Positions 1 through 64,000 of a stretch of 64,000 bases of DNA are shown here, piece by piece. A program made the position numbers and the translations under genes. Source of the stretch: Spirochaetota bacterium (GTDB lineage: Bacteria > Spirochaetota > UBA12135 > COTS27 > CAXSBA01); NCBI GenBank assembly GCA_965224715.1, contig OZ245054.1, forward strand, positions 2,004,334-2,068,333, written 5' to 3'. Numbering within the stretch: position 1 is the stretch's first letter; each line of letters begins with the position of its first letter. The notes beneath the pieces were generated by a model. That model worked only from the letters and a program-made list of their open reading frames with translations. It was not told where the DNA came from and made no database searches.

Positions 1-93
1 AACTCCAGAGGACAATACCATTTCCACTTCAACGGTAGGTTTCCCTCTTGAATCTAATAACTCTCTTGCGTGCACATGAATGATTGTAGCCAA
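1..93 (-). CDS. eno: Enolase, N-terminal fragment (gene runs off the left edge)
   Basis: Minus-strand translation from TTG at 93, with AAGGAGG a few nt upstream at 99-105, gives [31 protein letters not shown]. This is the canonical enolase N-terminus (AREILDSRGNPTVEVE motif). Confidence 0.75.
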
Positions 94-376
94 ATTGCCT
101 CCTTAATTAGCAATAAATAATGATAAAAAACAAATCAAAAGCTAAAACAAATACTATTCTTAAAAAGTCAATAATTATTTTATATATAAAATTTCTATTT
201 GATTGAATCTGTTTTATGATAACAACCAACTGGAAATCAAACTATATTATAATTATAATATATCAAATAGAAAAAAATAAAAAAAATTATAAAAATAAAA
301 AATTCTAACTTTAAGTCTATTTTTCAATAATTACAAACAACAAGTTTTAATATATTTTACCCTATAAGCAAAATTT

Positions 377-3300
377 TTATTTAAAATCTAGTTGAACTAT
401 TAACTTATTATAAATGATTGTTACTTGATCAATAATTCTATGTAACTCTTCAAACAAATCCTTATCTTCTTCTAGAGCACGAAAGCTTACCATAGTACGT
501 TCAAGGTATTCCATTTCCAAACTGTTACGCTCGGTTATAAGCATATCTTTAGCATTTCCACGAATAATCCGAATACAATTGATCAGATTACGAAAAAAAT
601 GATAAGATTCCATTAATCGATCATAAGTTAACTTATCGATTAGGTCTTCTACCAAGAGAGCTTGGGCAATCTCCAAAGTATTGTTTTTTCGAACCTTGAG
701 ATAATCTTTCCCATAACAAATGGAGAGCATCTGAAAGAGATACTCAATTTCAGCTAAACCCCCTGGAGAAAATTTAAGATGAAGAATTTGAGTTAGAGAT
801 GATGTCTCTTTCTTTATTTTTGGGGACTGAATTAAATGATCGATCTGTTTTTGTCTTAGTAAAAAATAGTTCTTAAGATCAAAGTCGCGAAGTTCATAAA
901 CAAAATTATCCTTGATAGCCAATATTTCTTCCCCCAAATTTCCAGTGTCCGAGATAACCCGAAGCCGGGAGAGAACCATCTTTTCATAATTAAGATAGCC
1001 TCCTCCCTTATTGTAATAAGATCGATATCGATCTAATGACACTGCTATTACTCCTGCATCACCCCCTGGCCTAAGTCGAAGATCAATCTCAAATACACCA
1101 TTCTTCTTACTTTGAATAATCTTCGGTATCTGATTGCCTAGATAAACATAGAAGTCTCTCACCAAAGATAATATCTTTCCATCAGAATCTCGAGGTCCAT
1201 CATAGATAAATACCAACTCTACATCTGAAGCATAGCCCATTTCACGACTTCCCCACTTCCCCAAGGCGATAACAGCATGTCTTCCTGGTTCCGACTCTTT
1301 AAACCATTCTTGAAATTTTTCTCGACTGAGATAAAAAGCAATTTCAATAGCTTGGGTCATAACCACATCTGTAAGATAGGTCATTTCACTACAAAAATCT
1401 TCAAAGAAACGAATTTCCCCAGTTAAAAGACGAAGATCAAGTTGAAAAAGGAATTTATCTTTAAACTTATTTAAAGTTTCAATCGAATTATAATTTCCAG
1501 TTTTTTTAAAATCCTTAAACATCTTCTTTTTAAGATATTCAGGTGTTAGTGGAATCTTAATTCCCTTCTTATCACTTAGTAAAGCCTGTATATCACCATG
1601 TTGAACCCGTAGAAAATCTTCCATGATCACTTCTCCAGTTCCCAAAACCTTAGCTAAATCCCGAAATAATTTATAGTAACTTCGATATCTCGACTCAGTC
1701 AGTCCAATGTCTTCAATCAAACGATTGAAAGTTTTATAAGCCAATGAAGGATTAGGTGCATAAGCCATGAATGCGGAAAAGTATTTGATGATCAGAATTG
1801 AGGATTTAAGTTCAAGAATTCCCACTTCAGATATAACCTTTTCTCGTTTCCTATCAGTGAGGAAGAGTCGATTAAGCACTCGGTTTTTGAAAGTAGAGAA
1901 TTCTACTTTGATGATATAGTACCCCTTATAGGAAAGGGCATAAGAAAAGAAAAAAAGAAACAGGAAAGAGTCTTCACTTTTAATATCAATCAAAGTGTAT
2001 AGGGGATGAGTTTCATTGTCCACTTGTAAATGGATAGGCTTCAATTGTTTTACTGGAGATTGCAGTCCATATTTTTTCATCGATTTGATGGACTTGAGGA
2101 GTAAGCCTTCCATAACTTGGGCATATTTCCCCATCCTAACTTGAGAAATAGCATCAAGGAATACTTCTTTAAAACTCAATTTATCAAACTCTTGGTGAGC
2201 TTGTTCATGAATAAAATAGCCTTCCATAAAAAACACTACCTTCTTGGATAAATGAGCATTTAGTTCCTTACCGGGCTTTTCCCAAAAGGACTGGTTAAAA
2301 AATGCTTTTGGGCTAGACCGATACTGTATGGAAATATTATGTGAATTTTCAAGAGAAATTTCAGAAACTGAATCATCCGGTTGATAAAGGAATGAAGCTC
2401 CATTTTGAATACTAATCCCATATCCAGAAAAGATAGCACAGATGAGAGAAAAAATCCCTGGATGATCATAGATGACCAGACTAGAGCAGACTTTCCCTAT
2501 TTTGTTTTTAGAAGAATTCTTTAAGTCCGAATTTTCAAAATTCAAAGAAAATTCTAAATGACTTTGATTTTCAATGAGTTGTTTTAAGAGTTGAATATGT
2601 TCGATGATAACCGGAATATCAAAGTTCAAAAAATAATCACTTTCCAGATGATCAATATGTGTTTCAAAAAAGGTCGAATATCGATTTTCAGATTCCCCCC
2701 TATCGGATTGGGATTGAATTTGCTTGCGGATACCTTCAATCTTTTCATGAAAGGTTACGGTTAATTTAAAGATACGAACAAAAAGATTACGGTTATAATT
2801 CATTACTTTTTTAACTCTATCTTGAAATTTTTCTGGATCTTTAAAGCCCATTATTCGAGAAATAACTTTAAGGGAATGGGTGTCATCAGGTATCTTTCTC
2901 ACTGGTTGAAGATCGATAAGTTGAAGATAATGCTCAATCTGCCTCAGAAAACAATAGTGATTTTTGAAGTCACGATGTTGTTTGAGAGAGATAAGCTTAT
3001 AAGCTAAGAATTTATCTAGAGTGGAAAGGGTATTGGAATTGCTAAGTACACGGGTAATTTTGCCATGATGGATCTGCAAAAATTGTACCATGAACTCAAT
3101 ATCCCTTATCCCCCCAGGAGAGAGTTTAACATCAGCATAGTTACGAGAATGATGGAAAGTTTCAATAGTACTTTTAATCCGAGCTATACTGAACAACATC
3201 TTTTGAGATGAGAAGTCTGAGTTAAAAACAAAACGCTTTCTAAAGGTTTCGAACTCTTTACCAACTTTGCTATCACCCCCCACCATACGAGCTTTAATCA

Positions 3301-4159
3301 AGGCTTGAAATTCCCAAGATTGAGCTCGGGTTTGATAATAACGTTCATACTGACAAAGAGAAAGATAAAGAGATCCCTGATCCCCTTCTGGACGGACACG
3401 AAGATCTACCTTAAAGACAAAACCATCTGCAGTTACCCGATCCAGAATATCAATAAAACGATGAATCCTCCTAGTCAGAATTTTGGTTTCAATCACTTCA
3501 GAGTAATTATTAGCCGAAACAAACATCAGATCAATGTCAGAATTATAGTTCAGTTCTCGACCACCCAACTTTCCCATAGCGATAACTGCTAAGGGTATTT
3601 GAGTCAATCCGGAAAATTCTAAAGCATAAATAATAGCAGTTTCAGCAAAAAGCGTGATCTTGGTAATGGTTTCTTCAAAAGTATCCATTTTAGTATAATC
3701 GGCCACAGAAATGGTGAGAAATTGACGAACTTTTTCTTCCCGGATTAGTCGATAAAATTGGTTTTCTTCCTCTTGATTTTCTTTCAAATCATTTAAAAAC
3801 CGACTCAATATTTTTTCTTGCTGGATTCGATATTCTTCCACCGTGGCTTTGGGTATAGGGAAAATATCTAAAAAAGATCGTGGACTCTTGGAAAGATAAC
3901 GGAAAAGGATTGGACTATTGGAAAAAAGTACAGCTAACTGCTTAAATACCTGTTTATCAAACTTATGCTTAATGATAGAAGGAAATTCTGACTTAGAGAA
4001 TTCGGTGGAAAGTTGGGAGATTAAATAAGATAGTTGTGAAATTAATTTATCAGGATCAGGCTGTTCTAACAAAATTTTCCGATAGGAAGATGTTTCACTA
4101 TTAAAATCGATTCCCGTAATCGAAGTTAGCTTTTCCAACTTCTGGGAGATTCCCTTCAT
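377..4159 (-). CDS. GlnE-like bifunctional glutamine synthetase adenylyltransferase/adenylyl-removing enzyme with central GlnD-like ACT-type insert
   Basis: 1260-aa ORF with two GlnE-type nucleotidyltransferase motifs: GKLGGRELNYNSDIDLMFV at about aa 195 and GKWGSREMGYASDVELVFIY at about aa 970. Each motif is followed by KxSPGGxxxIEF helical regions. The central segment (aa ~500-775) has a GlnD-style YFL..H..LL lead-in and DHPGIFSLICAIFSGYGISI ACT-like strands. Confidence 0.7.
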   Translation of the reverse strand: MKGISQKLEKLTSITGIDFNSETSSYRKILLEQPDPDKLISQLSYLISQLSTEFSKSEFPSIIKHKFDKQVFKQLAVLFSNSPILFRYLSKSPRSFLDIFPIPKATVEEYRIQQEKILSRFLNDLKENQEEENQFYRLIREEKVRQFLTISVADYTKMDTFEETITKITLFAETAIIYALEFSGLTQIPLAVIAMGKLGGRELNYNSDIDLMFVSANNYSEVIETKILTRRIHRFIDILDRVTADGFVFKVDLRVRPEGDQGSLYLSLCQYERYYQTRAQSWEFQALIKARMVGGDSKVGKEFETFRKRFVFNSDFSSQKMLFSIARIKSTIETFHHSRNYADVKLSPGGIRDIEFMVQFLQIHHGKITRVLSNSNTLSTLDKFLAYKLISLKQHRDFKNHYCFLRQIEHYLQLIDLQPVRKIPDDTHSLKVISRIMGFKDPEKFQDRVKKVMNYNRNLFVRIFKLTVTFHEKIEGIRKQIQSQSDRGESENRYSTFFETHIDHLESDYFLNFDIPVIIEHIQLLKQLIENQSHLEFSLNFENSDLKNSSKNKIGKVCSSLVIYDHPGIFSLICAIFSGYGISIQNGASFLYQPDDSVSEISLENSHNISIQYRSSPKAFFNQSFWEKPGKELNAHLSKKVVFFMEGYFIHEQAHQEFDKLSFKEVFLDAISQVRMGKYAQVMEGLLLKSIKSMKKYGLQSPVKQLKPIHLQVDNETHPLYTLIDIKSEDSFLFLFFFSYALSYKGYYIIKVEFSTFKNRVLNRLFLTDRKREKVISEVGILELKSSILIIKYFSAFMAYAPNPSLAYKTFNRLIEDIGLTESRYRSYYKLFRDLAKVLGTGEVIMEDFLRVQHGDIQALLSDKKGIKIPLTPEYLKKKMFKDFKKTGNYNSIETLNKFKDKFLFQLDLRLLTGEIRFFEDFCSEMTYLTDVVMTQAIEIAFYLSREKFQEWFKESEPGRHAVIALGKWGSREMGYASDVELVFIYDGPRDSDGKILSLVRDFYVYLGNQIPKIIQSKKNGVFEIDLRLRPGGDAGVIAVSLDRYRSYYNKGGGYLNYEKMVLSRLRVISDTGNLGEEILAIKDNFVYELRDFDLKNYFLLRQKQIDHLIQSPKIKKETSSLTQILHLKFSPGGLAEIEYLFQMLSICYGKDYLKVRKNNTLEIAQALLVEDLIDKLTYDRLMESYHFFRNLINCIRIIRGNAKDMLITERNSLEMEYLERTMVSFRALEEDKDLFEELHRIIDQVTIIYNKLIVQLDFK

Positions 4160-4161
4160 TC

Positions 4162-4668
4162 TTAACGTCTCTTTACCTTATACTGACCCTCAACATATGC
4201 GGTAATTATAAGCTTTGTTCCCTTAGAAATAAAACCAATCTCTGACAAACCATCTAGTGTTCTATTTAATGCACGAATTTTGCCCACTGGTCGAAGGTCT
4301 GTATGAGCAATTACCCCTCCTTCATTGAATTGAGCTATCCTCTCTGAAATAATCTCTTCTTGATTATCATGAGGAAAAGGTACCTTATATTCTTGAGCCA
4401 CCCATTTCCACAGTCTAAACCTGATAAGAACAAAGAGATAAGTAGCTCCTACAATCAGAAAAATGATCCCAAGAAAAATCCCAATATTCGTATTTTGACG
4501 ATAAGCATAAATCCAAAAAATAAACCAACCTATTAAAGACGCTATAGTGATCATCATTGTCGGAATCACCAAAATATCTATGGTGATCGCTAAAGTAGCC
4601 ATAACGATGAATCCCAGACCGATCCAGGTTAAAGGATCATTTACCTCACTTATCATTTTCTCCATCAT
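4162..4668 (-). CDS. NfeD-family membrane protein (short form, C-terminal OB-fold)
   Basis: 168 aa with N-terminal TM helices and a C-terminal NfeD-type beta domain (DLRPVGKIRALNRTLDGLSEIGFISKGTKLIITAYVEG). Its start overlaps the stop of the upstream gene by 4 nt. Confidence 0.6.
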   Translation of the reverse strand: MMEKMISEVNDPLTWIGLGFIVMATLAITIDILVIPTMMITIASLIGWFIFWIYAYRQNTNIGIFLGIIFLIVGATYLFVLIRFRLWKWVAQEYKVPFPHDNQEEIISERIAQFNEGGVIAHTDLRPVGKIRALNRTLDGLSEIGFISKGTKLIITAYVEGQYKVKRR

Positions 4669-6140
4669 ATTTCTAAAGCCTCAACAACTAACAAATAACC
4701 ATCCTTTCCGGTAACCTTTACTTTAGTCCCTAAGTCCAAATAGTTACCTATTGTTACTGCATCATAAACCCTACCATCAACCTCTATCTTACCGGATGGT
4801 GATAGTTTTGTAATAGCTACCCCTTTAACTTCAACCCATTTTTTATCGGAAAATAAAGAAATCATAGAGGATTCTTTGGTGGACTCAGTCTCAGAAGACT
4901 CGAAAAGCTTCTTGGTGAATACCAGAGGACTTCTCATCATAAAACGTCCTCCCACCATAAAACTCAATACCAAAATCACTAGACTGCCCAGAAAGACATA
5001 AAGCACCAGTTCTAGGTTTTGACTAAGAATATCCCACTCAAAGACATTTTCTGGAATGACAAAATTCTGTTGCATTAATACAAAAGAACCTAGAAGAAGA
5101 GCAATCCCCAAAACTCCAAAAACTCCAAAACCAGGTAAGATTAGTACTTCCACCCCTAATAAAATAATACCCAAAATCAATAAGATAAGATCCACATAGT
5201 CAGCCAATTCCACCATATATTGACCTATAAAGAAAATTCCAAAAGCAATGAGAGCAAAAATTCCATAAAAACCAAAACCGGGATTTTTTACTTCCAAATA
5301 AATTCCTCCTAACCCTACCAAAATGAGAAGCCAAGAATATTTCAGATAGAAAGAGAAAACCTTTTCTGCAGAAGTTTTTTCTATCCGAATGATTTCAGAG
5401 GATATTTTCTCTTTGTCAGCTAAAAGGGCAGCTAGAGATTCCACTGATGCTACCGTCCCACTAGAAAACCCAAAATCGTTTGATTCCTGATCACTCATAG
5501 TGAGAAGCTCTCCTTTGGGCACTAGAGTTCTCTTTTGTTCTATATTTTCTTTATCCGCATCAGAAAGGTCTTCATATTCCACCGCATCCATAATAGTTTT
5601 ATTTCCACCTTTCCAGGTCACTTGAATAATTTCTTTCTCAGTACTAACAAAAGCTTCGGATAATTTAACCGGATAACCATTTTTCTGGGCTAGAGCCCTA
5701 AATTTCGCTCGAAGGGGAGACTGAAATTTCTCTCCCAACATTTGGGGACCTTCGGCTCCCATCGTAATAGGAGCAACATCTCCCATAATAGAATTACTTA
5801 GCATATAAATTTTCCGAGAAGCCATAGCTATGAGAGTGCCGGCAGAAATTGCTTTCTCCTCCACCAGAGTAACGGTTGGGATATTCAAACCGGAAATCAA
5901 GTCTACAATTTGAAAGGTAGTGTGAAGTTCTCCTCCAAAAGTATTGATTAAAAAAATAATCTTTTCTGGTTTTTTATTCTCTGCATCTGCCACTGCTCGT
6001 TTTAAGAAACTATAAACTCCAGATTCAATTTCACCTTCGATCGGAATAAGGGCCATTTGGCTATTTAAAAATTGTTTTTGCCCCAATAATAAAATAATTA
6101 CAATTATAGGCAGAAAGGAAAAAGTTGAGTTTTTTTTCAT
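4665..6140 (-). CDS. NfeD-family membrane-bound ClpP-class serine protease (long form)
   Basis: Signal/TM N-terminus, ClpP/crotonase-like domain (INTFGGELHTTFQIVDLI, AISAGTLIAMA), a multi-TM block and a C-terminal OB domain (GKIEVDGRVYDAVTIGNYLDLGTKVKV). Confidence 0.75.
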   Translation of the reverse strand: MKKNSTFSFLPIIVIILLLGQKQFLNSQMALIPIEGEIESGVYSFLKRAVADAENKKPEKIIFLINTFGGELHTTFQIVDLISGLNIPTVTLVEEKAISAGTLIAMASRKIYMLSNSIMGDVAPITMGAEGPQMLGEKFQSPLRAKFRALAQKNGYPVKLSEAFVSTEKEIIQVTWKGGNKTIMDAVEYEDLSDADKENIEQKRTLVPKGELLTMSDQESNDFGFSSGTVASVESLAALLADKEKISSEIIRIEKTSAEKVFSFYLKYSWLLILVGLGGIYLEVKNPGFGFYGIFALIAFGIFFIGQYMVELADYVDLILLILGIILLGVEVLILPGFGVFGVLGIALLLGSFVLMQQNFVIPENVFEWDILSQNLELVLYVFLGSLVILVLSFMVGGRFMMRSPLVFTKKLFESSETESTKESSMISLFSDKKWVEVKGVAITKLSPSGKIEVDGRVYDAVTIGNYLDLGTKVKVTGKDGYLLVVEALEI

Positions 6141-6274
6141 TTTCTTATTTGCAATTTTATCATTATTTACTATTAATTTTTATTCATTTATTTCTTACCT
6201 GACTTCAAAGTTCATAGACAATAAAAATTATTTAAGTTTATGTACAAAAACAACCATAGTTAGAAAAAACAAAA

Positions 6275-6334
6275 GATAAACTATAAGTAAAAAGTATAAC
6301 ATATGACAAACGTTTAGATATAGAAGACTTATTT
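6275..6334 (+). repeat. Conserved intergenic block 1, copy A (upstream of the HD-GYP gene)
   Basis: AAAAGTATAACATATGACAAACGTTTAGATATAGAAGACTTATT matches 12489-12534 at 38 of 44 aligned positions. The match includes the exact 11-mer CGTTTAGATAT, and the upstream ATAAAC.TATAA context is also shared. Confidence 0.7.
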
Positions 6335-6794
6335 TTTAAGGGAAAAGTTACCCAAAAAAATACTTAGTTCCACAGGCAATGGTGGGCAGAGCTAAATGGG
6401 TAGGCAATCCTCTCCCAATCCCCTCAAACTATTTATAGTTTTATTCATTTATACACACCTGAATGGAAAAAGTTTTCCTACTTTTAAAAAAATAAAATCA
6501 ATATCCTCAAAGAAATGAAAATACTAACCGGATTCTTAGAAGATTTTTCCTAAAAAAGATAATAATGATAAAAATATCTCGTCTTTTTACCCAAAGAAGG
6601 AAATCAATATAATTAAATTATTATTTAAAAAATTTTGAATTGTTTTACTCTTTTATTTTTTGAAGTTTTATTACAATAAATCTGTCTAAAGAAATTATTT
6701 GAAATCAAAGTTATAATATATTAATTTCATATTTTTATAAAATCTTACCAATTAGTAATAGATTTTCATGATAAACTAGTTATATATTTTTTAT

Positions 6795-8771
6795 ATGAAA
6801 AAAGTTTTCATTGCCTATAGTTTTGATACTAAAAAAAAAAGATTCTTTCTACAGTTTGAGAAAAAATTTGAGGCAGTCTATTCTTTAAATAAAAAAAATC
6901 TTTCTGATCTACCCATATTTCCAGAAGTCAAAAACAATCCACTCTCCCAAATATTGTTTTTTTTTTCAATTGATTTTTATCTTGAAAATAAAGATATTAT
7001 CATTGAACTATATGATAAAAAAGGTAATTATGATTATAGTTTTTTTATTGTTATCGGAGCAAAAGATCATAAAAAAATCTCTAAAATCAATCTCAATACT
7101 CCATTTACCTTAGTTCCAGATCAACAATTCCATGATTTTTTTCAAAAGATTCTGTCCCAACCCACAGTTAATTTGAGAGATACCATTCGGATAAACAATA
7201 ACGGGTTAAATAATAAAATCTTAGAAGTTATTACCATTTTAGGTTCGGAAAGAAATATTGAGGTCTTGATGAACAAAATTTTAACTATTTGCATGGAAAT
7301 AGGTTTGGCCGATGCCGGCTCCTTAGCAATTTTAGGTTTTGACAAACAACTTCGAGAAACCGATAAAGACATTTTAACCTTCTACGTTTCCAAAAATAAT
7401 TCCAAAGAAATCCACTTCAATCGATTTTCTATGAAAATCGATTTAAACAGTTTGGCAGGATATTCGATTATCAAAAAAAGAATCCTCAATATTTCAGATG
7501 CCTATAAGATTTCCCCCAAAAAAAAATACCAATTCAACAATACTTTTGATAAAAAAACCGGCTTCAGAACTAAATCAGTTTTGGTCATTCCTTTATTGGA
7601 CTCCCATAATAACGTTTTAGGAGTAATCCAACTTCTTAATAAGAAAAAAGGAGGATATCAAAAAATTATCGATTATAATAACTTTTTACCTTCGGAAATT
7701 TCAGATTTCAGTCTTACTCAACAACAAACAATTATGAATATCGCTAACATAGCATCTATACTTTTGAAAAATCAACTCCTTTACAATCAAGTCAATAGTC
7801 TATTAGAGGATTTTGTCAAAGCTTCGGTATATGCTGTAGAACAAAGAGATCCCACTACTTCTGGACACTCTGAAAGGGTGGCTACTTATTGTGTTGAACT
7901 AGCTAAAGTTACAACTGCATCCAAAGGGATTTTAGAGAACTACCACTTTGACTCTCAACAGATCCAAGAAATCCGCTATGCTGCTTTACTTCATGACTTT
8001 GGGAAGATTGCTGTTCGAGAAAAAACCTTAGTTAAAGCTAAAAAACTAGAAAGCTATGAATTAGAAAATATTTTTAAGAAAATTCGAATTTATCTTCTTA
8101 ATTTTCAACTAGCCGCAGAACAGCGAAAGATTGATCTTCATAACAATGGTAAGCTTAATTCTGATGTTATCGCAAATAAGATAGAACAAATTGATAAACA
8201 AATTAAAAAAGAAATTCAAAAGATGGATCGCTTCCAACGAATAATTCTTGAAAGTAACAACCCTCAAATCATAGAAAAAGGTATCTCCACGACTCTTAAA
8301 AAAATTCAAAAAATAAAATTCTTTGATAACGGACAGGAGCAGTACATTTTGACAAATGATGAATTTAAATTTCTTAACATAAAAAGAGGATCCCTCTCAC
8401 AAGAAGAGAGACTTGAGATTGAAAGTCATGTAACTCAAAGTTTTTATTTCCTTCAGAAGATCAATTGGATTACCGGATTTAAGAATATCCCAGAAATTGC
8501 CTATGGTCATCATGAAAAGTTAGATGGTCATGGTTATCCTCGTAAACTAAAATCCTATCAAATACTTCCTCAGACAAAAATTATGACAGTATGTGATATT
8601 TACGATGCTCTCACCGCCTCCGATCGTCCTTATAAGAAATCACTCACACCTCAGCAATCTATTAAAATTCTCTACGATGAGGTTGATCAAAATAAGATTG
8701 ATGGCAATCTTGTTGATATTTTCGTTAAAAAGAAGGTATTTCGAGTTAAACCTTCCTACCTTCCTATTTAG
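6795..8771 (+). CDS. GAF domain-containing HD-GYP c-di-GMP phosphodiesterase
   Basis: 658 aa. The central region is GAF-like. The C-terminal HD-GYP domain shows SGHSERVA, LLHDFGK and HHEKLDGHGYP motifs. Confidence 0.85.
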   Translation: MKKVFIAYSFDTKKKRFFLQFEKKFEAVYSLNKKNLSDLPIFPEVKNNPLSQILFFFSIDFYLENKDIIIELYDKKGNYDYSFFIVIGAKDHKKISKINLNTPFTLVPDQQFHDFFQKILSQPTVNLRDTIRINNNGLNNKILEVITILGSERNIEVLMNKILTICMEIGLADAGSLAILGFDKQLRETDKDILTFYVSKNNSKEIHFNRFSMKIDLNSLAGYSIIKKRILNISDAYKISPKKKYQFNNTFDKKTGFRTKSVLVIPLLDSHNNVLGVIQLLNKKKGGYQKIIDYNNFLPSEISDFSLTQQQTIMNIANIASILLKNQLLYNQVNSLLEDFVKASVYAVEQRDPTTSGHSERVATYCVELAKVTTASKGILENYHFDSQQIQEIRYAALLHDFGKIAVREKTLVKAKKLESYELENIFKKIRIYLLNFQLAAEQRKIDLHNNGKLNSDVIANKIEQIDKQIKKEIQKMDRFQRIILESNNPQIIEKGISTTLKKIQKIKFFDNGQEQYILTNDEFKFLNIKRGSLSQEERLEIESHVTQSFYFLQKINWITGFKNIPEIAYGHHEKLDGHGYPRKLKSYQILPQTKIMTVCDIYDALTASDRPYKKSLTPQQSIKILYDEVDQNKIDGNLVDIFVKKKVFRVKPSYLPI

Positions 8772-8789
8772 AGAGGTAAAAAACCCCTT

Positions 8790-9146
8790 TTAAATGCTGG
8801 TTACTATTATAGTTATCCCAGTAATAATAAATATTATTCCAAAAATTTTTAGTAGCGTAATTTTTTCTTGAAGTAAATACCTTCCAATAAACAAACTCCA
8901 AACATAGGAGAAAGATGAAATTGGATAAATCACTGTTAATTTACTCAAATTAAGAGCAAAGAGATAGACCAAAGAAGATAAACCAAAAAGAGAAAATCCC
9001 AAAAACAATGCATAGTTTTGAATAATAATTTTTAGAGACAAACTCAATTCAGTATTCGCTTTTTTAAAAAAAAAACTTCCAAAAGCTCCTAGAAGAGAAG
9101 AGACAAAGACACAAAATACTGCTATATAATCCTGCATAAATATCAA
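8790..9146 (-). CDS. EamA-like (DMT superfamily) half-size membrane protein
   Basis: 118 aa with about 4 hydrophobic helices and a single EamA-type repeat. Follows the paralogous 144-aa gene with a 3-nt gap and has a TTG start. Confidence 0.5.
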   Translation of the reverse strand: MIFMQDYIAVFCVFVSSLLGAFGSFFFKKANTELSLSLKIIIQNYALFLGFSLFGLSSLVYLFALNLSKLTVIYPISSFSYVWSLFIGRYLLQEKITLLKIFGIIFIITGITIIVTSI

Positions 9147-9149
9147 CAG

Positions 9150-9584
9150 TTAGATATTTCTTTTCTCATATCCTTTCATACTGATTTTTTGTTTATTATG
9201 GCCATGGACATTACGTTTCTGTTGCCACCCTAAAAGACTACATCCGAAAAAAATAAGAGTAATCCCAAATCCTCGAGTTATCGTCATGTTCTCTGATTCA
9301 AAAAAATATGAAGCTAAGAGAGTAACCCAAATGAAACTGGTAGCCAAAATTGGGAAAAGAACGGAAAAGTCTCCTGATTTGAATGCTATAATCATAAAAC
9401 CAGTAGCCAGAATATAAAGAAAGATGCCCAAATAGAGCCAAGGTTGGAAAAAGATATCAATATATCCATTAGCCCGGTCTATTGCCAATTTCCATAACAA
9501 CTGCCCAGATCCCGCCATGAATGAAGATAGGAGAATCATTACTAAAGCTATATGACTTTGATGAGACTGTTTATCTAATTCCAT
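9150..9584 (-). CDS. EamA-like (DMT superfamily) half-size membrane protein
   Basis: 144 aa with 4-5 TM helices and an EamA-like pattern. Paired with 8790-9146. Confidence 0.5.
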   Translation of the reverse strand: MELDKQSHQSHIALVMILLSSFMAGSGQLLWKLAIDRANGYIDIFFQPWLYLGIFLYILATGFMIIAFKSGDFSVLFPILATSFIWVTLLASYFFESENMTITRGFGITLIFFGCSLLGWQQKRNVHGHNKQKISMKGYEKRNI

Positions 9585-9673
9585 ACTCTAATTTTAATAT
9601 AAAGTAAACAGTGGTATTGAACAACCTTTGATATTTATAATCTGTTAAACCTAAATATTGGGTTTTCCGTTTC

Positions 9674-11083
9674 TCAATAACGATAAGTATCAGATTTAAA
9701 AGGGCCTTTGACCGGCACTCCAATATACTTTGCCTGTTTTGGAGTTAGAGTTTCAAGCTTAGCTCCGAGTTTAGCCAAATGAAGCCGGGCAACTTCTTCA
9801 TCTAAATGCTTAGGGAGAATATAAACTTTCTTCTGATATTTTTTACTATAATTCCATAACTCAATCTGAGCTAAAGTTTGATTACAAAAAGAATTAGACA
9901 TTACGAAAGAGGGATGACCAGTAGCACAACCAAGGTTGACCAATCGGCCCTCTGCCAAAATGATTATATCCTTGTTTTTGATAGTATATTTATCCACTTG
10001 GGGTTTAATATTAACCTTTGACTTACCATAATTTTTTTCTAACCAAGGCATGTCAATTTCATTATCAAAATGCCCGATATTACAAATTACAACTTTATCT
10101 TTAGCAGACTTGAAGTGCTGGGAAGTAATAATATCACGATTACCGGTAGCAGTTACAACGATGTCAGCACGAGGAACTGCCTCATCCATGGGCACCACCT
10201 CAAATCCTTCCATACAGGCCTGAAGAGCACAAATAGGGTCAATCTCACTCACCATCACCCTGACCCCAGCTTGTCTCAAAGATTCAGCTGAACCTTTACC
10301 CACATCTCCGAAACCGGCTACTACTGCTGTCTTACCAGCCAACATCAAGTCAGTAGCTCGACGAATCGCATCCACTAAAGATTCACGACAACCGTATTTA
10401 TTATCGAACTTAGACTTAGTGACCGAATCATTGACATTTATAGCAGGGATGGGGAGTTTTCCTTTTTTCATCCGTTCATAAAGACGAAGAACTCCGGTGG
10501 TAGTTTCCTCAGAAATTCCACGGATCCCAGAAACAAGTTGAGGATATTGATCTAGAACCATATTGGTGAGATCACCCCCATCATCTAGAATCATGTTAAG
10601 AGGTCGATCACTAGAGCCAAAAAATAGAGTTTGCTCAATACACCAGTCGAATTCCTGTTGGCTCATCTCCTTCCAAGCAAAAATCGGAATACCCTTCACC
10701 GCTAAGGCTGCGGCTGCATGGTCCTGGGTCGAAAAGATATTACAGGAAGACCATCTTATTTCTGCTCCTAATTCAATTAGGGTTTCAATTAATACCGCAG
10801 TCTGAATAGTCATATGAAGACAACCTGCAATCCGGGCTCCTTTAAGTGGTTTTTGAGTTTTAAATTTTTTACGAAGATGCATAAGACCAGGCATTTCTGC
10901 TTCAGCTAATTCAATTTCCTTCCTTCCCCAACCTGCTAAGGAAATATCCTTAACCTTATAATCCGGAAGAAAATAATTTTTATTTTTGAACTTTCTGACT
11001 TTTTTTTTGGAATTGAGTGCAGCTCCAATTTTTTCAGAAACTTTTTCTTCTTGTAATTTTTCTTTTAGTGAAATAAGTGTCAT
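9674..11083 (-). CDS. ahcY: Adenosylhomocysteinase
   Basis: 469 aa with full-length similarity to AhcY, including the NAD-binding GFGDVGKG motif, [11 protein letters not shown]-like [14 protein letters not shown] and a C-terminal [11 protein letters not shown]. Confidence 0.95.
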
Positions 11084-11093
11084 AGTGTTCTCC

Positions 11094-12275
11094 TTAAATG
11101 TTTTTTTTGATTAATTCAACTTTATCTAATTTTTCCCAAGGAAAGATCTCTTTTCCAAAATGGCCATAACTAGAAGTGTCTCGATAACACCACTCTTCCT
11201 GAGAAAGGTTGTTAAGTTTGAGTTCTTTGATTAAACGATGAGGTCGAAAGTCGAAAATATCGGGATTACTAAGAATATCTTCAATTTTCTCTATTTCAAC
11301 TTTGGCAGTCCCATAAGTATCCACGTTGAGACTGATAGGGTGAGATACTCCGATAGCATAGGACACTTGAATCTCACATTTCTTCGCTAGTCCAGCAGCT
11401 ACGATATTCTTAGCGGCATATCGAGCATAATAAGCAGCGGAACGGTCTACCTTAGAGGGATCCTTTCCAGAAAAGGCTCCTCCCCCATGGCTTCCTACTC
11501 CGCCGTAGGTGTCAACAATGATTTTTCGGCCTGTAAGTCCGGCATCTCCATGAGGTCCCCCAATCACAAAACGACCAGTGGGATTAATATAGAATACCGT
11601 ATCATCAGAAATTAAGTCAGTATATCTAAGTGCTTTCTTACATTCATCAATCAAGAGAGGACGAATTTTGTCTAGGGGAAGGTCATCAGTTTGATGAGAA
11701 AGAACCACAGAATGAATAAAAACCGGTTTTCCGTTCTCATAACGGACGGAAACCTGAGCTTTGGAATCGGGGCGAAGAAAAGGTATTTGGTTGCTCTTTC
11801 GTAAAGAAGCAAAATGATTTAAAAGGTTATGACTAAAGGAGATCGGAGCTGGAAGAAAATTATTGGTTTCATCAGTAGCATAACCAAACATCATCCCCTG
11901 ATCCCCAGCTCCCTGCTTTTCCTCCTTACCTCGATCTACTCCTTGAGCAATATCCTGAGACTGTTCGTGGATCCGATTATCATAAGTGAAAGTTTTGAAA
12001 CAAAATTGATATTCTTCTTTATCATAACCGATGCCCTTAACCGCCTGACGAACGATTTGCTCAAAGTTGAGATTCTCAATACCTTTAACTCGGACTTCTC
12101 CAAAATTCACAACCCAATTTGTAGAAACAGAAGTTTCACAAGCTACTCTAGACCCAGAGTCAGATTTAAGACAAGCATCTAAAATAGAATCTGAGATGAT
12201 GTCACAAATCTTATCAGGATGTCCTTCTGATACTGATTCCGATGTAAAAATATGGTCTTGATAAATTTTACTCAT
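11094..12275 (-). CDS. metK: S-adenosylmethionine synthase
   Basis: 393 aa with the signature motifs [19 protein letters not shown] and [19 protein letters not shown]. Confidence 0.95.
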
Positions 12276-12471
12276 AAATTAACCTTTTAATGATTACCTA
12301 TACCCTCTTTTTAAGGGTTGAGAAATAAACATATAATTATATCATTATAATATACTTATTTTTTTTATTATTGTGAAGAGCCTAAAGTTCAAAGTTCAAA
12401 CCGGACAGTAAGAATTTATTAAAGTTTATAATCAAAAATATCTTAGTAAGATTATCAGTTTGAAAAAGGAA

Positions 12472-12534
12472 GCATAAACCTATAAACAAAAAAGTATGAC
12501 ATTTGACAGTCGTTTAGATATTAGAATGCTTATT
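12472..12534 (+). repeat. Conserved intergenic block 1, copy B (upstream of the GGDEF gene)
   Basis: AAAAGTATGACATTTGACAGTCGTTTAGATATTAGAATGCTTATT, the homolog of 6289-6334. Confidence 0.7.
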
Positions 12535-12796
12535 CCTCATGGTAAATAGTATCTTTCATAACCGTGCCATATGTTGAGATAAAATTCTATCAGTCCTTAC
12601 TATTCATAGCAAAAAGAAACTAATAAGAATTAATCTTATTATTAGAAGATTTTTTTCTAAAAGAGTAATCTGAATAAAATAAGCCTAATTTATTTCTTAA
12701 ATACAGATTATTAGTTGTTTATTATATTATAATTTAGTATAATTATTAGATATAATAAATTTTTAAATAAAAGCAAGTTTTTTTATATTCCATTAA

Positions 12797-13831
12797 ATGA
12801 AATCAAATAATGATTTTGAAAAAGATTTACTAAAATTAGTAATCCAAGATTTCTTTTCTTTTACAGATATAGGTTTTCTGATCAAAGTAATTAATGGTCC
12901 TTTTCTTTATGCTAGTGATAGTTTTTATAAAAATTTTAAGAATTTTATAAAAGTCAAAAACATAGTAGGTAAAAACGCAAGTGACATTTTTGATAAAAAT
13001 CGAGAACATCAATTCCAAAACGATAATATTTTTTTAAAAAAAACCAAGCATATAAGTACTAATTATCTTTTCTTATCCAAAAAGGATAAGATTTATTCTT
13101 TCTACTATATCAAATTTAAGTTAAAAAATCTACCTATTAAATTTCCTATCAACAAAAAAATGATCGGTATTATTATTTTTAAATCCACTAATCACAAAAT
13201 AAATGAAAATAATATAAGTATAAATAAGAATTCACATATCCGAACAACTAAAATTTCTAAGTTAATTAAGTCGGTTAAAGAAATCTATCATCTTAATAAA
13301 AAAGACGATAACAAAAAAAACAAACTTCAAAATATCATTCAACAAATTAAGAATTTATCGAATCGTGACTTTTTAACCAATCTCTATAACCGTAGTGCTT
13401 TTGAAGATATCATAAAGTCAGAATATGAAAAGTCTTTTCAATCATCTAATTATATCTGCCTCTTATTGATAGATATCGATGACTTCAAAAGTGTTAATGA
13501 TAACTTTGGACATATGAGTGGAGATGCCATTATAAAAGAACTTAGTAAGGTATTGATTCGATCGCTTCGAAAGACCGATTATGTTGCTCGTTGGGGCGGT
13601 GAGGAATTTGCAGTTATTCTCCCTAAATGTAATTCGCATAATGCTCAATTGATTGCTGATAAAATTCTCAAAAATACTCGTAAAAAGAATTTTAAACCTA
13701 TTAAAGTGACAGTCAGTATTGGAATTGCCCAGCTAAATCCTAATGAGGATATAACTTCATGGTTTATTCGTGCCGATAATGCCTTAATAAAGTCTAAGAA
13801 AGAAGGTAAAAACCGCTTTTGTATTTCTTAA
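12797..13831 (+). CDS. GGDEF-domain diguanylate cyclase with N-terminal sensory (PAS-like) region
   Basis: The C-terminal GGDEF domain shows RDFLTNLYNR, DIDDFKSVNDNFGH and RWGGEEFAVIL. Confidence 0.85.
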   Translation: MKSNNDFEKDLLKLVIQDFFSFTDIGFLIKVINGPFLYASDSFYKNFKNFIKVKNIVGKNASDIFDKNREHQFQNDNIFLKKTKHISTNYLFLSKKDKIYSFYYIKFKLKNLPIKFPINKKMIGIIIFKSTNHKINENNISINKNSHIRTTKISKLIKSVKEIYHLNKKDDNKKNKLQNIIQQIKNLSNRDFLTNLYNRSAFEDIIKSEYEKSFQSSNYICLLLIDIDDFKSVNDNFGHMSGDAIIKELSKVLIRSLRKTDYVARWGGEEFAVILPKCNSHNAQLIADKILKNTRKKNFKPIKVTVSIGIAQLNPNEDITSWFIRADNALIKSKKEGKNRFCIS

Positions 13832-13849
13832 TTACACAATAAACACACT

Positions 13850-14212
13850 TTGCAAAAACTATTATTAGTCGGACTAGGGGGTTTTACTGGGGCTATATCA
13901 AGGTATCTATTTTCTTTGATATTAGAGTTATTGCCCATTACGCTTTTTACCTCGGGCACATTGTCAGTGCTGCTTATCAATAATGGGGGAAGTTTTTTAG
14001 CTGGAATCTTTATTAACAAAATCAACAATGAAGCCCTCCGTCTCATTTTTATTACTGGTTTTCTTGGATCTTTTACTACTTTTTCTGCCTTTAGCCAAGA
14101 AGGAATGAAACTGTTCTATGATAAGGCCTGGTTTTTGTTTTATGGTTTTCTTTCATTGAATGTCATTAGCTCTCTTATCTTCTATCATCTAGGATATCAA
14201 TGGAGTAATTAA
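13850..14212 (+). CDS. crcB: Fluoride ion channel CrcB
   Basis: 120 aa with 4 TM helices and the CrcB motifs GGFTGAISRY and GFLGSFTTFSAF. Confidence 0.85.
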   Translation: MQKLLLVGLGGFTGAISRYLFSLILELLPITLFTSGTLSVLLINNGGSFLAGIFINKINNEALRLIFITGFLGSFTTFSAFSQEGMKLFYDKAWFLFYGFLSLNVISSLIFYHLGYQWSN

Positions 14213-15853
14213 ATGAGACCTGATTCAAAAACTTGTAAACGAAATATTTTAATCACCTGTGCACTTCCTTATTCGAATGGAGATATCCATGTGGGACACT
14301 TAGTTGAATATATTCAAGCTGATATCTGGGTGCGTTTTCAGAAGATGCGAGGAAATCGATGCCTTTTTTTTTGTGCTGATGACACCCATGGTACCCCCAT
14401 CATGTTAGCTGCCAAAAAAAGAAAGATTTCCCCAGAAGAGATGATAAAGGAAAAGAAACAGGCTCATATTAAAGACTTCCGTAGTTTTGAAGTTGATTTC
14501 ACTCATTATTCTGATACTCATTCTCCCTTAAACCGAAAGATCGTTGATCGTTTTTTTAAGTCAATGGAAACCCACCGGACCCTTAATTTTCGAGAAGTGG
14601 AACAAGCCTATTGTAATCAATGTAAAATGTTTCTTCCTGACCGTTTTATCAAAGGAACTTGCCCTAAATGTGGTAATGATAATCAATACGGTGATTCCTG
14701 TGATCAATGTGGATCCACCTATAATCCATTGGAAATGAAAAACCCTTTCTGTGTCACTTGTGGAGAAAAACCCAACAACAAAAAAAGTGAACATCTTTTT
14801 TTCCGACTCTCGGATTTTCAAGACTTTCTTCAAGAATGGGTTCCAGCTCACACATCACCTGAAGTTGCTCGAAAATTAGATGAGTGGCTGAAGAACACTC
14901 TCCGAGACTGGAATATCAGTCGTGATGCTCCCTACTTTGGTTTTGATATTCCCGGCTATCCGGAGAAATTCTTCTATGTTTGGATGGATGCACCTGTCGG
15001 TTATATCGCCGCCACTGCAGAGTGGAGCCAAAACCATAAAACAGACTATGAAGAAATTTGGAATAACTCGGATTGGGAAATTCATCATTTTATTGGAAAA
15101 GATATTATCTATTTTCATGGTCTGTTTTGGCCTGCGATGCTCAAAAATACTGGTCTTTCCACCCCTACGCGCATTCATGCCCATGGCTTCCTTACCATCA
15201 ACGGAGAAAAGATGAGCAAGTCCAAGAACACCTTCATCAATGCCCGTGATTATCTTCAATATTTGAGTCCTCTCTATCTTCGTTATTATTTCTTCAGTAA
15301 AATTTCTCCCAACCTTAACGATATCGACCTTAATTGGAATGACTTTCGAGAAAAAATTAACAGCATCTTGATAGCTAAGATTACCAATATCGCATCCCGT
15401 TGCCTTCAAATGCTTCATAAAAAATCAGGAGGTCAACTTACTTCAATGACCCCAGAAGGAATTTTCCTTATTGAAAAATTCAGAGAAGAGCATGAAATCT
15501 TGGCTCAAAGATATGAAGATAGGGAATATGCTAAAGTTGCAGTAACGATCCGAGATATGGCCGAGAAAACTAATCAATATTTAGATGATCGAACACCATG
15601 GAAAATGGAAGATAAAAACCTCCGGGATCAAGTTCTTACCGACGGAATCAACCTATTTAGAGTGATCACTATCTATTTGGCTCCGGTCCTCCCTTCATTC
15701 GCTAAAAAAGTAGCCAGTTTTTTCTACGAGGAGGATTATCGATGGGAATCCTTAAAAAGTCCAGTTGAAAACATCAAAACAGCACCTTATGAATACCTCA
15801 TGACCCGGATAGAGGAAAACACTATCAATAACCTAACCCACACTCAAGTATAA
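14213..15853 (+). CDS. metG: Methionine--tRNA ligase (short form, no C-terminal tRNA-binding domain)
   Basis: HIGH-type motif PYSNGDIHVGH, zinc knuckles CPKCG/CDQCG and KMSKS. The start abuts the crcB stop (TAAATG). Confidence 0.95.
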   Translation: MRPDSKTCKRNILITCALPYSNGDIHVGHLVEYIQADIWVRFQKMRGNRCLFFCADDTHGTPIMLAAKKRKISPEEMIKEKKQAHIKDFRSFEVDFTHYSDTHSPLNRKIVDRFFKSMETHRTLNFREVEQAYCNQCKMFLPDRFIKGTCPKCGNDNQYGDSCDQCGSTYNPLEMKNPFCVTCGEKPNNKKSEHLFFRLSDFQDFLQEWVPAHTSPEVARKLDEWLKNTLRDWNISRDAPYFGFDIPGYPEKFFYVWMDAPVGYIAATAEWSQNHKTDYEEIWNNSDWEIHHFIGKDIIYFHGLFWPAMLKNTGLSTPTRIHAHGFLTINGEKMSKSKNTFINARDYLQYLSPLYLRYYFFSKISPNLNDIDLNWNDFREKINSILIAKITNIASRCLQMLHKKSGGQLTSMTPEGIFLIEKFREEHEILAQRYEDREYAKVAVTIRDMAEKTNQYLDDRTPWKMEDKNLRDQVLTDGINLFRVITIYLAPVLPSFAKKVASFFYEEDYRWESLKSPVENIKTAPYEYLMTRIEENTINNLTHTQV

Positions 15854-15888
15854 TTTAATATCTTTTTTAAAAAACAGTCTTTAAATCA

Positions 15889-17016
15889 CTAAAAACCAAA
15901 GAAGGATTTTTTCTGATAAATTTTCTTGAGAGGGCTGATCTCCTCCTCTCCACGGTCTCCCGATAGCTTGTCTAATTGTTGGTATAACTTCTTATCCTGA
16001 TCTGATAACTTCTGAGGAATTTGTACCTTGAAAGTGACATAGAGATCTCCTTTTGAAGAGGATTGAATGTAAGGCATCCCCTCCCCTCTAACTCGAATAA
16101 CAGAGCCCGGTTGAGTAGAAGCTGGTATTTTCACTTTGATCTTCTTTCCACTTATAGTTTTCAAAAGGAAAATGGAACCAAGAACCGCTTGAGTAATGGT
16201 GATGGGGATATCGCAGTAAATGTCCTTCTCACGTCTTTCAAAGTGGAGATGGGGCTCTACTGCTACTGAAACGAATAAATCCCCAGAGGCACTCCCTGTC
16301 ATTGCCTCACCTTCACCAGGAATTTTAATACTTTGCCCATCATCAATACCAGCGGGAATTTTTACTTTAAGGGTTTTTTTCTTATCCATCACTCCAGAAC
16401 CATGACAATTCCTACAAGGCTTTTCTAAACGACTACCACTCCCTTGACAATTAGGACAAGTCGTAGTGATACTGAATAGACCTCGGTTTTGTCTGATTTT
16501 ACCCTGCCCTGCACAGGTAGTACAGGTTTGAGGTGCTTGGCCATCAGCAGTTCCTTTTCCCTGACAAGTACCACAAACATCCTTCTTGGTAAAAGAAATT
16601 GTAGTCTCCTTCCCTTTATAGGCTTCTTCTAAAGAAATCGAAAGATTATATTTAAGGTCAGCTCCACGACGTTGTCGCTGGCTCCTTCCACCTCCGAAGA
16701 AACTCTCAAAGATGCTTTCCCCCCCAAAGGCTTCTTCAAAAATATCAGAAAAGTTGAATCCCCCTCCGGAAAAACCACTGAACCCTTGATCGCCGACTCC
16801 AGCATGACCAAATTGGTCATAAGCTGTTTTTTTCTTCTCATCAGAGAGAACCGAATAAGCTTCGTTTATTTCTTTAAAAACCTCTTCCGCGTTAGGATTA
16901 TCCCTATTACGATCAGGATGACTTTCAATCGCCTTCTTGCGATAGGCTTTTTTTATTTCCTCTTGGCTAGCCCCTCTACTGACACCGAGAACATCATAAT
17001 AATCTTTTTTCGACAT
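15889..17016 (-). CDS. dnaJ: Molecular chaperone DnaJ
   Basis: J domain with HPD ([13 protein letters not shown]), a G/F-rich linker and four CxxCxGxG zinc-finger repeats. Confidence 0.95.
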
Positions 17017-17033
17017 TCATATTACCGGAAAGA

Positions 17034-18956
17034 TTATTTTTTTTTATCCTCATCTACAACTTCATAATCAGCATCAACCACATCATTATCGGACTTACCT
17101 TGAGACTTTTCAGTATTTTTAGTATTTGAGGACTTAGACTGAGTGGTATCATTACTTTGAGACTTCTTATAAATCTCCTCACCTGCTTTTTGACTGCTTT
17201 GGGTAAGATTATTGATAGCATTCTGGATAGCTTCTTTATCTTTACCAGCTAACTTTTCTTTCAATATCTTAAGATCACTCTCAACCTTACTTTTGTCTTC
17301 TGGAGATATCTTATCGCTGCTTTCTTTAAGCATCTTTTCAGTCTGATAAACCAAATTGTCTCCCATATTCACTGTTTCCATGGTTTCTCGAAACTGTTTG
17401 TCCTGCTCCCGGTTTTTCTCCCCCTCTTCAACCATTTTTTTAATCTCATCATCGTTGAGTCCACTGGAAGCTTCTATCCGAATCTTGTTTTCCTTGCCGG
17501 TACCTAAGTCCTTGGCATTCACATTGAGGATACCATTAGCATTGATATCGAAAGTTACCTCAATTTGAGGAATTCCACGGGGAGCTGATGGGATTTCTTC
17601 TAGATTAAACCTTCCGAGAAGACGATTTTGTGTGGCCATTTCTCTTTCTCCTTGATAGACATTGATAGTTACCGCTGTCTGATTATCTTCTGCAGTCGAG
17701 AAAGTTTGACTTTTTTTAGTAGGGATGGTAGTATTTCTTTCAATTAGTTTGGTCATCACCCCACCTAAGGTTTCAATACCCAAAGACAATGGTGTCACAT
17801 CTAATAAAAGAATGTCTTTAACATCCCCACCTAAAATACCTCCTTGGATAGCAGCTCCCATAGCCACTACTTCATCGGGATTAACCCCTTTACTGGGATC
17901 ACGCTTGAATATTTCCTTTACAATCGCCTGCACTGATGGAATTCGGGTAGAACCACCAACTAAAATCACCTCATTGATCTCATCAACATTGAATTTAGAA
18001 TCTTTGATGGCATTAAGACAAGGTTGCTTCAACTTTTCAAGAAGGGGATCCACCAATTGCTCAAATTTTGACCGAGTAATATTAAGGTTCATATGCTTAG
18101 GACCAGAAGCATCAGCAGTGATGAAAGGGAGGTTAATATCTGTAGAAGTTGTGGCAGATAGTTCCTTTTTGGCCTTTTCCGCAGCCTCTTTAAGTCTCTG
18201 AAGTGCCATAGGGTCTTTCTTAAGATCAACCCCCCCATTCTCCTTTTTAAACTCATCTGCTAGAAAATCAATCAGAATTTCATCAAAATTATCTCCCCCG
18301 AGATGAGTATCTCCATTAGTAGATTTTACCTCAAAAACTCCATCTCCCAATTCTAATATAGATATATCAAAAGTCCCTCCCCCTAAATCGAAAACCGCAA
18401 TTTTCAAATTCTGCTTCTTGTCAAGACCATAAGCCAAAGCCGCAGCAGTAGGTTCGTTCACAATCCGTTTTACCTCTAAGCCAGCAACTTTTCCAGCATC
18501 AACAGTAGCTTGACGTTGAGCATCGTTGAAATAGGCAGGCACAGTGATCACAGCTTCCTTCACTGGGCTACCGATATAATCCTCAGCAGCTTGTTTCATT
18601 TTCTCAAGAATTCGAGCAGAGATCTCTTGCGGGGTAAAATTCTTGTCCCCTACACTGATCTTAACCTTTCGTCCTGCATCACTAATTTTATACGGAAAAT
18701 TAGATATATCTTGATTTATTTCATTCAAAGATGCTCCCATAAACCTTTTCACTGAGTAAATGGTCTTGGTTGGGTTAGTAATCATTTGATTCTTAGCTGA
18801 CTGACCGACTAGAACATCTCCTTTATCTGTAAAGGCTACAATTGAAGGGGTGGTCCGCATGCCCTCAGCATTTTGAATGACTATTGGCTCTCCTCCCTCA
18901 ATTACGGAAACACAGGAATTCGTAGTTCCTAAATCAATACCGATTATTTTTGACAT
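17034..18956 (-). CDS. dnaK: Molecular chaperone DnaK (Hsp70)
   Basis: 640 aa with the Hsp70 signatures [18 protein letters not shown] and [11 protein letters not shown]. Confidence 0.97.
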
Positions 18957-18999
18957 CTTGTCCTCCTATTTATTACTGCAAACATTTAATTATTATAAA

Positions 19000-19725
19000 T
19001 CAACTCTGGGACAGACTTCCATCTTGCCCAAGTTCTGTTTCATTCATTTCTTTAACATTATCCCCACTAGCTAAATCACTGGCCCCTAACTTCTTTGATA
19101 TTTCCAAAAATTTTGGCTTCTCAACTTTAACCATGGCTTCCCTAAGAAGGCGACCATTCATGAGGTAACCTTGTTGAAAAACCTCCATAACTTTTTCTTT
19201 ATCAGCCTTATCTGTCTCTTCAAAAAAGATTGCCTGATGAATATTGGGATCGAAGTCATCGCCAATTTGAGTAGATGCCATCACTTTATGCTCTTCTAGA
19301 AATTTATCCATTTCCTGTTTGATTAATTTAAAACCTTTTAAAAAAGCTTGATTAGCTTGATTAGTTATTTCTCCATCTAAAGCTTTTGTGTAGCTATCAT
19401 AGATTTTAAGAAAATTCTTAAAAATACCTTCACCAGCATTAGCTAAGATACGATCCTTTTCCTCCATTGTCCTTTTACGATAATTGTCAAAATCCGCCCT
19501 AAGCCTAAGTGTAAAATCTTCATTTTCTGCAAGTTTTTTTTGAAAATCACCTAACTCTTTCTCTAAAGACAAATTTCGAGCTAATAGTTCCTCAATTTTC
19601 TTTTTCTCCAACTTACCATCCTCCCTGGCTTGAACTTGATGCCCACTTTCTCTTTTATTTCTTTGATTATTCCTCTCCCCAGATTTAGAGGGAGATTTTA
19701 TTTTTTTTTTATTTACGAAATCCAA
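19000..19725 (-). CDS. grpE: Nucleotide exchange factor GrpE
   Basis: 241 aa with a GrpE core (RLRADFDNYRKR, FDPNIHQA). TTG start preceded by GAGGAG. Lies directly upstream of dnaK-dnaJ. Confidence 0.85.
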   Translation of the reverse strand: MDFVNKKKIKSPSKSGERNNQRNKRESGHQVQAREDGKLEKKKIEELLARNLSLEKELGDFQKKLAENEDFTLRLRADFDNYRKRTMEEKDRILANAGEGIFKNFLKIYDSYTKALDGEITNQANQAFLKGFKLIKQEMDKFLEEHKVMASTQIGDDFDPNIHQAIFFEETDKADKEKVMEVFQQGYLMNGRLLREAMVKVEKPKFLEISKKLGASDLASGDNVKEMNETELGQDGSLSQS

Positions 19726-19862
19726 ATCTACTTCTCCTCAGACTTTTTCTCTAATCAATCATTTAATTTTTTTAAAAAACTCTATTCTTAAAAAATATAC
19801 TCTTTTGTTACTCTTAAGTCAAATTTAGATTGATTAACTCTGAATCATTAAATTTATCCCAA

Positions 19863-19894
19863 GATAAATCAATTGATAATTATCAATATTTATC
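19863..19894. promoter_or_regulatory. 32-bp near-perfect palindrome in the grpE / DUF3108 divergent intergenic region
   Basis: GATAAATCAATTGATAATTATCAATATTTATC. The central 14 bp, TTGATAATTATCAA, are a perfect palindrome. Candidate operator. Confidence 0.35.
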
Positions 19895-19983
19895 AAAAAT
19901 CCGTTACTATCACTTTTGAAATATATTTTACGCACCATTAAGAGATAAAATCATTTTATAATTTTTTATATTTTTTACTTATA

Positions 19984-20826
19984 ATGCGTTTTATAGCTCA
20001 ATTTGATCAATTAGCTGAATTATGGAAATTATTTTATTTAACTTCCCTAAGCAAAACAGGTATCACTGTATTCTATATTATAGCCCTCATTTTTCCAGTT
20101 TGGGCACTACCTGACTTGAAGAACAAACGACCTTTTCAAGTTAATGGAGAGGAACTTAAGTTTGAAGTGAGCTATCTTGGTATCGTAGGTGGTTATAGTA
20201 GTTTTAAAACCACTCCCATTCCTTCTAAGAAAGTTATAAAATTTGAAGCGAGAGCTTATACCATTCCTTGGGTAGAAAAAATTTTCCGCCTACGTCTTTA
20301 TATGACCTCATATTCTGATGAAGAAAATTTTCAAACAATTCAATACAGTGAAAGTCGGCAAGAAAATAAACGCTATTACTACAATATTCAAAGATTTTTT
20401 ATCCCTGAAAAGCACTACATCTTTTCAGATAAAAGAGGATTGGAGGAAGAAAGAGTCGTCAAAGTGAATTATACTAACGACGGAGGAATCAGTGTTATCG
20501 GAGCTTTTCATTATGGTCGAACAACTGATATGGAAGTCGGTAAGACTTATTTTTTAACCTGTTTTTTCAGAGATGAGAATCCCCGCCCCATTGGAATAAA
20601 AATATTGAGAAAGGAAAAAATAAATACTCTTTGGGGTGAGAAAAGTACCATCGTGATCACTCCAGAAATGGAATTTGATGGATTCCTTTCTGGTCAGAAA
20701 AAAATGGAAATATATATTTCCAATGATCCTTATCGCATTCCTTTAGCAGTTGATACTATTCTTAAATTCGGTACCATTAAAGCTAAGTTAATTGACGGAT
20801 ACCCTGGAGAAAAAGTAGATATTTAA
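19984..20826 (+). CDS. DUF3108-like secreted/outer-membrane protein
   Basis: N-terminal hydrophobic segment. GEELKFEVSYLGIVGGYSSFKT is typical of the DUF3108 beta-barrel family. Confidence 0.5.
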   Translation: MRFIAQFDQLAELWKLFYLTSLSKTGITVFYIIALIFPVWALPDLKNKRPFQVNGEELKFEVSYLGIVGGYSSFKTTPIPSKKVIKFEARAYTIPWVEKIFRLRLYMTSYSDEENFQTIQYSESRQENKRYYYNIQRFFIPEKHYIFSDKRGLEEERVVKVNYTNDGGISVIGAFHYGRTTDMEVGKTYFLTCFFRDENPRPIGIKILRKEKINTLWGEKSTIVITPEMEFDGFLSGQKKMEIYISNDPYRIPLAVDTILKFGTIKAKLIDGYPGEKVDI

Positions 20827-20854
20827 ACCTTTTAAACTTTAAAGCCTTACTCAC

Positions 20855-21877
20855 TTAAAACTTATAATAAATGGATAAAGTATAAAAAAGACCATTCTTA
20901 TAATTGGCATCAATAAGGAAATCCATATTGATCTTTTTAAATCCTAGCCCCAGACCTAATAGTCCAGAAAAATAAAATTTAGGTCGGTAAAGTACGTCAC
21001 TGCTTTTGGATTCGTCAGCTGTAATTAACAAATCTACTCTCATTCCTGGCTGAATGATTCCATAGATATCGAACCCGATATAATTATATTTAATCAACTC
21101 CATGATATTAAGGGATACCTTTGGAGAGAAAAAAAGCGATGCACCAATGTCGTTCAAACCAGTATCTTCTTTTTCACTAATAGGTGACAAATTAAATAAA
21201 TTGAAATAAATCAATGATAAGCCATGATAAGCTCCTATATCAATAGATAAGCCAAATTCTCCTAGACCAACCGCCCGAGCTCCCACAAAACTATGAATAT
21301 AATAATATATATTTTGTATTTGATATGAATAAGCAAATCTAGGTCCTATTTCAACTGTAAAGCGATTATCGCGTTTTACTGACCAACTTTTTGACCATAC
21401 CACATCTCCAACATCAGCATCATGAACTAATATCTTCATATAAATACTGTTTGCCATTGCATAGATATAAATTTCACCATAATGTTTGGAGTTAATTGAT
21501 TCTGCATACCTTTTAAGATCAATATTTTTATTTACTGCCTTTTTGATAACCAGTTCATTATCTACTTCCCCAACTTGTACAACTTGATCTTCCTGGATAG
21601 AGACTAGTTTAAAGGATATGTCATTGTAGAATATCCGATTCATCACCTCTTGAAAATATTTCCTTTCATCCTCAGTAAAACCATAAACACTAAATGAGGT
21701 AATAGCAATATCTGCGGGAATAAGCCCTTGATAAATAGCTTTACGAATATCTTTATTGACCATCTCAGACATTAAATCGAATTCGGCTAAAATACTTTCG
21801 TTTACTTGAGCAATAGTAAAACCTAAACTCAAAAATAAAAGAACTAATACTTTTTTTACTTTAGTTATCATAAACAC
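20855..21877 (-). CDS. Hypothetical secreted protein, probable outer-membrane beta-barrel
   Basis: Signal peptide (VLVLLFLSLGFTIAQV), an aromatic-rich C-terminal half with alternating hydrophobic residues, and a terminal YYKF of the kind seen at OMP C-termini. Confidence 0.4.
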   Translation of the reverse strand: MFMITKVKKVLVLLFLSLGFTIAQVNESILAEFDLMSEMVNKDIRKAIYQGLIPADIAITSFSVYGFTEDERKYFQEVMNRIFYNDISFKLVSIQEDQVVQVGEVDNELVIKKAVNKNIDLKRYAESINSKHYGEIYIYAMANSIYMKILVHDADVGDVVWSKSWSVKRDNRFTVEIGPRFAYSYQIQNIYYYIHSFVGARAVGLGEFGLSIDIGAYHGLSLIYFNLFNLSPISEKEDTGLNDIGASLFFSPKVSLNIMELIKYNYIGFDIYGIIQPGMRVDLLITADESKSSDVLYRPKFYFSGLLGLGLGFKKINMDFLIDANYKNGLFYTLSIYYKF

Positions 21878-21942
21878 TTCATTTTTTTATTTCTTTAATT
21901 ATCGAAAGATTTAATAGAAATTCTTCATTTTTTAAAAAAAAT

Positions 21943-23304
21943 CTATAAATTAATTTTTTTATTGATTGTATTTGCAACTTTTAATGACGATCCAGAAAAT
22001 TTATTAATTAATTTAATACCGTCTTTCAGTTTTACATTCTTTTTTATAAAAAAATCATCTATATCTTGCGATAATTTAGCATAGTCTGTAAAATGAATAT
22101 ATTCTTTAAAAAGATCGACAAAATCTTCAAAATGATAAATAAACTTTCCTAAAAAAATCTTTTTATTGCAATAAACAGCTTCCAATAAATTATGCCCCCC
22201 CACTGGGATAAAAGTTCCTCCCATAATTACAAGGTCTGCTAAAGAATAAATCGAAGACAACTCTCCAAAACTATCCAAAATCAAGTTGGATTGAGTATCA
22301 TTAAGTTCAAAATTTTCTAATTCACTTCTCTTAATATAAGATAATCCTTGCTTTTTTAAAAGATTCTCTAAAAATTTTATGGATTCAACCCTTATCTCAC
22401 GAGGTGCTACTACAACACTGTAATCACCAATTTCAAAGAATTTCTTAACTTTCGGAATTATTTTAATAAATTCTCCCTTGTGAAATGAGGCAAAAACAAT
22501 TATTTTATGATTTTTCTTTTTTTGTATATTAAAAAAATTTTCTAACTCTCTCCATTTTTTATTTTCCTCTTTATCAGTAAATATACTTTTCTTAATCTTA
22601 GCTTTTCTTCCTTTCCTGACTAAATTTGTTGATCTATTGAAAACATCGTACTTGAAATTAGGCCAAACTGAAATATTTTCTTTCAAAGTTCCTAGTTTCA
22701 AAAAATTATTCTGGGCTTTTTCCGAAACACAAAAAATATGAGTAAAACATCGCAAAATTCGAGAAAAGATGAACTTAAACCAAAGGAGATTCCGTGTCTC
22801 CTGAGAAAACAGAACTGCATTAACCAAAAAGATTGGCTTCCTCAACCAATGAGCCATCAAAATCAAACTTGGCCAAATCTCTGTTTCCAAAATGATCAAC
22901 GCCCGAACTTGATAATGGCGATGTATGAACCAAAAAGAAAGAATATTTTCAATCGGAAGGAAAATAGCTCGACATTCTGAAGATAAGAATACTTTTTCTT
23001 CTTCTAAAACAGGAAAGGCATCTCTATTGAAGTAGGTGATAAGAAGGGGGAGTCCGGACTTCTCTCGTAAATATTTAGCAAAAATCTTTCCAGTATTCCA
23101 CTCCCCTGCCGAAGAAATATGAAACCATAAGTATTCCCGTCTGCCAACATTCCTAAGAGGAACATAACCACATTTACTAACAAAATCTAAGAAAGAAATT
23201 CTACCAACAAGAAAAAAACTACAGGACAACAATACTACTAAAAAAAAAATGAAAGGATAGACCATCAAATTGATCAAGAGCAAACTGAATCTTTTAGAAA
23301 CCAT
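21943..23304 (-). CDS. waaA: 3-deoxy-D-manno-octulosonic acid (Kdo) transferase
   Basis: N-terminal TM helix, HISSAGEW-type motif and a C-terminal GGTFIPVGGHNLLEA block characteristic of KdtA/WaaA. Confidence 0.8.
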   Translation of the reverse strand: MVSKRFSLLLINLMVYPFIFFLVVLLSCSFFLVGRISFLDFVSKCGYVPLRNVGRREYLWFHISSAGEWNTGKIFAKYLREKSGLPLLITYFNRDAFPVLEEEKVFLSSECRAIFLPIENILSFWFIHRHYQVRALIILETEIWPSLILMAHWLRKPIFLVNAVLFSQETRNLLWFKFIFSRILRCFTHIFCVSEKAQNNFLKLGTLKENISVWPNFKYDVFNRSTNLVRKGRKAKIKKSIFTDKEENKKWRELENFFNIQKKKNHKIIVFASFHKGEFIKIIPKVKKFFEIGDYSVVVAPREIRVESIKFLENLLKKQGLSYIKRSELENFELNDTQSNLILDSFGELSSIYSLADLVIMGGTFIPVGGHNLLEAVYCNKKIFLGKFIYHFEDFVDLFKEYIHFTDYAKLSQDIDDFFIKKNVKLKDGIKLINKFSGSSLKVANTINKKINL

Positions 23305-23328
23305 AGACTTATAATTACAAAGAAATGT

Positions 23329-24648
23329 TTATTCCTTATCCAATTCTTCTAATTCTCCTAAAATTTTTCCAACTAACCTAAATGATCCAGTAAAGATATG
23401 TAGGACTTGGGGATGTTCTCTCCATTTTATTTCAGCTAGTGACTTAACTGTATTTAGAGTTTTCTTTCGAACCTTATTAATCATTTCCTTCACATCTAAG
23501 ACTTTTCGAAAATCCACATAATGGAGATCACAATCGAAAAAACTCATATCCCATTCAAGAGGTATCTCTCTTACCATACCCCTAGTATCCTTATCATAAA
23601 GACAATAAAAAAATATCTTTATTGTCTTAAAGCCCATAGTCCATGGATCAAGGCGGATGTCAGAAACCAATGCTCTTAAAGAAGAAGGGGTATGAGCTCC
23701 ATCAATAAGAAGATTTTCAATTTTATGATAGCGCCCCGGAATAGGAAGTCTGTTCATCACTTCTCGAACATGCTTTTGGGATAAAGGATACCCCAAAGTA
23801 GTAAGGCAACTAATGGCTAAATTTAAATTACTCAAAGTAGGTTCTGGGATATATTCGGTGGTCTTTTTTAGAATAATATTTTCTTTAAGAAGAGGAGAAA
23901 AATCTTGATGCTTATTACCAAAGAAATAGATAGAAGATCCCTTCTCAAAAGAATGTTTCCGGAGTACTTCAATTACCCCAGGATTGGCATTAATAGTGAA
24001 AACTGGAATTCCATCTTTGATGATTCCTGCTTTTTCTTCAGCAATAAGAGGCAAAGTAGAGCCCAACTTATCCATATGATCATAATCGATTAAGGAAATA
24101 AGACAGGCAATTAGATCAGACGATTCGAGACAGTTAGTGGAGTCCCATCTACCCCCCAGCCCGGTCTCAATAATGGCGATATCAATTTTTGAACGATAAA
24201 AAAATAGAAACGCCACTGCAGTAAAGATATCGAATAGGGTAGGATTGCAGTTATTTATCTCCACTAACTTATCTACTGCCTCCAATACATCCTCCATGAC
24301 CGGGATAATCTCTTCCCAAGTAGTCTTATGCCCTTGAATATAAAAACGATCCCGCTCATCAATGAGATGAGGAGAAACCGTATGTCCGGTATAATAACCC
24401 ATCGCCTCTAAAAGATAAGCCATAAGATGAGTTATTGTTCCTTTTCCTTTGCTGCCTGCAACATGAAAACTACGAAAATATTTTTGAGGATTCCCTAATC
24501 GATTTAAGAGTTTTCGAATATTATTTAGATTGTAATTTTTAAAAATATAGGAGGTATTTCTTCTTTTTTCAAAATCGCAGAAACGATAGAGATGATCTAA
24601 AATTCGAATTCGGTGATTTTTATTAACATCTGAAATAGTAACAGTCAT
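23329..24648 (-). CDS. folC: Folylpolyglutamate synthase/dihydrofolate synthase
   Basis: Mur-ligase family P-loop VAGSKGKGT, the ETGLGGRWDSTN block, and FolC-like length and order. Confidence 0.85.
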   Translation of the reverse strand: MTVTISDVNKNHRIRILDHLYRFCDFEKRRNTSYIFKNYNLNNIRKLLNRLGNPQKYFRSFHVAGSKGKGTITHLMAYLLEAMGYYTGHTVSPHLIDERDRFYIQGHKTTWEEIIPVMEDVLEAVDKLVEINNCNPTLFDIFTAVAFLFFYRSKIDIAIIETGLGGRWDSTNCLESSDLIACLISLIDYDHMDKLGSTLPLIAEEKAGIIKDGIPVFTINANPGVIEVLRKHSFEKGSSIYFFGNKHQDFSPLLKENIILKKTTEYIPEPTLSNLNLAISCLTTLGYPLSQKHVREVMNRLPIPGRYHKIENLLIDGAHTPSSLRALVSDIRLDPWTMGFKTIKIFFYCLYDKDTRGMVREIPLEWDMSFFDCDLHYVDFRKVLDVKEMINKVRKKTLNTVKSLAEIKWREHPQVLHIFTGSFRLVGKILGELEELDKE

Positions 24649-24657
24649 AATTTCAAG

Positions 24658-25392
24658 TTACTTTAAAAAAGAGAAAAGGATAATATTGAAAGCAAAACGA
24701 AAAGCTTGCTGACGAACCGGTTCAGGATTTTTATGCACTTGATAAGGAGCCCAACCATCTCCAATGTCAGTATTTTTGATATACAGTACTGCCATCTTAC
24801 CGTTTATCATCATAGCATATATTTCTGGAGGTCCCCCATCATGCTTGTGAACTTTAGGGACACCTTTGGAAAAACGAAAATGCAATCGAAATAGGGGATG
24901 GTTTTGAGAGAGAGATGTCCACTCAGCATAAGGAAGTACCTTCTTAATCTCCTCTCGAAAACTATGGTCGATACCATAGTCATCATTAACCAAAAGAAAT
25001 CCACCTCTTTCTAAATAGCCTCTAAATTTGTTGATCTCCGATCGACTTAACGAAATATTGCCATGTCCAGTTAGATATAGGAAAGGATAATCATAAATAT
25101 TATAGGCATCGAGTTCCACTTCAACCGGATAAGGATAGGCATTAAGCACTCCCTGATCATTAACAAAGCGCATTAGTTCGATAACACCAACTTTCCCCTC
25201 ATACCAATCTCCACCTCCACCATATTTCACTACTGCAAAGACAAAATCATAGTTTTCTAATACGGACTTTAACTCCTTTTTTTGTACTAACTTTACCTTT
25301 GTTTTATCAGATTGAGGCTGACTATTTTGTGACCTTAAATTAAATGAAAGACAAAAAAACAGTAACAATACTATTAAAAGAATTTTATGCAT
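24658..25392 (-). CDS. DUF4159 domain-containing secreted protein
   Basis: Signal peptide. YPFLYLTGHGNISLSRSEINKFRGYLERGGFLLVNDDYG matches the DUF4159 core pattern. Confidence 0.6.
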   Translation of the reverse strand: MHKILLIVLLLFFCLSFNLRSQNSQPQSDKTKVKLVQKKELKSVLENYDFVFAVVKYGGGGDWYEGKVGVIELMRFVNDQGVLNAYPYPVEVELDAYNIYDYPFLYLTGHGNISLSRSEINKFRGYLERGGFLLVNDDYGIDHSFREEIKKVLPYAEWTSLSQNHPLFRLHFRFSKGVPKVHKHDGGPPEIYAMMINGKMAVLYIKNTDIGDGWAPYQVHKNPEPVRQQAFRFAFNIILFSFLK

Positions 25393-25529
25393 TATTATAA
25401 CTTACCAGCCCCATGACAATCAAAACTTAACATGGTATCTTATTAATTATAACTCAGAAAAAAAGAAAATCTCCTATGATTAGTTTATAAAGATTAATAA
25501 AAAATTAGGATTATGATAGAATTATCTTA

Positions 25530-26627
25530 GTGAAAAAAATTGAAAAAAATTTTTTTTTATTGCGTGATCAAGTCATTCCCTTGGTTAGAAAATGGAGAGA
25601 AGAAGGGCTTATCATCGGATTTACCTCTGGCGCCTTTGATTTACTTCATTATGGCCATGTTGATTATCTTTACAAAGCGTCCCGTTTTTGTGACCGTTTA
25701 GTAGTTGGGGTTAACAGTGACTTGTCAGTACGTGGTTATAAGGGATCCAAACGACCACTAGTGGGAGAAAGGGATCGAGTTCGTATTGTAGCATCTTTAA
25801 AGTCGGTAAGCTGTGTTTTTCTTTTTAATGAACCTAACAATCGAGAGAATGTCATCGCATTAAAACCCAAATATTATTTTAAAGGAGGTGATTATCGGAT
25901 CAAAGACCTATCCTCCGCTCCCTATCTCAAGAAATGGAGTGGTAAAGTAAAAACCATCCCTTTTGTAAAAAATCGTTCCACGAGTGGTTTGGTGGATAAG
26001 ATTTTAGAAAAATACCACGATGAACTTCCTCGAACTTTATCTCTTCCAAAGTTCAAACAGAGGAAAGTCGCTGCCGTATTTCTTGATCGCGATGGAGTCA
26101 TCAATCGGGAAGTGGAATACCTCCATGACCCCAAAGAATTTTCTCTTATCCCGGGAGCCTTAGCTGGATTAAAGCAATTTCAGGAACTTGGCTACCGCTT
26201 GATAGTAGTAACCAATCAGGCCGGCATCGGTTTGGGTTATTTCACCAAGGAAGATTTTTTTAAAGTCAACAAAAAGATGCTCTCCCTATGTAAAAAGCAT
26301 GAGATCGTCATTTCTCGAATCTATTATTGCCCACATTCTTTAGGAGATCGCTGTGCTTGCCGTAAACCTGGCACTCTTCTTTTAGAAAGAGCAACTCATG
26401 AGGTAGGGATTGATCTTTCTCGGAGCATCATGGTTGGAGATAAGACATCAGACATCGCCTGTGGTCAAGCTCTGGGGCTTACCACAATATTGGTTAAAAC
26501 CGGTCACGGAGGAAAGGATGGAATATATCCGATTAGCCCTAATGCAGTGGTAAAAAATTTACGGGAAGCAGCTCGTTGGGGTAAAAAAAATTTGAAAATA
26601 GATCCCCGGTCATTAACAAGAAACTGA
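25530..26627 (+). CDS. Fusion: D-beta-D-heptose 1-phosphate adenylyltransferase (RfaE/HldE domain II) + D,D-heptose 1,7-bisphosphate phosphatase (GmhB)
   Basis: The N-terminal half is cytidylyltransferase-like (GFTSGAFDLLHYGHVDYL). The C-terminal half is HAD-IIIA, with AVFLDRDGVIN, VVTNQAGIG, a CxC zinc site (CPHSLGDRCACRKP) and GDKTSD. GTG start. Confidence 0.8.
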   Translation: MKKIEKNFFLLRDQVIPLVRKWREEGLIIGFTSGAFDLLHYGHVDYLYKASRFCDRLVVGVNSDLSVRGYKGSKRPLVGERDRVRIVASLKSVSCVFLFNEPNNRENVIALKPKYYFKGGDYRIKDLSSAPYLKKWSGKVKTIPFVKNRSTSGLVDKILEKYHDELPRTLSLPKFKQRKVAAVFLDRDGVINREVEYLHDPKEFSLIPGALAGLKQFQELGYRLIVVTNQAGIGLGYFTKEDFFKVNKKMLSLCKKHEIVISRIYYCPHSLGDRCACRKPGTLLLERATHEVGIDLSRSIMVGDKTSDIACGQALGLTTILVKTGHGGKDGIYPISPNAVVKNLREAARWGKKNLKIDPRSLTRN

Positions 26628-26651
26628 AGATATCTCTAATTTTTCAACAAA

Positions 26652-27473
26652 ATGGATAGTTTTAAAAAATCCAAAGATCACAAAAGTCCTAAAAAATTCC
26701 ACCTCAAATTTACCGATGACAGTAATTTAAAAGGTAATCGGAAACTGGACTCCAATTACTATCGTCGCCAAATCGCATCAAAAAAGATCACCTACCTCCA
26801 TGCGTTGATGGAAAATATTGAACAACTTATGATTGTGAGCTCCTTCATTACACCTGAGATCAAACCTGGACTCATTGATCGTTTTCTCATTCTTTGTCAT
26901 CATTTTACTAAAACCCCCATTATTGTTCTCACTAAAAGTGATTTAATTGAAATAAAATTACAACAATACTATGTTGATATCTATCAACATCTTTATCCTA
27001 CCTTTGTTTATTCTACAGTAAAAAGCAGTAAAGACGTTTTAAAGACTATCCGAGCCTATTTACGTGGAAAAGCAACTGCAATTGTTGGTCATTCCGGGGT
27101 AGGGAAAACTTCCCTACTTAATCAGGTGGATCCTTCCTACCAAGGAATGGTGAGTGAAATCTCTCAATTCACCAAAAAGGGACGACATACCACCACTCGG
27201 ATAAAAAAGTATGACTTCCCCAAAAGCCTAGGAGGAGGCATGGTCTTTGATATGCCGGGCCTGAAGGAGATCGACTTTATCGACCTCAATGGCAGACTAT
27301 TAAGGCAATACTATCCGGAATTTACCCAATATATTTCTGACTGCGGTTATAAAGATTGTTCTCATACCCATGAACCGATATGTGGAGTGAAAGAAGCGGT
27401 AAAAACAAAAAATATCCACCCCATCCGTTACCGCAATTATACTACGATTTTGGAAACTCTAAGCGAATTATGA
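26652..27473 (+). CDS. rsgA: Ribosome small-subunit-dependent GTPase A
   Basis: Circularly permuted GTPase (TKSDL before GHSGVGKTSLLN) with a C-terminal zinc cluster CGYKDCSHTHEPICGV. Confidence 0.85.
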   Translation: MDSFKKSKDHKSPKKFHLKFTDDSNLKGNRKLDSNYYRRQIASKKITYLHALMENIEQLMIVSSFITPEIKPGLIDRFLILCHHFTKTPIIVLTKSDLIEIKLQQYYVDIYQHLYPTFVYSTVKSSKDVLKTIRAYLRGKATAIVGHSGVGKTSLLNQVDPSYQGMVSEISQFTKKGRHTTTRIKKYDFPKSLGGGMVFDMPGLKEIDFIDLNGRLLRQYYPEFTQYISDCGYKDCSHTHEPICGVKEAVKTKNIHPIRYRNYTTILETLSEL

Positions 27474-27491
27474 CAGTTATTATAATAAAAA

Positions 27492-28559
27492 TCAAAATCT
27501 TCCCATACGCTCCTGTTGATCTTTCTCTTTAAGTGCATTAAGAATTTCTTCAATCTCTCCCTGCATAAAATTTTCTAATTTATATAAGGTTACTTGAATA
27601 CGATGATCGCTAATCCGAGCCTGAGGATAATTATAAGTACGAATTTTCTCTGAGCGTTCTCCAGTTCCGATTTGACTTCGACGTTTTTGATCTTGTTCAG
27701 TTTTTCGACTAGTAGCGGTCAACTCTAGGAGTTTGGCTCTAAGAATTTTCATGGCTTTGGTTTTGTTTTTAATTTGTGAACGTTCATCCTGGCAAGTTAC
27801 CACCAACTGAGTAGGAAGATGAGTAATGCGAATTGCCGAATCCGTGGTATTAACATGTTGCCCTCCAGCTCCACTAGCACGATAAGTGTCGATCTTTAAA
27901 TCTTTATCCAAAACTTCTATCTCTTCTTCTTCTGCTTCCGGAAAGACTGCTACTGTTACAGTTGAAGTATGGATTCGTCCATTAGTTTCGGTTCGTGGTA
28001 TCCTTTGTACCCGATGAACTCCGGTTTCAAACTTTAAATTTTCAAAAACATTTTTCCCAAACACCGAAAAGATAATCTCCTTATAGCCCTTGAGTTCACT
28101 GGGGGACGAAGAAAGAATTTCTATTCTCCAGCCACTTTTTTCTGCAAAATTGGAATACATTTCAAAAAGATTGGCTGCAAATAAACTAGCTTCTTCCCCT
28201 CCAGTACCAGCCCGAATCTCCATGACTACGTTTTTATAGTCATCTGGGGATCTGGGAATCAAAAGAATTCTGAGCTTTTTTTGGGATGTCTCCAGTTTCT
28301 TCTTCTCTTCCTCTTTCTCTTGTTGGATCAGTTTTAACATCTCTTCATCTTTCTCTTTCTTGCCCATTTCTTTATAGTCATTGAGTTTCTTCTGACTTAT
28401 AGAGATTTCCTCCCCCAAATGATACATCTCTTCATATTGACGGTATTGATTGATGGTTTTTTTGTAATTCTTTGGATTCTTAATCAGTTCTGGATCGGAG
28501 AGTTTGACTTTTAAAATTTCATAGGTTTCTGAAATTTTTTGAATTTGCTTTTCAAGCAT
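27492..28559 (-). CDS. prfA: Peptide chain release factor 1
   Basis: GGQ motif (SGAGGQHVNTTDSA). The RF1-type PxT tripeptide context is RVQRIPRTETNGRIHTST. Confidence 0.9.
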   Translation of the reverse strand: MLEKQIQKISETYEILKVKLSDPELIKNPKNYKKTINQYRQYEEMYHLGEEISISQKKLNDYKEMGKKEKDEEMLKLIQQEKEEEKKKLETSQKKLRILLIPRSPDDYKNVVMEIRAGTGGEEASLFAANLFEMYSNFAEKSGWRIEILSSSPSELKGYKEIIFSVFGKNVFENLKFETGVHRVQRIPRTETNGRIHTSTVTVAVFPEAEEEEIEVLDKDLKIDTYRASGAGGQHVNTTDSAIRITHLPTQLVVTCQDERSQIKNKTKAMKILRAKLLELTATSRKTEQDQKRRSQIGTGERSEKIRTYNYPQARISDHRIQVTLYKLENFMQGEIEEILNALKEKDQQERMGRF

Positions 28560-28573
28560 GATAAGAAGTCAAA

Positions 28574-29812
28574 TTAAATGGCTGGGAAAAAATCTAATTT
28601 CTTTTTAAACCTTAACTGTTTTTCCATGGCATGAACGATTTCTAAAGGTTTACCGATAAGGTTCCTTTTAAAAAGTCCTTTATGATTCTGCAAGGTAACC
28701 TTTTCATGGGGAGGTAGTGAAGAAGTTAGCCAGGAGGCAACTTGATCACTCCAGGACAATGGTATTCCATCACGAACTACCAGTTCAATATCTTGAGGAT
28801 AAGCTTCAATAAGCTGTTGATAAGGGTCTTTGCTCTTTTTCTTCATGATAAGAAAATCAGCTTTCTTTCCTTCATTAATGCTACCTATATCCTTATCAAG
28901 TATAAAAGCTCTGGCTCCATTAATAGTGACCATACGAAAAATTTGTTGTGGATCTAATTTTTCCCCATATAACTCTTTATAAGTTTCTTGAGCAAATCGT
29001 ATTTCTTCCAAAAGATTGATACTACCGGACATAGGAGAGTCAGTGCCTAAGCAAACATTGACACCGGTCAAAAGAAATTCTTTAATTTTGGCAGTTTGAT
29101 TAAACATATAATAATTAGAATTCGGGCACCAAACCATTGAAGCACCCTTACGGGCAATCAATTTGATATCTTCTATTGAACAACTGACACAATGAACCAA
29201 TACGGAATTTTGAAAAATTCCCTTTTTAGCATCAAGGATATCTGTCCCTCGTTTGGATTCACCGTCAAAGCCTTCTTCCAAATGAGTAATAAAGGGTATA
29301 TTGTTCTTCTTAGCTCGGGCAATTTCAACTTCATGACTATCTCCCCATTTAAGTTCGTAGGAAGATATTTCATGAGCCAAACAAAACTGTTCAATAATTC
29401 TAACTAGGGCAGTTGCAATTTCTCCTTGGTGAACAACGTGAGGAATATGATCACAAACAGTGGTTACCCCCGAAAGAATTTGACGATAATAACCGAGTTT
29501 ATAAATTTGACTATTACTAAGAAGGCCACGTTCTTGATAGAGCTCAGCAGCTTTGAGATCATCATCCCAGGGTTTCCAAGAGAGATAAGGGCCTCGACCA
29601 ACTTTGGGAAGATAGTTCCCTAAAAGATGATCATGGGAATTGATCAAACCAGGGTAAATATAGTAATTGGACAAGTTAATAGCAGAAGTAATATTCCCTG
29701 TATATTTAAACCTTCCTGCATTCACTTCTAAATTTGGGAGAAGATCAATCCCGCTAGGATTGATCGCTGTCACATTCTTAAATTGAAAGGAATGGGAAGG
29801 AAAGACAAACAT
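28574..29812 (-). CDS. Amidohydrolase-family metal-dependent hydrolase (chlorohydrolase/deaminase-like)
   Basis: 412 aa with an N-terminal metal motif (INSHDHL), internal H and D ligands (VLVHCV, GTDSPMSG) and a TIM-barrel amidohydrolase layout. The substrate cannot be determined. Confidence 0.6.
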   Translation of the reverse strand: MFVFPSHSFQFKNVTAINPSGIDLLPNLEVNAGRFKYTGNITSAINLSNYYIYPGLINSHDHLLGNYLPKVGRGPYLSWKPWDDDLKAAELYQERGLLSNSQIYKLGYYRQILSGVTTVCDHIPHVVHQGEIATALVRIIEQFCLAHEISSYELKWGDSHEVEIARAKKNNIPFITHLEEGFDGESKRGTDILDAKKGIFQNSVLVHCVSCSIEDIKLIARKGASMVWCPNSNYYMFNQTAKIKEFLLTGVNVCLGTDSPMSGSINLLEEIRFAQETYKELYGEKLDPQQIFRMVTINGARAFILDKDIGSINEGKKADFLIMKKKSKDPYQQLIEAYPQDIELVVRDGIPLSWSDQVASWLTSSLPPHEKVTLQNHKGLFKRNLIGKPLEIVHAMEKQLRFKKKLDFFPAI

Positions 29813-29817
29813 TTTGT

Positions 29818-30693
29818 TTAAGTATCGGATAAAAAGCCCTTTAATATCAAAACTAAATCAGAATTTTTAATTTTCATTATGGCCTTATTATGAATTTGAC
29901 GAACCCTCTCACTGGTCAGTTGCATTTCTTTAGCTATCTTATTATAACGTTTAGGTTTATTTTGGTTTAGTCCATAATATTTCTCTATAATAGTATTTTC
30001 TCTTTCAGTAAGAATTTTTTTAATTTTTTTAAGATTTTCTGTCAATGCTTTTTGGAAGAGATAAAATTCTGGGAGGCTCTGATCATTATATTTATAAATA
30101 AAAAAGTCATCAAATGCTTCTTGATCTAGTTTTAGTTCATGTTCCAAACGATATTGTTGTAAATTTTTGAGTACACGAAACATTTTTGAACTATCCACAC
30201 CTAACTGTTGAGTAAAGGTCCTGAAAGGAGCCTGACCTGGAGAAATGATGGGAACAAAACGACCACCATTATATTGATTGGAATCATTGACTCGAACCAT
30301 CTTACCTCGATGAGCTATGGCGGTAAGGATCTTGTTCTTTATCAAAACAGAAACATAGGTAGAAAATTTAACATTTCTTGTTTCATCAAAGGAATCGATA
30401 GCTTTGATTAAAGCAAAATTTCCCTCTTCGATAAGATCGAAAAGTGACAAATAACGGTTACGATATTTTTTTGCTATTTTCACCACGATAAAGGTACAAC
30501 TCAAGATAAGTTTATCACGAATTACTCTAATTTTTTCTTTAATTTTTTCTTCTTTTTTTTTACTCTTGCATCTAAGGAGTTTTTTTTTGAGTGTAGCAAT
30601 ATCGCGGGCACAGTTGAGTTGTTCTTTTTTACTAAGAATTTTTTTATCACTCAGTTCCTGAAAATAAATTCTTTTAGTATAATGCGAAACCAT
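29818..30693 (-). CDS. Sigma-70 family RNA polymerase sigma factor (group 2/3-like)
   Basis: Region 2 reads LFDLIEEGNFALIKAIDSFDETRNVKFSTYVSVLIKNKI. The region 4 HTH reads IAKEMQLTSERVRQIHNKAIMKIK. Confidence 0.8.
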   Translation of the reverse strand: MVSHYTKRIYFQELSDKKILSKKEQLNCARDIATLKKKLLRCKSKKKEEKIKEKIRVIRDKLILSCTFIVVKIAKKYRNRYLSLFDLIEEGNFALIKAIDSFDETRNVKFSTYVSVLIKNKILTAIAHRGKMVRVNDSNQYNGGRFVPIISPGQAPFRTFTQQLGVDSSKMFRVLKNLQQYRLEHELKLDQEAFDDFFIYKYNDQSLPEFYLFQKALTENLKKIKKILTERENTIIEKYYGLNQNKPKRYNKIAKEMQLTSERVRQIHNKAIMKIKNSDLVLILKGFLSDT

Positions 30694-30703
30694 ATAATGT
30701 TAC

Positions 30704-33700
30704 TCAATTATTCATTTTTTGAAAACTTTTTCTTATAAATGAACTTAAATTCTCATTGATCAGATAAAGAGTTGGTATCACGAATAAAGAAGCCGTAGTT
30801 CCAAATAACATTCCCCAGATCATACCCATCGACATGGGTGAAATAATACTATCTGTTTTTCCAATAATCGCATAAGCCAAGGGAATAAAACCCATAACCG
30901 TACTTCCAGTGGTAATCAAGATAGGACGGAATCTAGCCAACGAACCCTCAATAATAACCTCCCGAATGTCCGGTTGTGGTGAAGACGATGGTATCTCTTC
31001 TCTGGAATGTTCAGAGTCCCTATAACTATTTTCACTATGATATTTAAAGTAATTATCACGAAGACTATTGATGAAATCAATCAAAATGATTGAAGAATTA
31101 ACAACAACACCACCATAGCCGAGAATACCTACCATAGTTAGAAAAGAAATATTGGTATTTTGAATACTGAATGCGATGATGATTCCAGCGATTCCAAATG
31201 GAATGGAAGAAACTACTAGAAAGGGTTGAGTGAAATTTTTGAATTGGATCACTAATAACATATAAATGAAAAGAACAGATCCCAAGATGGCAAAGGTAAA
31301 TTGACGTAAAGTATCAGAGCTATCCTTAGCTTCTCCACCAAAAGTAATCTTGAGCTCAGGATATTTCTCTATCCAACTCTTGAAAAGTTCAGAAAATTCT
31401 GTGAGCATTTTTTGGGAGGAATTTTTCTGAGAATCAAAATTAGCCCATACCATATTCATAGCCTTACCTTTCTCCCTTTTAATTTTTACTACACTATTTG
31501 TCTCAACTAAAGTCACTAACTCATTGAGTTCAGTGGTTATCCCTGTAGGGCTTGTTATGGTCAAATCATCTATGGGATTGAAAAAATTCCTAGACTCACT
31601 ATCTAATTTTAATATCCATTCAATGATTTGGTTGTCAATTTCTGCTTCTTTAATGTTTATTCCTTCAAAAGAAAAACGGAGAGTTCGAGCAATTCGTTCT
31701 GCACTGATACCGGAATAATATGCTTCAGGCTTAGGAATTACCTGAATCTCCTGTAATCCTTCTTCATAATCAGTATTAATTTCGGAAAAAATCGGATTAG
31801 ATTGTAAGTCAATCATTATTCCAGAGATTATGACTTTCCTAACCTCTTCGTCAGGATGAAAGATATTAATTTCTATGGGTTTTCCAGATGGTGGCCCCCC
31901 ACTATCAATAAAATATTCTATGCTTTTTAAATTTAATTCGGCTTTTTGGACACCTTGTGTAATCACCTCACGCACTTGATTTGCATTTAGTTGCCGATCA
32001 AAAAACGGAGCAAGAATGATCTCAATTCGAAAGTTATTGAAACTACCATCTCCGATTTTAGTGATATAGGACCTTACCGTTCCTTCTGGAATTCTGTCAA
32101 TGACTTTTTCGATAAATTTAACTTGGGTTTCAGTATAATCAAGATTGCTTTCGCTTGGAGTTTTTCCGTCAATAATTATCTTATTGGATTGTTCTGTAGA
32201 AAAGAGGTAATAATTAACGCTCTCCGAAGCTCTCCATGTAGCTAAACCAATAATAAGAATTACAGAGATTAAAAAAACAATGGGGTTTTTTAAAGCATTT
32301 TTCAAAGACCAATGATAAATTTTTTTATTATATTTAAGGAAACGATCTCCCCAGGGAGGACGGTGGTAAGAGCGGGTATGAGCCAAATGACTTGGAAGGA
32401 AAAAAACTGATTCAATAAAACTAGAAATGAGCATGAAACTAACTGTGAGAGGAATTTCAATAGCAAAATCCCCCAAAACCCCTGGAATGAAGAACATGGA
32501 AGCAAAAGAAGCCAAAGTGGTTAGAAGAGAAAAGATAAGGGGCTTGAGGATCTTCTGGAGCCCTAACAGACTAGCTTTAGCAGGAGAGTATCCCTTGTCG
32601 ATATAATACATTGTTAGCTCTCCAATTACTGTGGGATTATCAACGATAATACCTAAGGTTAGAATAATCCCACACAGAGAGACATTGTTAATGGTAATAT
32701 CAGTTGCCCACATTAAGATAGTGCTAAAAAGAATAGTGGCAGGCATTTCGAAAATGGCCCAAAAGGCTATAGAGAGTTTTAAAAATAAAAATAAGACCAC
32801 AGCAACCAAAACCAAACTGGAGAGGCCACTATTAAAAGCAATGGAAAGTCTTTGTTCAGTTTCCCAGGAGTCATTCTCATGAACCCTCACTTGAAAGTCA
32901 GGGTGACCTTCTTGAAATTTTTCGATTAACTTTTCTATTGATAGGGAAAATTCTATAATATCGAGCTGGCTTTTCTTTACCACTTCAATTTTATACCCAG
33001 GATCTCCATTGATATGATAGATAATATCAGTCGGAGGCAAATCGAGCACGACTTTACCAATATCTTTGATTTTTACTGTAGGACTATCTGGAAGTTGGTA
33101 GCCACCGGGACGGAGAATGATATCACTGATTTCATTCGGAGTTTTTCTCTCCGATAAAGTAACCATTCCTTTGACTTCATTATTCGACTCGATATTCCCA
33201 GCTGATAATCGAATCTGATCTTGATGAATCAATTTATATACCTCTTCAAAAGTGATTTGATATTCTTTCATCTTATCTTTATTAAGCAGAATTTGAATCT
33301 GTTTTTTAGGAATATCATCATACACTAAGGAGACCGATTCAGAATTTCTGAGCTCATCTCGAAGAACTAAAGCTTGACGTGAAAATTCTAAAGGGTCATA
33401 GTTTTTAGGGGCTTTAGGTGTGATTCCCAAAATCATGGTGGGCTTATTATCAATTTTAATTTCACTAATATGGGGTTGTGATTCCATCTCTGAAGGAAAG
33501 TCACTAATACTACTTACTTCATTTCTGATTTTGGTTTTAACATTATCAACTTCAGCTTCGGAATCAATTTCCAAAAAAAAGAAAGCATAGTTCGGATAGG
33601 AAGTAGATTTGAATTTTTTGATTCCATCAATAGCTTTTAGTTTGTCATTGATTTTACGGGTAACCTGAAGTTCGATTTCATCTATAGAAAAACCAGGAAC

Positions 33701-33850
33701 CTTAGCAGTGATGGTCATCTGGTTGAGATCTACCCGGGGATAGGCAAAACGTTTAATCTCAATGATAGCCATAAAAGATGCTAAAAAAAGAACACCTATT
33801 ATCATCCATTTAACAATAGGATTTTTAATAAGATACTCGGTGATACTCAT
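30704..33850 (-). CDS. RND-family efflux transporter permease (AcrB/AcrD/AcrF type)
   Basis: 1048 aa with a 12-TM layout, two large periplasmic loops, and the duplicated N and C halves typical of HAE-RND pumps. Confidence 0.85.
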   Translation of the reverse strand: MSITEYLIKNPIVKWMIIGVLFLASFMAIIEIKRFAYPRVDLNQMTITAKVPGFSIDEIELQVTRKINDKLKAIDGIKKFKSTSYPNYAFFFLEIDSEAEVDNVKTKIRNEVSSISDFPSEMESQPHISEIKIDNKPTMILGITPKAPKNYDPLEFSRQALVLRDELRNSESVSLVYDDIPKKQIQILLNKDKMKEYQITFEEVYKLIHQDQIRLSAGNIESNNEVKGMVTLSERKTPNEISDIILRPGGYQLPDSPTVKIKDIGKVVLDLPPTDIIYHINGDPGYKIEVVKKSQLDIIEFSLSIEKLIEKFQEGHPDFQVRVHENDSWETEQRLSIAFNSGLSSLVLVAVVLFLFLKLSIAFWAIFEMPATILFSTILMWATDITINNVSLCGIILTLGIIVDNPTVIGELTMYYIDKGYSPAKASLLGLQKILKPLIFSLLTTLASFASMFFIPGVLGDFAIEIPLTVSFMLISSFIESVFFLPSHLAHTRSYHRPPWGDRFLKYNKKIYHWSLKNALKNPIVFLISVILIIGLATWRASESVNYYLFSTEQSNKIIIDGKTPSESNLDYTETQVKFIEKVIDRIPEGTVRSYITKIGDGSFNNFRIEIILAPFFDRQLNANQVREVITQGVQKAELNLKSIEYFIDSGGPPSGKPIEINIFHPDEEVRKVIISGIMIDLQSNPIFSEINTDYEEGLQEIQVIPKPEAYYSGISAERIARTLRFSFEGINIKEAEIDNQIIEWILKLDSESRNFFNPIDDLTITSPTGITTELNELVTLVETNSVVKIKREKGKAMNMVWANFDSQKNSSQKMLTEFSELFKSWIEKYPELKITFGGEAKDSSDTLRQFTFAILGSVLFIYMLLVIQFKNFTQPFLVVSSIPFGIAGIIIAFSIQNTNISFLTMVGILGYGGVVVNSSIILIDFINSLRDNYFKYHSENSYRDSEHSREEIPSSSPQPDIREVIIEGSLARFRPILITTGSTVMGFIPLAYAIIGKTDSIISPMSMGMIWGMLFGTTASLFVIPTLYLINENLSSFIRKSFQKMNN

Positions 33851-33892
33851 GACAAAGACTAATTCTGCCAGCTTTTTATTCGATTAAAAAGG

Positions 33893-34969
33893 CTAAAGGT
33901 ATATGGGAAAAGACCACTTAATCCCATTAAGAAAGTCAGAAACTAAAAGTTTTTTTTTCCCAGATTTTTGAATAGAGGTAATGCTTAAAGATTGAATTTG
34001 AGTAAAATTTTTTGGAGTTGGAGAATTGTTATTTCGAGCAACTAGAAAAAGTCGGAGTGGATGGGTTAATTTGATCAAGGATAAGGTTCTGGAACTAGAT
34101 TCTAGAAGACTATGAAGAAAAATATCACCATATTGATTCTGAATATCATGGATGGGAGTTTCAACTTTTTCTATATCTTGGATTACATAGTTTATTATAT
34201 TATCATTTTTGTTCGACTTACGAAAATAAATTCCTGGCCAGGGTTGATAGGCCAAGAATTTTCTAGAGATTTCAGTAATGCTCATAGGCGAATGAATCTG
34301 ACCATCCTTTTTTTCTATCTTTTTACAATAATTTCCAAGTCCGATATCGTTTTGAGAAGTGAAATTCAAATCTTCCTCAATTAACTGTTGGACGAATCCA
34401 GGTAAAACCAACTTAACGGTATCCACCGCAGAATCAAAAGCCTCAATGGCATTAAGACCAGTCAAGGGAAATGAACGAGATAGAAGGATGTCTCCGACAT
34501 CAAGCTTCTCTTCTATTTTTTGAATAGTAATTCCAGTTTCATCATCTCCGTTTAAAATAGCGGCTTGGATGGGTGAGGCTCCCCGATAACGAGGAAGAAG
34601 GGAAAAATGAATATTGAAGCAACCAAGTCGAGGAAGATGAAGCCAAGATACTGGCAAAATATGACCATAGGCTACTACGATAACAGCATCAAGAGAAAGA
34701 TATCTAAGATATTCGATTTCCTCGACATTGATTTTTTCCGGCTGCCGAAGTTCAATACTTTCTTTGTTATTAGAAAAGGTTTTCATTTTCATATAGGTAG
34801 TTACATAAGTAGCTAGAGGACTCTCTTGAAGTTGTTGCCCCCTTCCCGAGGGTTTAGGAGCATGAGTCCAAATCGGGCCTATCTTAATCTGGGGAAATTC
34901 TTGAAGGAGACGGAGAATTGTCACCGAAACCGGAGATGATCCCATGAATCCGCAGTTAAGAGTTTTCAA
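33893..34969 (-). CDS. fmt: Methionyl-tRNA formyltransferase
   Basis: Formyltransferase core (NIHFSLLPRYRGASPIQAAILNGDDETGITI) plus a C-terminal Fmt domain that is extended and divergent. Confidence 0.8.
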   Translation of the reverse strand: MKTLNCGFMGSSPVSVTILRLLQEFPQIKIGPIWTHAPKPSGRGQQLQESPLATYVTTYMKMKTFSNNKESIELRQPEKINVEEIEYLRYLSLDAVIVVAYGHILPVSWLHLPRLGCFNIHFSLLPRYRGASPIQAAILNGDDETGITIQKIEEKLDVGDILLSRSFPLTGLNAIEAFDSAVDTVKLVLPGFVQQLIEEDLNFTSQNDIGLGNYCKKIEKKDGQIHSPMSITEISRKFLAYQPWPGIYFRKSNKNDNIINYVIQDIEKVETPIHDIQNQYGDIFLHSLLESSSRTLSLIKLTHPLRLFLVARNNNSPTPKNFTQIQSLSITSIQKSGKKKLLVSDFLNGIKWSFPIYL

Positions 34970-36039
34970 CGAATATAAAAGTCAGTAATAACAGCGCTAA
35001 AAGTATAACCTCCACCCACAGAAATCAAAAGAAGTTTAAGCTTCTTTAGTTCATAGGGAGGTTTGAATTCGTTTTTAAGAAAGAGATCCAATGCCACCGG
35101 AACACTGGCACTGGAGAGGTTCCCTAGGGTCTCAATCTTTTTCAAAACCTGAGATTCGGGAAAATTGATCACTTTTTGGAAACTCTTGAGAATACGAACA
35201 TTAGCCTGATGAGGGATGATATAGTCGAAGTCCTTAAAAGTATAACCATTTTTCTCCATAGCTTTGATTGCGATAGCCTTCATAGTTCGAACCGCATTCC
35301 TCTCAACCAATGGACCACTATTGAAAAAAATATCGCCTCTACGTTCCATATAAACTTGCTCACTATAATCAACTCCAGAGGCAAAGCTCTTGATTCCTGC
35401 TACTTTAGACCGACTGACCACAAAGGCCCCTGCTCCATCGCTGAAGATAATGGCACTTTTGGGATCTTGATAATTCATTTTATTACTGAGCTCCTCTGAA
35501 GCCACTACCAGAATATTGTTGAATGCTTCGGACTTAATTTTCACTACCGCATCAATGAGGGCATCTAAAAATCCGCTACAAGCCCCATTCATGGTCACCG
35601 CAGGGGCATCAATACCTAGGAGATGGGCAAGAGTGACCCCTGCAGAAGGCATGATTCGATTGCTGCTATAGGTGGAGAAAATAACATGATCGATAGCTTT
35701 TTTATCGATCTTGGCATCATCGATGGCTTTGATACTGGCCTCCCGAGCCATATATTCTACAAATAAATTTTTCTCCTTGGCCTCTTCAAAGAAACTGTCT
35801 TGGGAAGAAACAAAAGGACGGGATTTGATTCCACATACCTGTTGTACCCACAAGTCAAATATTTCTCCCTCGGTTTTATGAGAGAGATCATGTCCCTTTC
35901 GAGTTAAAGAGATTATCGCCTTGTCTTTTTCAAAATTATTGACTCGATCATAGAGATCGATATTATCAACCAAATATTGAGGAACAAAGGATCCGGTCCC
36001 AACGATAGAGACGGATGGGAATTTAGATGGATTTTCCAT
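34966..36039 (-). CDS. 3-oxoacyl-ACP synthase III family protein (FabH-like)
   Basis: Active-site Cys context NGACSGFLDAL, HQANVRIL and the GNLSSASVP Asn motif. Overlaps fmt by 4 nt. Confidence 0.8.
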   Translation of the reverse strand: MENPSKFPSVSIVGTGSFVPQYLVDNIDLYDRVNNFEKDKAIISLTRKGHDLSHKTEGEIFDLWVQQVCGIKSRPFVSSQDSFFEEAKEKNLFVEYMAREASIKAIDDAKIDKKAIDHVIFSTYSSNRIMPSAGVTLAHLLGIDAPAVTMNGACSGFLDALIDAVVKIKSEAFNNILVVASEELSNKMNYQDPKSAIIFSDGAGAFVVSRSKVAGIKSFASGVDYSEQVYMERRGDIFFNSGPLVERNAVRTMKAIAIKAMEKNGYTFKDFDYIIPHQANVRILKSFQKVINFPESQVLKKIETLGNLSSASVPVALDLFLKNEFKPPYELKKLKLLLISVGGGYTFSAVITDFYIR

Positions 36040-36296
36040 TTAAGTATTAATTATAATATACATTAAATATTTAAAACAGATCCAAATTCAAAGATCTAAT
36101 CTTAATTTGATAGTAAAATTTAGGGGCTGACTCCTTTAATGTAATATTAGGGTAAATAGGAATTTATTTTTATAGATTTGTTCAATGCATTTTTTGATTG
36201 TAGAGTTTACCTTCATTTGAAGAATTAGTTTTATGATATTGTATCTATGTATATAATGAGAAAATAAAACTAATTAAAGTACTAAGGTTAAAAATA

Positions 36297-37424
36297 ATGT
36301 ATAAATTTTCTGATAGCGATAGATTTTTACTATGTATCCCTCTGGGTGGCTTAAATGATACCTTAGTTCAAATCGAAAAATGTTGGGAATATGCTAAAAA
36401 ATATAATAGAATATTGCTCATTGAAACAACAAGGGGCACAGTTATTGATTCTAATTATTTTTCTGAAAATTTTGATGAGTTCTTTTCATTTAAAGATGCT
36501 TATAAAGATAAAGTGAGAGTAATTTATAACTCAGATTATATTAATAATAACATGCTTGAATTACTTGATAGTTTGGATTGTCATCCTACACATATGCAAG
36601 GGTCATTAAGATTTTACAACAAATGGAAAAGTAGACTTCACGAAGTTGATTTTAGTAAAGACTATATAGAAAGATTATTAATTCACTATACGTGGGGAGG
36701 TGGCGAAGAAACACAAAATTTCTTGAATAAAGTTACATTATCTGATCGTTTCAGGAAAAGAATAATACCAACACTAAATACCCTACCTAAAGACTATATG
36801 GCTATCCATATTCGTCATACAGATTATCAAAGTAACTTCCAACGGTTTTTTGAAAAAATCAAAAAAAAAGTAAAAAAAGAGAACCTTCTGATTTGCAGCG
36901 ACAACCCAATAGTTATAGATTATGCTAAAGAATATTTTAACGAATCAAAAATTTTTACTATAACAACAGTACCCTGTTTTAGGATAGAAAGGAATTTACA
37001 TACTACTGATTATGAAACACGTGTTGATGATGCTTTTATTGATTTATTTGCTTTAGCAAAGTCTAAAAAATTGTTTTTCACAAAAGTAAGACCAAAAAGA
37101 TTAACAAAAAAAAATATATATAATCAATTTTTTTCTAAAGTATATAATGAATCACTTTTTACTATTAGGTATAGGCGCATAACATTAGTAAACATATTTA
37201 AAGGATTACGTTTTATATTGTATAGTCTTCATATTACATTTAAAAAATTATTTTGGGCAAAGATAACAAACAAACATGTACATTTTACTCACACCTCAGG
37301 TTTTTCGAAACTGGCAACATATCTACATAAAAATCCTCATGTGATAGATAACTTATTGGGGGTAGAAACAAGTTTTTGGAATGATAAAGAAGAGCATGAC
37401 TACAGATCTATACAAAAAGATTAA
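36297..37424 (+). CDS. Hypothetical protein, possible fucosyltransferase-like glycosyltransferase
   Basis: 375 aa and very AT-rich. The only recognisable motif is AIHIRHTDY, which resembles the HxRRGDY motif I of GT11/GT23-type fucosyltransferases. The call is weak. Confidence 0.3.
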   Translation: MYKFSDSDRFLLCIPLGGLNDTLVQIEKCWEYAKKYNRILLIETTRGTVIDSNYFSENFDEFFSFKDAYKDKVRVIYNSDYINNNMLELLDSLDCHPTHMQGSLRFYNKWKSRLHEVDFSKDYIERLLIHYTWGGGEETQNFLNKVTLSDRFRKRIIPTLNTLPKDYMAIHIRHTDYQSNFQRFFEKIKKKVKKENLLICSDNPIVIDYAKEYFNESKIFTITTVPCFRIERNLHTTDYETRVDDAFIDLFALAKSKKLFFTKVRPKRLTKKNIYNQFFSKVYNESLFTIRYRRITLVNIFKGLRFILYSLHITFKKLFWAKITNKHVHFTHTSGFSKLATYLHKNPHVIDNLLGVETSFWNDKEEHDYRSIQKD

Positions 37425-37430
37425 AGATGA

Positions 37431-38135
37431 ATGTTAAAAATTTTTATTATCGGTCATTTAATAAGCCAATATGTTGAAATTTTAGTGAAAAAAGTGGAAC
37501 AAGTACTTATATATTCAGATAGTCTCACATGGGGAATTATTCCTAATACCAGAAACCGTTTGCCCTTTAATAAGCGTTGGCCAGGAGTATTTGAAAATGC
37601 TCTTTTAAAGAACGGAAAAAATATTAAGGTAATTGAAAATTGCCTCAATGGTCGTAGAACTGTTTGGCCTGATCCTTTCAAAGATGGGAGGGATGGGTCA
37701 AAAGGATTGGCCCAAGTGATCGAAATGCACTCTCCTTTACATCTCGTAATCCTTATGTTAGGTACCAATGATTTTCAGGCAACACATCAAAACAATGCAC
37801 AGCTTTCTGCTCAAGGAATAGCAAAACTGGTAAACATTATCAAACAATCACCCATTGAACCAGGTATGCCTATTCCTGAAATCTTGATCATAGTACCGCC
37901 ATCCATCAGAAATCCCAAAGGTTCTATCGCCCATAAATTTGAAGGAGCTGAAAAACGTTGGGTTGGATTAGCAGATAATCTTAAGAAAGTGGCTAAAGAG
38001 TTATCAGTTAAATACTTTGATGCAAATACAGTAACTAAATCAAGTCAAATAGATGGCATTCATCTTGATGAACCACAACACCAAGTTTTAGGAAAAGCCA
38101 TTGCTGAAACAGTTTTAGATAAGAGAATATTCTAA
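37431..38135 (+). CDS. SGNH/GDSL-family hydrolase
   Basis: Block I is YSDSLTWG, block III is GTNDF and block V is DGIHLD. The true start may be an internal codon near aa 20. Confidence 0.75.
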   Translation: MLKIFIIGHLISQYVEILVKKVEQVLIYSDSLTWGIIPNTRNRLPFNKRWPGVFENALLKNGKNIKVIENCLNGRRTVWPDPFKDGRDGSKGLAQVIEMHSPLHLVILMLGTNDFQATHQNNAQLSAQGIAKLVNIIKQSPIEPGMPIPEILIIVPPSIRNPKGSIAHKFEGAEKRWVGLADNLKKVAKELSVKYFDANTVTKSSQIDGIHLDEPQHQVLGKAIAETVLDKRIF

Positions 38136-38358
38136 CCATTATGCCCAATCAAATCACAAGCTATCCCTCTAGATCCGACTATTTAATTATCTGACAATAG
38201 CTCAGACGGAAAAAATAATTGTCTACGTTTTAATAACTGATTGATCCTTAATCCCTATATGGATAGTGTCCCTATTTTATATTTATTTAATTATGACTGT
38301 TGAATTTTTAATTAATTTATAATAATATAGAAGTCATGAAGAATCACATATCTTCCCT

Positions 38359-39252
38359 ATGCAACTAAAAAAATATTTTCCTTCTTTATTATTGGTTCTC
38401 AGCTTAATCGTCTTTTTGAATAGTTGTACTGGTATACTTATCAAAATCGTTTACAATAAAGCTGATTGGTTTATTAAAAATGAAGTCGATAAACTTTTTG
38501 ACATCACCTGGAAACAAGACTCTATTCTCTCAGATGGTCTTTCCCTTTTTCTTTACCATCACAGACGTCAAAATCTTCCCTATTTACATACCTTCATGGA
38601 AAAAATTAAGAAAAATACTCTCAAAGATCAGCTTACCATTGAAGATATCCGCAATACTACTAATGACTTCAATAAAATCAGGAGTCAGCTAATTAAATCC
38701 ATACTCAATAATGAAGTTATACAGTTCATCTCTTCCCTGGACATGGAACAAGTTGAATATTTTACTTCCAAATCTAGCCGCTTTACCGAACCTAGAAAAG
38801 AAGATGGTGAGAAAACCTTTCGAAACTTTACTGATCAGGAAAATCACAAACGGAGGTTTGAGAAAAGAAAAAAAAATATCATCACTTGGTTTGGCAAGAT
38901 TACCCCTACACAAGAGAAGATCATTTATAATTATCCTTTATTTACAAGGGAATATGAAGAAATATATATTTTGGAGAAGAAACGAAATGTAGAAAGAGTC
39001 ATTGACCAACTTCGAAAACAAGTATCAGGTCAATCTCCACCTCAAGAAACTGTTCAGCTTTTAAAGAAACTTTTTACTCAATCAAACGAAATCATGAGTC
39101 CTCAGTATATTACCATCCTCAACAAAAGAAAGAAACTCTTTTTTAGTTTTTTGATAAAATTTCATAAAACTTTGATGCCAGAACAAAAAAAATATTTCGA
39201 GAAACAAGCAAACTACTATATCGAAGTGGTTTCAGACTTGATGAAAGCTTGA
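38359..39252 (+). CDS. DUF6279-like lipoprotein
   Basis: Lipobox VFLNSC. The N-terminal IVYNKADWFIKNEVDKLFDITWKQ...YHHRRQNLPYL pattern is typical of DUF6279 lipoproteins. Confidence 0.5.
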   Translation: MQLKKYFPSLLLVLSLIVFLNSCTGILIKIVYNKADWFIKNEVDKLFDITWKQDSILSDGLSLFLYHHRRQNLPYLHTFMEKIKKNTLKDQLTIEDIRNTTNDFNKIRSQLIKSILNNEVIQFISSLDMEQVEYFTSKSSRFTEPRKEDGEKTFRNFTDQENHKRRFEKRKKNIITWFGKITPTQEKIIYNYPLFTREYEEIYILEKKRNVERVIDQLRKQVSGQSPPQETVQLLKKLFTQSNEIMSPQYITILNKRKKLFFSFLIKFHKTLMPEQKKYFEKQANYYIEVVSDLMKA

Positions 39253-39314
39253 TAGAAAGTAAATCTTGGTTTATTAATTAAGAATGAAAGCAGATTAAAT
39301 CAGATATCCAAAAA

Positions 39315-40007
39315 ATGAGATTCGTTCATATTCTATTTTTAATTTCAGTGACCACCCTGATATTATCGTTTTTCAGTTGTGGTTCTTCCAAAAACGATTC
39401 CAGTAAAAAAGTTAATAAGAGCCAATCCATAAAAAATAACTCTGTGAATGATCCTAAAGAAAACCTTCCCACTATTGTTTTCTTGGGCGATTCTCTTACC
39501 GAAGGATATCGGGTTGGACTTGAAGAAAATTATCCCGCCCAAGTGGAAAAAAAATTAGTCGAGCAAGGTATCCAAATTAAAGTAGTGAATGGAGGACTTA
39601 GTGGAGATACCTCTGAAGGTGGACTTGAACGACTTAATTGGTTTCTCAAACTTGAACCGGATTATCTGTTCTTAGCTCTGGGATCTAATGACGGACTTCG
39701 AGGACTTCAGTTAGATGATACCTATGATAATCTTTCTTCCATCATTGAGGCATGTCAAGAACGAGGGGTGAAGGTATTCCTTACAGGTCTCAAGATTCCC
39801 CCTAATTACGGCCTCACCTACACCCAAGAATTTGAAGCGATTTTCACTCGACTTAGTCAAAAATACTCCCTACCTCTCTACCCGTTTTTATTAGAAGGTG
39901 TCGCTGGGGAAACAAAATTTAACTTAGAGGATGGCATTCATCCCAATCCCCAAGGCTACAACATCATCAGTGATGGGATAACAGAATTCATCATTAAAAA
40001 TTTATAA
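39315..40007 (+). CDS. TesA-like arylesterase/lysophospholipase (SGNH hydrolase lipoprotein)
   Basis: Lipobox LSFFSC and the SGNH blocks FLGDSLTEGY, GLSGDT, GSNDG and DGIHPN. Sits next to a ybbA/ybbP-like ABC pair, as tesA does in E. coli. Confidence 0.85.
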   Translation: MRFVHILFLISVTTLILSFFSCGSSKNDSSKKVNKSQSIKNNSVNDPKENLPTIVFLGDSLTEGYRVGLEENYPAQVEKKLVEQGIQIKVVNGGLSGDTSEGGLERLNWFLKLEPDYLFLALGSNDGLRGLQLDDTYDNLSSIIEACQERGVKVFLTGLKIPPNYGLTYTQEFEAIFTRLSQKYSLPLYPFLLEGVAGETKFNLEDGIHPNPQGYNIISDGITEFIIKNL

Positions 40008-40036
40008 TCAGACAAACCAATTTTACGGAGATAGAA

Positions 40037-40723
40037 ATGCTTATACTAGACAATATTTCTAAGGAATTTCAAGAAACCGAAAATAGTATCAAGGTGGAGA
40101 TATTAAGTAATCTCTATTTTACCCTCAAAACCGGTGAAACCGCTGCTATTCTCGGCAAGTCCGGATCGGGAAAGTCCACACTTCTTTCCATCATCGCAGG
40201 GTTGGATGCTCCTACCTTTGGAACTCTAACCCTAGACAGTATTGACCTTACCTCCCTTTCTGAAAAAGAACTCAGTGCCTTTCGTTCCGAAAAAATCAGC
40301 ATCGTGTTTCAACAATTCCATCTTATTCCTCATCTCACCGCATTAGAGAATGTCGCTCTTCCTTTAGAGCTTACCGGAAAGAGTAGTAGTCATACCCCTG
40401 AGGGTGTCCTCTTTGCAATGGGATTGGATCATCGTCGTGGGCACTATCCCAGCCAAATGAGCGGAGGGGAGCAACAACGGGTAGCTATAGCCCGGGCTTT
40501 GGTGGTAGAGCCGTCACTACTCCTAGCCGATGAACCAACCGGAAATTTGGATGAGGAAACCTCTGAGGAGGTAACCCAATATCTTTTTAAAACCGTTAAA
40601 GATTTAGACCTTTCTCTCTTACTGGTAACCCATGACCGCCATATCGCTTCTTTCTGCAAGAAACAGTATCTTCTCCAAAAAGGAAAACTGCATAAAATTA
40701 CAAAATCGAAAGAGATACAATAG
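40037..40723 (+). CDS. ABC transporter ATP-binding protein (YbbA/LolD-like)
   Basis: Walker [10 protein letters not shown], signature [15 protein letters not shown] and Walker [13 protein letters not shown]. Confidence 0.9.
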
Positions 40724-40729
40724 ATAAAG

Positions 40730-43345
40730 ATGACTAAAATTTTATTCATCCTTTCCTACTCCCTATTTTATTCTATCCGGGATCTTCGCCATCGTAAGAA
40801 ATTCACCATCATCTTTATTATTAATTTAGCAATAGGCCTCTTCTCTTTTCTCTTAATTGATTCCATTAAAACTAATTTTAACCTCTACATCGAAAACAAC
40901 AGTAAAGAAATTGCCACTGCCGACATCGTTATCAGAAGTCGAAGGATGATGAGTGAAAAGGAAATTCAAGTGATTACTTCCTTGTACTCGCCCGAACAAT
41001 TTGCCCGAGTTTCAAGGTTTTTCAGTATGGCTTCCTCTCCCACTTCAAAAAACCTTCGTCTCATCCAAGTCAATGCTATCAGTGATCACTTCCCTCTTTA
41101 TGGGCATATAAAGCTAAACGACATGTATGGCAATGAAATAGGCTGGAAAGAGGCTCTGAAAGTATTGAGAGCTTTTCCGGCCGCAGTGATCACCAAGGAA
41201 GTCAAAACCCTTTATCAAGTGAAGCCTGGCGATCATCTTAGAGTAGGAAACCGTGATTATGAAGTGAAATACGTTTTGGAGAAGGATGTTGGAGATCGAC
41301 TCCAAATTTCTGCTCTAGCCTATAAAATCTACATTTCAGAAAAACAAGTGGAAACAGGCATTTTGAAGGAAAAGGGTTCAACTGCCCGATTCCGGCACTA
41401 CATTAAAATACCTGGGGCTGATGATGAGAAATTGATAAACGAAGTGAAGACCCTACGAGGATTATTAACTGAAGTCAAGAACACCGAAGCTAATAATTCC
41501 AAGGCCAAAAACATTGACCTTAATATTCGTACTCATAATCAAAACAGTTCCAATATCCAGAGGATTATCACCTTGATTCACCGTTATTTTGAACTAATCA
41601 CCCTAGTCACCCTATTCCTTTGTGGAGTGGGGATATTCTACCTCTTTCGTAATTTTATTTTTTCCAAAGTGAAGGAAATCGCGATTCTAGAGAGTTTAGG
41701 AATGAAGAAGTATCGAATCATTTTCACTCTGATTCTAGAGCTTATCCTTCTAGGTTCAGCGGGACTTATCGCCGCTGTCATTTTGTTTTGGGGAGTGAGT
41801 CCCCTCATCCCTCTAGCCTTCGGAAATATTCTTCCTCAAGGCATAAGTTTTAGCATTCAATTTTCATCTCTCATCACGACTTTGATTATTGCAATCTTGG
41901 GGTCACTACTTTTTACATTTCCAATCATCTGGGCTGCTAAGAAAATCCAAATCATTGCTCTTATCCGGCAGAATCTGGAGCCCAAGAAACTCCTTCGCAT
42001 GACTCTATGGTCTTTTATTCCCAATATCATTTTTTTTTATGCTCTTTCGGTATGGATAGGAGAAAGTTTCATTTTAGGAAGTAGTTTTAGCGGCATGTTC
42101 CTGGGTTCCATAATTATCGTCTTTCTAATCGGAGTTGGATTTTGGAAGCTCTTTGGTATTTTTAAAAATAGTAACTCTTTCACCCTATCCTTCATCACTC
42201 GCAATCTCTATCAAAACCGTTCCAAAGGTTTCTTTTATTTCTTCGCGATTTCCCTCAGTGTAGCCCTTATTTCCCTGACTCCCCAATTAGAGTATTCCAT
42301 CAATAAAGAGATCGAATCTCCAAAAGGGATGTCTCTCCCTTCTTTGTTTATTTTTGAAGTCAAGAAAGGGGATTTGTTCAGACTGGAAAAGATGGCTGAA
42401 AAAGTGGAAGGAAGCCTCTTCTTCCCTTCCCCTATGATCAGTGCCGAGATCAAAACTGTGAATGGAGAACCCTTTCGTCGTCTCATTAATGACAACGACA
42501 GTCAAGAAAGAGAGGGGGATTCAAGACGGAATCGAGTCAACCTCACCTACCGTAACTTTCTCTCCAAAGCCGAAACCATCGTTGATGGAAAACCGTTAAG
42601 TTCCATTTATAATGGGAAATCAGCCGAAGTTTCCTTGGAAAAACGTTTTGCTGAGAGAAATGGACTTAATATCGGAGATGAGATCGGTTTCAGTTTGATC
42701 AATGTTCCTTTTGTCTTCATAGGTAAGGTGGTCAATCTTCGAAAGGTTAGATGGAATAGCTTCCAACCTAATTTCTTCATCACTGTTCAGGATCAAGTTT
42801 TAAATCAAGTTCCTCAGAAATTTGTTACTTCAGTGAACCAGATTACTTTTGAAAATAAGATAAAACTTATTTCCCAAATCAATGCCGCTTTTCCTCATAT
42901 TTCGGTCCTTGATGTCCAAGAGATTATTCAAGAAATACTTAAATTGATTTCCCAATTCTCCCTCCTCCTCAAACTGATGGCAGGGTTTTGTTTTATCTTA
43001 GGATTGATGATCCTCTTCACCATCATCAACCAAGAAATCAAAAATCAGGAACGAGAGATTAACTTAATGAAAACAATCGGAGGTAAATTTTCTACTCTCT
43101 ATATTCTAGTTCTGGGAGAATACACTTTAGTAGGTTTGTTGGCTGTACTGAGTGGCTTGGTTCCCGGGATAGTATTAAATTTTTTCTTTTCGGTTTATTT
43201 CTTTGACGGAGCTTTCACTTTCTCACCAACTATTCTTATTGAAATTATTGCAATGGTTTTACCAGGTATTATTTTTGTAAATTATCTTGGAGCTAGAAAA
43301 ATTCTTCACGACAAACCTATTATTCTTCTTAAAGAAAATGGGTAA
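40730..43345 (+). CDS. FtsX-family ABC transporter permease (YbbP-like, duplicated FtsX domains)
   Basis: 871 aa with two MacB/FtsX-type 4-TM modules separated by periplasmic domains. Directly follows the ATPase gene. Confidence 0.8.
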
Positions 43346-43442
43346 ACGATTAAAAAGACAAGGTGAGATATAATTATGAAAAAAATCTCATAAGTTAAGT
43401 CTATAAAAAATTCTAAAAATCCAATCTGGCAATTAAAATATT

Positions 43443-44264
43443 ATGACACCAAAAAATATTAAAGAAATCGAAATTAAAGAGACTAAACTCCGAAAAATTA
43501 TTCGTGAATGCGGAAGCATGGTGATTGCTTATTCCGGAGGAGTCGATTCTACCTTGGTTGCCAAAGTAGCTCATCAAGAGTTGGGGAGGAAGTCGCTCAT
43601 GGTGATCGCTGATTCCCCCAGTCTGGCCCGGCAGGAACTTGAAGCTGCTCTAACTTTAGCTCAAGAACAAGGGTTTCCTGTCAAAGTGATCACCACCAAT
43701 GAAATGGACAACCCACTCTACCAAGTCAATACCGGTAATCGTTGTTATCATTGCAAGGTAACCCTTTATCGTTATTTGGAAAAAATTAGAAACGAGATAG
43801 AATTTCGCTATTTGGTAAATGGTGACCAAGTCGATGATCAATTTATTCACCGTCCTGGGAAGAAAGCCACAGAAGAAAATGCGGTAAGATCGGTATTAGC
43901 TGAGGCCGGTCTTAATAAAGCAGAAATAAGGTTACTATCGAAAAAACTAGGGCTTCCCAATCATGACAAACCAGCATCTCCCTGTCTTGCTTCCCGCATC
44001 CCTGTCGGAACTAAAGTAACCACAGATAAACTTAAACAGGTAGAGAAGGCGGAACATTTTCTTAAAACCCACTACTTTATTCGGAACCTGAGGGTTAGAC
44101 ATTATGGGAATGTAGCTCGTATCGAAACTTTGGTAAAATATTTTCCTATCATCGAAAACCATGAGGAAGAAATTAAAGACTTTTTGACTGATATCGGATT
44201 TATGGATTGGGAATTAAAATTATTGAGTCAAGAAAGATTAAAACCCATTAAGATTGACAGTTAA
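43443..44264 (+). CDS. PP-loop ATP-utilizing enzyme, LarE-like sulfur transferase family
   Basis: PP-loop AYSGGVDSTL, a conserved CYHCK region and the ASPCLASRIP motif typical of the TIGR00268/LarE family. Confidence 0.75.
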   Translation: MTPKNIKEIEIKETKLRKIIRECGSMVIAYSGGVDSTLVAKVAHQELGRKSLMVIADSPSLARQELEAALTLAQEQGFPVKVITTNEMDNPLYQVNTGNRCYHCKVTLYRYLEKIRNEIEFRYLVNGDQVDDQFIHRPGKKATEENAVRSVLAEAGLNKAEIRLLSKKLGLPNHDKPASPCLASRIPVGTKVTTDKLKQVEKAEHFLKTHYFIRNLRVRHYGNVARIETLVKYFPIIENHEEEIKDFLTDIGFMDWELKLLSQERLKPIKIDS

Positions 44265-44288
44265 TAGTTTTATTCTCAAACTATCATC

Positions 44289-44873
44289 TTACTTATTTGT
44301 TAAATCATTTTTCATGAGTTTCCCCAGACTTATCCATTTCTGATCAGGAAAATTTATCTCTTTTTTTTTAATCTGTTCAGAAATTTTTTTTCCAGTTACC
44401 GGATCTGTCTTATTCGGTTCAATCTCCAGGAGGGGAATAAGTACAAAAAGTCGTTCGTGGTAACTTGGATGGGGAATACGGAGGTTTGAGGTCGAGATAA
44501 CTTTTTTCCCAAAAAAAATAATATCGATGTCCAGATAACGAGGACCCTTATCTCGTTTCTTCTGAAAGGGGAAACCCTCGGCTATCGCTTGACCAGTTAC
44601 CACAGTTTCAATTTCTTGGGTGTACTTATGGATCTTCTCTGGAGACCAGTCAGTATATCCACTTACCACTATATTGTAATACGATGGTTGACGACGGTTG
44701 TGATTACTATCCACCGGTGAAGTCTCATAGATTGAAGAGGTTTTAGTCTTTTCCAATACCTTTTTCAATCGTTCCACCCCTCTTTGTAAAGAGAGTTGCC
44801 GGCTTCCCAGGTTACTGCCTAGGGAAAGGATAACCTTATTTTTGTGCAAGAGCGGAAAGGAGTTTCTTTTCAA
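44289..44873 (-). CDS. folK: 2-amino-4-hydroxy-6-hydroxymethyldihydropteridine diphosphokinase
   Basis: The HPPK motifs LSLGSNLG, GPRYLDIDIIFFG and IPHPSYHERLFVLIPLLEI. Confidence 0.85.
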   Translation of the reverse strand: MKRNSFPLLHKNKVILSLGSNLGSRQLSLQRGVERLKKVLEKTKTSSIYETSPVDSNHNRRQPSYYNIVVSGYTDWSPEKIHKYTQEIETVVTGQAIAEGFPFQKKRDKGPRYLDIDIIFFGKKVISTSNLRIPHPSYHERLFVLIPLLEIEPNKTDPVTGKKISEQIKKKEINFPDQKWISLGKLMKNDLTNK

Positions 44874-46104
44874 CGGTTTTGATATTACTGAAACGGATTT
44901 TATGATAATAGAAATTCAAGATTCGTTTTGCCGAATATCCTTTCTCGGCCATGGTTTTAGCTCCCCATTGACATAATCCTACCCCATGACCAAATCCTTT
45001 GCCATCAATGTAATATCGATCTCCATTTCGTTTGATTTTGAATTTGGTGGACAAAAGATCGGTGGTTCCCACAGCTAATCGAAAATCATTACCGGAAATT
45101 ATCTCCTTACCTTTTCGGGTTGATACTGTTACTTGAGACACCCTTCCCGACGAAGAAAACTTTTTAACATGAAAAGAAGTGACTTGCTTACCTAATTTAG
45201 CGGAGAGCTTCTGATTGATCTTATCAACACCAACATGATATTCCCAACTATAGCGGGGATGGGTGGTACAGTAGTTACATCGAATATTTTGAAAATAGGG
45301 AAGATCTTCAGAAGTGGGCCAGACATTAGAAGCCTTTTCGGTCATCCCTCCACAGGAGGCATGGAAAAAGGTAAGAATAGGATAATTATCATAAACCAAT
45401 ATCCTCCCTTTTGTATCCCTAACCCCTCTTACTATATTATCATGAACATTCAAGATACCTCCAAAAGCTTGATCGGAAGTATTTCCTTTGAGATGATAAA
45501 GTTTATTGTAATTTTTCAGATATTTTCGATAACCGTAAGAGCGAGCTGCAATGGCTTGGGCCTGGATCGCTGCATCTGGCCAAGAATAAGATATTTCTTC
45601 GCGTACCACCCCTAAGAGATATTTCTCGATAGGAAGAATATTGACTACATAGATAAAGTTTTTCTTTACGACTAGCATTTCCCCAATAAAACTGTTTCCT
45701 TCAATCATAATGGGATTATCCCGCCCCACTTCAAAAACAACCTGATCGTCTTCCAAGGAATAGCTTTCATTCCCATATTTCACTTGATCCCCTTTCAAAG
45801 AGATATTTTTTACAGAGGTAAGACTTTTCCCTTTATAAATCAATACTTTGATCTTCACCTTCCCATCCAAGTTTTGCTGATAGAATTCAGAGGTAACAGA
45901 TTTTTCAGATATTTTAGGATGATTAGACTGGGACGGTTGAATATTTTTTCTATTAAAAGATGTGAAATGTTGTTTTTTAATTACCTTTGCCACTGATTGG
46001 GTAGCCTTATAGGGATTAACTCTCTTAACTCCATGTTGGGTAAGTTGACAGCCAGTAAAACCTATTATGATCACGAGCCATAAATAATAATGGAGTGATG
46101 GCAT
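44836..46104 (-). CDS. SpoIID/LytB domain-containing lipoprotein
   Basis: SpoIID motifs FHASCGGMTE and GHGVGLCQWGA. I place the start at the internal Met at 46104 (MPSLHYYLWLVIIIGFTGC, lipobox). The longest ORF (to 46341) would overlap the ruvB 3' end by 173 nt. Confidence 0.75.
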   Translation of the reverse strand: MPSLHYYLWLVIIIGFTGCQLTQHGVKRVNPYKATQSVAKVIKKQHFTSFNRKNIQPSQSNHPKISEKSVTSEFYQQNLDGKVKIKVLIYKGKSLTSVKNISLKGDQVKYGNESYSLEDDQVVFEVGRDNPIMIEGNSFIGEMLVVKKNFIYVVNILPIEKYLLGVVREEISYSWPDAAIQAQAIAARSYGYRKYLKNYNKLYHLKGNTSDQAFGGILNVHDNIVRGVRDTKGRILVYDNYPILTFFHASCGGMTEKASNVWPTSEDLPYFQNIRCNYCTTHPRYSWEYHVGVDKINQKLSAKLGKQVTSFHVKKFSSSGRVSQVTVSTRKGKEIISGNDFRLAVGTTDLLSTKFKIKRNGDRYYIDGKGFGHGVGLCQWGAKTMAEKGYSAKRILNFYYHKIRFSNIKTVEKKLLSALAQK

Positions 46105-46168
46105 TTGAGGAAGACAATTAAAGAATTGAAAAAAATTTTTTAATGTACTGATTGTCCGGATAAAAAAA

Positions 46169-47197
46169 CTAGCTAAATAGGCTAGTTTCCGAATCGGTGG
46201 TATTGATACGATGATCTTCGCGGCCGAGGTATTGGTAGGCTTTACTTGTTGCCAGACGGCCACGACTCGTTCTTTTAATAAAGCCCAGTTGAATGAGATA
46301 AGGTTCATAAACATCCTCAATGTTTTGAGCATCCTCTCCAAGACTGACGGCTAAGTTTTCCAAACCCACCGGCCCTCCTGAGAAATGCTCAATCAAAGTG
46401 GTGATAATCCTCCGGTCCATATCATCCAATCCCCAACGGTCGATATCCATCTGTTCTAGGGAATAATCCACCAGTCTAGAGTCTATCACACCCTTATTTT
46501 TAACTTCGGCAAAGTCCCTCACTCTCTTTAATAGCCGGTTAAGAATTCTCGGCGTTCCCCGACTCCTCTTGGCAATTTCTGCCACCGCTTGATCGTTAAT
46601 ATTAATATTGAGCTTTAGAGCATTCATCGACCCAATCTTCCGTAAGTCTTCTTGAGTGTAGAAGTCAAAGCGGTGAAGAATACCAAAACGGCTGAGTAAT
46701 GGTTGAGTAAGGAAACCTGGTTTGGTGGTAGCTCCAACCAAAGTGAAGGGTGGAAGAGATATTTTTACCGTTTTGGCAGTATTGCCTTGCCCTAGATTGA
46801 GATCCAAAAAACCATCCTCCATAGCGGAATAGAGCATTTCTTCCACTACCGGCTTGAGACGATGAATTTCATCAATGAAGAGAATATCTCTTTCTTTTAG
46901 TGAACTTAGAATAGCTGCAATATCACCGGTTTTTTCAATCACTGGAGCGGAAGTAGCCTTGAGGTTAGCTCCCATTGAACGAGCAATGATCATAGAAAAA
47001 GTGGTCTTCCCTAAACCCGGTGGTCCACTTAATAAGATATGATCCAGTACATCATTCCTTTGTAAGGCGGCTTGGATATAAACTTGAGTATTTTCTTTAA
47101 TGCTCTCCTGACCTAGGAATTCTTCAAAAGTTTTAGGACGGATTTCTGAAATTCGGTCATCCGAATTTTCTTCTAAACTGGAAATCCTGTCGATCAC
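46169..47197 (-). CDS. ruvB: Holliday junction branch migration DNA helicase RuvB
   Basis: Walker A GPPGLGKTT, Walker B ILFIDEIHRL, and a full-length RuvB pattern including the C-terminal winged helix. Confidence 0.95.
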   Translation of the reverse strand: MIDRISSLEENSDDRISEIRPKTFEEFLGQESIKENTQVYIQAALQRNDVLDHILLSGPPGLGKTTFSMIIARSMGANLKATSAPVIEKTGDIAAILSSLKERDILFIDEIHRLKPVVEEMLYSAMEDGFLDLNLGQGNTAKTVKISLPPFTLVGATTKPGFLTQPLLSRFGILHRFDFYTQEDLRKIGSMNALKLNININDQAVAEIAKRSRGTPRILNRLLKRVRDFAEVKNKGVIDSRLVDYSLEQMDIDRWGLDDMDRRIITTLIEHFSGGPVGLENLAVSLGEDAQNIEDVYEPYLIQLGFIKRTSRGRLATSKAYQYLGREDHRINTTDSETSLFS

Positions 47198-47214
47198 AAA
47201 AGGGTTTATATCGA

Positions 47215-47874
47215 CTAGGGTCTATTCAATGCTTTAATCTCGGAAACGAATTTACTAAGATCTACCGGGATATCGATTTTCCTTCCATTAAGAATCAAGG
47301 TCGGAGTTCCAGTCAAATCGGAACGATTCCCCATCTCCATGTCTCGGTCAATCTTTCGATCAATGGCAGAGTCTTGCAAGTCTTTTTTAACCTGCTCTAA
47401 ATCACCACCAGCTTGAATAACAAAATCTTGGAACATCGCTTCAGCTGCACTGGAAGAGAGGTCGCTCCATTCACTTTGATGATCATAAACCAGATCATGA
47501 AATGGCCAAAATTTATTTTGGCGATGCATAGCTTCAGAGTAGCGGGATGCCATCCGAGAGTGAGTATAATGACTGAGAGGATAATGGCGATAAACGACAA
47601 GAAGATCATCCTGAATCACTCGCCAAATCAACTTGTATCGCTCATGCATACTCTTACAAGCTCCACATTGAAAATCAGCATATTCGATCAAGATCGCTTT
47701 AGCCTGAGGATTCCCCTTGACCAAATCATCAGGGAAAACCTCTGAAATATTATCAGAGACAATGGGTGTCGATTCTCCTCTCGATGAAAACAAGAACCAA
47801 CCTCCCACCAATAGGACTATGACTATAACGGCTATAATGTATTGTTTTTGTTTCTTTGATTGTTTACTCTTCAT
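47215..47874 (-). CDS. DsbA-family thioredoxin-fold oxidoreductase (membrane-anchored)
   Basis: N-terminal TM anchor, CGAC active-site motif (YADFQCGACK) and a DsbA-like fold pattern. Confidence 0.75.
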   Translation of the reverse strand: MKSKQSKKQKQYIIAVIVIVLLVGGWFLFSSRGESTPIVSDNISEVFPDDLVKGNPQAKAILIEYADFQCGACKSMHERYKLIWRVIQDDLLVVYRHYPLSHYTHSRMASRYSEAMHRQNKFWPFHDLVYDHQSEWSDLSSSAAEAMFQDFVIQAGGDLEQVKKDLQDSAIDRKIDRDMEMGNRSDLTGTPTLILNGRKIDIPVDLSKFVSEIKALNRP

Positions 47875-48007
47875 AAAAAATCCTTAATTAATTATACTAT
47901 ATAATAAACGATTTATCAAATAATTACTGAATTCTTGGATTTAAAAGCTAAACCGGCTTGTTTCATAAAACATCGCTATCAAGTTTATATGTAGTCACTT
48001 ACATCCA

Positions 48008-51000
48008 TCACGCTGCTCTATTCAACAACTGAATATAAATTTCTTCCGTCTTCTTTGCAATATCTTCCTGACTATATGCAGGGTCCGGAAGCCCTGTATT
48101 TTCGTCATATAGGAAATTATGTATTGCCGTCTTAATACTTGCCTTGGTGGCCTCTGTCGCTTTCCAGTCAGTCATTCGAGACATAATTTCTTTGAGTTTG
48201 GCTAATAGTTCTACAGCTACCTTTTTAATTTTCTTGATTTCTTCCTTGTTTAATGTTTGCTTGTTCAGCAAGTCAAAAATAAATAAACTATCCTGGTCAG
48301 GCAGCTCTTCACGGATATGCCGTTTCTCCTCTCTATCCAGGTCACCGTAAAACTTCAATAATTCCTCGAAAGTTTTCTCGATTGTCAATCTATCCTTTTC
48401 CTTGTTGTAATCCTTTATCAAATCTTGATAATGTTGCTGAAAATCAGTACGGAGTGGGTTTTGTTTCATCATCTCAGCTAGCTTAGAGTCGATGACTGAT
48501 TTCAGATTTTGAACAGTGGTGTTTTTTTTACTAGACTTTTTAAACTCCTGACGTAATCGTTCAAAATCTATCTTGGAAATATTATAAAGATGCCCATCAC
48601 CCTCATAACTATCTCTAATCTCAATGGCATCATCAATAATGCCGTGCAGTTCCTTAATAATCTCAGAAATGTCTGCATTGTTTCGGTCACTCATAAGACT
48701 TCTATAAATGATATTTAGCACGTCATAATCGTGGCGGTAATTATTTACCTGAGGTTTGATATTGATGCAGGCCTTGAACTTCTTGAATACCTCACGGCAC
48801 ATTATCTCAAAACGTTTGCGGGTCTGGTCGTTCTGATTAACGGCTTCCTTTGTGTTATCAATGGCCTTATTTCGCTCAAAGCCAGTGAACTTATTGATTT
48901 CGTCCAGTTCGACATTATTCTCTTTCAGGAATGCTTTGATAAATGCAATTCCCTCTGCTAAGTCTGCGATCAAGTATTCTTCAGCAGGTTTAATCGGATT
49001 AACCTCCGGACCACCGCCACCTTCATGTCCAGCAAAAGTAGCCAAGGCTTTTCTCAGATTTTTCAGGATACCGCAGTAATCCACAATAAGCCCATTGTTT
49101 TTGCCTTCATTAACACGGTTGGCTCTTGCTATGGCTTGCATCAGCGTATGAGCTTTTAGAGGTTTGTCTAGATAAAGGGTGGATAAACTTTTCACATCGA
49201 AACCTGTAAGCCACATAGCACAAACAAAAACAACTCTTAGGGGGTGTTCTGTATTCTTAAAGGCACTTTCCATATCTATCCGTTCACCGCCTGGTACATC
49301 AAATCCATTAAGTAGTCTTTCTCTATGTTTCTCAATACTCACATCCCACTTGGCGAATTTCTCTACCTCGCCTTGCTCTTCTGATACCACTACTGACATA
49401 ATCGTTTCTTCCATCCAGGCAATTTGCCGTTCTCGGAAAACCATTTCTTCTGGTTCAGTTATTTTTCGTTCAGTGGTTTTTAGATTTTCAATTTTTTTCT
49501 TCCATTCCTCTTGTACAACATCATACATCCGAACACAGGTGACTTTATCTATACACACAAACATTGCTTTGCCACTTTCCCAGGCTGTAGAATAATGCTC
49601 CACAAAGTCTTTGGCAATCTGCCGTAGACGTTTTTCAGCGGTGATGATATGGTAGTCTCTCCGCAATTCTTTTTCTAATTTCTCGGTAGTGTTAATATCC
49701 TCCACTTCCAGTTCAGCGAGTTTCTCTGCTATTCTCTCGTTAAGGCCATCGGTAGTAATGCGGAGTTTCTCTCCTCTGGCATCATAATAGAGAGGAACTG
49801 TTGCTCCATCTTCAACTGCTCGTTGAAAATCGTAAGTAGAGATATAATCCCCAAACACATCTTTGGTCACTTCATCCTCACCCTTGAATAGAGGTGTTCC
49901 TGTAAAGCCAATATAACTGGCGTTAGGAATAGCATTTCTCATATTAAGAGACAGCCGGCCATATTGAGTACGGTGGGCTTCGTCTGAGATAACGATAATA
50001 TCCTCTCTCTCAGAATACGGTTTGGACGGGTCAATATCTTTGTTAAATTTCTGAATGAGAGTAAATACAAAGGCTTTATGCTGAGACAGTAAGTCCGTTA
50101 AATGTTTTCCACTGGCTGCACGACACTCATCTTTATCATTATCCACAAGCTCACATCCGGCAAAGGTTTTATAAATCTGGGTATCCAGGTCGTCCCGGTC
50201 GGTCAACACCAAGAAGGTATAATTTCCGCCCAATTTGCGGTGAATCTTACGGGTAAAAAACACCATACTGTACGATTTCCCGCTACCCTGAGTATGCCAA
50301 AAGACTCCCAGTTTTCCTTTCCGTTCTTTACGCTCTTTTACGGCTTCAATGGCCTTATTTACCCCCAGGAACTGCTGGTTCTGAGCGACAATCTTGGTCA
50401 GGCTCCGACTGCTATTATCAAAAAGAATAAAGTTTTCAACTATATCAATCAGATTAGCTTTGGTACAAATACCGTTTAACAGGGTTTCCATATTCACAAC
50501 GCCCCTGTCTTCCTCTTTTAATCGTTTCCATTCTCTAAAAAATTTGAAAGGAGAAGAGAAGGGGCCTACCACCGCTTCAATGCCATTTCCCAGAATACAG
50601 AGAGCATTGTGATGAAAGAGTTGGGGACTCCGTTCTTTATAGGTAACTAGATTTTCTTCATAGGCTGCCTGTACGCTTTTGTGAACATTTTTAAGTTCCA
50701 TAAACACCAAGGGAATACCATTAACAAATCCGATAACATCAGCCCGACGGCGACCAAGGGGACCATGTATCCAAAATTCTCGCACACAAAGGAAATGATT
50801 GTTTTCCGGATTGGAATAATCGATAAGTTTTAGTTTCTGTTTTTCCTGTTCTCCTTTGTCGTTTTTGAATGTTACTTGGACACCGTCTTTAAGGAGTTCG
50901 TATTTTTCCCGGTTTATTTGGAGAAGTGATTGTGTTGTGGAATATTCAGTGATTGTACGGATAGCGTCATCATAGGCGGTTTCTGGAATGTTTGGATTAA

Positions 51001-51184
51001 ATTTCGCCAGTGCTTCTCGGAGATAGCGGGTTAATACAACTTCCAGATTATTTCCCCTACCAAGGAGGCTTTCTTTTCCAAAATCTTCATTGTTATAAGC
51101 CAATACATTTTCCCAGCCAAGTTGTTTCTCTAAGTAATCGGCTGTGGTGGTTTGAACTAAGTTATCTTCTGTGAATAGGTTCAT
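48008..51184 (-). CDS. hsdR: Type I restriction enzyme, R subunit
   Basis: 1058 aa. N-terminal nuclease region, SF2 helicase motifs (HTQGSGKS, VISDEAHRTQ, QAIARANR) and a C-terminal DUF3387-like tail (DSLFIFDLL). Confidence 0.95.
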   Translation of the reverse strand: MNLFTEDNLVQTTTADYLEKQLGWENVLAYNNEDFGKESLLGRGNNLEVVLTRYLREALAKFNPNIPETAYDDAIRTITEYSTTQSLLQINREKYELLKDGVQVTFKNDKGEQEKQKLKLIDYSNPENNHFLCVREFWIHGPLGRRRADVIGFVNGIPLVFMELKNVHKSVQAAYEENLVTYKERSPQLFHHNALCILGNGIEAVVGPFSSPFKFFREWKRLKEEDRGVVNMETLLNGICTKANLIDIVENFILFDNSSRSLTKIVAQNQQFLGVNKAIEAVKERKERKGKLGVFWHTQGSGKSYSMVFFTRKIHRKLGGNYTFLVLTDRDDLDTQIYKTFAGCELVDNDKDECRAASGKHLTDLLSQHKAFVFTLIQKFNKDIDPSKPYSEREDIIVISDEAHRTQYGRLSLNMRNAIPNASYIGFTGTPLFKGEDEVTKDVFGDYISTYDFQRAVEDGATVPLYYDARGEKLRITTDGLNERIAEKLAELEVEDINTTEKLEKELRRDYHIITAEKRLRQIAKDFVEHYSTAWESGKAMFVCIDKVTCVRMYDVVQEEWKKKIENLKTTERKITEPEEMVFRERQIAWMEETIMSVVVSEEQGEVEKFAKWDVSIEKHRERLLNGFDVPGGERIDMESAFKNTEHPLRVVFVCAMWLTGFDVKSLSTLYLDKPLKAHTLMQAIARANRVNEGKNNGLIVDYCGILKNLRKALATFAGHEGGGGPEVNPIKPAEEYLIADLAEGIAFIKAFLKENNVELDEINKFTGFERNKAIDNTKEAVNQNDQTRKRFEIMCREVFKKFKACINIKPQVNNYRHDYDVLNIIYRSLMSDRNNADISEIIKELHGIIDDAIEIRDSYEGDGHLYNISKIDFERLRQEFKKSSKKNTTVQNLKSVIDSKLAEMMKQNPLRTDFQQHYQDLIKDYNKEKDRLTIEKTFEELLKFYGDLDREEKRHIREELPDQDSLFIFDLLNKQTLNKEEIKKIKKVAVELLAKLKEIMSRMTDWKATEATKASIKTAIHNFLYDENTGLPDPAYSQEDIAKKTEEIYIQLLNRAA

Positions 51185-51353
51185 TTTTTTTCTTCGCTAA
51201 TCAACGAAAACTCTTTATTTCCATTATATCAACATTTTAAAAAGGATGTGTGTTTTTTGATAACCATTGCAATGAAATCACATATGAACATCGATAAACA
51301 TGGATGATGGGATGTCAATAAGCATAACTTTAGAGACAAAACCTTTTGCCCAT

Positions 51354-51366
51354 CGTATTATAACAT
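51354..51366 (-). promoter_or_regulatory. Candidate extended -10 promoter (TGTTATAAT) upstream of hsdR
   Basis: The minus strand reads ATGTTATAATACG. The 13-mer CGTATTATAACAT (plus strand) recurs exactly at 52230-52242 upstream of the HNH gene. No good -35 element is seen. Confidence 0.4.
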
Positions 51367-51504
51367 GGTAGAAGTAGAGCCGCAGAAAGCACAAAAAAAA
51401 TGCAGAGGAGAGGAATTGAAAGGATTAACCGCAATCGATACGCAAATGACGAATGGTTTATAAAAATAAGAGATTAAAGTTGTAATCGCAGAGAATGCAG
51501 AGTT

Positions 51505-52137
51505 CTATTCAGAACAAGATTTCTTTATTTTTTGAACAGCTTTTTTTTCTTCATTATCCATTTTTAAATCATATTTGTTTTTAATATTTATCCATAAATC
51601 AGCATATTGACAAATAAAGCTTTCTTGAGGCAACCAATGAGCTATATCTTTAGCGCCTTTGCTTCGATTAGCTTTCTTAAATACTGCCAGCAAATTTTCA
51701 TGATCGTTGGCAAATTCCTTTTTTTGTTTCTTAGTCCAATTCTTTCCACCAGATAAGTAAGCCTCTTTAAGAGGGACAACATGATCGATGTCAAGATCAC
51801 TGCTCTTGTAATAATATTTTTTTGTATAAAACCCCCACCATTTACCTGACAAAACTTTACACTTTTTCTTAGTTTTAAAAGTTACGGGAATTTCACTAGA
51901 AGCAATAAGTATTTCATGGCGTTCATTTTGACAATCTCCATCATCATCAATCCAATGTCTCCAGTTTTTGCGGTTGTATTTTTCATTAGCTTTTTTTTGA
52001 GGTGATACAATACTCTCATTATGATAATGATATGAGCCATCCATATAATGACCCCCATATTTATCAGTTCTTCCTGAATGAGAAAAGCTAAACCAACAAA
52101 TGGCGATCAATATAATGACTGTTTTTTTTAACTTCAA
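51505..52137 (-). CDS. Secreted YHYH-motif / DUF1524 (His-Me finger, HNH-like) nuclease
   Basis: Signal peptide (VIILIAICWFSFSHS), GGHY...YHYH motif, WRHWIDDDGDCQNERHEIL, and the DUF1524 catalytic block DIDHVVPLKEAYLSGG...FANDHENLLAV...ANRSKG. Confidence 0.8.
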   Translation of the reverse strand: MKLKKTVIILIAICWFSFSHSGRTDKYGGHYMDGSYHYHNESIVSPQKKANEKYNRKNWRHWIDDDGDCQNERHEILIASSEIPVTFKTKKKCKVLSGKWWGFYTKKYYYKSSDLDIDHVVPLKEAYLSGGKNWTKKQKKEFANDHENLLAVFKKANRSKGAKDIAHWLPQESFICQYADLWINIKNKYDLKMDNEEKKAVQKIKKSCSE

Positions 52138-52229
52138 TCTACTATAATAAAGTTATAACCACAAAACCATTACATGGTCGAGGTGCTAATAAGCACAACT
52201 TTGGAGACAAAAATTTTTACCATCCCTAT

Positions 52230-52242
52230 CGTATTATAACAT
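52230..52242 (-). promoter_or_regulatory. Candidate extended -10 promoter (TGTTATAAT) upstream of the HNH/DUF1524 gene
   Basis: Second exact copy of CGTATTATAACAT, embedded in a ~110-bp direct repeat shared with the hsdR upstream region. Confidence 0.4.
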
Positions 52243-52314
52243 AGCGGAAATGGAATCGCAGAGGGCACAGAGACCGCAAAGAAGAGAAACCGAAAAAATT
52301 ATCGCCTGATTATT

Positions 52315-52476
52315 TCATCTTCTGTACGAATCCGTCAAGTCTTTGCTTGCACAGTAGTTAAATTCGAATCTATTTCTTCCTCTTTCTTTCTCGTCTGGAC
52401 TACCAATGAAACAAACACCATCATCTAAATCGTACTCTAATCCTTTGTCTGGAGTAGGATTAACAGTAGTATTCAT
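52315..52476 (-). CDS. Hypothetical small protein (53 aa, below the ORF-track cutoff)
   Basis: Hand translation gives MNTTVNPTPDKGLEYDLDDGVCFIGSPDEKERGRNRFEFNYCASKDLTDSYRR. It has an ATG start and a TGA stop. It lies 58 nt downstream of the 61-aa ORF on the same strand. No family was recognised. Confidence 0.3.
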   Translation of the reverse strand: MNTTVNPTPDKGLEYDLDDGVCFIGSPDEKERGRNRFEFNYCASKDLTDSYRR

Positions 52477-52534
52477 TAAAAAAGAACCTTGAACATAAAA
52501 ACGAGGGTGTAATTCTTTTGGCTTGTTTCTTTTA

Positions 52535-52720
52535 CTATTTCTTTTTATATCCTAATTTTTCTAATTCGTTATAAATAAACTTATGAGTCATGTTATTATG
52601 CTCTTTACATAAATCCTTTAAGGCTTGTTTTACTCCTGATGAATTTGTGTATTGATTTACAACATAGTTGCGTTCATGTTTTTCTGAACAGTTAAAATAT
52701 TCCCAATCTGATTTAGACAT
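52535..52720 (-). CDS. Hypothetical small protein (61 aa)
   Basis: ATG preceded by a strong SD (TAAGGAGGATTTTATG on the minus strand), with a TTGACT hexamer further upstream. No family was confidently recognised. Confidence 0.5.
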   Translation of the reverse strand: MSKSDWEYFNCSEKHERNYVVNQYTNSSGVKQALKDLCKEHNNMTHKFIYNELEKLGYKKK

Positions 52721-53025
52721 AAAATCCTCCTTATATTCTACATAATAATGGTATCATACTATCTTATGAAAAGTCAAGTTTTTTAGTTTTCTTGTGCTGA
52801 ATTCAAGGGGCAAATGAACAGTAAATAAAAAGAGGAACATTCCTATACGATTGTTAATAAACCCAAATCAAAGGAAGTCCCTACGGATAGTGTATCACAA
52901 TCGTATTCTCATATTCCCTGACCCGTTTAATCCATAAATAAGATTAGTTTTCTTATCGGTTTCCAAAGAAGTAGATTCTTTGTAACTGGCTATGTTATTT
53001 ATTGTAATTTTTGTTATTATTTCGC

Positions 53026-54228
53026 TCATACCTGAACATCTCCATTCATAAGTTTAGGCAATAGCAAATCTCTTAATAATTTTAGGTTTTGGTTTTTCTT
53101 AACAAGTATTTTGGTCTGAGCCAATGTGATAGAAACAAATTCATTGAATAATAAAACAAACTTCTTCTTTGGAATTAGAATATCCATTCCACGAAAAGCT
53201 GTTTTATTTATTTCTTTAAAAGTGGTACCACCAGCATTTGAAATGATTTCATACTTTCTAAACATTAAATTGTATAAAAAATACCATCGAAAATGTTCAT
53301 CATTTGGTATCAATGATATAAATCCCTGATTTGTACAACACGGATTATCGAAAATCCCAAAAAATCCAATTGAAGCACGACTGGTCATAAGGATAGTATT
53401 CTTTGGTAACATTTTCGCGCTACTTTTTTGAAGCCCCAGAGGAGTTATTTTTCTATCTGAGCCAAGAAGTATGAGACTATTATTATTAGTTAAGTCTTTG
53501 GGTACAAACCACTCTATTACCCCATTATCCCAAAACTCTGACTTGGAAGTTGAAGGGGTGCCACCTCCAATACATTCACACACCTCCCCCAGCGTCCTCC
53601 TCTCCCATCCCTCGGGTATCCCGTCCACAATCTTTACCTTCTCGTGCCCGGGAAACTTGAACCGCACAAACCACTCCTTATACAAATGCCGTGCCGCCTG
53701 TTCCAACAGAGCAATACGGCGGTTGTTGTTTTCAATCAGGTCATCGTAGGCGGAGAGGATGTCGGCAATACGTTTTTGGGTGGGGAGGGGGGGGAGAGCA
53801 ATTTTAATATCGGCTATAGCCTCCTTTTGGGCACGTTGGCGGCCAGAAGCACCAACCATACTTTTTATCGCAGGTCTAGTAATTGTCTCACTTTTAGAAA
53901 GATAATATAAATAGTGATTATCTATCTTCTTTTCTTTTGGTCTAAAAACGATATACTCAGTTGACCCAAAAGCACCAGTTGTTTCCAACTTTGGTACAAA
54001 TGCAATTTTGCCGTGCTCTAAACAAGGAGTAATTCTGGCAAAAATTATGTCATTCTCGCAGAACCGTGCCCCACCACCTTTTAGTGTACGCTGGCCTTTG
54101 GGGTACACATTCTTTTTTTCAGGATTGACATCCTCCATAGGAATAAAATCATAGTTTTCCCCTTTTATTAAAGGTACTTTTGGATTTATTTGTACAATTT
54201 CATCAAATCGGTAAATTTTCATACTCAC
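53026..54228 (-). CDS. hsdS: Type I restriction enzyme, S (specificity) subunit
   Basis: 400 aa. Two target-recognition domains are separated by the conserved central helix (LPPLPTQKRIADILSAYDDLIENNNRRIALLEQAARHLYKEWF). A C-terminal conserved helix is also present (LLRDLLLPKLMNGDV). GTG (54228) or ATG (54222) start behind GGGAGGTGGTGGA. Confidence 0.9.
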   Translation of the reverse strand: MSMKIYRFDEIVQINPKVPLIKGENYDFIPMEDVNPEKKNVYPKGQRTLKGGGARFCENDIIFARITPCLEHGKIAFVPKLETTGAFGSTEYIVFRPKEKKIDNHYLYYLSKSETITRPAIKSMVGASGRQRAQKEAIADIKIALPPLPTQKRIADILSAYDDLIENNNRRIALLEQAARHLYKEWFVRFKFPGHEKVKIVDGIPEGWERRTLGEVCECIGGGTPSTSKSEFWDNGVIEWFVPKDLTNNNSLILLGSDRKITPLGLQKSSAKMLPKNTILMTSRASIGFFGIFDNPCCTNQGFISLIPNDEHFRWYFLYNLMFRKYEIISNAGGTTFKEINKTAFRGMDILIPKKKFVLLFNEFVSITLAQTKILVKKNQNLKLLRDLLLPKLMNGDVQV

Positions 54229-56236
54229 TCCACCACCTCCCAGTGTCCACCTTTCGCAATTCCTATCATTTCAATTTTTTCATGCTTTCTATTTTATAAC
54301 CGCAGAGGACCTGAGATCGCAGAAAAGTATAACTCCGCGCTCCTCCGTGCTCTCCGCGGTTTATTTTCTTCACTCCATCACCTCCCAGTATCCACCTTTC
54401 GCAATTCCAATCCACTTCAATTTTTCCATGCAGAGGACGCTGAGATCGCAGAGAAATGTAACTCCGCGTTCCTCCGTGCTCTCCGCGGTTTATTTTCTTC
54501 ACTCCATCACCTCCCAGTATCCGCTTTTCGCAATTCCTATCATTTCAATTTTGTAACCGCAGAGGACCTGAGATCGCAGAGAAGTATAGCTCCGCGTTAC
54601 TCTGTGCTCTCCGCGGTTTATTTTCTTCACTCCATCACCTCCCAGTATCCGCTTTTCGCAATTCCTATCATTTCAATTTTGTAACCGCAGAGGACCTGAG
54701 ATCGCAGAAAAGTATAACTCCGCGTTCCTCCGCGCTCTCCGCGGTTTATTTTCTTTCATTCCACCACCTCCCAGTGTCCACCTTTCGCAATTCCTATCAT
54801 TTCAATTTTTTCATGCTTTCTATTTTATAACCGCAGAGGACGCTGAGATCGCAGAGAAGTATAACTCCGCGTTCCTCCGTGCTCTCCGCGGTTTATTTTC
54901 TTTCATTCCACCACCTCCCAGTGTCCACCTTCGCAATTCCTATCATTTCAATTTTGTAACCGCAGAGGACGCTGAGATCGCAGAGAAGTATAACTCCGCG
55001 TTCCTCCGTGCTCTCCGCGGTTTATTTTCTTTCATTCCACCACCTCCCAGTGTCCACCTTCGCAATTCCTATCATTTCAATTTTTTCATGCTTTCTATTT
55101 TATAACCGCAGAGGACCTGAGATCGCAGAAAAGTATAACTCCGCGTTCCTCCGCGCTCTCCGCGGTTTATTTTCTTTCATTCCACCACCTCCCAGTGTCC
55201 ACCTTTCGCAATTCCTATCATTTCAATTTTTTCATGCTTTCTATTTTATAACCGCAGAGGACCTGAGATCGCAGAAAAGTATAACTCCGCGTTCCTCCGT
55301 GCTCTCCGCGGTTTATTTTCTTCACTCCATCACCTCCCAGTATCCACCTTCGCAATTCCAATCCACTTCAATCTTTCTATTTTATAACCGCAGAGGACGC
55401 TGAGATCGCAGAAAAATGTAACTCCGCGCTCCTCTGTGCTCTCCGCGGTTTATTTTCTTCACTCCAACACCTCCCAGTGTCCACCTTTCGCAATTCCAAT
55501 CCACTTCAATTTTTCCATGCTTTCTATTTTATAACCGCAGAGGACGCTGAGATCGCAGAAAAATGTAACTCCGCGTTCCTCCGTGCTCTCCGCGGTTTAT
55601 TTTCTTTCACTCCACCACCTCCCAGTATCCGCTTTTCGCAATTCCAATCCACTTCAATCTTTCTATTTTATAACCGCAGAGGACGCTGAGATCGCAGAAA
55701 AATGTAACTCCGCGTTCCTCCGTGCTCTCCGCGGTTTATTTTCTTTCATTCCACCACCTCCCAGTATCCGCTTTTCACAATTCCTATCATTTCAATTTTG
55801 TAACCGCAGAGGACGCTGAGATCGCAAAGAAATGTAACTCCGCGCTCCTCCGTGCTCTCCGCGGTTTATTTTCTTCACTCCATCACCTCCCAGTGTCCGC
55901 TTTTCGCAATTCCTATCATTTCAATTTTGTAACCGCAGAGGACGCTGAGATCGCAAAGAAATGTAACTCCGCGCTCCTCCGTGCTCTCCGCGGTTTATTT
56001 TCTTCACTCCAACACCTCCCAGTATCCGCCTTTCGCAATTCCAATCCACTTCAATTTTGTAACCGCAGAGGACGCTGAGATCGCAGAGAAGTATAACTCC
56101 GCGCTCCTCTGTGCTCTCCGCGGTTTATTTTCTTCACTCCAACACCTCCCAGTATCCGCCTTTCGCAATTCCTATCATTTCAATTTTTCCATGCTTTCTA
56201 TTTTATAACCGCAGAGGACGCTGAGATTGCAGAGGA
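54225..56236. repeat. Tandem array of 14 full + 1 partial hairpin-containing units (period 128-147 bp) between the GxxExxY gene and hsdS
   Basis: The core AACCGCAGAGGAC(G)CTGAGATCGCAGA.AA.T.TAACTCCGCG.TCCTC.G.GCTCTCCGCGGTT recurs 14 times. One copy (~54431) lacks the leading AACCG. The partial 15th unit starts at 56207. Core starts are 54298, ~54431, 54555, 54683, 54829, 54958, 55104, 55250, 55386, 55533, 55672, 55802, 55931 and 56061. Cores alternate with mosaic linker variants. Confidence 0.95.
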
Positions 56237-56617
56237 TTCTTGTAAGTTATTCACCAATCTTTTTATTCCATTTTTCACTTTGAGCGTATTGAAATTAATA
56301 ATTAGGCCAACTTGTAGATTTTTAATTTTAAGATAATTAAGTAATTGTGCTTCATCAATGTTCGTTAATTCTTTTACAGCTTTACACTCAATGATTACTT
56401 TATTCTCTACGAAAAAATCACAACGAAAACCTACATCCAGTTTCAATCCCTTGTATTTAATAGGCATTTCATATTCTTTTAAATAGGAAAGCCCTGCTAT
56501 ATCCATCTCTTTCGCCAATGCAGATTGGTAAACACTTTCAAGGAATCCACAACCAAGCTCCTTGTGGACTTCAATTGCACAGCTAATAATTTTTTCAGTT
56601 ATCTTGTTTATTTCCAT
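56198..56617 (-). CDS. GxxExxY protein (PD-(D/E)XK-like, PDDEXK_3 family)
   Basis: 139 aa with the eponymous motif in GCGFLESVYQSAL and a nuclease-like core (DFFVENKVIIECKAV). The last 11 codons (SAISASSAVIK) are encoded by repeat-array sequence. Confidence 0.85.
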   Translation of the reverse strand: MEINKITEKIISCAIEVHKELGCGFLESVYQSALAKEMDIAGLSYLKEYEMPIKYKGLKLDVGFRCDFFVENKVIIECKAVKELTNIDEAQLLNYLKIKNLQVGLIINFNTLKVKNGIKRLVNNLQESSAISASSAVIK

Positions 56618-56618
56618 A

Positions 56619-56644
56619 ACTCCCTCTGCGTTTCTCTGTGGTTA
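56619..56644 (-). repeat. Left inverted-repeat arm of the GxxExxY cassette (also supplies its SD)
   Basis: The minus strand reads TAACCACAGAGAAACGCAGAGGGAGTTATG. It starts at the hsdM stop codon. It is complementary in pattern to CCTCTGCAATCTCAGCGTCCTCTGCGGTT at the gene's 3' end (56207-56236). Confidence 0.6.
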
Positions 56645-58717
56645 TATCCCCAGTTCCTCAAAGTTTTTCTGGATTTTTTCGGCCAACACGACCGCTTCCT
56701 CATTAAGACCTTTTAACTCAGTATGAATTTCTCGCATTGTTTCTTCAAAATCAAAATCCTCGTCTTCCTCCTCAGGGGCAACGCCAACATACCTTCCAGG
56801 AGTAAGGCTCCAGTCATTTTTTTCGATTTCCGCTTTATCGACCAGTTTGCACAGACCTTCGACGTCTTGGTACTCTCCCTCCGGGAACCGCTCCAGCAGC
56901 CAGTTAGACTGCTTATGGAAATAGCGAACCTGTTTCAGGGTATTTATAAGCTCTTTCCGTTCCTCATCCAGGGCTTTCAGATTTTTAAGGATTTCTTTAC
57001 CATCCCAGGTATCGCTCTGTCTGGCTTTATATTCACCTTCTGCTACTTCAAGGTTTTTCTGAATGAGTTTAAACAGTAGGTCTATAGACTTTACTATGTC
57101 ACGGCTTTGTTCGGCAACAGGTTTCCACTCACCAGACAATCCCGATAGTTTTTTAATCTCCGCACCACCAGACTTCTTTTTACTTAACAAGGTAACCTGT
57201 TCGTTAAACGCACTTACATCACCGGACACAGTATCCAGAGCCTCGTTTAGTTCCTTGAACTGTTCCTGATGTTCCTCGGATAGTGACTGTTTACCAAGAA
57301 AGGCTTTAAGCGGTTTTACGATTTTATCCAGGGAATCCCGGAATTGTCCCAGAGGAGTAGCACAATCCAGTGCTGCCCCACAGGTTTTTGCAAGATAATC
57401 ACTTACCAGCGAAGCAAAGCGGTCATTCTCTTTTCGATATAGCCAGACTATGGAAGTAAGGCTTTTCTGCTGCTCAGGAGAAAAATCATAAATTACCCGT
57501 GTTACTTTGCGGTGAACATTACGGGCATCTATCATTAAGACCTTGTCGTTATTCGTCTTGGCTTTATCCAGAAACCATAATTCACAGGGAACGGTTCGTG
57601 TGTAAAAGAACCCTCCCCGAATAGCCATCATACAGTCAACGTGTCCAGTCTCAACCAGTTTACGGCGGACTTCTGCTTCCTTGTTTCCGGCACTGGAAGC
57701 CTGACTGGACATGACAAATCCACTTCGTCCCTTTTCACTTAGGTAGGAATAAAAATATGAAATCCACAGGTAGTTTCCATTGGATACTTTTTCTTTTTTG
57801 TTTACTCCAGGGAGACCAAACGGAAGCCTTGGGTCATTCTTTATTTTGTCCGCGTCCACCTCATCCACGTTAAAGGGAGGATTAGCCATTACATAATTTG
57901 CCTTCCCAATAAGTTCGTGGGGGTCTTCATAATACGATATTGCTTTTTGTATATTCCCCTCTAGTCCGTGAACAGCCAGGTTCATTTTGGCTAGACGAAT
58001 GGTAGTTGGGTTTTTCTCCATTCCATAAAATACGACCCTCTCGGAGGGACTTTGGTTATGGGCTTCAATAAAGTGAGCTGATTGAACAAACATCCCACCG
58101 GAGCCACAGGCGGGGTCAAGTACCTTTCCGTTTTCTGGTTCAATGACATTGACAATCATCTGGACGATTGATTGTGGGGTAAAAAACTCTCCGCCGTCAT
58201 GGGCTTTCAGACCAGCAAAACCAGTCAGAAAATACTCATAAATTCTACCGAATACATCTCCGTCGGCAGATTCCAGCGCGGGGTCATTGAAGGTTCTAAG
58301 CAGGTTCCCCAGGACATCATTATCGAGTTCCTGGTATTCACTTTTGGGAAGAACACCTTTCAGACCATCATAGTCGGTCTCGATACTTTCCATAGCATCG
58401 ATAATGGCTTTAGCTCTATCTTGCTCTGATGGTAATGACACAAGGTATTCAAACTGTGCCTTTTCCTGTAAGTACAAAGCACTCTTTCTAGCAAAGTCTT
58501 CTTTGGTTAATTCACGTGTTTTTCCACCACGGCTGGGGAGCGTTTTTACGATTTCTTCTTTAATCATCAAAAAACGGCTATAGGCATGACGTAGGAAAAT
58601 AAGCCCCATTACAGGCAGGAAGTATTCATTAGCGGCAAAGTTTGAGTTTGCCCGTAGGTTATCCGCACTCGACCAGAGGCGTTTTTCAATTTGTTCGATA
58701 TTTTCGAGTTGGCTCAT
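56642..58717 (-). CDS. hsdM: Type I restriction enzyme, M subunit (N6-adenine DNA methyltransferase)
   Basis: 691 aa. HsdM N-terminal domain, SAM-binding DPACGSGGM, catalytic NPPF (VMANPPFNV) and a long coiled-coil C-terminal extension ending in SLTPGRYVG. Confidence 0.95.
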   Translation of the reverse strand: MSQLENIEQIEKRLWSSADNLRANSNFAANEYFLPVMGLIFLRHAYSRFLMIKEEIVKTLPSRGGKTRELTKEDFARKSALYLQEKAQFEYLVSLPSEQDRAKAIIDAMESIETDYDGLKGVLPKSEYQELDNDVLGNLLRTFNDPALESADGDVFGRIYEYFLTGFAGLKAHDGGEFFTPQSIVQMIVNVIEPENGKVLDPACGSGGMFVQSAHFIEAHNQSPSERVVFYGMEKNPTTIRLAKMNLAVHGLEGNIQKAISYYEDPHELIGKANYVMANPPFNVDEVDADKIKNDPRLPFGLPGVNKKEKVSNGNYLWISYFYSYLSEKGRSGFVMSSQASSAGNKEAEVRRKLVETGHVDCMMAIRGGFFYTRTVPCELWFLDKAKTNNDKVLMIDARNVHRKVTRVIYDFSPEQQKSLTSIVWLYRKENDRFASLVSDYLAKTCGAALDCATPLGQFRDSLDKIVKPLKAFLGKQSLSEEHQEQFKELNEALDTVSGDVSAFNEQVTLLSKKKSGGAEIKKLSGLSGEWKPVAEQSRDIVKSIDLLFKLIQKNLEVAEGEYKARQSDTWDGKEILKNLKALDEERKELINTLKQVRYFHKQSNWLLERFPEGEYQDVEGLCKLVDKAEIEKNDWSLTPGRYVGVAPEEEDEDFDFEETMREIHTELKGLNEEAVVLAEKIQKNFEELGI

Positions 58718-58937
58718 TTTATATACTCTTTACCATTTAAGACTTATTCCAAATACTCGCTTCAAATCAACCGTTTAAACCGTCTTAAAAATAAGAACCT
58801 TATCAGTCGATAATAAAATTATACAATATGCCTTGTCAAACTCATTAAAGTTCTGACTTAAATGGCTCACTGTTAAACAAATTACCTATAATATCTTTTA
58901 ACCGATATCCCATTCTGCATATAATATAATTTATTCT

Positions 58938-59279
58938 ATGGACATCCTTTTTGAACTTTATGCTATATTGGAAAGTCGGAAACAGGCCGATCCTGCCTCT
59001 TCTTATACCGCTTCTCTCTACGTTTCCGGAACACCCGGAATTTCTCGTAAGGTAATGGAAGAGGCTTATGAAACTGTAGAGGCTGCCCTCCTTCAAGAAA
59101 ATATCGAACAAAAGCAATCACCTCCAGAAACACTTGTTCAGGAGATCGCCGATCTTTGGTACCATACTCTGGTTCTAGCTTGTCACCAAAACTTAAAACT
59201 GGAGGACATCCTTCAAACCTTGAAGAAAAGGAAAGGGAAAAGTGGACATGAAGCAAAACAAAACCGTGAAAAAAAGTAA
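58938..59279 (+). CDS. hisE: Phosphoribosyl-ATP pyrophosphatase
   Basis: 113 aa with the HisE pattern SYTASLY...KVMEEAYETVEAA...EIADLWYHTLVL. Confidence 0.85.
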   Translation: MDILFELYAILESRKQADPASSYTASLYVSGTPGISRKVMEEAYETVEAALLQENIEQKQSPPETLVQEIADLWYHTLVLACHQNLKLEDILQTLKKRKGKSGHEAKQNREKK

Positions 59280-60168
59280 AACATCACTTCCCCAAAAAGA
59301 GAATTCCCCTGCCCTCCGTCTTGCAGTTCCTAAAAAGGGGAGGCTTCGAGAACCCACTTTGAATTTGGTTCGCAAAGCAGGATATTATTTCACATTACAA
59401 AAAGATGAGCTCTATGCCAAATGTCATAATGCCCATTTGGAGCTGGTCTTTCTGCGGACCGAAGATATACCGGTTTTGGTGGAGAAGGGAGTAGTGGATC
59501 TTGGGATCACCGGCAAGGATAATGTTATAGAAAAACAATCTCGAATTTCAGAAATCCTCAACCTTAATTACGGCCACTGTCAACTCTGTTTAGCAGGGCT
59601 TAACGATAAACCTTATCCCGGGCTAAAGAAACTATCCTCATCCACTCAGAAAATTCGAATAGCCACCTCCTTCCCTTTCCTGACCCGAAGGTTTCTTCAT
59701 CGCCATAATATCAAAGCAGAGATTATCACTCTCAGCGGCTCCATCGAGATCATGATCGCCCTTCAAGTAGCAGACTATGTCATAGACCTGGTGCAGTCAG
59801 GAAACACTTTGCAATCCAACAACTTAAAAGCTCTGGAAGTAATCGGAGAGTATTATACCGCCCTCTATGCTAAAACTAAATTGAAAACTCATCCTGTGGT
59901 AACTCAACTCCAGAAACGATTGGAAGGCATTCTTATTGCTGATTGTTACAGTATCCTGGAATTCAATATTTCAAAGCCTCTATTAACTCAGGCGGAAAAG
60001 ATAGCCCCCGGTTTTGATGCTCCTACTATCTCTCATCTTGATGACCCTCATAAGGTAGCAGTCAAAGTATTGATTGAAAAAAAACAAGTGAATCGGATTA
60101 TCGAAGAACTTAGCGATTTAGGAGCAACCGGGATTTTTGAAACCGAAATAAAGAACTGTCGACCCTAG
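59242..60168 (+). CDS. hisG: ATP phosphoribosyltransferase (long form with C-terminal regulatory domain)
   Basis: LRLAVPKKGRL N-terminal motif, a catalytic core and a HisG_C-like tail. The ORF start overlaps hisE by 38 nt, so the exact start is uncertain. Confidence 0.85.
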   Translation: MDMKQNKTVKKSKTSLPQKENSPALRLAVPKKGRLREPTLNLVRKAGYYFTLQKDELYAKCHNAHLELVFLRTEDIPVLVEKGVVDLGITGKDNVIEKQSRISEILNLNYGHCQLCLAGLNDKPYPGLKKLSSSTQKIRIATSFPFLTRRFLHRHNIKAEIITLSGSIEIMIALQVADYVIDLVQSGNTLQSNNLKALEVIGEYYTALYAKTKLKTHPVVTQLQKRLEGILIADCYSILEFNISKPLLTQAEKIAPGFDAPTISHLDDPHKVAVKVLIEKKQVNRIIEELSDLGATGIFETEIKNCRP

Positions 60169-60203
60169 CTTTATCAGTTACTTTCTAAAAACTCTGTCTA
60201 TTC

Positions 60204-61613
60204 CTAATCGAAAGGCAGATCTTCATGCTCTTCTGCCGGCTCTAAAGTAGGGTTTGGGGTGTCATGGGGAGGTAGTCCAGTAAGTCCGATACTCGACATA
60301 GTAGGGATGGCAGAGATTGCTGAAGTCTCATCTTTCTTGGATTGATCTTTTAACGATAAGGGTACTTCTTCAACCTTCTTCAATTTTTTTTCAATAGTTC
60401 GGGTTTTGGTTCGAGCCTGAGAAATCACATTTCCGGCTTCTTCGATCTTCTTCTGAGTCTTATCGAGAAGTCCCCCGAACTGCTCAAATCCTTTTTTCAC
60501 TGTAACTAACATTTTCCATACTTCGGCAGAATGTTTCTCAATAGAAAGAGTACGGAAGCCCACCTGAAGGGCACTGAGGAAAGCTGCAAAATTATTGGGG
60601 CCAGCGATCAAAATCTTTTCCTGGTTGATCAAATGGTCAATCAAGGTGGGATTGCGGACAATTTCGGCATAAAGACCTTCAATAGGAATAAAGATAACTG
60701 CAAAGTCGGTAGTATGAGGGGGGTTGATATATTTCTTAACCTGTTTGGCAAAAGTTTTGATAGCAGCCTCCAACTCCTTACGGTCATTCTTGATTCTCTC
60801 CCCATCATTGAGATCATAAGCTTCCATAAGTTTCTGATAAACCTCAATGGGAAACTTGGAGTCCACCGGTATCCATACCTCTTCATCATCTTTTCTTCCA
60901 GGAAGGCGAATAGCAAATTCCACTTTCTCTGAGGTTTGGGGATTGGTCTGGACATCCTTAGCGTATTGAGTGGGAGTGAGGATCTGCTCTAAAATATTCT
61001 CCAACTGATATTCTCCCAAAATTCCACGAGTTTTAACATTAGACAGCACTCGGTTGAGGCCACTGACCCCTTCAGAAAGTTTATTCATTTCTCCCAAACC
61101 TTTCTGAACTCGCTCCAGCATTTGATGAACACTGTTAAAAGAATGATGAAGGCGGGTTTCTAAAGTTTTTTGGAGCTTCTCATCCACAGTTTCTCGCATT
61201 TTCTCCAACTTCTGATGATTCTGTTCCATCAATTCCCCCATCTTCTTCTCCATCACATCGGTATTACGGTTGAGACGTTCTTCATTACTTCGACTCATCT
61301 CCAGGAGTTGTTTAGAGAATTCCGCTAATTGTTCACGTTGCGACCTCTGACTTTCATAAAGATTCTTGACCAGAGAATCTTGAAAATTTTTCTGAGTATT
61401 CTGATACTCATTACGTGAGCGAGAGAATTCGTCTCGGAAGAAGGCATTCATTTCTTGAAAATTCTTCTGGAGATCACTTTTCCCTTGGCTTTCCCAGAAA
61501 CTCCTCATTCGTAATTCCACATCTTGTGATGAGGATCTCCGACTTCGAAACAGGAGTAAAAAAATTAAAACAACCTGAATAACAATAACTAACAGAAGAC
61601 TATATTCTGCCAA
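60204..61613 (-). CDS. rmuC: DNA recombination protein RmuC
   Basis: N-terminal TM helix, a long coiled coil and a C-terminal RmuC nuclease-like domain (FAVIFIPIEGLYAE). Confidence 0.85.
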   Translation of the reverse strand: MAEYSLLLVIVIQVVLIFLLLFRSRRSSSQDVELRMRSFWESQGKSDLQKNFQEMNAFFRDEFSRSRNEYQNTQKNFQDSLVKNLYESQRSQREQLAEFSKQLLEMSRSNEERLNRNTDVMEKKMGELMEQNHQKLEKMRETVDEKLQKTLETRLHHSFNSVHQMLERVQKGLGEMNKLSEGVSGLNRVLSNVKTRGILGEYQLENILEQILTPTQYAKDVQTNPQTSEKVEFAIRLPGRKDDEEVWIPVDSKFPIEVYQKLMEAYDLNDGERIKNDRKELEAAIKTFAKQVKKYINPPHTTDFAVIFIPIEGLYAEIVRNPTLIDHLINQEKILIAGPNNFAAFLSALQVGFRTLSIEKHSAEVWKMLVTVKKGFEQFGGLLDKTQKKIEEAGNVISQARTKTRTIEKKLKKVEEVPLSLKDQSKKDETSAISAIPTMSSIGLTGLPPHDTPNPTLEPAEEHEDLPFD

Positions 61614-61634
61614 ACTATAAAACCTTATATGTGA

Positions 61635-63797
61635 TTAATTTTCTTTACGAACCCAACGATGGAACTTTTCTACCCATTTCATCAAGCCTGGATTAAGATG
61701 AGCTTTTCTCCAAATCCCAGCCACATACTTATTAGCTTCACCCATCGAAGGATAAATATGAGTAGTGGAAAGAATCTTGTTTAAACCAAAACGGTGCTTC
61801 ATCCCCGCTATAAACTCTAAGAGGAGAAGATCAGCATGAGCACCTACTACTGTAGCTCCAAGAATATTATCTTTTCCTTTAGAGGTAATTACCCGAACAA
61901 ACCCCTCATCGGATCGATCAGTGATGGCTCGATCAAGATCATCAAGCCCATACTCGGACACTTCGTATGCGATGCCCATTTTCTTAGCCTTGGTTTCATT
62001 GATGCCCACTGATGCTACTTCAGGATCTGTGAAAGTACACCAAGGCAGTACCGAATAGTTTGCTTTAAATTTTATAAAACTACCAAAAAGGGCATTCACA
62101 GTAGCAAACCAAGCCTGATGACCAGCCGCATGAGTAAGTTGATAAGGTCCGGTCACATCTCCACAAACAAAAATATTGGAGTAAGGAGTGCGAAGGAAGT
62201 CATCGGACGCGATTGTCTTATTGGGCCTAAGAGGGATTCTAAGTCTTTCAAGACCATAACCCTCAACTCGGGCTCTCCGTCCTAGTGCGATAATAATTTC
62301 ATCGAATTGTATTTTCTTGGCCTTTCCCTCATGTTCAGCGACAATGAATTTCTTGCCCTGATTCACTATGAATTCCTTAGCAATATGACCCTCTAGAACT
62401 TTGACTCCCTCACTACGAAGTTTGTTGGCAATGAATTTAGACACCTGTGGGTCTTCAATCCCCATAATTCGATCCATTTCCAACTGTGTCACAGTGGAAC
62501 CCAGTCGTTGAAAAGATTGGGCCATCTCACAACCAATGGGACCCCCACCTAATACCAACAAATTCTTGGGAAGCTTTTTTAATTTCCATAAATTATCCGA
62601 AGTAAGGTATTTAATTTTTTTAAGGCCAGGAAAAGAGGGAACTAGGGGAGCTGCTCCTGTGGCGATGATAATGTTACGGGTAGTGATAATCTTTTTTTGA
62701 TATTTCAATTCCACTGACCAGGGAGTTTTGATTATCGCTTCATCACCGATGCAATCTACTCCCAACTCGGTATATCTCTCTACGGAATCATGAGTCGCTA
62801 CTTTCTTCACCACCCCACGTACTCCGGACATCACTTTGGGAAAATTTACTTTATATTTCACTTGCTCTAACCCTAACTCCCCAGCTTTTTTCTTCATTTC
62901 ATGAGCACTTTTGGCGGAGCGAATCAAGGCCTTACTGGGAACGCAGCCGGTATTGAGACAATCCCCACCCATGAGAGACTTTTCCACTAAAGCCACTTTG
63001 GCTTTGACCGCAGCCGCAATATAGGCGGCACTGAGTCCTCCCGAACCAGCTCCGATCACCACCACATTATAGTCAAAGATTTTAGGCTTATGCCTCCGGT
63101 AAGGGTTATAAATTTTAGCATTGCGATACGAAGCTATCAACCTCTTCATCACTAATGGAAAGATGCCCAAAAGGGCGAAAGAAAGAAGAAACCGAAATGA
63201 AATAATGTCACTTAAAGATTCCAGAGTGGATAACTCCCTCCCTACATTTACATAGAGGAGAGTGCCGGGAAGCATTCCGATCTGACTCACCCAATAAAAA
63301 GAGAAGACATTCATTCGAGTTAGTCCAACCACAGCATTAACCACGAAAAAAGGAAAGAGAGGAACTAAACGGAGAGCAAAGAGATAACTATTACCTTCTT
63401 GAATAATCCCCTTATTGATTTTTGTTAAAATATCAGAAAACCTTCTCTCTACAAAATCCCGTAAAAGAAAACGACAAACCAAAAAGGCACAGATCGCTCC
63501 CAAGGTACTCGCAAAGGAAACAATAATGGTACCCCAGCCAAGTCCAAAAAGAGAGCCCGCTCCAACAGTAAGTACAGTGACCCCCGGAATAGAAAGAGCT
63601 GCCACCAAGATATATATTGCCATAAATATTCCAACAACTGTAACTGGATTAGCCTCATAGAGATCAAGGAAATTCTTTCTTTGTTGCTTGAAATAGTCGA
63701 AAGTTAGATATTGATCTAATTCATAATACTTGACGACACCGAATATAATTAGAATAGCTAAAACCAATAAAATTTTTAGAGTGACTTTTTTATTCAT
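61635..63797 (-). CDS. Fusion: TVP38/TMEM64 (DedA/SNARE-associated) membrane domain + FAD-dependent pyridine nucleotide-disulfide oxidoreductase
   Basis: N-terminal ~230 aa form a multi-TM DedA-like domain. They are followed by a GAGSGG FAD site, the redox disulfide GGDCLNTGCVPSK, an NAD site GGGPIGCE and a dimerisation domain. Confidence 0.8.
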   Translation of the reverse strand: MNKKVTLKILLVLAILIIFGVVKYYELDQYLTFDYFKQQRKNFLDLYEANPVTVVGIFMAIYILVAALSIPGVTVLTVGAGSLFGLGWGTIIVSFASTLGAICAFLVCRFLLRDFVERRFSDILTKINKGIIQEGNSYLFALRLVPLFPFFVVNAVVGLTRMNVFSFYWVSQIGMLPGTLLYVNVGRELSTLESLSDIISFRFLLSFALLGIFPLVMKRLIASYRNAKIYNPYRRHKPKIFDYNVVVIGAGSGGLSAAYIAAAVKAKVALVEKSLMGGDCLNTGCVPSKALIRSAKSAHEMKKKAGELGLEQVKYKVNFPKVMSGVRGVVKKVATHDSVERYTELGVDCIGDEAIIKTPWSVELKYQKKIITTRNIIIATGAAPLVPSFPGLKKIKYLTSDNLWKLKKLPKNLLVLGGGPIGCEMAQSFQRLGSTVTQLEMDRIMGIEDPQVSKFIANKLRSEGVKVLEGHIAKEFIVNQGKKFIVAEHEGKAKKIQFDEIIIALGRRARVEGYGLERLRIPLRPNKTIASDDFLRTPYSNIFVCGDVTGPYQLTHAAGHQAWFATVNALFGSFIKFKANYSVLPWCTFTDPEVASVGINETKAKKMGIAYEVSEYGLDDLDRAITDRSDEGFVRVITSKGKDNILGATVVGAHADLLLLEFIAGMKHRFGLNKILSTTHIYPSMGEANKYVAGIWRKAHLNPGLMKWVEKFHRWVRKEN

Positions 63798-63976
63798 AGT
63801 TAGTTGTTAAATTTAAATAAACCCAAAAAAGGATATTTCTAAAATATTAGATAAAGCTAATAATAACATAATTTGATTCATGATTACTCTTAAATTCAAT
63901 CTTGATCAAAAAAATAAAACGGAAAATTTTCATTTAACGTTTAATAATAAATATTGATTATCAGGAGTTAGTTTTT

Positions 63977-64000
63977 ATGAAACCAAGACCCATTATTCTA
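63977..64000 (+). CDS. Start of an unidentified CDS (runs off the right edge)
   Basis: ATG at 63977 preceded by AGGAG with about 8 nt spacing. Only MKPRPIIL is visible. Confidence 0.3.

Follow-up and report, generated by a model that had tools for sequence, protein, structure and literature searches.

Among the systems closest to the locus described here, RAYTs are Y1 HUH transposases, with REPINs dispersed in hundreds of copies, and bacterial MITEs and minisatellites (Correia/NEMIS, RPE, ERIC) are hairpins without genes that derive from a larger element. Extra genes nested between the hsd genes of type I restriction-modification (R-M) operons are a known pattern that is already in print. Examples (PMC11411939; bioRxiv 10.1101/2024.01.29.577857; PMC12707154 for PrrC) include PrrC in EcoprrI, TgvAB in Vibrio cholerae VPI-2, the rlo genes of Campylobacter jejuni and the 'guilt-by-embedding' candidates of Payne et al. 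The available portion of Payne et al. makes no mention of 'recombination', and no mechanism for the entry of nested cargo was found in the corresponding portions of the other two nested-cargo papers. For the Ssn GIY-YIG nucleases, 71% of ssn genes have at least one NTS/SRM hairpin repeat nearby and 42% have one on both sides (PMC11893778). In the 23S rRNA intervening sequence (IVS) of Coxiella, the inverted flanks of a short ORF form a stem that encloses it (PMC4990558).

In the window, the whole stretch of 64,000 nucleotides that was analysed, we characterized a 10.7-kb island in a genome that consists of one 2.11-Mb contig. Gene calls were checked against Pfam, NCBIfam and PADLOC, and they bore out the coordinates and the order given in a preliminary description: hsdM, a GxxExxY gene, a tandem array, hsdS, a 61-aa ORF, a 53-aa ORF, a DUF1524 gene and hsdR, all on the minus strand. 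The methyltransferase subunit gene hsdM (56642..58717, 691 aa) matches N6_Mtase (1.4e-78) and HsdM_N in Pfam and MTase_I in PADLOC (1.4e-263), and the promoter scan placed its promoter-like site, TTGACA-18-TATTAT, at 58839-58810 of the same strand. The specificity subunit gene hsdS (53026..54228, 400 aa) matches Methylase_S in two stretches (7.3e-50), and the restriction subunit gene hsdR (48008..51184, 1058 aa) matches HSDR_N, SWI2_SNF2, ResIII and T1R_D3-like domains (PADLOC REase_I, 1.3e-167). The operon had been described as broken three times; the correct count is two junctions, hsdM|hsdS (junction 1) and hsdS|hsdR (junction 2). The reported lack of mobility genes held within the range scanned, with no integrase or transposase family matched among selected ORFs in or beside the island and no tRNA in 38-64 kb of the window.

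The island is read here as a type I R-M operon (hsdM-hsdS-hsdR) gained by horizontal transfer. This rests on a Spirochaetaceae MAG (L016/L021) in which HsdM and HsdR are 88% and 87% identical in amino acids to those of the window and GxxExxY is 92% identical, while RuvB is 50% and HisG 34% identical and the operon flanks differ. An empty site turned up neither for the island nor for the GxxExxY cassette, which leaves insertion as a putative step. Four distant alleles of this operon (L016-L019) carry different cargo at both junctions. Nucleotide homology of hsdR to these alleles begins precisely at the start codon, and hsdS shares with L016 a conserved central region (92% nucleotide identity) and differs from it in the target-recognition domains. 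A sister contig, L101, is collinear with the window over 21 kb at 86-90%; both L101 and a second sister contig, L106, are short-read (Logan) contigs.

The GxxExxY gene (56198..56617, 139 aa) encodes a PD-(D/E)xK nuclease fold (PF13366, 141 bits; TIGR04256, 145 bits) and is the sole intact copy in the genome. Its protein retains G24xxE27xxY30, D67, E77 and K79, which are invariant columns in an alignment of 32 sequences. The sequences on its two sides, read directly and aligned to the L016 arms, form an inverted pair. The 5' arm, AACCACAGAGAAACGCAGAGGGAGTT (56618..56644), is partly decayed and occupies the entire spacer from the hsdM stop to the ATG, and the 3' arm, CCTCTGCAATCTCAGCGTCCTCTGCGGTTA (56207..56236), codes for the C-terminal tail of the protein, SSAISASSAVIK. 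Compared with L016, 26 of 29 nt are identical in the 3' arm and about 20 of 24 in the 5' arm, against only 36-40% identity at 4-fold sites, and dN/dS is 0.012 for GxxExxY and 0.034 for hsdM. Both the ORF and the arm sequences are under purifying selection.

The same arrangement is found well beyond this operon. Inverted repeats frame 49 of 77 GxxExxY loci from many phyla and none of 507 controls (0/385 shuffles, 0/122 shifted); CRCRGAG / CTCYGYG words stand on both sides in 31 of the 77 (40%) and on at least one side in 53 (69%), with a background of 0.09 per kb. The gene and its arms recur as a unit across many phyla, and the data support a self-contained unit in which the CTCTGCG/CGCAGAG motif is the inverted-repeat arm of the cassette. 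Parallels with Ssn/NTS and RAYT/REP make its own arms the most likely target for recognition or cutting by the protein. The partnership of this nuclease with its arms does not seem to have been described, and we found no published account of it. Only two of 80 GxxExxY loci adjoin hsd genes. In the present operon lineage, the unit lies directly after hsdM and has been inherited along with it. The cassette has the same position in all six alleles inspectable there, and GxxExxY and hsdM have co-diverged to synonymous saturation, which marks the cassette as a long-term resident, not a recent load.

An arm is built of two or three heptads at intervals of about 10 nt, and AACCGCRGAG / CTCYGCGGTT forms its end. 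The preliminary description had placed such a motif at each junction. All five of its individual positions read as claimed, one as a 5'-type arm on the coding strand (56619-56644) and four as 3'-type arms on that strand (56207-56236, 52250-52285, 51483-51503 and 51378-51412, the last being the weakest), and the array carries the motif too. However, the hsdS 3' junction (53026-52720) lacks an arm, as do the gap between the 61-aa and 53-aa ORFs and the outer borders of the island. Genome-wide, the lone heptad CTCTGCG is not over-represented (76 observed, about 86 expected), whereas the paired-heptad arm CTCYGYR-N2-4-CTCYGYR has 41 matches versus 0-2 in shuffled genomes and falls into just 8 clusters across 2.11 Mb, of which 4 lie inside the island. 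Within the window, AAYCGCRGAG with up to one mismatch has 44 matches against 6.7 expected. These counts support one repeat family rather than chance, strongly concentrated in the island.

The remainder of junction 1 is filled by the tandem array (54229..56206), 14 units of 129-147 nt, which proved real: TRF reported 14.1 copies over 54286-56187 with period 129-147 and 81% matches, and 14 hairpins were located by pattern. In each unit, a spacer precedes a gene-less arm hairpin of 64-65 nt (5' arm, TTAYAYTTYT, 3' arm). The spacer comprises a linker, the final ~20 codons of an SLFN_AlbA_2/HATPase_c_4/HTH gene that has been deleted, a Shine-Dalgarno sequence (SD), GTGA/ATGA and about 10 nt similar to the 5' end of hsdS; the last spacer leads into hsdS itself. 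The spacer tail is homologous to the end of the L016 gene at 10420-11805, which closes with GGAKGGHWEVVE and a stop; L016 gene P0121 (SLFN_AlbA_2 + HATPase_c_4 + HTH) overlaps the hsdS start at GTGA, and its last codons match the unit spacer. The unit occurs nowhere else in the genome. The units fall into three length classes and are mosaics of a few variant blocks, as expected from recombination among units. L101 has one unit and no hairpin, although a tandem array could be collapsed in such a short-read contig, and L106 ends before the array region. We infer that the array arose by local amplification of an arm hairpin without a gene, together with a Schlafen/AlbA_2 gene tail and the hsdS leader.

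The junction sequences suggest an order of events. A deletion whose left breakpoint falls at the outer edge of the 3' arm would have removed a Schlafen/AlbA_2-type gene between the cassette and hsdS, except for ~60-80 nt at the 3' end of this gene. Illegitimate recombination at ACCG, a microhomology shared by the 5' end of hsdS and the beginning of the 5' arm, would then have duplicated the cassette plus tail, and the joint between array units indeed falls at the outer edge of the 5' arm. The duplicate cassette would have lost its ORF to become a 65-nt hairpin, and unequal crossing-over would have expanded hairpin and tail to 14 units in the lineage of the window. Mean pairwise identity within the array is 94% for the hairpins and 88% for the spacers, which hints at selection beyond this neutral amplification model.

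Junction 2 differs in content in every allele, and the other alleles hold PDC-S19, RNase_T with a reverse transcriptase (RT), or HTH/M78. In the window it opens with a remnant that had been missed earlier, the N-terminal 44 codons of an AAA ATPase candidate defence gene of ~730 aa (52898..53029; PADLOC PDC-S06, E 1.3e-10, profile positions 2-38 of 727; Pfam AAA_23, 27.3 bits), which overlaps the hsdS stop at ATGA and is down to 17 codons in L101. The 61-aa ORF (52535..52720) has its own SD, a promoter-like TTGACT at 52777 and a conserved 64-aa counterpart in L101; no Pfam or NCBIfam family matched it. The 53-aa ORF (52315..52476), with a weak PADLOC match to an oligonucleotide-cyclase fragment (E 1.9e-4) and an in-frame stop in L101, is probably a gene fragment. 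The DUF1524/GmrSD_C His-Me nuclease domain protein (51505..52137; PF07510, 1.9e-8; NF033223 YHYH below cut-off) is probably exported, judging from its hydrophobic N-terminus and YHYH motif, and homologues also occur outside R-M loci (e.g., L102).

The arms at junction 2, also on the minus strand, are solo 3'-type arms with no inverted partner. One belongs to a module upstream of the DUF1524 gene (52170..52290) that consists of the arm (52285-52250), an extended -10 box, TGTTATAAT, and a stem-loop, and that is confined to the island. A second copy upstream of hsdR (51298..51412) has a weak arm (51412-51378) with the same box and stem-loop, and the duplicated module would give promoters to the DUF1524 gene and hsdR. 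The third arm lies directly past the DUF1524 stop (51483..51503) and is decayed in L101 and L106. All three share one orientation and have promoters or a stop codon as neighbours. Decay alone does not explain this shared orientation and placement, and the solo arms could have a function, e.g., as operators or RNA elements. The counterpart of the second promoter in L101 and L106 stands before a SocA_Panacea / Doc-like toxin-antitoxin pair, complete in L101, with the toxin truncated by an internal microhomology deletion in L106, and with both genes missing in the window. This presence and absence fits decay by deletion.

An alternative that we regard as unlikely, though it is compatible with the best explanation of the array's origin, places the role of the arms at the RNA level. 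Both the 14 hairpins and the long-range stem that encloses GxxExxY would be transcript processing or stability elements that uncouple expression of hsdM, GxxExxY and hsdS, comparable to the stems that RNase III cuts in 23S rRNA intervening sequences or to REP hairpins that shield the mRNA upstream of them. All 14 hairpins fold 5-12 kcal/mol better as coding-strand RNA (-27 to -34 kcal/mol, versus -19 to -27 for the other strand), owing to G.U pairs, but they are paralogues and amount to one observation. Over 49 independent loci, arm mismatches are G.U in 104 cases and A.C in 73 (p = 0.024), a modest bias that is borderline when counted by locus (26 versus 13, p = 0.053). On the coding strand no T-run follows the hairpins, which would therefore not act as terminators of the operon transcript; the conservation of hairpins over spacers and the IVS precedent, in which an RNase III stem surrounds an ORF (PMC4990558), also agree with this reading. 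On the other hand, the solo arms have no pairing partner, and the related genomes L020 and L022 carry, beside GxxExxY, long, kilobase-scale tandem runs made up solely of 5'-type arms, which cannot form such stems.

The preliminary description proposed a common mechanism that loads cassettes into the operon. In its developed form, a dedicated system would recombine DNA at the arms, GxxExxY being its nuclease or recombinase, and genes between or beside arms would be excised and loaded as in an integron-like cassette array. The island does have arms at four places, and they are scarce elsewhere, two rearrangement breakpoints match arm ends, an arm-containing module precedes each cargo unit in the window, L101 and L106, and a single intact nuclease gene stands alongside many gene-less arm copies. 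We nevertheless consider such a system improbable. In L016-L019, cargo lies at both junctions but arms surround GxxExxY only and are absent at the other cargo junctions, which for the non-GxxExxY cargo counts against loading by the preliminary description's own test. The solo arms are unpaired, the cassette is unmoved in six alleles, the organisation of the L101 locus is the same even though its nuclease ORF is destroyed, and so few GxxExxY loci adjoin hsd genes. The toxin-antitoxin difference sits downstream of the promoter module, and the L106 deletion is not at an arm.

Ordinary recombination, perhaps stimulated by hairpins, would suffice instead. The two internal junctions would serve as nesting sites where accessory genes are gained and lost. 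Homologous recombination in the conserved hsd flanks would exchange cargo, and deletions and duplications would arise through microhomology or repeats. Short homologies mark the breakpoints of the cargo differences. Two of these breakpoints coincide with arm ends, and hairpin-prone arms may be favoured breakpoints. A dedicated loading enzyme would be unnecessary. Taken as a whole, this account of a transferred R-M operon with nesting junctions, a GxxExxY arm family, an array built by amplification and turnover by recombination seems to us probable. That the array is instead an assembly artefact, an over-expanded or mis-joined short repeat, is very hard to credit: tandem repeats are prone to assembly error and the sister contig shows a single unit, yet the genome is a single contig, the units differ from one another and so are individually resolvable rather than collapsed or stuttered copies, and the arm arrays of L020 and L022 come from two independent assemblies.

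Compared with known nested type I operons, the island shares same-strand extra genes between the hsd genes, with content that varies by allele, and an hsdS|hsdR junction that holds a GmrSD-type (DUF1524) domain and PDC-S06, and in relatives PDC-S19 and a reverse transcriptase. It is unlike them in that much of the cargo is decayed (the 44-codon remnant, the gene fragment and the lost toxin-antitoxin pair), in that the DUF1524 protein lacks the DUF262 partner domain and appears exported, and in that repeat arms and a 2-kb tandem array go with the cargo. As in Ssn, a small nuclease gene is flanked across phyla by its own hairpin-forming repeat, in similar fractions of loci, with gene-less copies elsewhere in the genome. 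However, GxxExxY is PD-(D/E)xK and not GIY-YIG, its arms are spaced heptads and not one conserved hairpin, copies number tens and not hundreds, and any biochemical link between GxxExxY and its arms is putative. With REP/REPIN and RAYT it shares one gene flanked by inverted palindromic repeat copies, the repeat also being found gene-less, but the enzyme has a restriction-endonuclease fold and the gene-less copies are mostly a local tandem array. Like the Coxiella IVS, the element has a short ORF between stem-forming inverted flanks, lies in a transcribed unit, is inherited vertically after horizontal acquisition, and can lose its ORF while the stem persists, as in L101; it differs in lying outside rRNA, in its ORF family and in that a role for RNase III is putative. 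Like MITEs and minisatellites, the array lies between operon genes and varies in copy number, but its copies are head-to-tail and each carries a piece of the host (gene tail and hsdS leader), which points to unequal recombination rather than repeated transposition.

By domain content, the locus is a type I restriction-modification system in a host genome that is a single contig of 2.11 Mb with 36.3% G+C, of which the window covers positions 2004334-2068333. All of its genes lie on the minus strand, and Pfam, NCBIfam-type profile and PADLOC calls agree with the gene order and coordinates of the preliminary description. HsdM (58717-56642) carries HsdM_N (6e-15) and N6_Mtase (1.4e-78) domains and matches PADLOC MTase_I (1.4e-263). 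HsdS (54228-53026; PF01420, two Methylase_S stretches, 7.3e-50) has two target-recognition regions, which differ from those of L016, a distant allele of the operon, around a common central region. HsdR (51184-48008) combines an HSDR_N nuclease domain (PF04313) with SF2 motor domains, the further matches being PF18766, PF04851, PF22679 and PADLOC REase_I (1.3e-167). Nested among these are the GxxExxY gene (56617-56198), recognized by both Pfam (PF13366) and TIGR04256 profiles, a tandem array (54286-56187; 14.1 copies of a 129-147 nt unit by TRF) and, in the hsdS|hsdR interval, ORFs of 61 and 53 aa (ORF calls) followed by a gene for a DUF1524 (GmrSD_C) protein with a hydrophobic N-terminus and a YHYH motif (52137-51505; profile searches). 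A 44-codon ORF overlapping the hsdS stop at ATGA matches Pfam AAA_23 and the first 38 positions of the ~730-residue PADLOC candidate PDC-S06 (E 1.3e-10), and on this match it is read as the stump of a lost ATPase gene. The island is flanked by a DsbA-like gene and ruvB on one side and by hisE (PRA-PH), hisG and rmuC on the other. The claim that it lacks mobility genes held up, as no tRNA was found in 38-64 kb of the window and no integrase or transposase match among the ORFs scanned in and beside the island against profile families. An Rfam scan of 47-60 kb gave nothing above noise, and blastn for a plasmid or phage origin of the cargo or the array gave no match.

The bare CTCTGCG/CGCAGAG-type heptad is not enriched genome-wide (76 copies vs ~86 expected). 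When the arm proper is defined as at least two CTCYGYR words spaced 9-11 nt, 41 matches are observed vs 0-2 in shuffled genomes, and four of the eight arm clusters in the genome lie inside the 10.7-kb island. The motifs thus make up a genuine repeat family with a local concentration rather than ubiquitous words without enrichment, and five sites named earlier (51378-51412, 51483-51503, 52250-52285, 56207-56236 and 56619-56644) read in the sequence as described. The array holds 14 occurrences of the terminal decamer CTCTGCGGTT and its complement, and ~12 further sites lie elsewhere. Gene-less copies of the repeat are few in the host genome: 14 array hairpins, three solo (unpaired, 3'-type) arms, two mini-cassette sites and eight dispersed GGTT...AACC palindromes, the last two groups being among the decamer sites outside the array. 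The palindromes, at 49071, 72208, 552931, 572996, 1004158, 1036767, 1342802 and 1631855 of contig OZ245054.1, have the form CTCTGCGGTT-(24-43 nt)-AACCGCAGAG and share the arm's terminal decamer, but their GGTT/AACC ends face the loop; several lie directly 3' of a multi-copy gene ending in ...DMGAYEVGGT.

On the coding strand, AACCACAGAGAAACGCAGAGGGAGTT precedes the GxxExxY gene and occupies the entire spacer from the hsdM stop to the ATG, and the gene ends in CCTCTGCAATCTCAGCGTCCTCTGCGGTTA, which encodes the protein tail SSAISASSAVIK and is the inverted repeat of AACCACAGAGAAACGCAGAGGGAGTT. In the window and in L016 the cassette, that is the gene with both arms, is bounded by terminal inverted repeats (AACCRCRGAG...CTCTGCGGTT), as a transposon or MITE would be. 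We surveyed 80 loci from many phyla that encode GxxExxY relatives (41-92% identity), 77 of them with full flanks. An inverted repeat with a score of at least 36 frames 49/77 loci vs 0/385 shuffled sequences and 0/122 controls shifted by 2.5 kb. Pairing across loci was dropped as a null in favor of these shuffles and shifted windows because arm words are common to different loci and inflate it. CRCRGAG upstream together with CTCYGYG downstream occurs in 31/77 loci, and at least one of the two in 53/77, with a background of 0.09 clusters per kb. As hsd genes adjoin only 2/80 of the loci (tblastn), the cassette is not a dedicated restriction-modification component, and a general tie of this GxxExxY clade to type I systems is rejected.

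The window GxxExxY protein scores 141.4 bits against PF13366 (cut-off 22) and 145.2 bits against TIGR04256 (cut-off 35). This PD-(D/E)xK family is its sole Pfam match, and a similarity to Cas4 in PADLOC is sub-threshold (E 0.004). It has all of the residues that are invariant (G24, E27, Y30, D67) or nearly invariant (E77, K79; at least 90%) in the family alignment. A sequence search for a solved structure found none, and the portions of the literature on "GxxExxY" that were accessible hold no statement on its function or on flanking repeats. The gene is the only intact member in the genome; a second PF13366 copy, at 138912-139151 of the same contig and 46% identical to the island gene, is a pseudogene with an in-frame TAG. 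In the sister contig L101 an in-frame 188-nt deletion (residues ~38-103) removes D67, E77 and K79 from the ORF and leaves the 3' arm intact. With the ORF gutted and the layout kept, the operon does not need the gene for its organization.

Five contigs useful for comparison were reached through the closest GxxExxY proteins. L016, from a Spirochaetaceae MAG (the same record as L021), has the order hsdM, GxxExxY, a 461-aa SLFN_AlbA_2/HATPase_c_4/HTH gene, hsdS, a DUF3644+EC042_2821 gene (PDC-S19) and hsdR, in genomic flanks other than those of the window. Its HsdM, HsdR and GxxExxY are 88%, 87% and 92% identical to those of the window, and its RuvB and HisG only 50% and 34%, so that the operon, including the cassette, has moved horizontally. 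Three further distant alleles (L017-L019) share this operon head, hsdM-GxxExxY-461/457-aa gene-hsdS, and carry between hsdS and hsdR either RNase_T, a 300-aa gene and a reverse transcriptase or an HTH/Peptidase_M78 gene. Homology at the nucleotide level between the window and the distant alleles takes in hsdM and the cassette, up to and including the final 3'-arm base (56206), then 66 nt of array unit and the core of hsdS; in hsdR it begins at the start codon. Fourfold degenerate sites are saturated between the window and L016 (36% identical in hsdM, 40% in GxxExxY), dN/dS is 0.012 for GxxExxY and 0.034 for hsdM, and 26/29 positions of the 3' arm and ~20/24 of the 5' arm are identical; purifying selection has thus held both the ORF and the arms.

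Two short-read sister contigs are closer. L101, a Logan contig of 105.8 kb, aligns collinearly with the window over 21 kb at 86-90% and shares both flanks, and the DsbA of L106 is 96% identical to that of the window. No empty site was found for the island among relatives reached through DsbA and DUF1524 homologues: L101 and L106 carry it, and contig L107 ends 128 nt upstream of dsbA. Nor was an empty site found for the cassette, the best hsdM among 400 genomes of the phylum being 50% identical. Among the nearest genomes in GTDB, DsbA of the closest family members is only 31-37% identical, and gene order is not shared.

At the hsdS|hsdR junction, the window and L101 cease to be homologous beyond the ATPase stump (168 nt in the window vs 498 nt in L101); homology picks up again with a promoter-like site and the 61-aa ORF, which has 64 aa in L101. 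The 53-aa ORF, probably a fragment, is broken in L101 by an in-frame stop. An inverted repeat, AATACGATTGT and ACAATCGTAT 42 nt apart (52834-52917), sits exactly at the cut-off of the ATPase remnant. A module of ~110 nt, made up of a solo 3'-type arm, the extended -10 box TGTTATAAT and a stem-loop, occurs twice in the window, upstream of the DUF1524 gene and of hsdR, and was not found elsewhere in the genome. In both copies (52170-52240 and 51298-51355) and in L101 (9800-9875), TGTTATAAT is followed by a stem-loop with the conserved loop TTTTGTCTCYAAAGTTRTGCTTATT. In L101 its stem pairs perfectly over 14 bp, CGGTAGGGATGGTG/CACCATCCCTACCG. The DUF1524 and hsdR transcripts would begin with this stem-loop, for which Rfam gave no match. 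The word AATACGAT recurs after both TATAAT boxes of the module. A third solo arm abuts the stop codon of the DUF1524 gene; in L101 and L106 this arm has decayed. No inverted partner was found in the window for any solo arm.

Between the DUF1524 gene and hsdR, both sister contigs carry genes for a SocA_Panacea antitoxin and a Doc-like toxin (L101: 10742-11690; L106: 746-1472). The 157-aa toxin gene of L101 has a weak, below-cut-off Fic/DOC match and, by reading, a Doc-like HxxxNxGNKR stretch, and the second module there is predicted to drive the pair. In L106 a deletion between two CTTTTTA stretches has shortened the toxin to 83 aa. The window lacks the whole pair, with the module's own stem-loop in its place. 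As the pair is present in both sister contigs, its progressive loss is the simplest reading.

On the coding strand, each unit of the tandem array consists of a spacer that ends in ...IGIAKGGHWEVVE and a stop, GTGA or ATGA, AGAAAATA, and then a hairpin of 64-65 nt, AACCGCGGAGAGCACGGAGGAACGCGGAG-TTAYAYTTYT-CTGCGATCTCAGCGTCCTCTGCGGTT. The spacer shares homology with the final ~78 nt of the L016 461-aa gene, which ends in ...GGAKGGHWEVVE and a stop and overlaps the hsdS start at GTGA. It follows that a Schlafen/AlbA_2-type gene was deleted before the lineages of the window and L101 split; this deletion has its left breakpoint at the outer end of the 3' arm. L101 shows an intermediate state of cassette, single tail and hsdS with no hairpin, on a short-read contig, where assembly could have collapsed an array. 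The bases that follow GTGA in the window (GAAAATAAACCG) resemble the hsdS 5' end (GAAAATTTACCG) and also the joint of the hsdM stop and 5' arm in L016 (GGATATAAACCG). In the proposed sequence of events, the cassette with its tail would have been tandemly duplicated by illegitimate recombination at the short homology after GTGA, the duplicate would have lost its ORF, and unequal crossing-over would have raised the number of units to 14. The units are mosaics of a few variant blocks, a pattern that fits exchange among them.

The array unit was not found elsewhere in the genome, and exact-pattern scans of JGI metagenomes returned 0 matches each for the array junction and the promoter module. In two further assemblies, L020 and L022, GxxExxY lies outside restriction-modification loci amid kilobase-long stretches of arms and mini-cassettes (arms with the final ~14 codons of the gene), so that tandem amplification of gene-less arms beside the gene recurs in the clade. 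In these Spirochaetaceae-type assemblies the gene, 83-85% identical, lies within 43-nt tandem 5'-type arms (L020: 2500-6150; L022: 5700-6800), and L020 also has a 23S_rRNA_IVP/bAvd gene and a DDE transposase nearby. Each unit (for example, 54820-54906) keeps the hsdS Shine-Dalgarno sequence and a start codon, which opens a mini-ORF of 26-28 codons through the hairpin, which in some units ends in SAISASSAVIK, the tail of the GxxExxY protein; the mini-ORFs are probably a by-product of duplication. An hsdS phase-variation shufflon was rejected, given ~10 nt of hsdS per unit, no second hsdS copy and no invertase. A CRISPR array was likewise rejected, since the spacers are 88% identical to each other and derive from a gene tail, and no Cas family was found besides the Cas4 similarity.

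The array hairpins fold at -27 to -34 kcal/mol as RNA of the coding strand vs -19 to -27 for the other strand, owing to G.U pairs in each stem. Among transition mismatches in the arms of the 49 independent framed loci, G.U outnumbers A.C by 104 to 73 (binomial p = 0.024), or by 26 to 13 when counted by locus (p = 0.053). Within the array, hairpins are 94% and spacers 88% identical in pairwise comparison. Fold, G.U bias, hairpin conservation and strand asymmetry are suggestive, though not decisive, of a role of the arms in the transcript. For an RNA cassette of the rRNA IVS type, in which RNase III cuts the flanking stem in the transcript, the G.U bias would give indirect support; no Rfam family was matched. 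No T-run follows the array hairpins on the coding strand. On the plus strand, a terminator-like site (CCGYGCTCTCCGCGG plus TTTATTTTCT) occurs at every unit in 54345-56123 (16 sites), which would block antisense transcription into hsdM.

It had been proposed that a common insertion or recombination mechanism loads cassettes into the operon. What stands is that one repeat family ties the junctions together and that two breakpoints fall at arm ends; a cassette-loading machine is not supported. Arms are confined to the surroundings of GxxExxY in 4/4 distant alleles, which hold their cargo without arms, the solo arms of the window are unpaired, the best-resolved cargo change (the toxin truncation in L106) maps to a short homology instead of an arm, and the cassette has stayed in the same place in all six alleles. 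In an integron, a site-specific integrase and attC-type sites bound each cassette; the scanned ORFs gave no integrase match, and the unpaired solo arms and arm-less cargo likewise set the island apart.

Cargo nested in type I operons is documented for PrrC (PMC12707154) and TgvAB (PMC11411939), and a systematic survey states that type I systems "frequently contained embedded genes" (bioRxiv 10.1101/2024.01.29.577857). Such genes now serve the discovery of new anti-phage systems, and the accessible parts of this literature offered no explanation of their entry or exit. With six comparable alleles, the locus is a worked example of cargo turnover, showing exchange within conserved hsd flanks, deletions at short homologies and repeat ends at two breakpoints. 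For the very large GxxExxY family, it shows arms that keep their nucleotide sequence where synonymous sites have reached saturation, a gene that can die while its arms persist, and gene-less arms that amplify in tandem beside the gene.

The nearest parallels are the Ssn/NTS and RAYT/REP systems. As in these, the GxxExxY gene is flanked on both sides by inverted repeat copies, and gene-less copies occur in the same genome, here at low copy number. The catalytic fold differs, PD-(D/E)xK rather than GIY-YIG (Ssn) or Y1 HUH (RAYT), and since PF13366 was the only family found, GxxExxY at most works like these systems and is not a member of them. By this analogy, the protein would most likely recognize or cut its own arms. 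We consider it unlikely, though worth stating, that GxxExxY and the heptad arms form a cross-phylum nuclease-repeat partnership in which the nuclease nicks or binds arm hairpins, giving rise to local amplification of gene-less arms (in the window, L020 and L022) and to arm ends as preferred breakpoints, with faster turnover of genes nested in defence operons. If so, the arms would answer, for some lineages at least, the long-standing question of how cargo becomes embedded. Should the protein act on its arms, small site-specific nucleases that partner a genomic repeat would be known in a second fold, after the GIY-YIG of Ssn, and the protein could serve as a tool enzyme. The pairing of GxxExxY with arms and its tandemly amplified gene-less derivatives seem to be new in print. 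For Ssn nucleases with NTS/SRM repeats, the reported proportions are 71% and 42% (PMC11893778), close to the 53/77 and 31/77 of GxxExxY loci with arms.

Follow-up and report, generated by a model that had tools for sequence, protein, structure and literature searches.

Organization of the R-M operon and the tandem array

The window, that is, the whole 64-kb stretch of DNA that was analyzed, contained a complete type I restriction-modification (R-M) operon in which hsdM, hsdS, and hsdR were all present and intact. A GxxExxY gene enclosed by inverted arms and an array of tandem units were located between hsdM and hsdS. The genes flanking the array were all on the minus strand. The features of the operon were as follows.

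56642..58717, minus strand: hsdM, type I R-M methylase of 691 aa (PF02384, E 1e-78; HsdM_N; TIGR00497)
56618..56646, minus strand: 5' arm of the GxxExxY cassette (TATAACCACAGAGAAACGCAGAGGGAGTT), which base-pairs with the 3' arm when 56150-56680 is folded (MFE)
56198..56617, minus strand: GxxExxY/PDDEXK_3 gene of 139 aa (TIGR04256, E 1e-42; PF13366, E 2e-41)
56206..56236, minus strand: 3' arm of the GxxExxY cassette (CCTCTGCAATCTCAGCGTCCTCTGCGGTTA)
56127..56205, minus strand: first linker, composed of the 3'-terminal remnant of a deleted AlbA_2/HATPase_c_4 gene and a duplicate of the hsdS ribosome-binding site (RBS) and first codons
54223..56126, minus strand: 14 tandem units, each made of an ORF-less hairpin (66-67 nt; 62 nt in unit 13) and a linker of 62-80 nt
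54297..54362, minus strand: hairpin of unit 14, the last of the array
54223..54296, minus strand: last linker, the working hsdS leader, in which GGGAGGTGGTGGAGTGAGT precedes the ATG at 54222
53026..54228, minus strand: hsdS, 398-400 aa, intact, with two target-recognition domains (PF01420, E 9e-50, two stretches)
52257..52281, minus strand: solo arm-like stretch (CTTTGCGGTCTCTGTGCCCTCTGCG), elsewhere in the same operon
48008..51184, minus strand: hsdR, 1058 aa, intact (TIGR00348, E 2e-148)

The hairpins of units 1-7 started at 56126, 55996, 55867, 55737, 55598, 55451, and 55314, and those of units 8-14 at 55168, 55023, 54894, 54747, 54619, 54491, and 54362 (minus strand). The stop codon TAA of hsdM (56642-56644) was the outermost TAA of the 5' arm of the cassette. 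A GTG at 54228 was a possible alternative start of hsdS. The solo arm and its flanks (52160-52300) formed a direct repeat of about 110 nt with 51290-51420.

Counting by anchoring placed the array at 54223-56236, with 14 full units of 128-147 bp and a half unit. Tandem Repeats Finder reported a single array at 54286-56187 (period 129-147, 14.1 copies, score 1773). Both results agreed with a preliminary description of the locus, which had placed 14 full units and one truncated unit between the GxxExxY gene and hsdS. The truncated unit was the 3' arm (56206-56236) that closes the GxxExxY ORF. The GC content was 56% in the hairpin cores (66-67 nt), 38.5% in the linkers (62-80 nt), and 36.5% in the whole window, so the GC-rich core and AT-richer linker described earlier were both found. 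The core was not an anonymous satellite, however: each unit carried the same two inverted arms as the neighboring GxxExxY gene, with the gene missing, and folded on the sense strand at a mean of -32.3 kcal/mol. Every alternative linker module listed earlier was likewise recovered, but these modules represent decayed versions of the final ~85 nt of a deleted AlbA_2/HATPase_c_4 gene, together with the hsdS start.

The most similar units were neighbors, with 2-5 differences, and certain distant pairs were also similar; divergence between units reached about 12%. In the four-gamete test, 104 of the 153 informative site pairs showed all four combinations, and the Hudson-Kaplan Rm was at least 10. 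The units were thus strongly mosaic, as the preliminary description had expected of unequal crossover or gene conversion.

ORFs on the sense strand of the array were of 2-30 codons only, in line with the earlier statement that a long reading frame is absent. A conserved peptide encoded by the units was ruled out, because the ORFs had 0, 2, or 26-30 codons and were inconsistent. A CRISPR array, already rejected in the preliminary description, was also excluded: the whole 128-147 bp unit repeats, all linkers are mutually homologous, and unique spacers are absent. The only CRISPR-DR matches (Rfam, E 2.8-4.2) fell within the GxxExxY ORF, and the neighbors were R-M and housekeeping genes. A tRNA/tmRNA scan found none, and there was no rRNA in the window. 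The hairpin was unmatched in Rfam at the gathering threshold (window and 18 hairpin-bearing loci) and at E up to 10 (array). In a metagenome scan with the array-specific junction GAAAATAAACCGCGGAGAGC, the array was not found a second time, the single match being an unrelated GC-rich contig. Look-ups of the exact hsdS, hsdM, and GxxExxY proteins, and of a RuvB with 100% identity, gave no record.

The GxxExxY cassette

The GxxExxY protein scored 145 bits against TIGR04256 (curated cut-off 35), which made it a member of the family. Its D67, E77, and K79 motif was intact. Among 40 homologues, D67 and K79 were invariant and E77 was nearly so (at least 90%). The predicted model had a pLDDT of 95. 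A PDB sequence search gave no match, and a PDB fold search with the model gave generic PD-(D/E)XK matches only, the best being Cas4 SSO0001 (E 7e-3).

The MFE fold of 56150-56680 placed the GxxExxY ORF in the loop and 56618-56646 and 56206-56236 in the stem. The 5' arm held the Shine-Dalgarno sequence of the gene, and the final ~15 codons (QESSAISASSAVIK) were read from the 3' arm. The last 21 nt of the 3' arm (TCTCAGCGTCCTCTGCGGTTA) were identical to the corresponding arm part in L018, a related operon, and in the Bacteroidota locus L020, while the proteins of the three loci were 49% identical. Comparison with the arms of L018, L080, and L085 showed that the resident 5' arm has two nonamers, the first of the ancestral three being lost. 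The second nonamer of the 5' arm in the array units carried the lineage-specific GCAC, as in the arms of L080, L085, and the window.

Composition of the linkers and related operons

All linkers aligned to the last ~85 nt of a 461-aa gene in L018, whose domains were SLFN AlbA_2, HATPase_c_4, and wHTH, and to the start of hsdS. The first linker matched the end of the L018 gene (...KMKKEGKLKRIGGAKGGHWEVVE, stop), and in the junction alignment homology of the unit ends with hsdS continued through GAAAAT..ACCG and stopped after it. Judged by these alignments, the linker is evidently what survives of the 3' end of an AlbA_2/HATPase_c_4 gene, joined to the hsdS RBS and first codons.

In four related operons, an arm-enclosed GxxExxY gene was located immediately after the hsdM stop codon. 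The premise that hsdM and hsdS are normally adjacent did not hold in these relatives, since the GxxExxY cassette, and in two of them the 461-aa gene as well, intervened. L018 and L080 had the order hsdM, arm-GxxExxY-arm, and AlbA_2 gene, and the array was absent. L085 came from a close relative (RuvB 98% identical, flanks of 87-92% nt identity). It had the same deletion junction as the window, one linker, and no empty hairpins; its GxxExxY gene had lost residues 38-102 and kept both arms.

Identical copy number and sequence in all related strains, which the preliminary description had taken, together with uninterrupted co-transcription and unaltered hsdS translation, as the mark of an inert satellite, was not what was found: copy number varied, with 0 extra units in L085 and 14 in the window, although L085 is a short-read assembly that might collapse or skip a tandem array, so that this contrast is not proven. 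The GxxExxY protein of L079, which lies in a different genomic context outside any R-M operon, was 85% identical. The independent arrays at this locus (3.6 kb) contained arms as well as cassettes with internal deletions, and repeated at periods of 43, 119, and 142 nt. Since L079 is an unrelated contig with its own arrays of cassette debris, amplification recurs.

Proposed origin of the array

With a probability of roughly 0.7, the array is an in-place tandem amplification of the ORF-less GxxExxY palindromic cassette together with the 62-80 bp that formerly lay between the cassette and hsdS. It is best read as a recent, lineage-specific, BIME-like amplification of an IVS-like "ORF-in-hairpin" cassette. 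The word "inserted" in the preliminary description does not fit, as nothing foreign was found and the array appears to have grown in place from resident sequence.

The proposed course has five steps. The starting point is the arm-enclosed GxxExxY gene directly after the hsdM stop, the arrangement observed in the four related operons. The AlbA_2/HATPase_c_4 gene was then lost in the common ancestor of the window and L085, fusing its last ~85 nt to the 3' arm, as the shared deletion junction shows. Judging from the new junction, GAAAAT|AAACCGCGG, a tandem duplication from the 5' arm to about codon 4 of hsdS may have followed through microhomology of a few bases; the microhomology at this junction is only 2-4 bases. 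The ORF would next have been lost from the duplicate, leaving a 66-nt hairpin, with parallels in L085 and L079. Finally, unequal crossover and gene conversion would account for the 14 copies and for the shuffled variants seen in them; stalling of replication at the hairpins may have contributed, as may action of the GxxExxY nuclease on its own arms. Both the first duplication and the loss of the ORF are reconstructed events.

The 5' arm of the array has three nonamers and the resident 5' arm has two, so descent from the resident arm requires an extra nonamer loss. Such a loss is plausible, as the nonamers lost in the window and in L085 are not the same ones. A unit divergence of up to about 12% is high for an array of recent origin and would require rapid mutation or conversion. 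If the proposed course is right, a 2-kb satellite becomes a readable history of cassette, gene deletion, duplication, ORF loss, and amplification, with intermediates preserved in relatives.

Possible enzyme-driven amplification

An alternative that departs from in-place amplification in the amplification step only is that GxxExxY, with its minimal PD-(D/E)XK fold, recognizes and cuts its own arms, and that rejoining or rolling-type copying adds units, as proposed for TnpA_REP and BIMEs. The primary sequence of the arms is far more conserved than the ORF that they flank, which would imply a sequence-specific reader. The D/E/K positions of the catalytic site vary little or not at all among the 40 homologues, and both known arrays (window and L079) adjoin an intact GxxExxY gene, while L085, with a catalytically gutted gene, has no array. 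With n=2 arrays, however, the association could be due to chance, and the genes of L018 and L080 are intact yet without an array. The activity is putative, the function of GxxExxY proteins being listed as unknown (PMC3424549), and the fold matches are weak and generic (best E 7e-3). The 62-80 bp of flank in each unit is explained by ordinary unequal crossover, for which an enzyme is unneeded. Enzyme-driven amplification is therefore possible but doubtful.

Expression of hsdS and a possible regulatory role of the array

The last linker served as the hsdS leader, and GGGAGGTG was present in 15 copies, with inconsistent accompanying mini-ORFs. A sigma-70 scan found no sense-strand promoter for hsdS in the array or linker. 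No sense-strand terminators were predicted in the array; its 14 terminator-like sites were all antisense. The hairpins of the array were sense-biased, with 4-5 G-U pairs and -32.3 vs -23.4 kcal/mol. This bias could hint at selection on the RNA, but the units are all copies of one ancestor and 30 independent hairpins are unbiased. RNA-strand selection across the hairpin family was ruled out by the same 30 hairpins (14 vs 16 by energy; 85 vs 75 G-U pairs).

Before reaching hsdS, transcription would have to traverse 2 kb that give a purine-rich RNA, in which stable stems and decoy copies of the hsdS RBS each occur 14 times. Being reached through the 2-kb array, hsdS would be uncoupled from the translation of hsdM and GxxExxY and exposed to processing by double-strand RNases. 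As there is no sense-strand terminator in the array, the R-M system is probably still functional, with hsdS no longer coupled to hsdM.

The preliminary description proposed that copy-number changes could alter hsdS expression and the stoichiometry of the R-M complex. In a selected regulatory device of this kind, the unit number would set the hsdS:hsdM output via RNase III processing, decoy RBSs, or transcript length and give a switchable or tunable supply of the specificity subunit. The array occupies precisely the gap between the hsdM and hsdS cistrons, its units all contain the hsdS RBS and a stem that is stable on the sense strand, no sense-strand terminator interrupts, and the unit number is unequal between relatives. 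The position is nevertheless accounted for by the existing site of the cassette in the four related operons, the linker is a decaying pseudogene scrap with mini-ORFs of 2, 26-30, or 0 codons, and L079 has a like array outside any R-M operon. A selected device is thus unlikely; most likely the array is DNA of a selfish or neutral kind and was not built as a regulator.

A phase-variable type I R-M system was rejected, as the operon has a single intact hsdS, no recombinase, and an intercistronic repeat of 128-147 bp. Known phase-variable type I systems use hsdS inversion shufflons or short repeats within the coding sequence; none is known to use 130-bp intergenic units.

Improbable alternatives: integron-like array and assembly artefact

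An integron-like array of tiny non-coding cassettes ending in attC-type hairpins is highly improbable. The imperfect palindromes ending TAAC...GTTA recall the AAC/GTT triplets of attC R boxes, all hairpins have one orientation, and the arm-carrying taxa overlap the taxa with chromosomal integrons. The hairpin ends TAACC...GGTTA do contain AAC/GTT, and the RYYYAAC/GTTRRRY consensus is matched only partly. Against integron cassettes, the associated ORF lies inside the hairpin loop and not between hairpins, Rfam has no match to the hairpin even at E up to 10, and the annotated neighbors are R-M and housekeeping genes only. Between the hairpins, the sequence shows homology to neighboring genes of this very operon, which contradicts unrelated imports. 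No intI/attI was found among the ORFs of at least 130 aa in 46-64 kb; six ORFs of the R-M operon were also profile-scanned.

An over-expanded or mis-joined repeat is hardly credible: tandem repeats are error-prone in assemblies and certain unit differences are 1-nt homopolymer changes (AAA vs AA) that long-read errors could produce, but many differences are non-homopolymer, structured, and mosaic, the long flanking genes are intact (691, 398, and 1058 aa), the source contig is apparently 2.1 Mb, and the independent assembly of L079 has the same phenomenon.

Comparison with known systems

The array resembled the BIME-2/REP elements of Enterobacteria and Pseudomonas with TnpA_REP (RAYT) (PMC3333891). 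In both, short imperfect palindromes with linkers are arranged head to tail in intergenic or intercistronic positions, linker variants are mosaic, and the protein gene itself is bounded by inverted palindromes, with ORF-less copies more numerous. Copy number at a locus is strain-variable in BIMEs; here it is 14 vs 0 extra units (the latter from the short-read L085), and the L079 arrays are independent. RAYT is a Y1 HUH transposase, whereas the gene flanked here encodes a PD-(D/E)XK GxxExxY protein of ~125 aa (TIGR04256/PF13366). REP sequences are 20-40 nt with a GTAG foot and species-specific, whereas the arms here are ~30 nt of three 9-mers, with a sequence common to many phyla. Within this region of the genome the element is also low-copy (one locus in 64 kb), and its array unit, unlike a BIME, carries 62-80 bp of ordinary flanking sequence.

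The cassette was also similar to the ORF-containing 23S rRNA IVSs of Coxiella and Leptospira (PMC4990558), which have a small ORF in the loop, a ~28-bp stem of terminal inverted repeats holding the Shine-Dalgarno region, and variable numbers of short direct repeats just upstream of the start codon. Their ORF tends to decay and leave the stem in place, ORF-less versions exist, and they are regarded as selfish and horizontally spread. The IVSs differ in location (helix 25 or 45 of 23S rRNA, against hsdM/hsdS operon genes) and in cargo, which is the S23p/IVP four-helix-bundle protein instead of GxxExxY, although L083 does carry IVP. Excision from the transcript by RNase III, a feature of IVSs, is putative for the cassette. 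Tandem arrays of 23S IVSs are not known.

MITEs such as Neisseria Correia and enterobacterial ERIC elements share with the cassette their terminal inverted repeats, ORF-less copies, intergenic insertion in operons, co-transcription, and potential RNase III sites. MITEs are dispersed, whereas the copies here are tandem with arms of tandem nonamers. Aspects of Correia- and ERIC-type MITEs are covered in reviews (PMC2229807; PMC3184786). No consistent direct repeat indicating target-site duplication was found at the ends of the examined cassettes, and no cognate transposase was found; by analogy, GxxExxY is a candidate transposase-like factor. An intergenic minisatellite or VNTR has in common with the array the head-to-tail units (here 128-147 bp), the number variable between relatives, and unequal exchange, but the unit here is a defined palindromic cassette minus its gene plus relics of neighboring genes.

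Distribution of the arms and hairpins

The arms were built of three 9-mers, nnCGCAGAG/CTCTGCGnn, with ends TAACC...GGTTA. The 21-nt arm sequence occurred exactly in 77 loci of many bacterial phyla and two archaeal groups, while ~2 were expected by chance. In the 64-kb window, the arms were found in this operon only, and the same was true of the 21 kb of L085; several MAGs of other phyla had the exact arm on 2-3 contigs, and no viral contig had it. Hairpins were detected by nonamer spacing, which replaced a strict partner-arm pattern that undercounted. An ORF was absent from 31 of the 41 arm pairs, and GxxExxY was the only recognizable cargo among the 41. The terminal inverted repeats of L020 were perfect over 21 nt, and near-perfect ones occurred elsewhere. 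The ORF-in-hairpin design was also seen in L018, L020, L043, L080, L081, and L083; in L083, as one example, an IVP-family gene had the same design between aconitase subunit genes.

No description of the arm or hairpin was found in Rfam or in the searchable literature on the arms, GxxExxY, PF13366/TIGR04256, PF05635/TIGR02436, and non-rRNA IVS-like elements. It is tentatively suggested that GxxExxY genes and nonamer-built arms may form an undescribed family of ORF-in-hairpin elements across bacterial phyla and archaea, which would settle between co-transcribed genes, usually decay to ORF-less hairpins, and sometimes form tandem arrays, with the PD-(D/E)XK protein as sequence-specific reader of the arms. 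If true, this would be a REP/RAYT-like or IVS-like system on a different enzyme, and the array in the window a rare snapshot of amplification.

Among the small proteins of environmental bacteria that lack an explanation, GxxExxY proteins are some of the commonest. Across phyla their arms match base for base, although protein identity falls below 50%, and ORF-less hairpins are more numerous than full cassettes. The role of GxxExxY and the spread of 23S IVS-like elements, both long-standing questions, are now directly testable with an arm defined to 30 nt. The hairpins also matter in practice for annotation, as gene callers run ORFs into them; examples are the tails ...SAISASSAVIK and ...TPRSQRTPRLT and, on the antisense strand, the ORF AEDAEIAEK.

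Structure of the array and its operon

Tandem Repeats Finder analysis revealed one large array at 54286-56187 (period 129-147, 14.1 copies, score 1773), and no comparable second array was found anywhere in the 64-kb window. Anchoring on a conserved motif resolved 14 complete units of 128-147 bp and a half unit at 56206-56236, which confirmed the array as observed in the preliminary description. The cores of the units were 66-67 nt with 56% GC versus linkers of 62-80 nt with 38.5% GC; the whole window had 36.5% GC. All genes of the array neighbourhood are on the minus strand, in the order hsdM, GxxExxY, array, hsdS, a remodelled stretch of about 1.8 kb with a GmrSD_C-like gene, and hsdR. All three R-M genes are intact.

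Features of the operon and of the GxxExxY cassette (the gene with its enclosing inverted arms)
58717-56642, minus: hsdM, intact
56646-56618, minus: cassette 5' arm TATAACCACAGAGAAACGCAGAGGGAGTT, overlapping the hsdM stop codon and holding the GxxExxY Shine-Dalgarno sequence
56617-56198, minus: GxxExxY / PDDEXK_3 gene, 139 aa (TIGR04256, E 1e-42)
56236-56206, minus: cassette 3' arm CCTCTGCAATCTCAGCGTCCTCTGCGGTTA, supplying the last 15 codons of the called GxxExxY ORF
54228 or 54222 to 53026, minus: hsdS, intact
51184-48008, minus: hsdR, intact

Rfam gave zero matches in the whole window at the gathering threshold and no relevant match in the array at E up to 10, and no tRNAs were found in the window. 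Membership tests rejected a CRISPR array, an integron cassette array and a phase-variable hsdS system for the array. It was probably formed by lineage-specific, in-place amplification of an empty GxxExxY cassette together with relics of neighbouring genes (probability about 0.72).

The array unit and the GxxExxY cassette

On the sense (minus) strand, each unit opens with a 66-67-nt imperfect hairpin, AAACCGCGGAGAGCACGGAGGAACGCGGAG-TTATACTT-CTCTGCGATCTCAGCGTCCTCTGCGGTTA, and the mean energy of the array hairpins was -32.3 kcal/mol. Each arm consists of three 9-mers, of the nnCGCnGAG type in the 5' arm and the CTCnGCGnn type in the 3' arm. The GxxExxY gene is enclosed within the same kind of hairpin: its arms are base-paired in the minimum-free-energy fold of the region, and the array loop GGAGTTATAC stands at the position of the cassette's GGGAGTTATGG. 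Because the GxxExxY arms form the same hairpin around the ORF, the array hairpin corresponds to a cassette from which the gene is missing.

The GxxExxY motif and the D67/E77/K79 triad were kept in an alignment of 40 sequences. The AlphaFold model of the protein was confident (pLDDT 95); its fold matches in the PDB were generic PD-(D/E)XK cores only (best Cas4 SSO0001, E 7e-3), and a PDB sequence search gave no match. The predicted fold fits a nuclease. The function of PDDEXK_3 is listed as unknown, and the family has undergone multiple horizontal transfers (PMC3424549).

Origin of the linker and of the first copy

A scan of the genome collection with the 3' arm found an orthologous operon (L018) on a Spirochaetaceae MAG chromosome, with nucleotide identities to the window of 79% for hsdM and 78% for hsdR and an amino-acid identity of 93% for GxxExxY. 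Next after the cassette in L018 comes a 461-aa gene (SLFN AlbA_2, HATPase_c_4 and wHTH) whose end overlaps the hsdS start; the related operon L080 (GxxExxY 80% identical) has the same arrangement. All array linkers align to the last ~85 nt of this 461-aa gene (ending in KMKKEGKLKRIGGAKGGHWEVVE and a stop) and the hsdS initiation region. Judged by this alignment, the array linker is a fossil of the AlbA_2/HATPase_c_4 gene end. The preliminary description had seen a mix of alternative linker modules; every one was found in the array, but they proved to be differently decayed versions of this coding relic, with AGTGGATTGG nearer the ancestral ACGGATTGG than AATGATAGG is.

A 105-kb contig of another sample (locus L085, SRR14371711) encodes a homologue 98% identical to the window RuvB, and the housekeeping flanks of this locus are 87-92% identical to the window. 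The order in L085 is hsdM, 5' arm, shortened GxxExxY, 3' arm GACTCTGCGATCTCAGCGTCCTCTGCGGTTA, one long linker and hsdS. In the shortened gene (1327-1569), residues 38-102 are deleted in frame and the catalytic D67/E77/K79 are gone, with both arms kept, so that it looks like an intermediate towards the ORF-less hairpin. The junction of the AlbA_2-gene deletion (GGTTATAAAATAGAAA...) is common to L085 and the window, and no ORF-less hairpin was found in the short-read assembly of the L085 locus; the deletion is therefore older than the split of the two lineages, and the amplification is confined to that of the window. The count of extra units was 0 in L085 versus 14 in the window, array collapse being possible in a short-read assembly.

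The linker-to-5'-arm junction of the window array reads GAAAATAAACCGCGG. The unit ends (…GGAATGAAAGAAAAT/AAACCGCGG) are alignable to the hsdS start (…GGAGTGAGTATGAAAAT/TTACCGATT) through ACCG and diverge beyond it, and the post-junction sequence ATAAACCGCGGAGAGC is that found after the hsdM stop codon in L018. A lineage-specific GCAC lies in the second nonamer of the array 5' arm and is also present in the L080, L085 and window arms. The simplest reading of the first copy would be that the whole segment, 5' arm through about hsdS codon 4, was duplicated in tandem via a few bases of microhomology, after which the duplicated copy would have shed its ORF. Partial ORF losses with both arms retained are directly seen in L085 and L079. 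The resident 5' arms, next to hsdM, have each lost one nonamer, a different one in the window and in L085, and the array copy keeps three.

Expansion and recurrence

The units differ from each other by 2-16 changes. The most alike are neighbours (7/8 differ by 2, 9/10 by 3, 2/3 and 11/12 by 5), and some far-apart units are also alike (13/5 and 14/7, 4 differences each). All four combinations were present at 104 of 153 informative site pairs, with a Hudson-Kaplan Rm of at least 10 within the ~147-bp unit. This mosaic pattern is what repeated unequal exchange or conversion leaves behind, as the preliminary description had proposed; the interpretation of that description was partly supported overall.

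Arrays were also found outside an R-M context, in the long-read metagenome contig L079, which encodes a GxxExxY 85% identical to that of the window. The 3.6-kb stretch of L079 at 2519-6134 is nearly all cassette debris. An array of 43-nt period repeats the 5' arm with the start codon, reaching 13.9 copies in one stretch, and arrays of 119- and 142-nt period consist of internally deleted cassettes, with units made of the 5' arm, the last ~30 nt of the ORF, the 3' arm and a ~20-nt spacer; higher-order repeats measure 316 and 412 nt. The element therefore has a tendency to form such arrays, the window array being one case, and this is not specific to R-M operons. Similarity of the L079 spacers (AAGGGGGATA(T)AAACC) to the hsdM 3' end and arm junction of R-M-linked cassettes hints that the L079 copy derived from an hsdM-linked cassette. 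L079 also carries further arms at 9169-9885 and a bAvd/IVP-family gene at 8326-8649.

Predicted effects on hsdS expression

The sense strand of the array showed no sigma-70-like promoter and no terminator-like site, so transcription probably still runs from hsdM into hsdS, passing 14 stable stems and 14 decoy copies of the hsdS RBS. The sense RNA is purine-rich and C-poor (15% C). The decoy RBS copies precede open ORFs of 26-30 codons in five cases, ME-stop ORFs in five and no ATG in four, an inconsistency that disfavours a conserved peptide encoded by the units. The array would probably deprive hsdS of translational coupling and open the transcript to RNase III. The 14 terminator-like sites (each a hairpin plus TTTATTTTCT) were all on the antisense (+) strand at 54297-56126, against 2.1 expected in shuffles; they are consecutive, one per unit, and face into the operon from the hsdS side. 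Their T-run appears to stem from the hsdS start region, and the sites are therefore probably accidental.

Distribution of the hairpin family

The species-representative genome collection contained 77 stretches with the exact sequence TCTCAG(N)GTCCTCTGCGGTTA, compared with ~2 expected for 20 fixed bases over 1.2e12 positions. These came from Acidobacteriota, Verrucomicrobiota, Planctomycetota, Cyanobacteria, Bacteroidota, Nitrospirota, Nitrospinota, Desulfobacterota and Chloroflexota, and also from Methanosarcinaceae and Thermoplasmata. A looser detector found 192 arms in the 549 kb of those stretches (<1 expected). Among 41 convergent arm pairs, 31 were ORF-less hairpins, and GxxExxY was the sole recognisable cargo. 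The window, L018 and a Bacteroidota locus (L020; protein 49% identical) agree at every one of the last 21 nt of the 3' arm, and in about 14 of the top 120 GxxExxY homologues the C-terminal tail is translated arm. Further same-orientation cassettes lie between co-transcribed housekeeping genes, for example between Peptidase_M20 and OTCase (L081) and upstream of aconitase (L083). L083 also has, at 1785-2350 between the aconitase large and small subunit genes, a 23S_rRNA_IVP-family gene with its own inverted arms of TTGAAAA/TTGGAGA repeats and a long terminal stem, the same ORF-in-hairpin design with other arms.

No strand bias was found across 30 independent empty hairpins. On this evidence the hairpin family acts like a symmetric palindrome, and the bias towards the sense strand in the array copies counts in effect as one observation. 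Three groups of loci from different MAGs (L013, L050, L059; L016, L031, L034; L006, L010, L014) share the arm and tens of flanking bases, and one such group covers Planctomycetota and Anaerolineales; the sharing points either to long-lived orthologous copies or to composite repeats of larger size.

BIME-2 clusters, in which tandem palindrome and linker units vary in number and the associated gene is flanked by the same palindromes (PMC3333891), are closest to the array in way of working; however, the enzyme of the window element is not a Y1 transposase. In the 23S rRNA IVS (PMC4990558), a decaying ORF lies in the loop of a 28-bp terminal stem that contains the SD, and the ATG is preceded by short, variable repeats. 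The GxxExxY cassette is of like build, but its site is not rRNA, and the window element is a member of neither system. The arms matched no Rfam family, and no description was found in the literature searched; the ORF-in-hairpin element, with arms identical to the base across phyla, is of more interest than the array itself.

Other features of the R-M operon

Directly after the hsdS stop (MSEIITKITINNIASYKESTSLETDKKTNLIYGLNGSG), an AAA-ATPase-like ORF (52920-53028, minus) is truncated after ~35 codons and followed downstream by a 21-nt inverted repeat (52834-52854 / 52897-52917); L085 retains just its first ~50 nt. A 210-aa ORF at 51505-52137 (minus), within the operon, has a YHYH motif and a GmrSD_C (DUF1524-type HNH) domain and may be an accessory nuclease. 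A direct repeat of ~110 nt (52160-52300 and 51290-51420, minus) lies with one copy ahead of this ORF and one ahead of hsdR. It comprises a CTCTGCG-rich 3'-arm-like stretch, CCATGTTATAATACGAT (like an extended -10 box) and TTTTGTCTCyAAAGTTrTGCTTATT, and possibly represents a derivative of the arm element that carries a promoter; a comparable arm with CCATGCTATAAT is present in L085 at 4760-4810. Between the GmrSD_C-like gene and hsdR, L085 has two genes, one for SocA_Panacea and one for a 157-aa protein (4705-5989), replaced in the window by 282 nt with arm-like remnants (51209-51491). From this comparison, the site is a second variable spot of the R-M operon.

Follow-up and report, generated by a model that had tools for sequence, protein, structure and literature searches.

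A small GxxExxY nuclease gene between inverted heptamer arms and an array of gene-less hairpins point to an undescribed nuclease-repeat partnership

Introduction

Why would a small nuclease gene lie between the two arms of an inverted repeat, immediately beside an array of the same repeat without the gene? The question is raised by a restriction-modification locus in the 64-kb window (the whole stretch of DNA that was analysed). The first-pass annotation had read the array units as gene-less versions of the cassette that carries the gene, had suggested an undescribed pairing of a nuclease with its own family of hairpins, and had offered REPIN/RAYT systems and 23S rRNA intervening sequences (IVSs) as models.

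Results

All features of the locus lie on the minus strand, in the order hsdM, left arm, GxxExxY/PDDEXK_3 gene, right arm, 14 tandem units and hsdS. The hsdM gene (56642..58717) encodes a type I restriction-modification methylase of 691 aa (PF02384 N6_Mtase, E 1.4e-78, together with HsdM_N) and is about 80% identical at the nucleotide level to the hsdM of a related locus, L001. The left arm of the cassette, AACCACAGAGAAACGCAGAGGGAG (56620..56643), shares two bases with the end of the hsdM stop codon and has just two CRCNGAG heptamers, whereas the orthologous L001 arm, AACCGCGGAGAGCGCAGAGGGTAGCAGAG, has three and is far closer to the left arm of the array. The 3' end of the left arm in the window, GGGAG, lies 6 nt upstream of the GxxExxY ATG and serves as the ribosome-binding site. 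The 139-aa GxxExxY/PDDEXK_3 open reading frame (56198..56617) runs through the right arm, CCTCTGCAATCTCAGCGTCCTCTGCGGTT (56207..56235), which consists of three CTCNGYG-type heptamers and encodes the tail SSAISASSAV, as the annotation had anticipated. This arm differs from the right arm of the array at two of 29 positions and is 93% identical to the L001 arm over 30 nt, compared with about 80% for the flanking coding DNA. The gene is thus bracketed by the two arms of the array, as had been described; only the coordinates needed a shift of 1-2 nt, the true spacer between hsdM and the ATG being 56641..56618 (24 nt).

Downstream of the right arm, a first spacer (56126..56206) is the 3' remnant of a lost SLFN_AlbA_2-HATPase_c_4-wHTH gene, with an encoded product that ends in IGIAKGGYWEVLE before the stop codon; it terminates in an hsdS-type ribosome-binding site and GTG. 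The array itself (54229..56125) comprises 14 tandem units of 128-147 bp and leads into hsdS (53026..54228; specificity subunit, 400 aa, PF01420, E 7.3e-50), the 5' leader of which is the sequence repeated as the array spacer. Further along, a solo right-arm-type heptamer cluster, TTTGCGGTCTCTGTGCCCTCTGCG (52250..52290), is found downstream of small ORFs and is followed by a repeated promoter-like segment. A second copy of this promoter-like repeat lies in 51380..51502, together with two degenerate right-arm-type heptamer fragments, after a 210-aa GmrSD_C-like ORF and upstream of hsdR (48008..51184; 1058 aa, TIGR00348, E 1.7e-148), which ends the restriction-modification island hosting the cassette. 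Since clusters of at least two heptamers at 8-11-nt spacing are absent from the 64-kb window outside this locus, the arrangement of the arms is not due to chance.

Tandem Repeats Finder places the repeat at 54286-56187, with a period of 129, 14.1 copies and 81% matches. Each unit consists of an empty hairpin of 64-65 nt and a spacer of 63-82 nt, and the hairpin core is formed by a left arm, AACCGCGGAGAGCACGGAGGAACGCGGAG, an 8-nt loop and a right arm, CTCTGCGATCTCAGCGTCCTCTGCGGTT. We counted 14 cores (56125..54298), which start at 56125, 55995, 55866, 55736, 55597, 55450, 55313, 55167, 55022, 54893, 54746, 54618, 54490 and 54361. The same two arms are present in every unit, which bears out the reading of the units as gene-less cassettes, and a direct reading of the outer 15 positions gives the 11 Watson-Crick pairs, two G-U pairs and two mismatches counted before. 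The array spacers are copies of one another, each a 3' remnant of the SLFN/AlbA_2-HATPase gene that is intact in a related genome, and the last of them continues into the start of hsdS. Their origin from a deleted gene identifies the array as a local tandem amplification and not a series of independent insertions. The array is absent from related strains. A CRISPR array was rejected on the grounds that the spacers are not unique, being copies of one another and of the gene remnant. In the sense direction (minus strand), AUAAAAU or ACAAAAU comes after the cores, with no U-tract, whereas on the plus strand TTTATTTTCT follows every core and resembles a terminator for antisense transcription; terminator-like matches at the cores number 14 of 16, compared with 4.5 expected. 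An intrinsic terminator on the sense strand was therefore rejected, the T-rich tail being confined to the antisense strand.

Each arm is typically made of three direct CRCNGAG heptamers at a 9-nt spacing, with ACC/GGT at the outer ends, and individual arms are not palindromic. In the general cassette design a nuclease gene of about 125 aa lies between inverted arms, the ribosome-binding site is supplied by the innermost heptamer of the left arm, and the ORF stops at the right arm or slightly past it; in the gene-less hairpins the two arms are joined by a loop of 8-60 nt. Watson-Crick pairing between the arms reaches 87.5% across 44 cassettes. Heptamer variants are common to both arms (position 2 is concordant at 0.95, compared with a null of 0.53), whereas the 2-nt spacers between heptamers pair no better than chance and do not covary, so that the heptamer appears as the conserved unit. 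A stable stem is indeed predicted: for the array cores, the minus strand gives folding energies of -27 to -34 kcal/mol (z -3.4 to -5.2) and the plus strand -19 to -27 kcal/mol, and for the whole-cassette RNA of both the window and L001 the MFE and centroid folds close with a stem of left and right arms that includes the Shine-Dalgarno sequence. Sense-strand mismatches across the 44 cassettes are nonetheless as often A-C (36) as G-U (40; p = 0.73). Together with the lack of covariation in the 2-nt spacers, such substitutions suggest that the element acts at the level of DNA or motif and not as a sense-strand RNA hairpin, and they lend no support to the RNase III reading that had been put forward. 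No frame of the arms contains a stop codon, and the arms are often read as the tails of proteins, which accounts for the low-complexity tails (SAxSAxSAV, RSQRTQR, AExAE) of many annotated proteins. An attC/integron reading was also considered. In attC sites, AAC/GTT triplets lie at the inner side of the R boxes. Here they lie at the outer ends, the ends in the window, GGTTATAA, do not fit GTTRRRY and the cargo is a single family, and the reading was rejected.

The ORF matches TIGR04256 GxxExxY (E 9.8e-43, 145.2 bits, cut-off 35) and PF13366 PDDEXK_3 (E 2.1e-41, 141.4 bits, cut-off 22), and no other Pfam or NCBIfam family was found in it. The nuclease domain spans aa 5-122; the last 17 or so residues (123-139) lie beyond the domain, are translated through the right arm and are predicted to be disordered. 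Among 30 sequences including the window ORF, G24, E27, Y30, D67 and K79 do not vary, and E77 is retained in at least 90%. The AlphaFold2 model (pLDDT 88 overall, below 50 for residues 126-139) has an alpha-beta nuclease core, and the predicted fold is PD-(D/E)XK. With this model, Foldseek returned weak, generic PD-(D/E)XK matches (Cas4, lambda exonuclease) and weak fold matches to splicing endonucleases as well. A sequence search found no relatives in the PDB, the sole PADLOC match was a weak one to Cas4 (E 0.004) and no PHROGs phage family was matched. Tandem two-domain fusions of GxxExxY occur, which implies a dimer. The protein is 55-69% identical across phyla, and judged from sequence comparison it is under strong purifying selection, with a pN/pS of 0.037 for the window gene against L001. 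The GxxExxY/PDDEXK_3 family comprises 32,750 clusters at 50% identity with no assigned function. Look-ups of the exact GxxExxY, HsdM and RuvB proteins of the window matched no contig, and RuvB puts the source only in the neighbourhood of uncultured Spirochaetota.

The association of gene and arms proved to be general, both from the side of the gene (80 metagenomic loci) and from the side of the repeat (GTDB genomes). Under a strict definition, heptamer clusters lie at the gene ends in 37 of 80 metagenomic GxxExxY loci, where about 2-3 are expected by our estimate from the heptamer density elsewhere in the same loci. Both arms are present in 24 of these loci, with reversed order in a single one, and a relaxed motif yields 43-45 distinct cassettes, almost always in the order left arm, gene, right arm; for about half of the GxxExxY genes sampled, arms could not be recognised. 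The gaps from left to right arm are bimodal, either at most 60 nt (empty) or 351-700 nt, and all 29 arm pairs with the longer gaps, three of them from loci chosen by the repeat alone, contain GxxExxY. GxxExxY accounts for 27 of the 35 ORFs bracketed by arms, and the remainder are mostly spurious; no other family is prominent. Four-helix-bundle genes were found neither among the small ORFs of the window nor as arm-bracketed cargo. Protein similarity does not track the heptamer variant (permutation p = 0.44).

The repeat extends well beyond the gene. At least 120 GTDB stretches from many phyla contain a 20-mer of the right arm (about 17 expected by chance, by our own calculation), with Acidobacteriota, Chloroflexota, Planctomycetota, Verrucomicrobiota, Bacteroidota, Cyanobacteria and others among the matches listed, as do 75 stretches of viral contigs. 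Carriers available in culture include Pedobacter miscanthi RS10, Idiomarina aquatica SN-14 and Microcoleus spp. Most hairpins have no GxxExxY gene nearby, and none was found, by peptide-pattern scan and by local HMM, in hairpin-bearing viral contigs (637 kb). The view that the repeat is the nuclease's own family does not hold in this form: it is a cross-phylum repeat, mostly gene-less. Neither Rfam nor the searchable literature yielded a description or an equivalent; in Rfam, positions 51000-57000 of the window (permissive threshold) and 16 hairpin loci (gathering threshold) were without a match. Recurrent arrays adjoin the gene in five other loci (L194, L193, L161, L155 and L092), and in L194 hairpin arrays also lie inside a type I restriction-modification operon. 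Such an operon is not the general setting: type I restriction-modification neighbours were found at only two of 80 loci, and the association was rejected as a rule. Changes in copy number are seen at other cassettes and between near-identical viral contigs, and a 58-nt duplication distinguishes L270 from otherwise identical contigs.

Cassettes lie within operons, with arms that abut the neighbouring genes, and are co-oriented with their neighbours in 29 of 35 and 29 of 37 cases. Divergent promoter regions are avoided (6 of 70 elements, compared with a background of 19.5%). Empty hairpins are found in both orientations and also in convergent intergenic regions. Orthologous cassettes hold fixed operon junctions over long divergence, and loaded cassettes look old and immobile. 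No target-site duplications were detected, direct-repeat matches being at chance level for k = 1-6 across 132 elements. An all-against-all flank search on a small sample yielded no empty-versus-loaded pair of orthologous sites, but only loaded-loaded or empty-empty pairs and changes in copy number.

Discussion

The gene-in-repeat cassette and its empty hairpins, both of which recur in many bacterial phyla, point to an undescribed nuclease-repeat partnership, which is supported by the association of gene and arms, the specificity of the cargo, the conserved catalytic residues and the adjoining arrays. In the window, the SLFN/AlbA_2-HATPase gene once lay downstream of the cassette and was deleted; slippage or unequal exchange between heptamer arms then expanded the block of empty hairpin and 3' gene remnant into 14 tandem copies. 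As to the protein, we tentatively favour, at somewhat less than an even chance, a nuclease that acts on its own repeats. As a dimer or higher multimer, it would bind heptamer arrays, both those at its own flanks and those in empty hairpins, and cut at or near them. Repair of the break could copy the gene into empty hairpins in a homing-like manner, and could also propagate and rearrange the repeats as in RAYT/REPIN systems, with tandem arm and hairpin arrays as by-products; for its transcription the element would rely on the host operon. This action on the repeats is weakened by several observations: neither an empty/loaded site pair nor target-site duplications were found, loaded cassettes look old and immobile, most hairpins are gene-less while about half of the genes are armless, the heptamer variant does not follow the protein, the hairpin-bearing viral contigs searched contain no GxxExxY, and the repeat in the window is confined to the restriction-modification locus. 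The wider proposal, that the heptamer hairpins and GxxExxY form an unrecognised cross-phylum class of elements in which a nuclease specific for arrays of 7-mers copies itself into, or propagates, hairpins, is possible but doubtful. Under this proposal, the mechanism would be distinct from those of HUH, DDE and serine/tyrosine recombinases and of the known homing endonuclease families.

The scarcity of the gene among hairpins could instead mean that these are an independent REP-/MITE-like repeat, kept by another factor or by its own recombinogenic nature, in which GxxExxY merely travels while the protein does something unrelated, such as DNA repair or defence; the left arm would then supply a ribosome-binding site and the arms would insulate the gene within operons. 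The gene-free viral contigs, the armless genes, the lack of a link between heptamer type and protein clade, the REP-like avoidance of divergent promoter regions, and a vertical stability and purifying selection that would suit a host-useful gene all agree with this. A generic carrier would not, however, predict a cargo that is almost exclusively GxxExxY, and both heptamer sequence and protein are conserved across phyla, with arm and hairpin arrays clustered beside the gene; we consider such a passive role unlikely, if far from implausible.

An RNA-level cassette resembling the 23S rRNA IVSs is improbable in our view. Here the arms would pair in the polycistronic transcript, hide the ribosome-binding site and form a double-stranded substrate cut by RNase III, or by GxxExxY acting as an RNase, with the cassette mRNA excised or regulated and the empty hairpins serving as processing or stability elements. 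Co-orientation within operons, arms that abut the neighbouring genes, the closing stem with its Shine-Dalgarno sequence, the weak fold matches to splicing endonucleases and the greater stability of the window cores on the sense strand (by 5-12 kcal/mol) are what such a cassette would show; yet G-U pairs do not exceed A-C mismatches, covariation is absent from the 2-nt spacers, empty hairpins are oriented either way and also lie in convergent intergenic regions, the active site has the residues of a metal-dependent DNase, and no Rfam family matches. Very improbable, finally, is a device particular to the window, in which the 14-unit array would have been selected to regulate hsdS, as a variable-length barrier or a stack of antisense terminators between hsdM and hsdS, the resemblance of gene and hairpin being incidental. 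Each unit does repeat the ribosome-binding site and start region of hsdS, the plus-strand tail follows every core, and L194 has hairpin arrays in an operon of the same type; but such neighbours are rare, related strains lack the array, arrays occur at unrelated operons and the sense strand has no U-tract.

To return to the partnership, about half of the sampled GxxExxY members are tied to one precisely defined repeat, which gives a hypothetical protein a defined candidate substrate. Unusually for a prokaryotic repeat, conservation of its DNA sequence reaches from Spirochaetota to Acidobacteriota, Chloroflexota, Planctomycetota, Bacteroidota, Cyanobacteria and phage contigs. Should the nuclease mobilise or home into hairpins, a very small gene would have a new means of persisting inside operons, and a compact nuclease specific for a sequence array could be gained; a new class of elements would give more than 30,000 protein clusters of one family a function. 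Should the nuclease not act in this way, an explanation of the repeat would still be required.

Comparison with known systems

By definition, a REP is a short hairpin of 20-40 nt whose foot is a conserved GTAG or CGTC, and a REPIN consists of two REPs in inverted orientation (PMC3733652). As in REPIN/RAYT systems, an enzyme gene lies between inverted copies of a repeat that has many gene-less copies too, the gene is vertically stable under purifying selection, the repeats form local arrays and promoter regions are avoided. These systems could not be retained as the defining model, however, as neither an HUH tyrosine transposase nor REP hairpins are present: the enzyme is a PD-(D/E)XK nuclease of about 125 aa and not an HUH Y1 transposase, and the arm is built of three 7-mers at 9-nt spacing and not of a small GTAG/CGTC-tagged hairpin. 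Moreover, the motif is conserved across phyla whereas REPs are lineage-specific, and the gene lies inside one hairpin, with no visible co-divergence of protein and repeat variants.

The likeness to homing endonucleases (for example, the PD-(D/E)XK enzyme I-Ssp6803I) is that an occupied site reads left half-site, nuclease gene, right half-site, that the empty allele is an uninterrupted palindrome, and that the nuclease is small and multimeric. Cassette arms occur both empty and loaded, that is, as the uninterrupted and interrupted sites of a homing gene. In contrast to these enzymes, the candidate target is a multicopy repeat where theirs is a unique host gene, no site polymorphic for the empty and occupied states was found, and neither an intron nor an intein is present.

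The ORF-containing IVSs of 23S rRNA (Leptospira, Coxiella type) likewise have a long stem around an optional small ORF, occur in forms with and without it, and are embedded in a host transcript that continues on both sides. The model fails here since the element lies in mRNA operons and intergenic DNA and not in rRNA (no rRNA was matched when 51000-57000 was scanned with Rfam), and its ORF belongs to PF13366 and not to the four-helix-bundle family PF05635; RNA-type covariation is also lacking.

With IS elements and MITEs the cassettes share terminal inverted repeats of about 27-30 bp with internal repeated sub-sites, long gene-carrying and short gene-less forms, and copies in phage genomes; they differ in having no target-site duplications, no recognisable transposase family and no insertion polymorphism seen, and their loaded copies are ancient and hold fixed positions. 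Lastly, BIME/REP arrays and Rickettsia palindromic elements also form tandem clusters of palindromic units in operon junctions, with arms that are free of stop codons and often translated as protein tails, but the element described here is set apart from them by another sequence and architecture, a dedicated cargo gene and its spread across phyla.

The restriction–modification island and its repeat array

A type I restriction–modification (RM) island lies on the minus strand at 48–59 kb of the window. It consists of hsdM (58717..56642), a GxxExxY ORF of 139 amino acids (56617..56198), a repeat array, hsdS (54228..53026), small ORFs and hsdR (51184..48008), all on this strand. Family-model matches (TIGR04256, E 9.8e-43; PF13366, E 2.1e-41) identify the ORF as a full-length GxxExxY/PDDEXK_3 protein with its domain at residues 5–122; the last ~17 residues lie beyond the domain and are predicted to be disordered in the structure model.

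The array (54286–56187) comprises 14.1 copies with a 129-nt period according to Tandem Repeats Finder. Read on the minus strand, it forms 14 units of 128–147 nt, each starting with a 64–65-nt core, AACCGCGGAGAGCACGGAGGAACGCGGAG + TTATACTT + CTCTGCGATCTCAGCGTCCTCTGCGGTT. The 3′ end of the GxxExxY ORF (56235..56207) is the array right arm with two substitutions, and a shortened left arm, AACCACAGAGAAACGCAGAGGGAG (56643..56620), occupies the gap from the hsdM stop codon to the GxxExxY ATG. The first-pass annotation had placed the gene in the loop of the inverted repeat that forms the array hairpins; its arm coordinates are correct to within 1–2 nt, and its count of base pairs in the core palindrome is exact. 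The stable stem that it proposed is also predicted: on the minus strand the cores have folding energies of −27 to −34 kcal/mol (z −3.4 to −5.2), with weaker folds on the plus strand, and the predicted RNA fold of the whole cassette is closed by a left/right-arm stem both in the window and in the related locus L001. There are no heptamer clusters outside the RM island in the 64-kb window. On the antisense (plus) strand (54229–56125), each array unit ends CCG(T/C)GCTCTCCGCGG, then TTTATTTTCT, and the array contributes 14 of the 16 terminator-like sites found for antisense transcription, compared with 4.5 expected.

Between hsdS and hsdR, a 210-amino-acid ORF (51505–52137, minus strand) carries a GmrSD_C (DUF1524-type HNH) domain and a YHYH motif, and may be an extra nuclease or defence gene of the island. 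A direct repeat of ~80 nt, read on the minus strand at 51317–51393 and 52188–52272, contains, after a degenerate heptamer fragment of right-arm type, a conserved stretch in which the extended −10 box (TGTTATAAT) is perfect. With one copy located 5′ of the GmrSD_C-like ORF and the other 5′ of hsdR, these look like duplicated promoter modules joined to solo arms.

Origin of the array

For P0001, the closest relative of the window protein (92% identity), the gene is present in a metagenome contig of 2.5 Mb (L001) and in three shorter contigs. It follows hsdM and a left arm there, and is itself followed by a right arm, a gene of 461 amino acids and hsdS. The 461-amino-acid gene (SLFN_AlbA_2, HATPase_c_4 and wHTH domains) terminates in ...KLKRIGGAKGGHWEVVE* and overlaps the start of hsdS. 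The spacers of the window array encode ..KLK.IGIAKGGHWEVVE* and match L001 positions 11752–11805 at 81–84%. They thus correspond to the 3′ end of this gene, which was deleted in the window lineage down to its last ~55–70 nt, after which a block of empty hairpin and gene remnant multiplied 14-fold. The left arm of L001 (AACCGCGGAGAGCGCAGAGGGTAGCAGAG) is almost identical to that of the array, so that the gene-carrying and gene-less forms have both arms in common, which bears out the earlier proposal that the array units are empty versions of the cassette. Immediately 3′ of hsdS, a truncated 44-amino-acid ORF (52895–53029, minus strand) is similar to the N-terminal part of a P-loop ATPase (…LIYGLNGSGN…); this ORF and the lost SLFN/HATPase gene point to gene decay in the island.

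Arms with adjacent sequence are also found in tandem beside the GxxExxY gene in L193 (five left arms, 62-nt period), L161 (four right arms, 96-nt period), L155 (three copies, 117 nt), L092 and L194. Among the IMG/VR contigs, L270 (3146–3366) has flanks 100% identical to those of L217 (2921–3083) and L260 (726–888), and differs from them by a tandem duplication of 58 nt that comprises a loop segment and two right-arm heptamers. The duplicated segment ends in heptamers, and the copy number within this element has changed very recently. Recurrent arrays and this duplication indicate that the arms undergo slippage or unequal exchange repeatedly and rapidly, which accounts for the 14 units of the window.

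Distribution of the repeat and its association with GxxExxY genes

Each arm consists of three heptamers with 9-nt spacing, CGCNGAG on the left and CTCNGCG on the right. Scanning one genome per GTDB species with the right-arm 20-mer TCTCAGCGNNCTCTGCGGTT returned at least 120 stretches, against about 17 expected by chance by our own calculation. The matches listed come from Acidobacteriota, Chloroflexota, Planctomycetota, Verrucomicrobiota, Bacteroidota, Cyanobacteria, Gemmatimonadota, Desulfobacterota and other phyla, and include cultured isolates as well as single MAGs with several copies. Among these listed matches, a matching left arm lies within 150 nt of 49 of the 124 right arms and farther away for ten (nine at 151–1500 nt, one beyond); 64 have no left arm at the stringent score and one, too near a contig end, was unscored. 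Short-range pairs are mostly left-then-right (59, compared with 13 right-then-left). The palindrome has the outer ends (A)ACC...GGT(T), with no flanking target-site duplication found, and no Rfam family matches the heptamer repeat. A further 75 stretches occur in IMG/VR contigs, some of them dense. The putative viral contig IMGVR_UViG_3300028648_000006 (43 kb, 64–67% GC; L227, L245, L222, L266) contains at least 13 clusters, chiefly solo left arms with a few hairpins, and no GxxExxY gene.

Approached from the repeat, a GxxExxY ORF is present in only 5/120 loci among the GTDB matches listed: between its own left and right arms in L092, L118 and L124, and with an arm or hairpin within about 150 nt of its 5′ end in L051 and L011. 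We then sampled from the gene side, retrieving 80 metagenomic loci with an alignment of the GxxExxY family. A heptamer cluster lies at most 120 nt upstream of the gene in 28 of the 80 and at or after its 3′ end in 33; both are present in 24. Away from gene ends, only 27 clusters occur in 270 kb, the majority being gene-adjoining arrays. With the relaxed motif CRCNGAG/CTCNGYG, 43–45 distinct cassettes are recognized. Left-to-right gaps are bimodal, at up to 60 nt (46 pairs) or 351–700 nt (29 pairs), and all 29 long-gap pairs hold GxxExxY, which also represents 27/35 of the arm-bracketed ORFs, the remainder being mostly spurious. The association first noticed in the window is therefore general. 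The left arm is upstream and the right arm downstream nearly without exception. An empty hairpin reads left–loop–right on both strands, so a gene in the loop is always framed left arm–gene–right arm in either direction; the strong bias shows that the genes sit in loops and not between hairpins.

In about half of the cassettes, no more than about 10 nt separate the left arm from the start codon. The stop codon falls just 5′ of the right arm in 31/43 and 4–54 nt past it in 12/43, including the window cassette; this position, with the ORF reading into the arm, explains the SAxSAxSAV, RSQRTQR and AExAE tails on a subset of homologues. Two representative proteins, P0317 and P0337, are read-through products that comprise, in order, TTE(N/D)TE.TE, a ~150-residue segment with no Pfam match, a serine-rich arm-like stretch (SVTSVSSVV in P0317) and the GxxExxY domain. 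The segment, bracketed by CACAGAG-type arms at least in P0317, looks like a second ORF directly 5′ of the GxxExxY gene. A sub-family with CACNGAG arms and proteins starting MD(I/V)(N/D)… has a leader of 75–100 nt from left arm to ATG (L139:309–385, L140:2412–2503, L171:32–132, L176:1413–1500). This leader contains a 13-bp hairpin with loop GGGAGAYA, several pairs of which are preserved by two-sided changes across the four sequences, along with another small hairpin, and is a possible cis-regulatory element.

Genomic context and protein constraint

Cassettes fit tightly between genes that run in their own direction: the upstream neighbour is on the cassette's strand in 29/35 cases and the downstream neighbour in 29/37, and the distance from neighbour to arm is usually about 30 nt or less. 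Repeat elements are depleted between divergent genes (6/70, compared with a 19.5% background). One MoxR(AAA_3)–DUF58/vWA junction carries a cassette in seven contigs (L141, L153, L156, L179, L189, L199, L203; flank identity 70–97%), among which the heptamer variants differ; an O-antigen cluster is another site. Type I RM neighbours are rare (2/80 metagenomic loci), one case being L194, with hsdS, five hairpins, the GxxExxY gene, two hairpins and hsdR.

Comparing the GxxExxY genes of the window and L001 gives a pS of 0.74 (near saturation) and a pN of 0.027 (ratio 0.037), so the cassette has long occupied this site and the protein is under constraint. With matches of E up to 1e-3, the family counts 32,750 clusters at 50% identity, and E27, D67 and K79 are invariant in its alignment. 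Two-domain fusions with ordinary linkers (20 of the best 150 representatives) suggest a dimeric enzyme. The window protein model (pLDDT 88) weakly resembles Cas4 and lambda exonuclease; a sequence search found no solved structure of a relative.

DNA or RNA as the level of conservation

Across 44 cassettes, the arms show 87.5% Watson–Crick pairing, and sense-strand mismatches are G–U in 40 cases and A–C in 36 (p = 0.73). The 2-nt spacers between heptamers do not pair above shuffled controls, either in empty hairpins (0.51 versus 0.47) or in loaded cassettes (0.53 versus 0.50). Between the two arms, concordance is 0.95 at heptamer position 2 (G or A; null 0.53) and 0.75 at the central N (null 0.54). 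The conserved unit is thus the heptamer common to both arms, not a continuous helix, and the stronger sense-strand fold in the window probably reflects one inherited substitution pattern. Heptamer type follows neither the similarity of the proteins (p = 0.44) nor the GC content of the flanks.

Interpretation and comparison with known systems

The physical association of GxxExxY genes with CRCNGAG-heptamer inverted repeats is specific and widespread. The element exists empty as well as loaded, the cassettes are stably inherited inside operons and the arms amplify locally. Our favoured reading, to which we give a little less than an even chance, is that the nuclease would recognize heptamer arrays and cut at them, and that this cutting would drive homing-like copying or RAYT-like propagation. 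Counting against it are the lack of empty/loaded polymorphism found at orthologous sites, the missing target-site duplications, the absence of co-divergence between protein and repeat, and the hairpins of viral contigs that have no GxxExxY gene.

That the gene is a passive passenger in an independent repeat, a view favoured by the gene-less viral hairpins and opposed by the consistent occupancy of long-gap pairs, seems unlikely. An IVS-like action of the cassette at the RNA level has the predicted arm stem on its side and the unpaired spacers on the other, and we regard it as quite improbable. The array also adjoins hsdS, and tandem arrays recur at other loci; that it is a window-specific regulator of hsdS is the least credible of these explanations, with very little probability.

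The likeness to 23S rRNA intervening sequences drawn in the first-pass annotation does not survive, as the element is outside rRNA and its ORF is not PF05635. Insertion sequences and MITEs differ by their target-site duplication and known transposase, neither of which is seen here. The REPIN/RAYT analogy holds for overall behaviour and fails for the components, the HUH Y1 enzyme and REP hairpins being absent. No description of the gene–repeat element was found in Rfam 15 or the searchable literature, and there is a real chance that it represents a new class of element. In its behaviour, this repeat with an associated nuclease gene is closest to a REPIN/RAYT system or to a homing endonuclease whose target is palindromic and multicopy.
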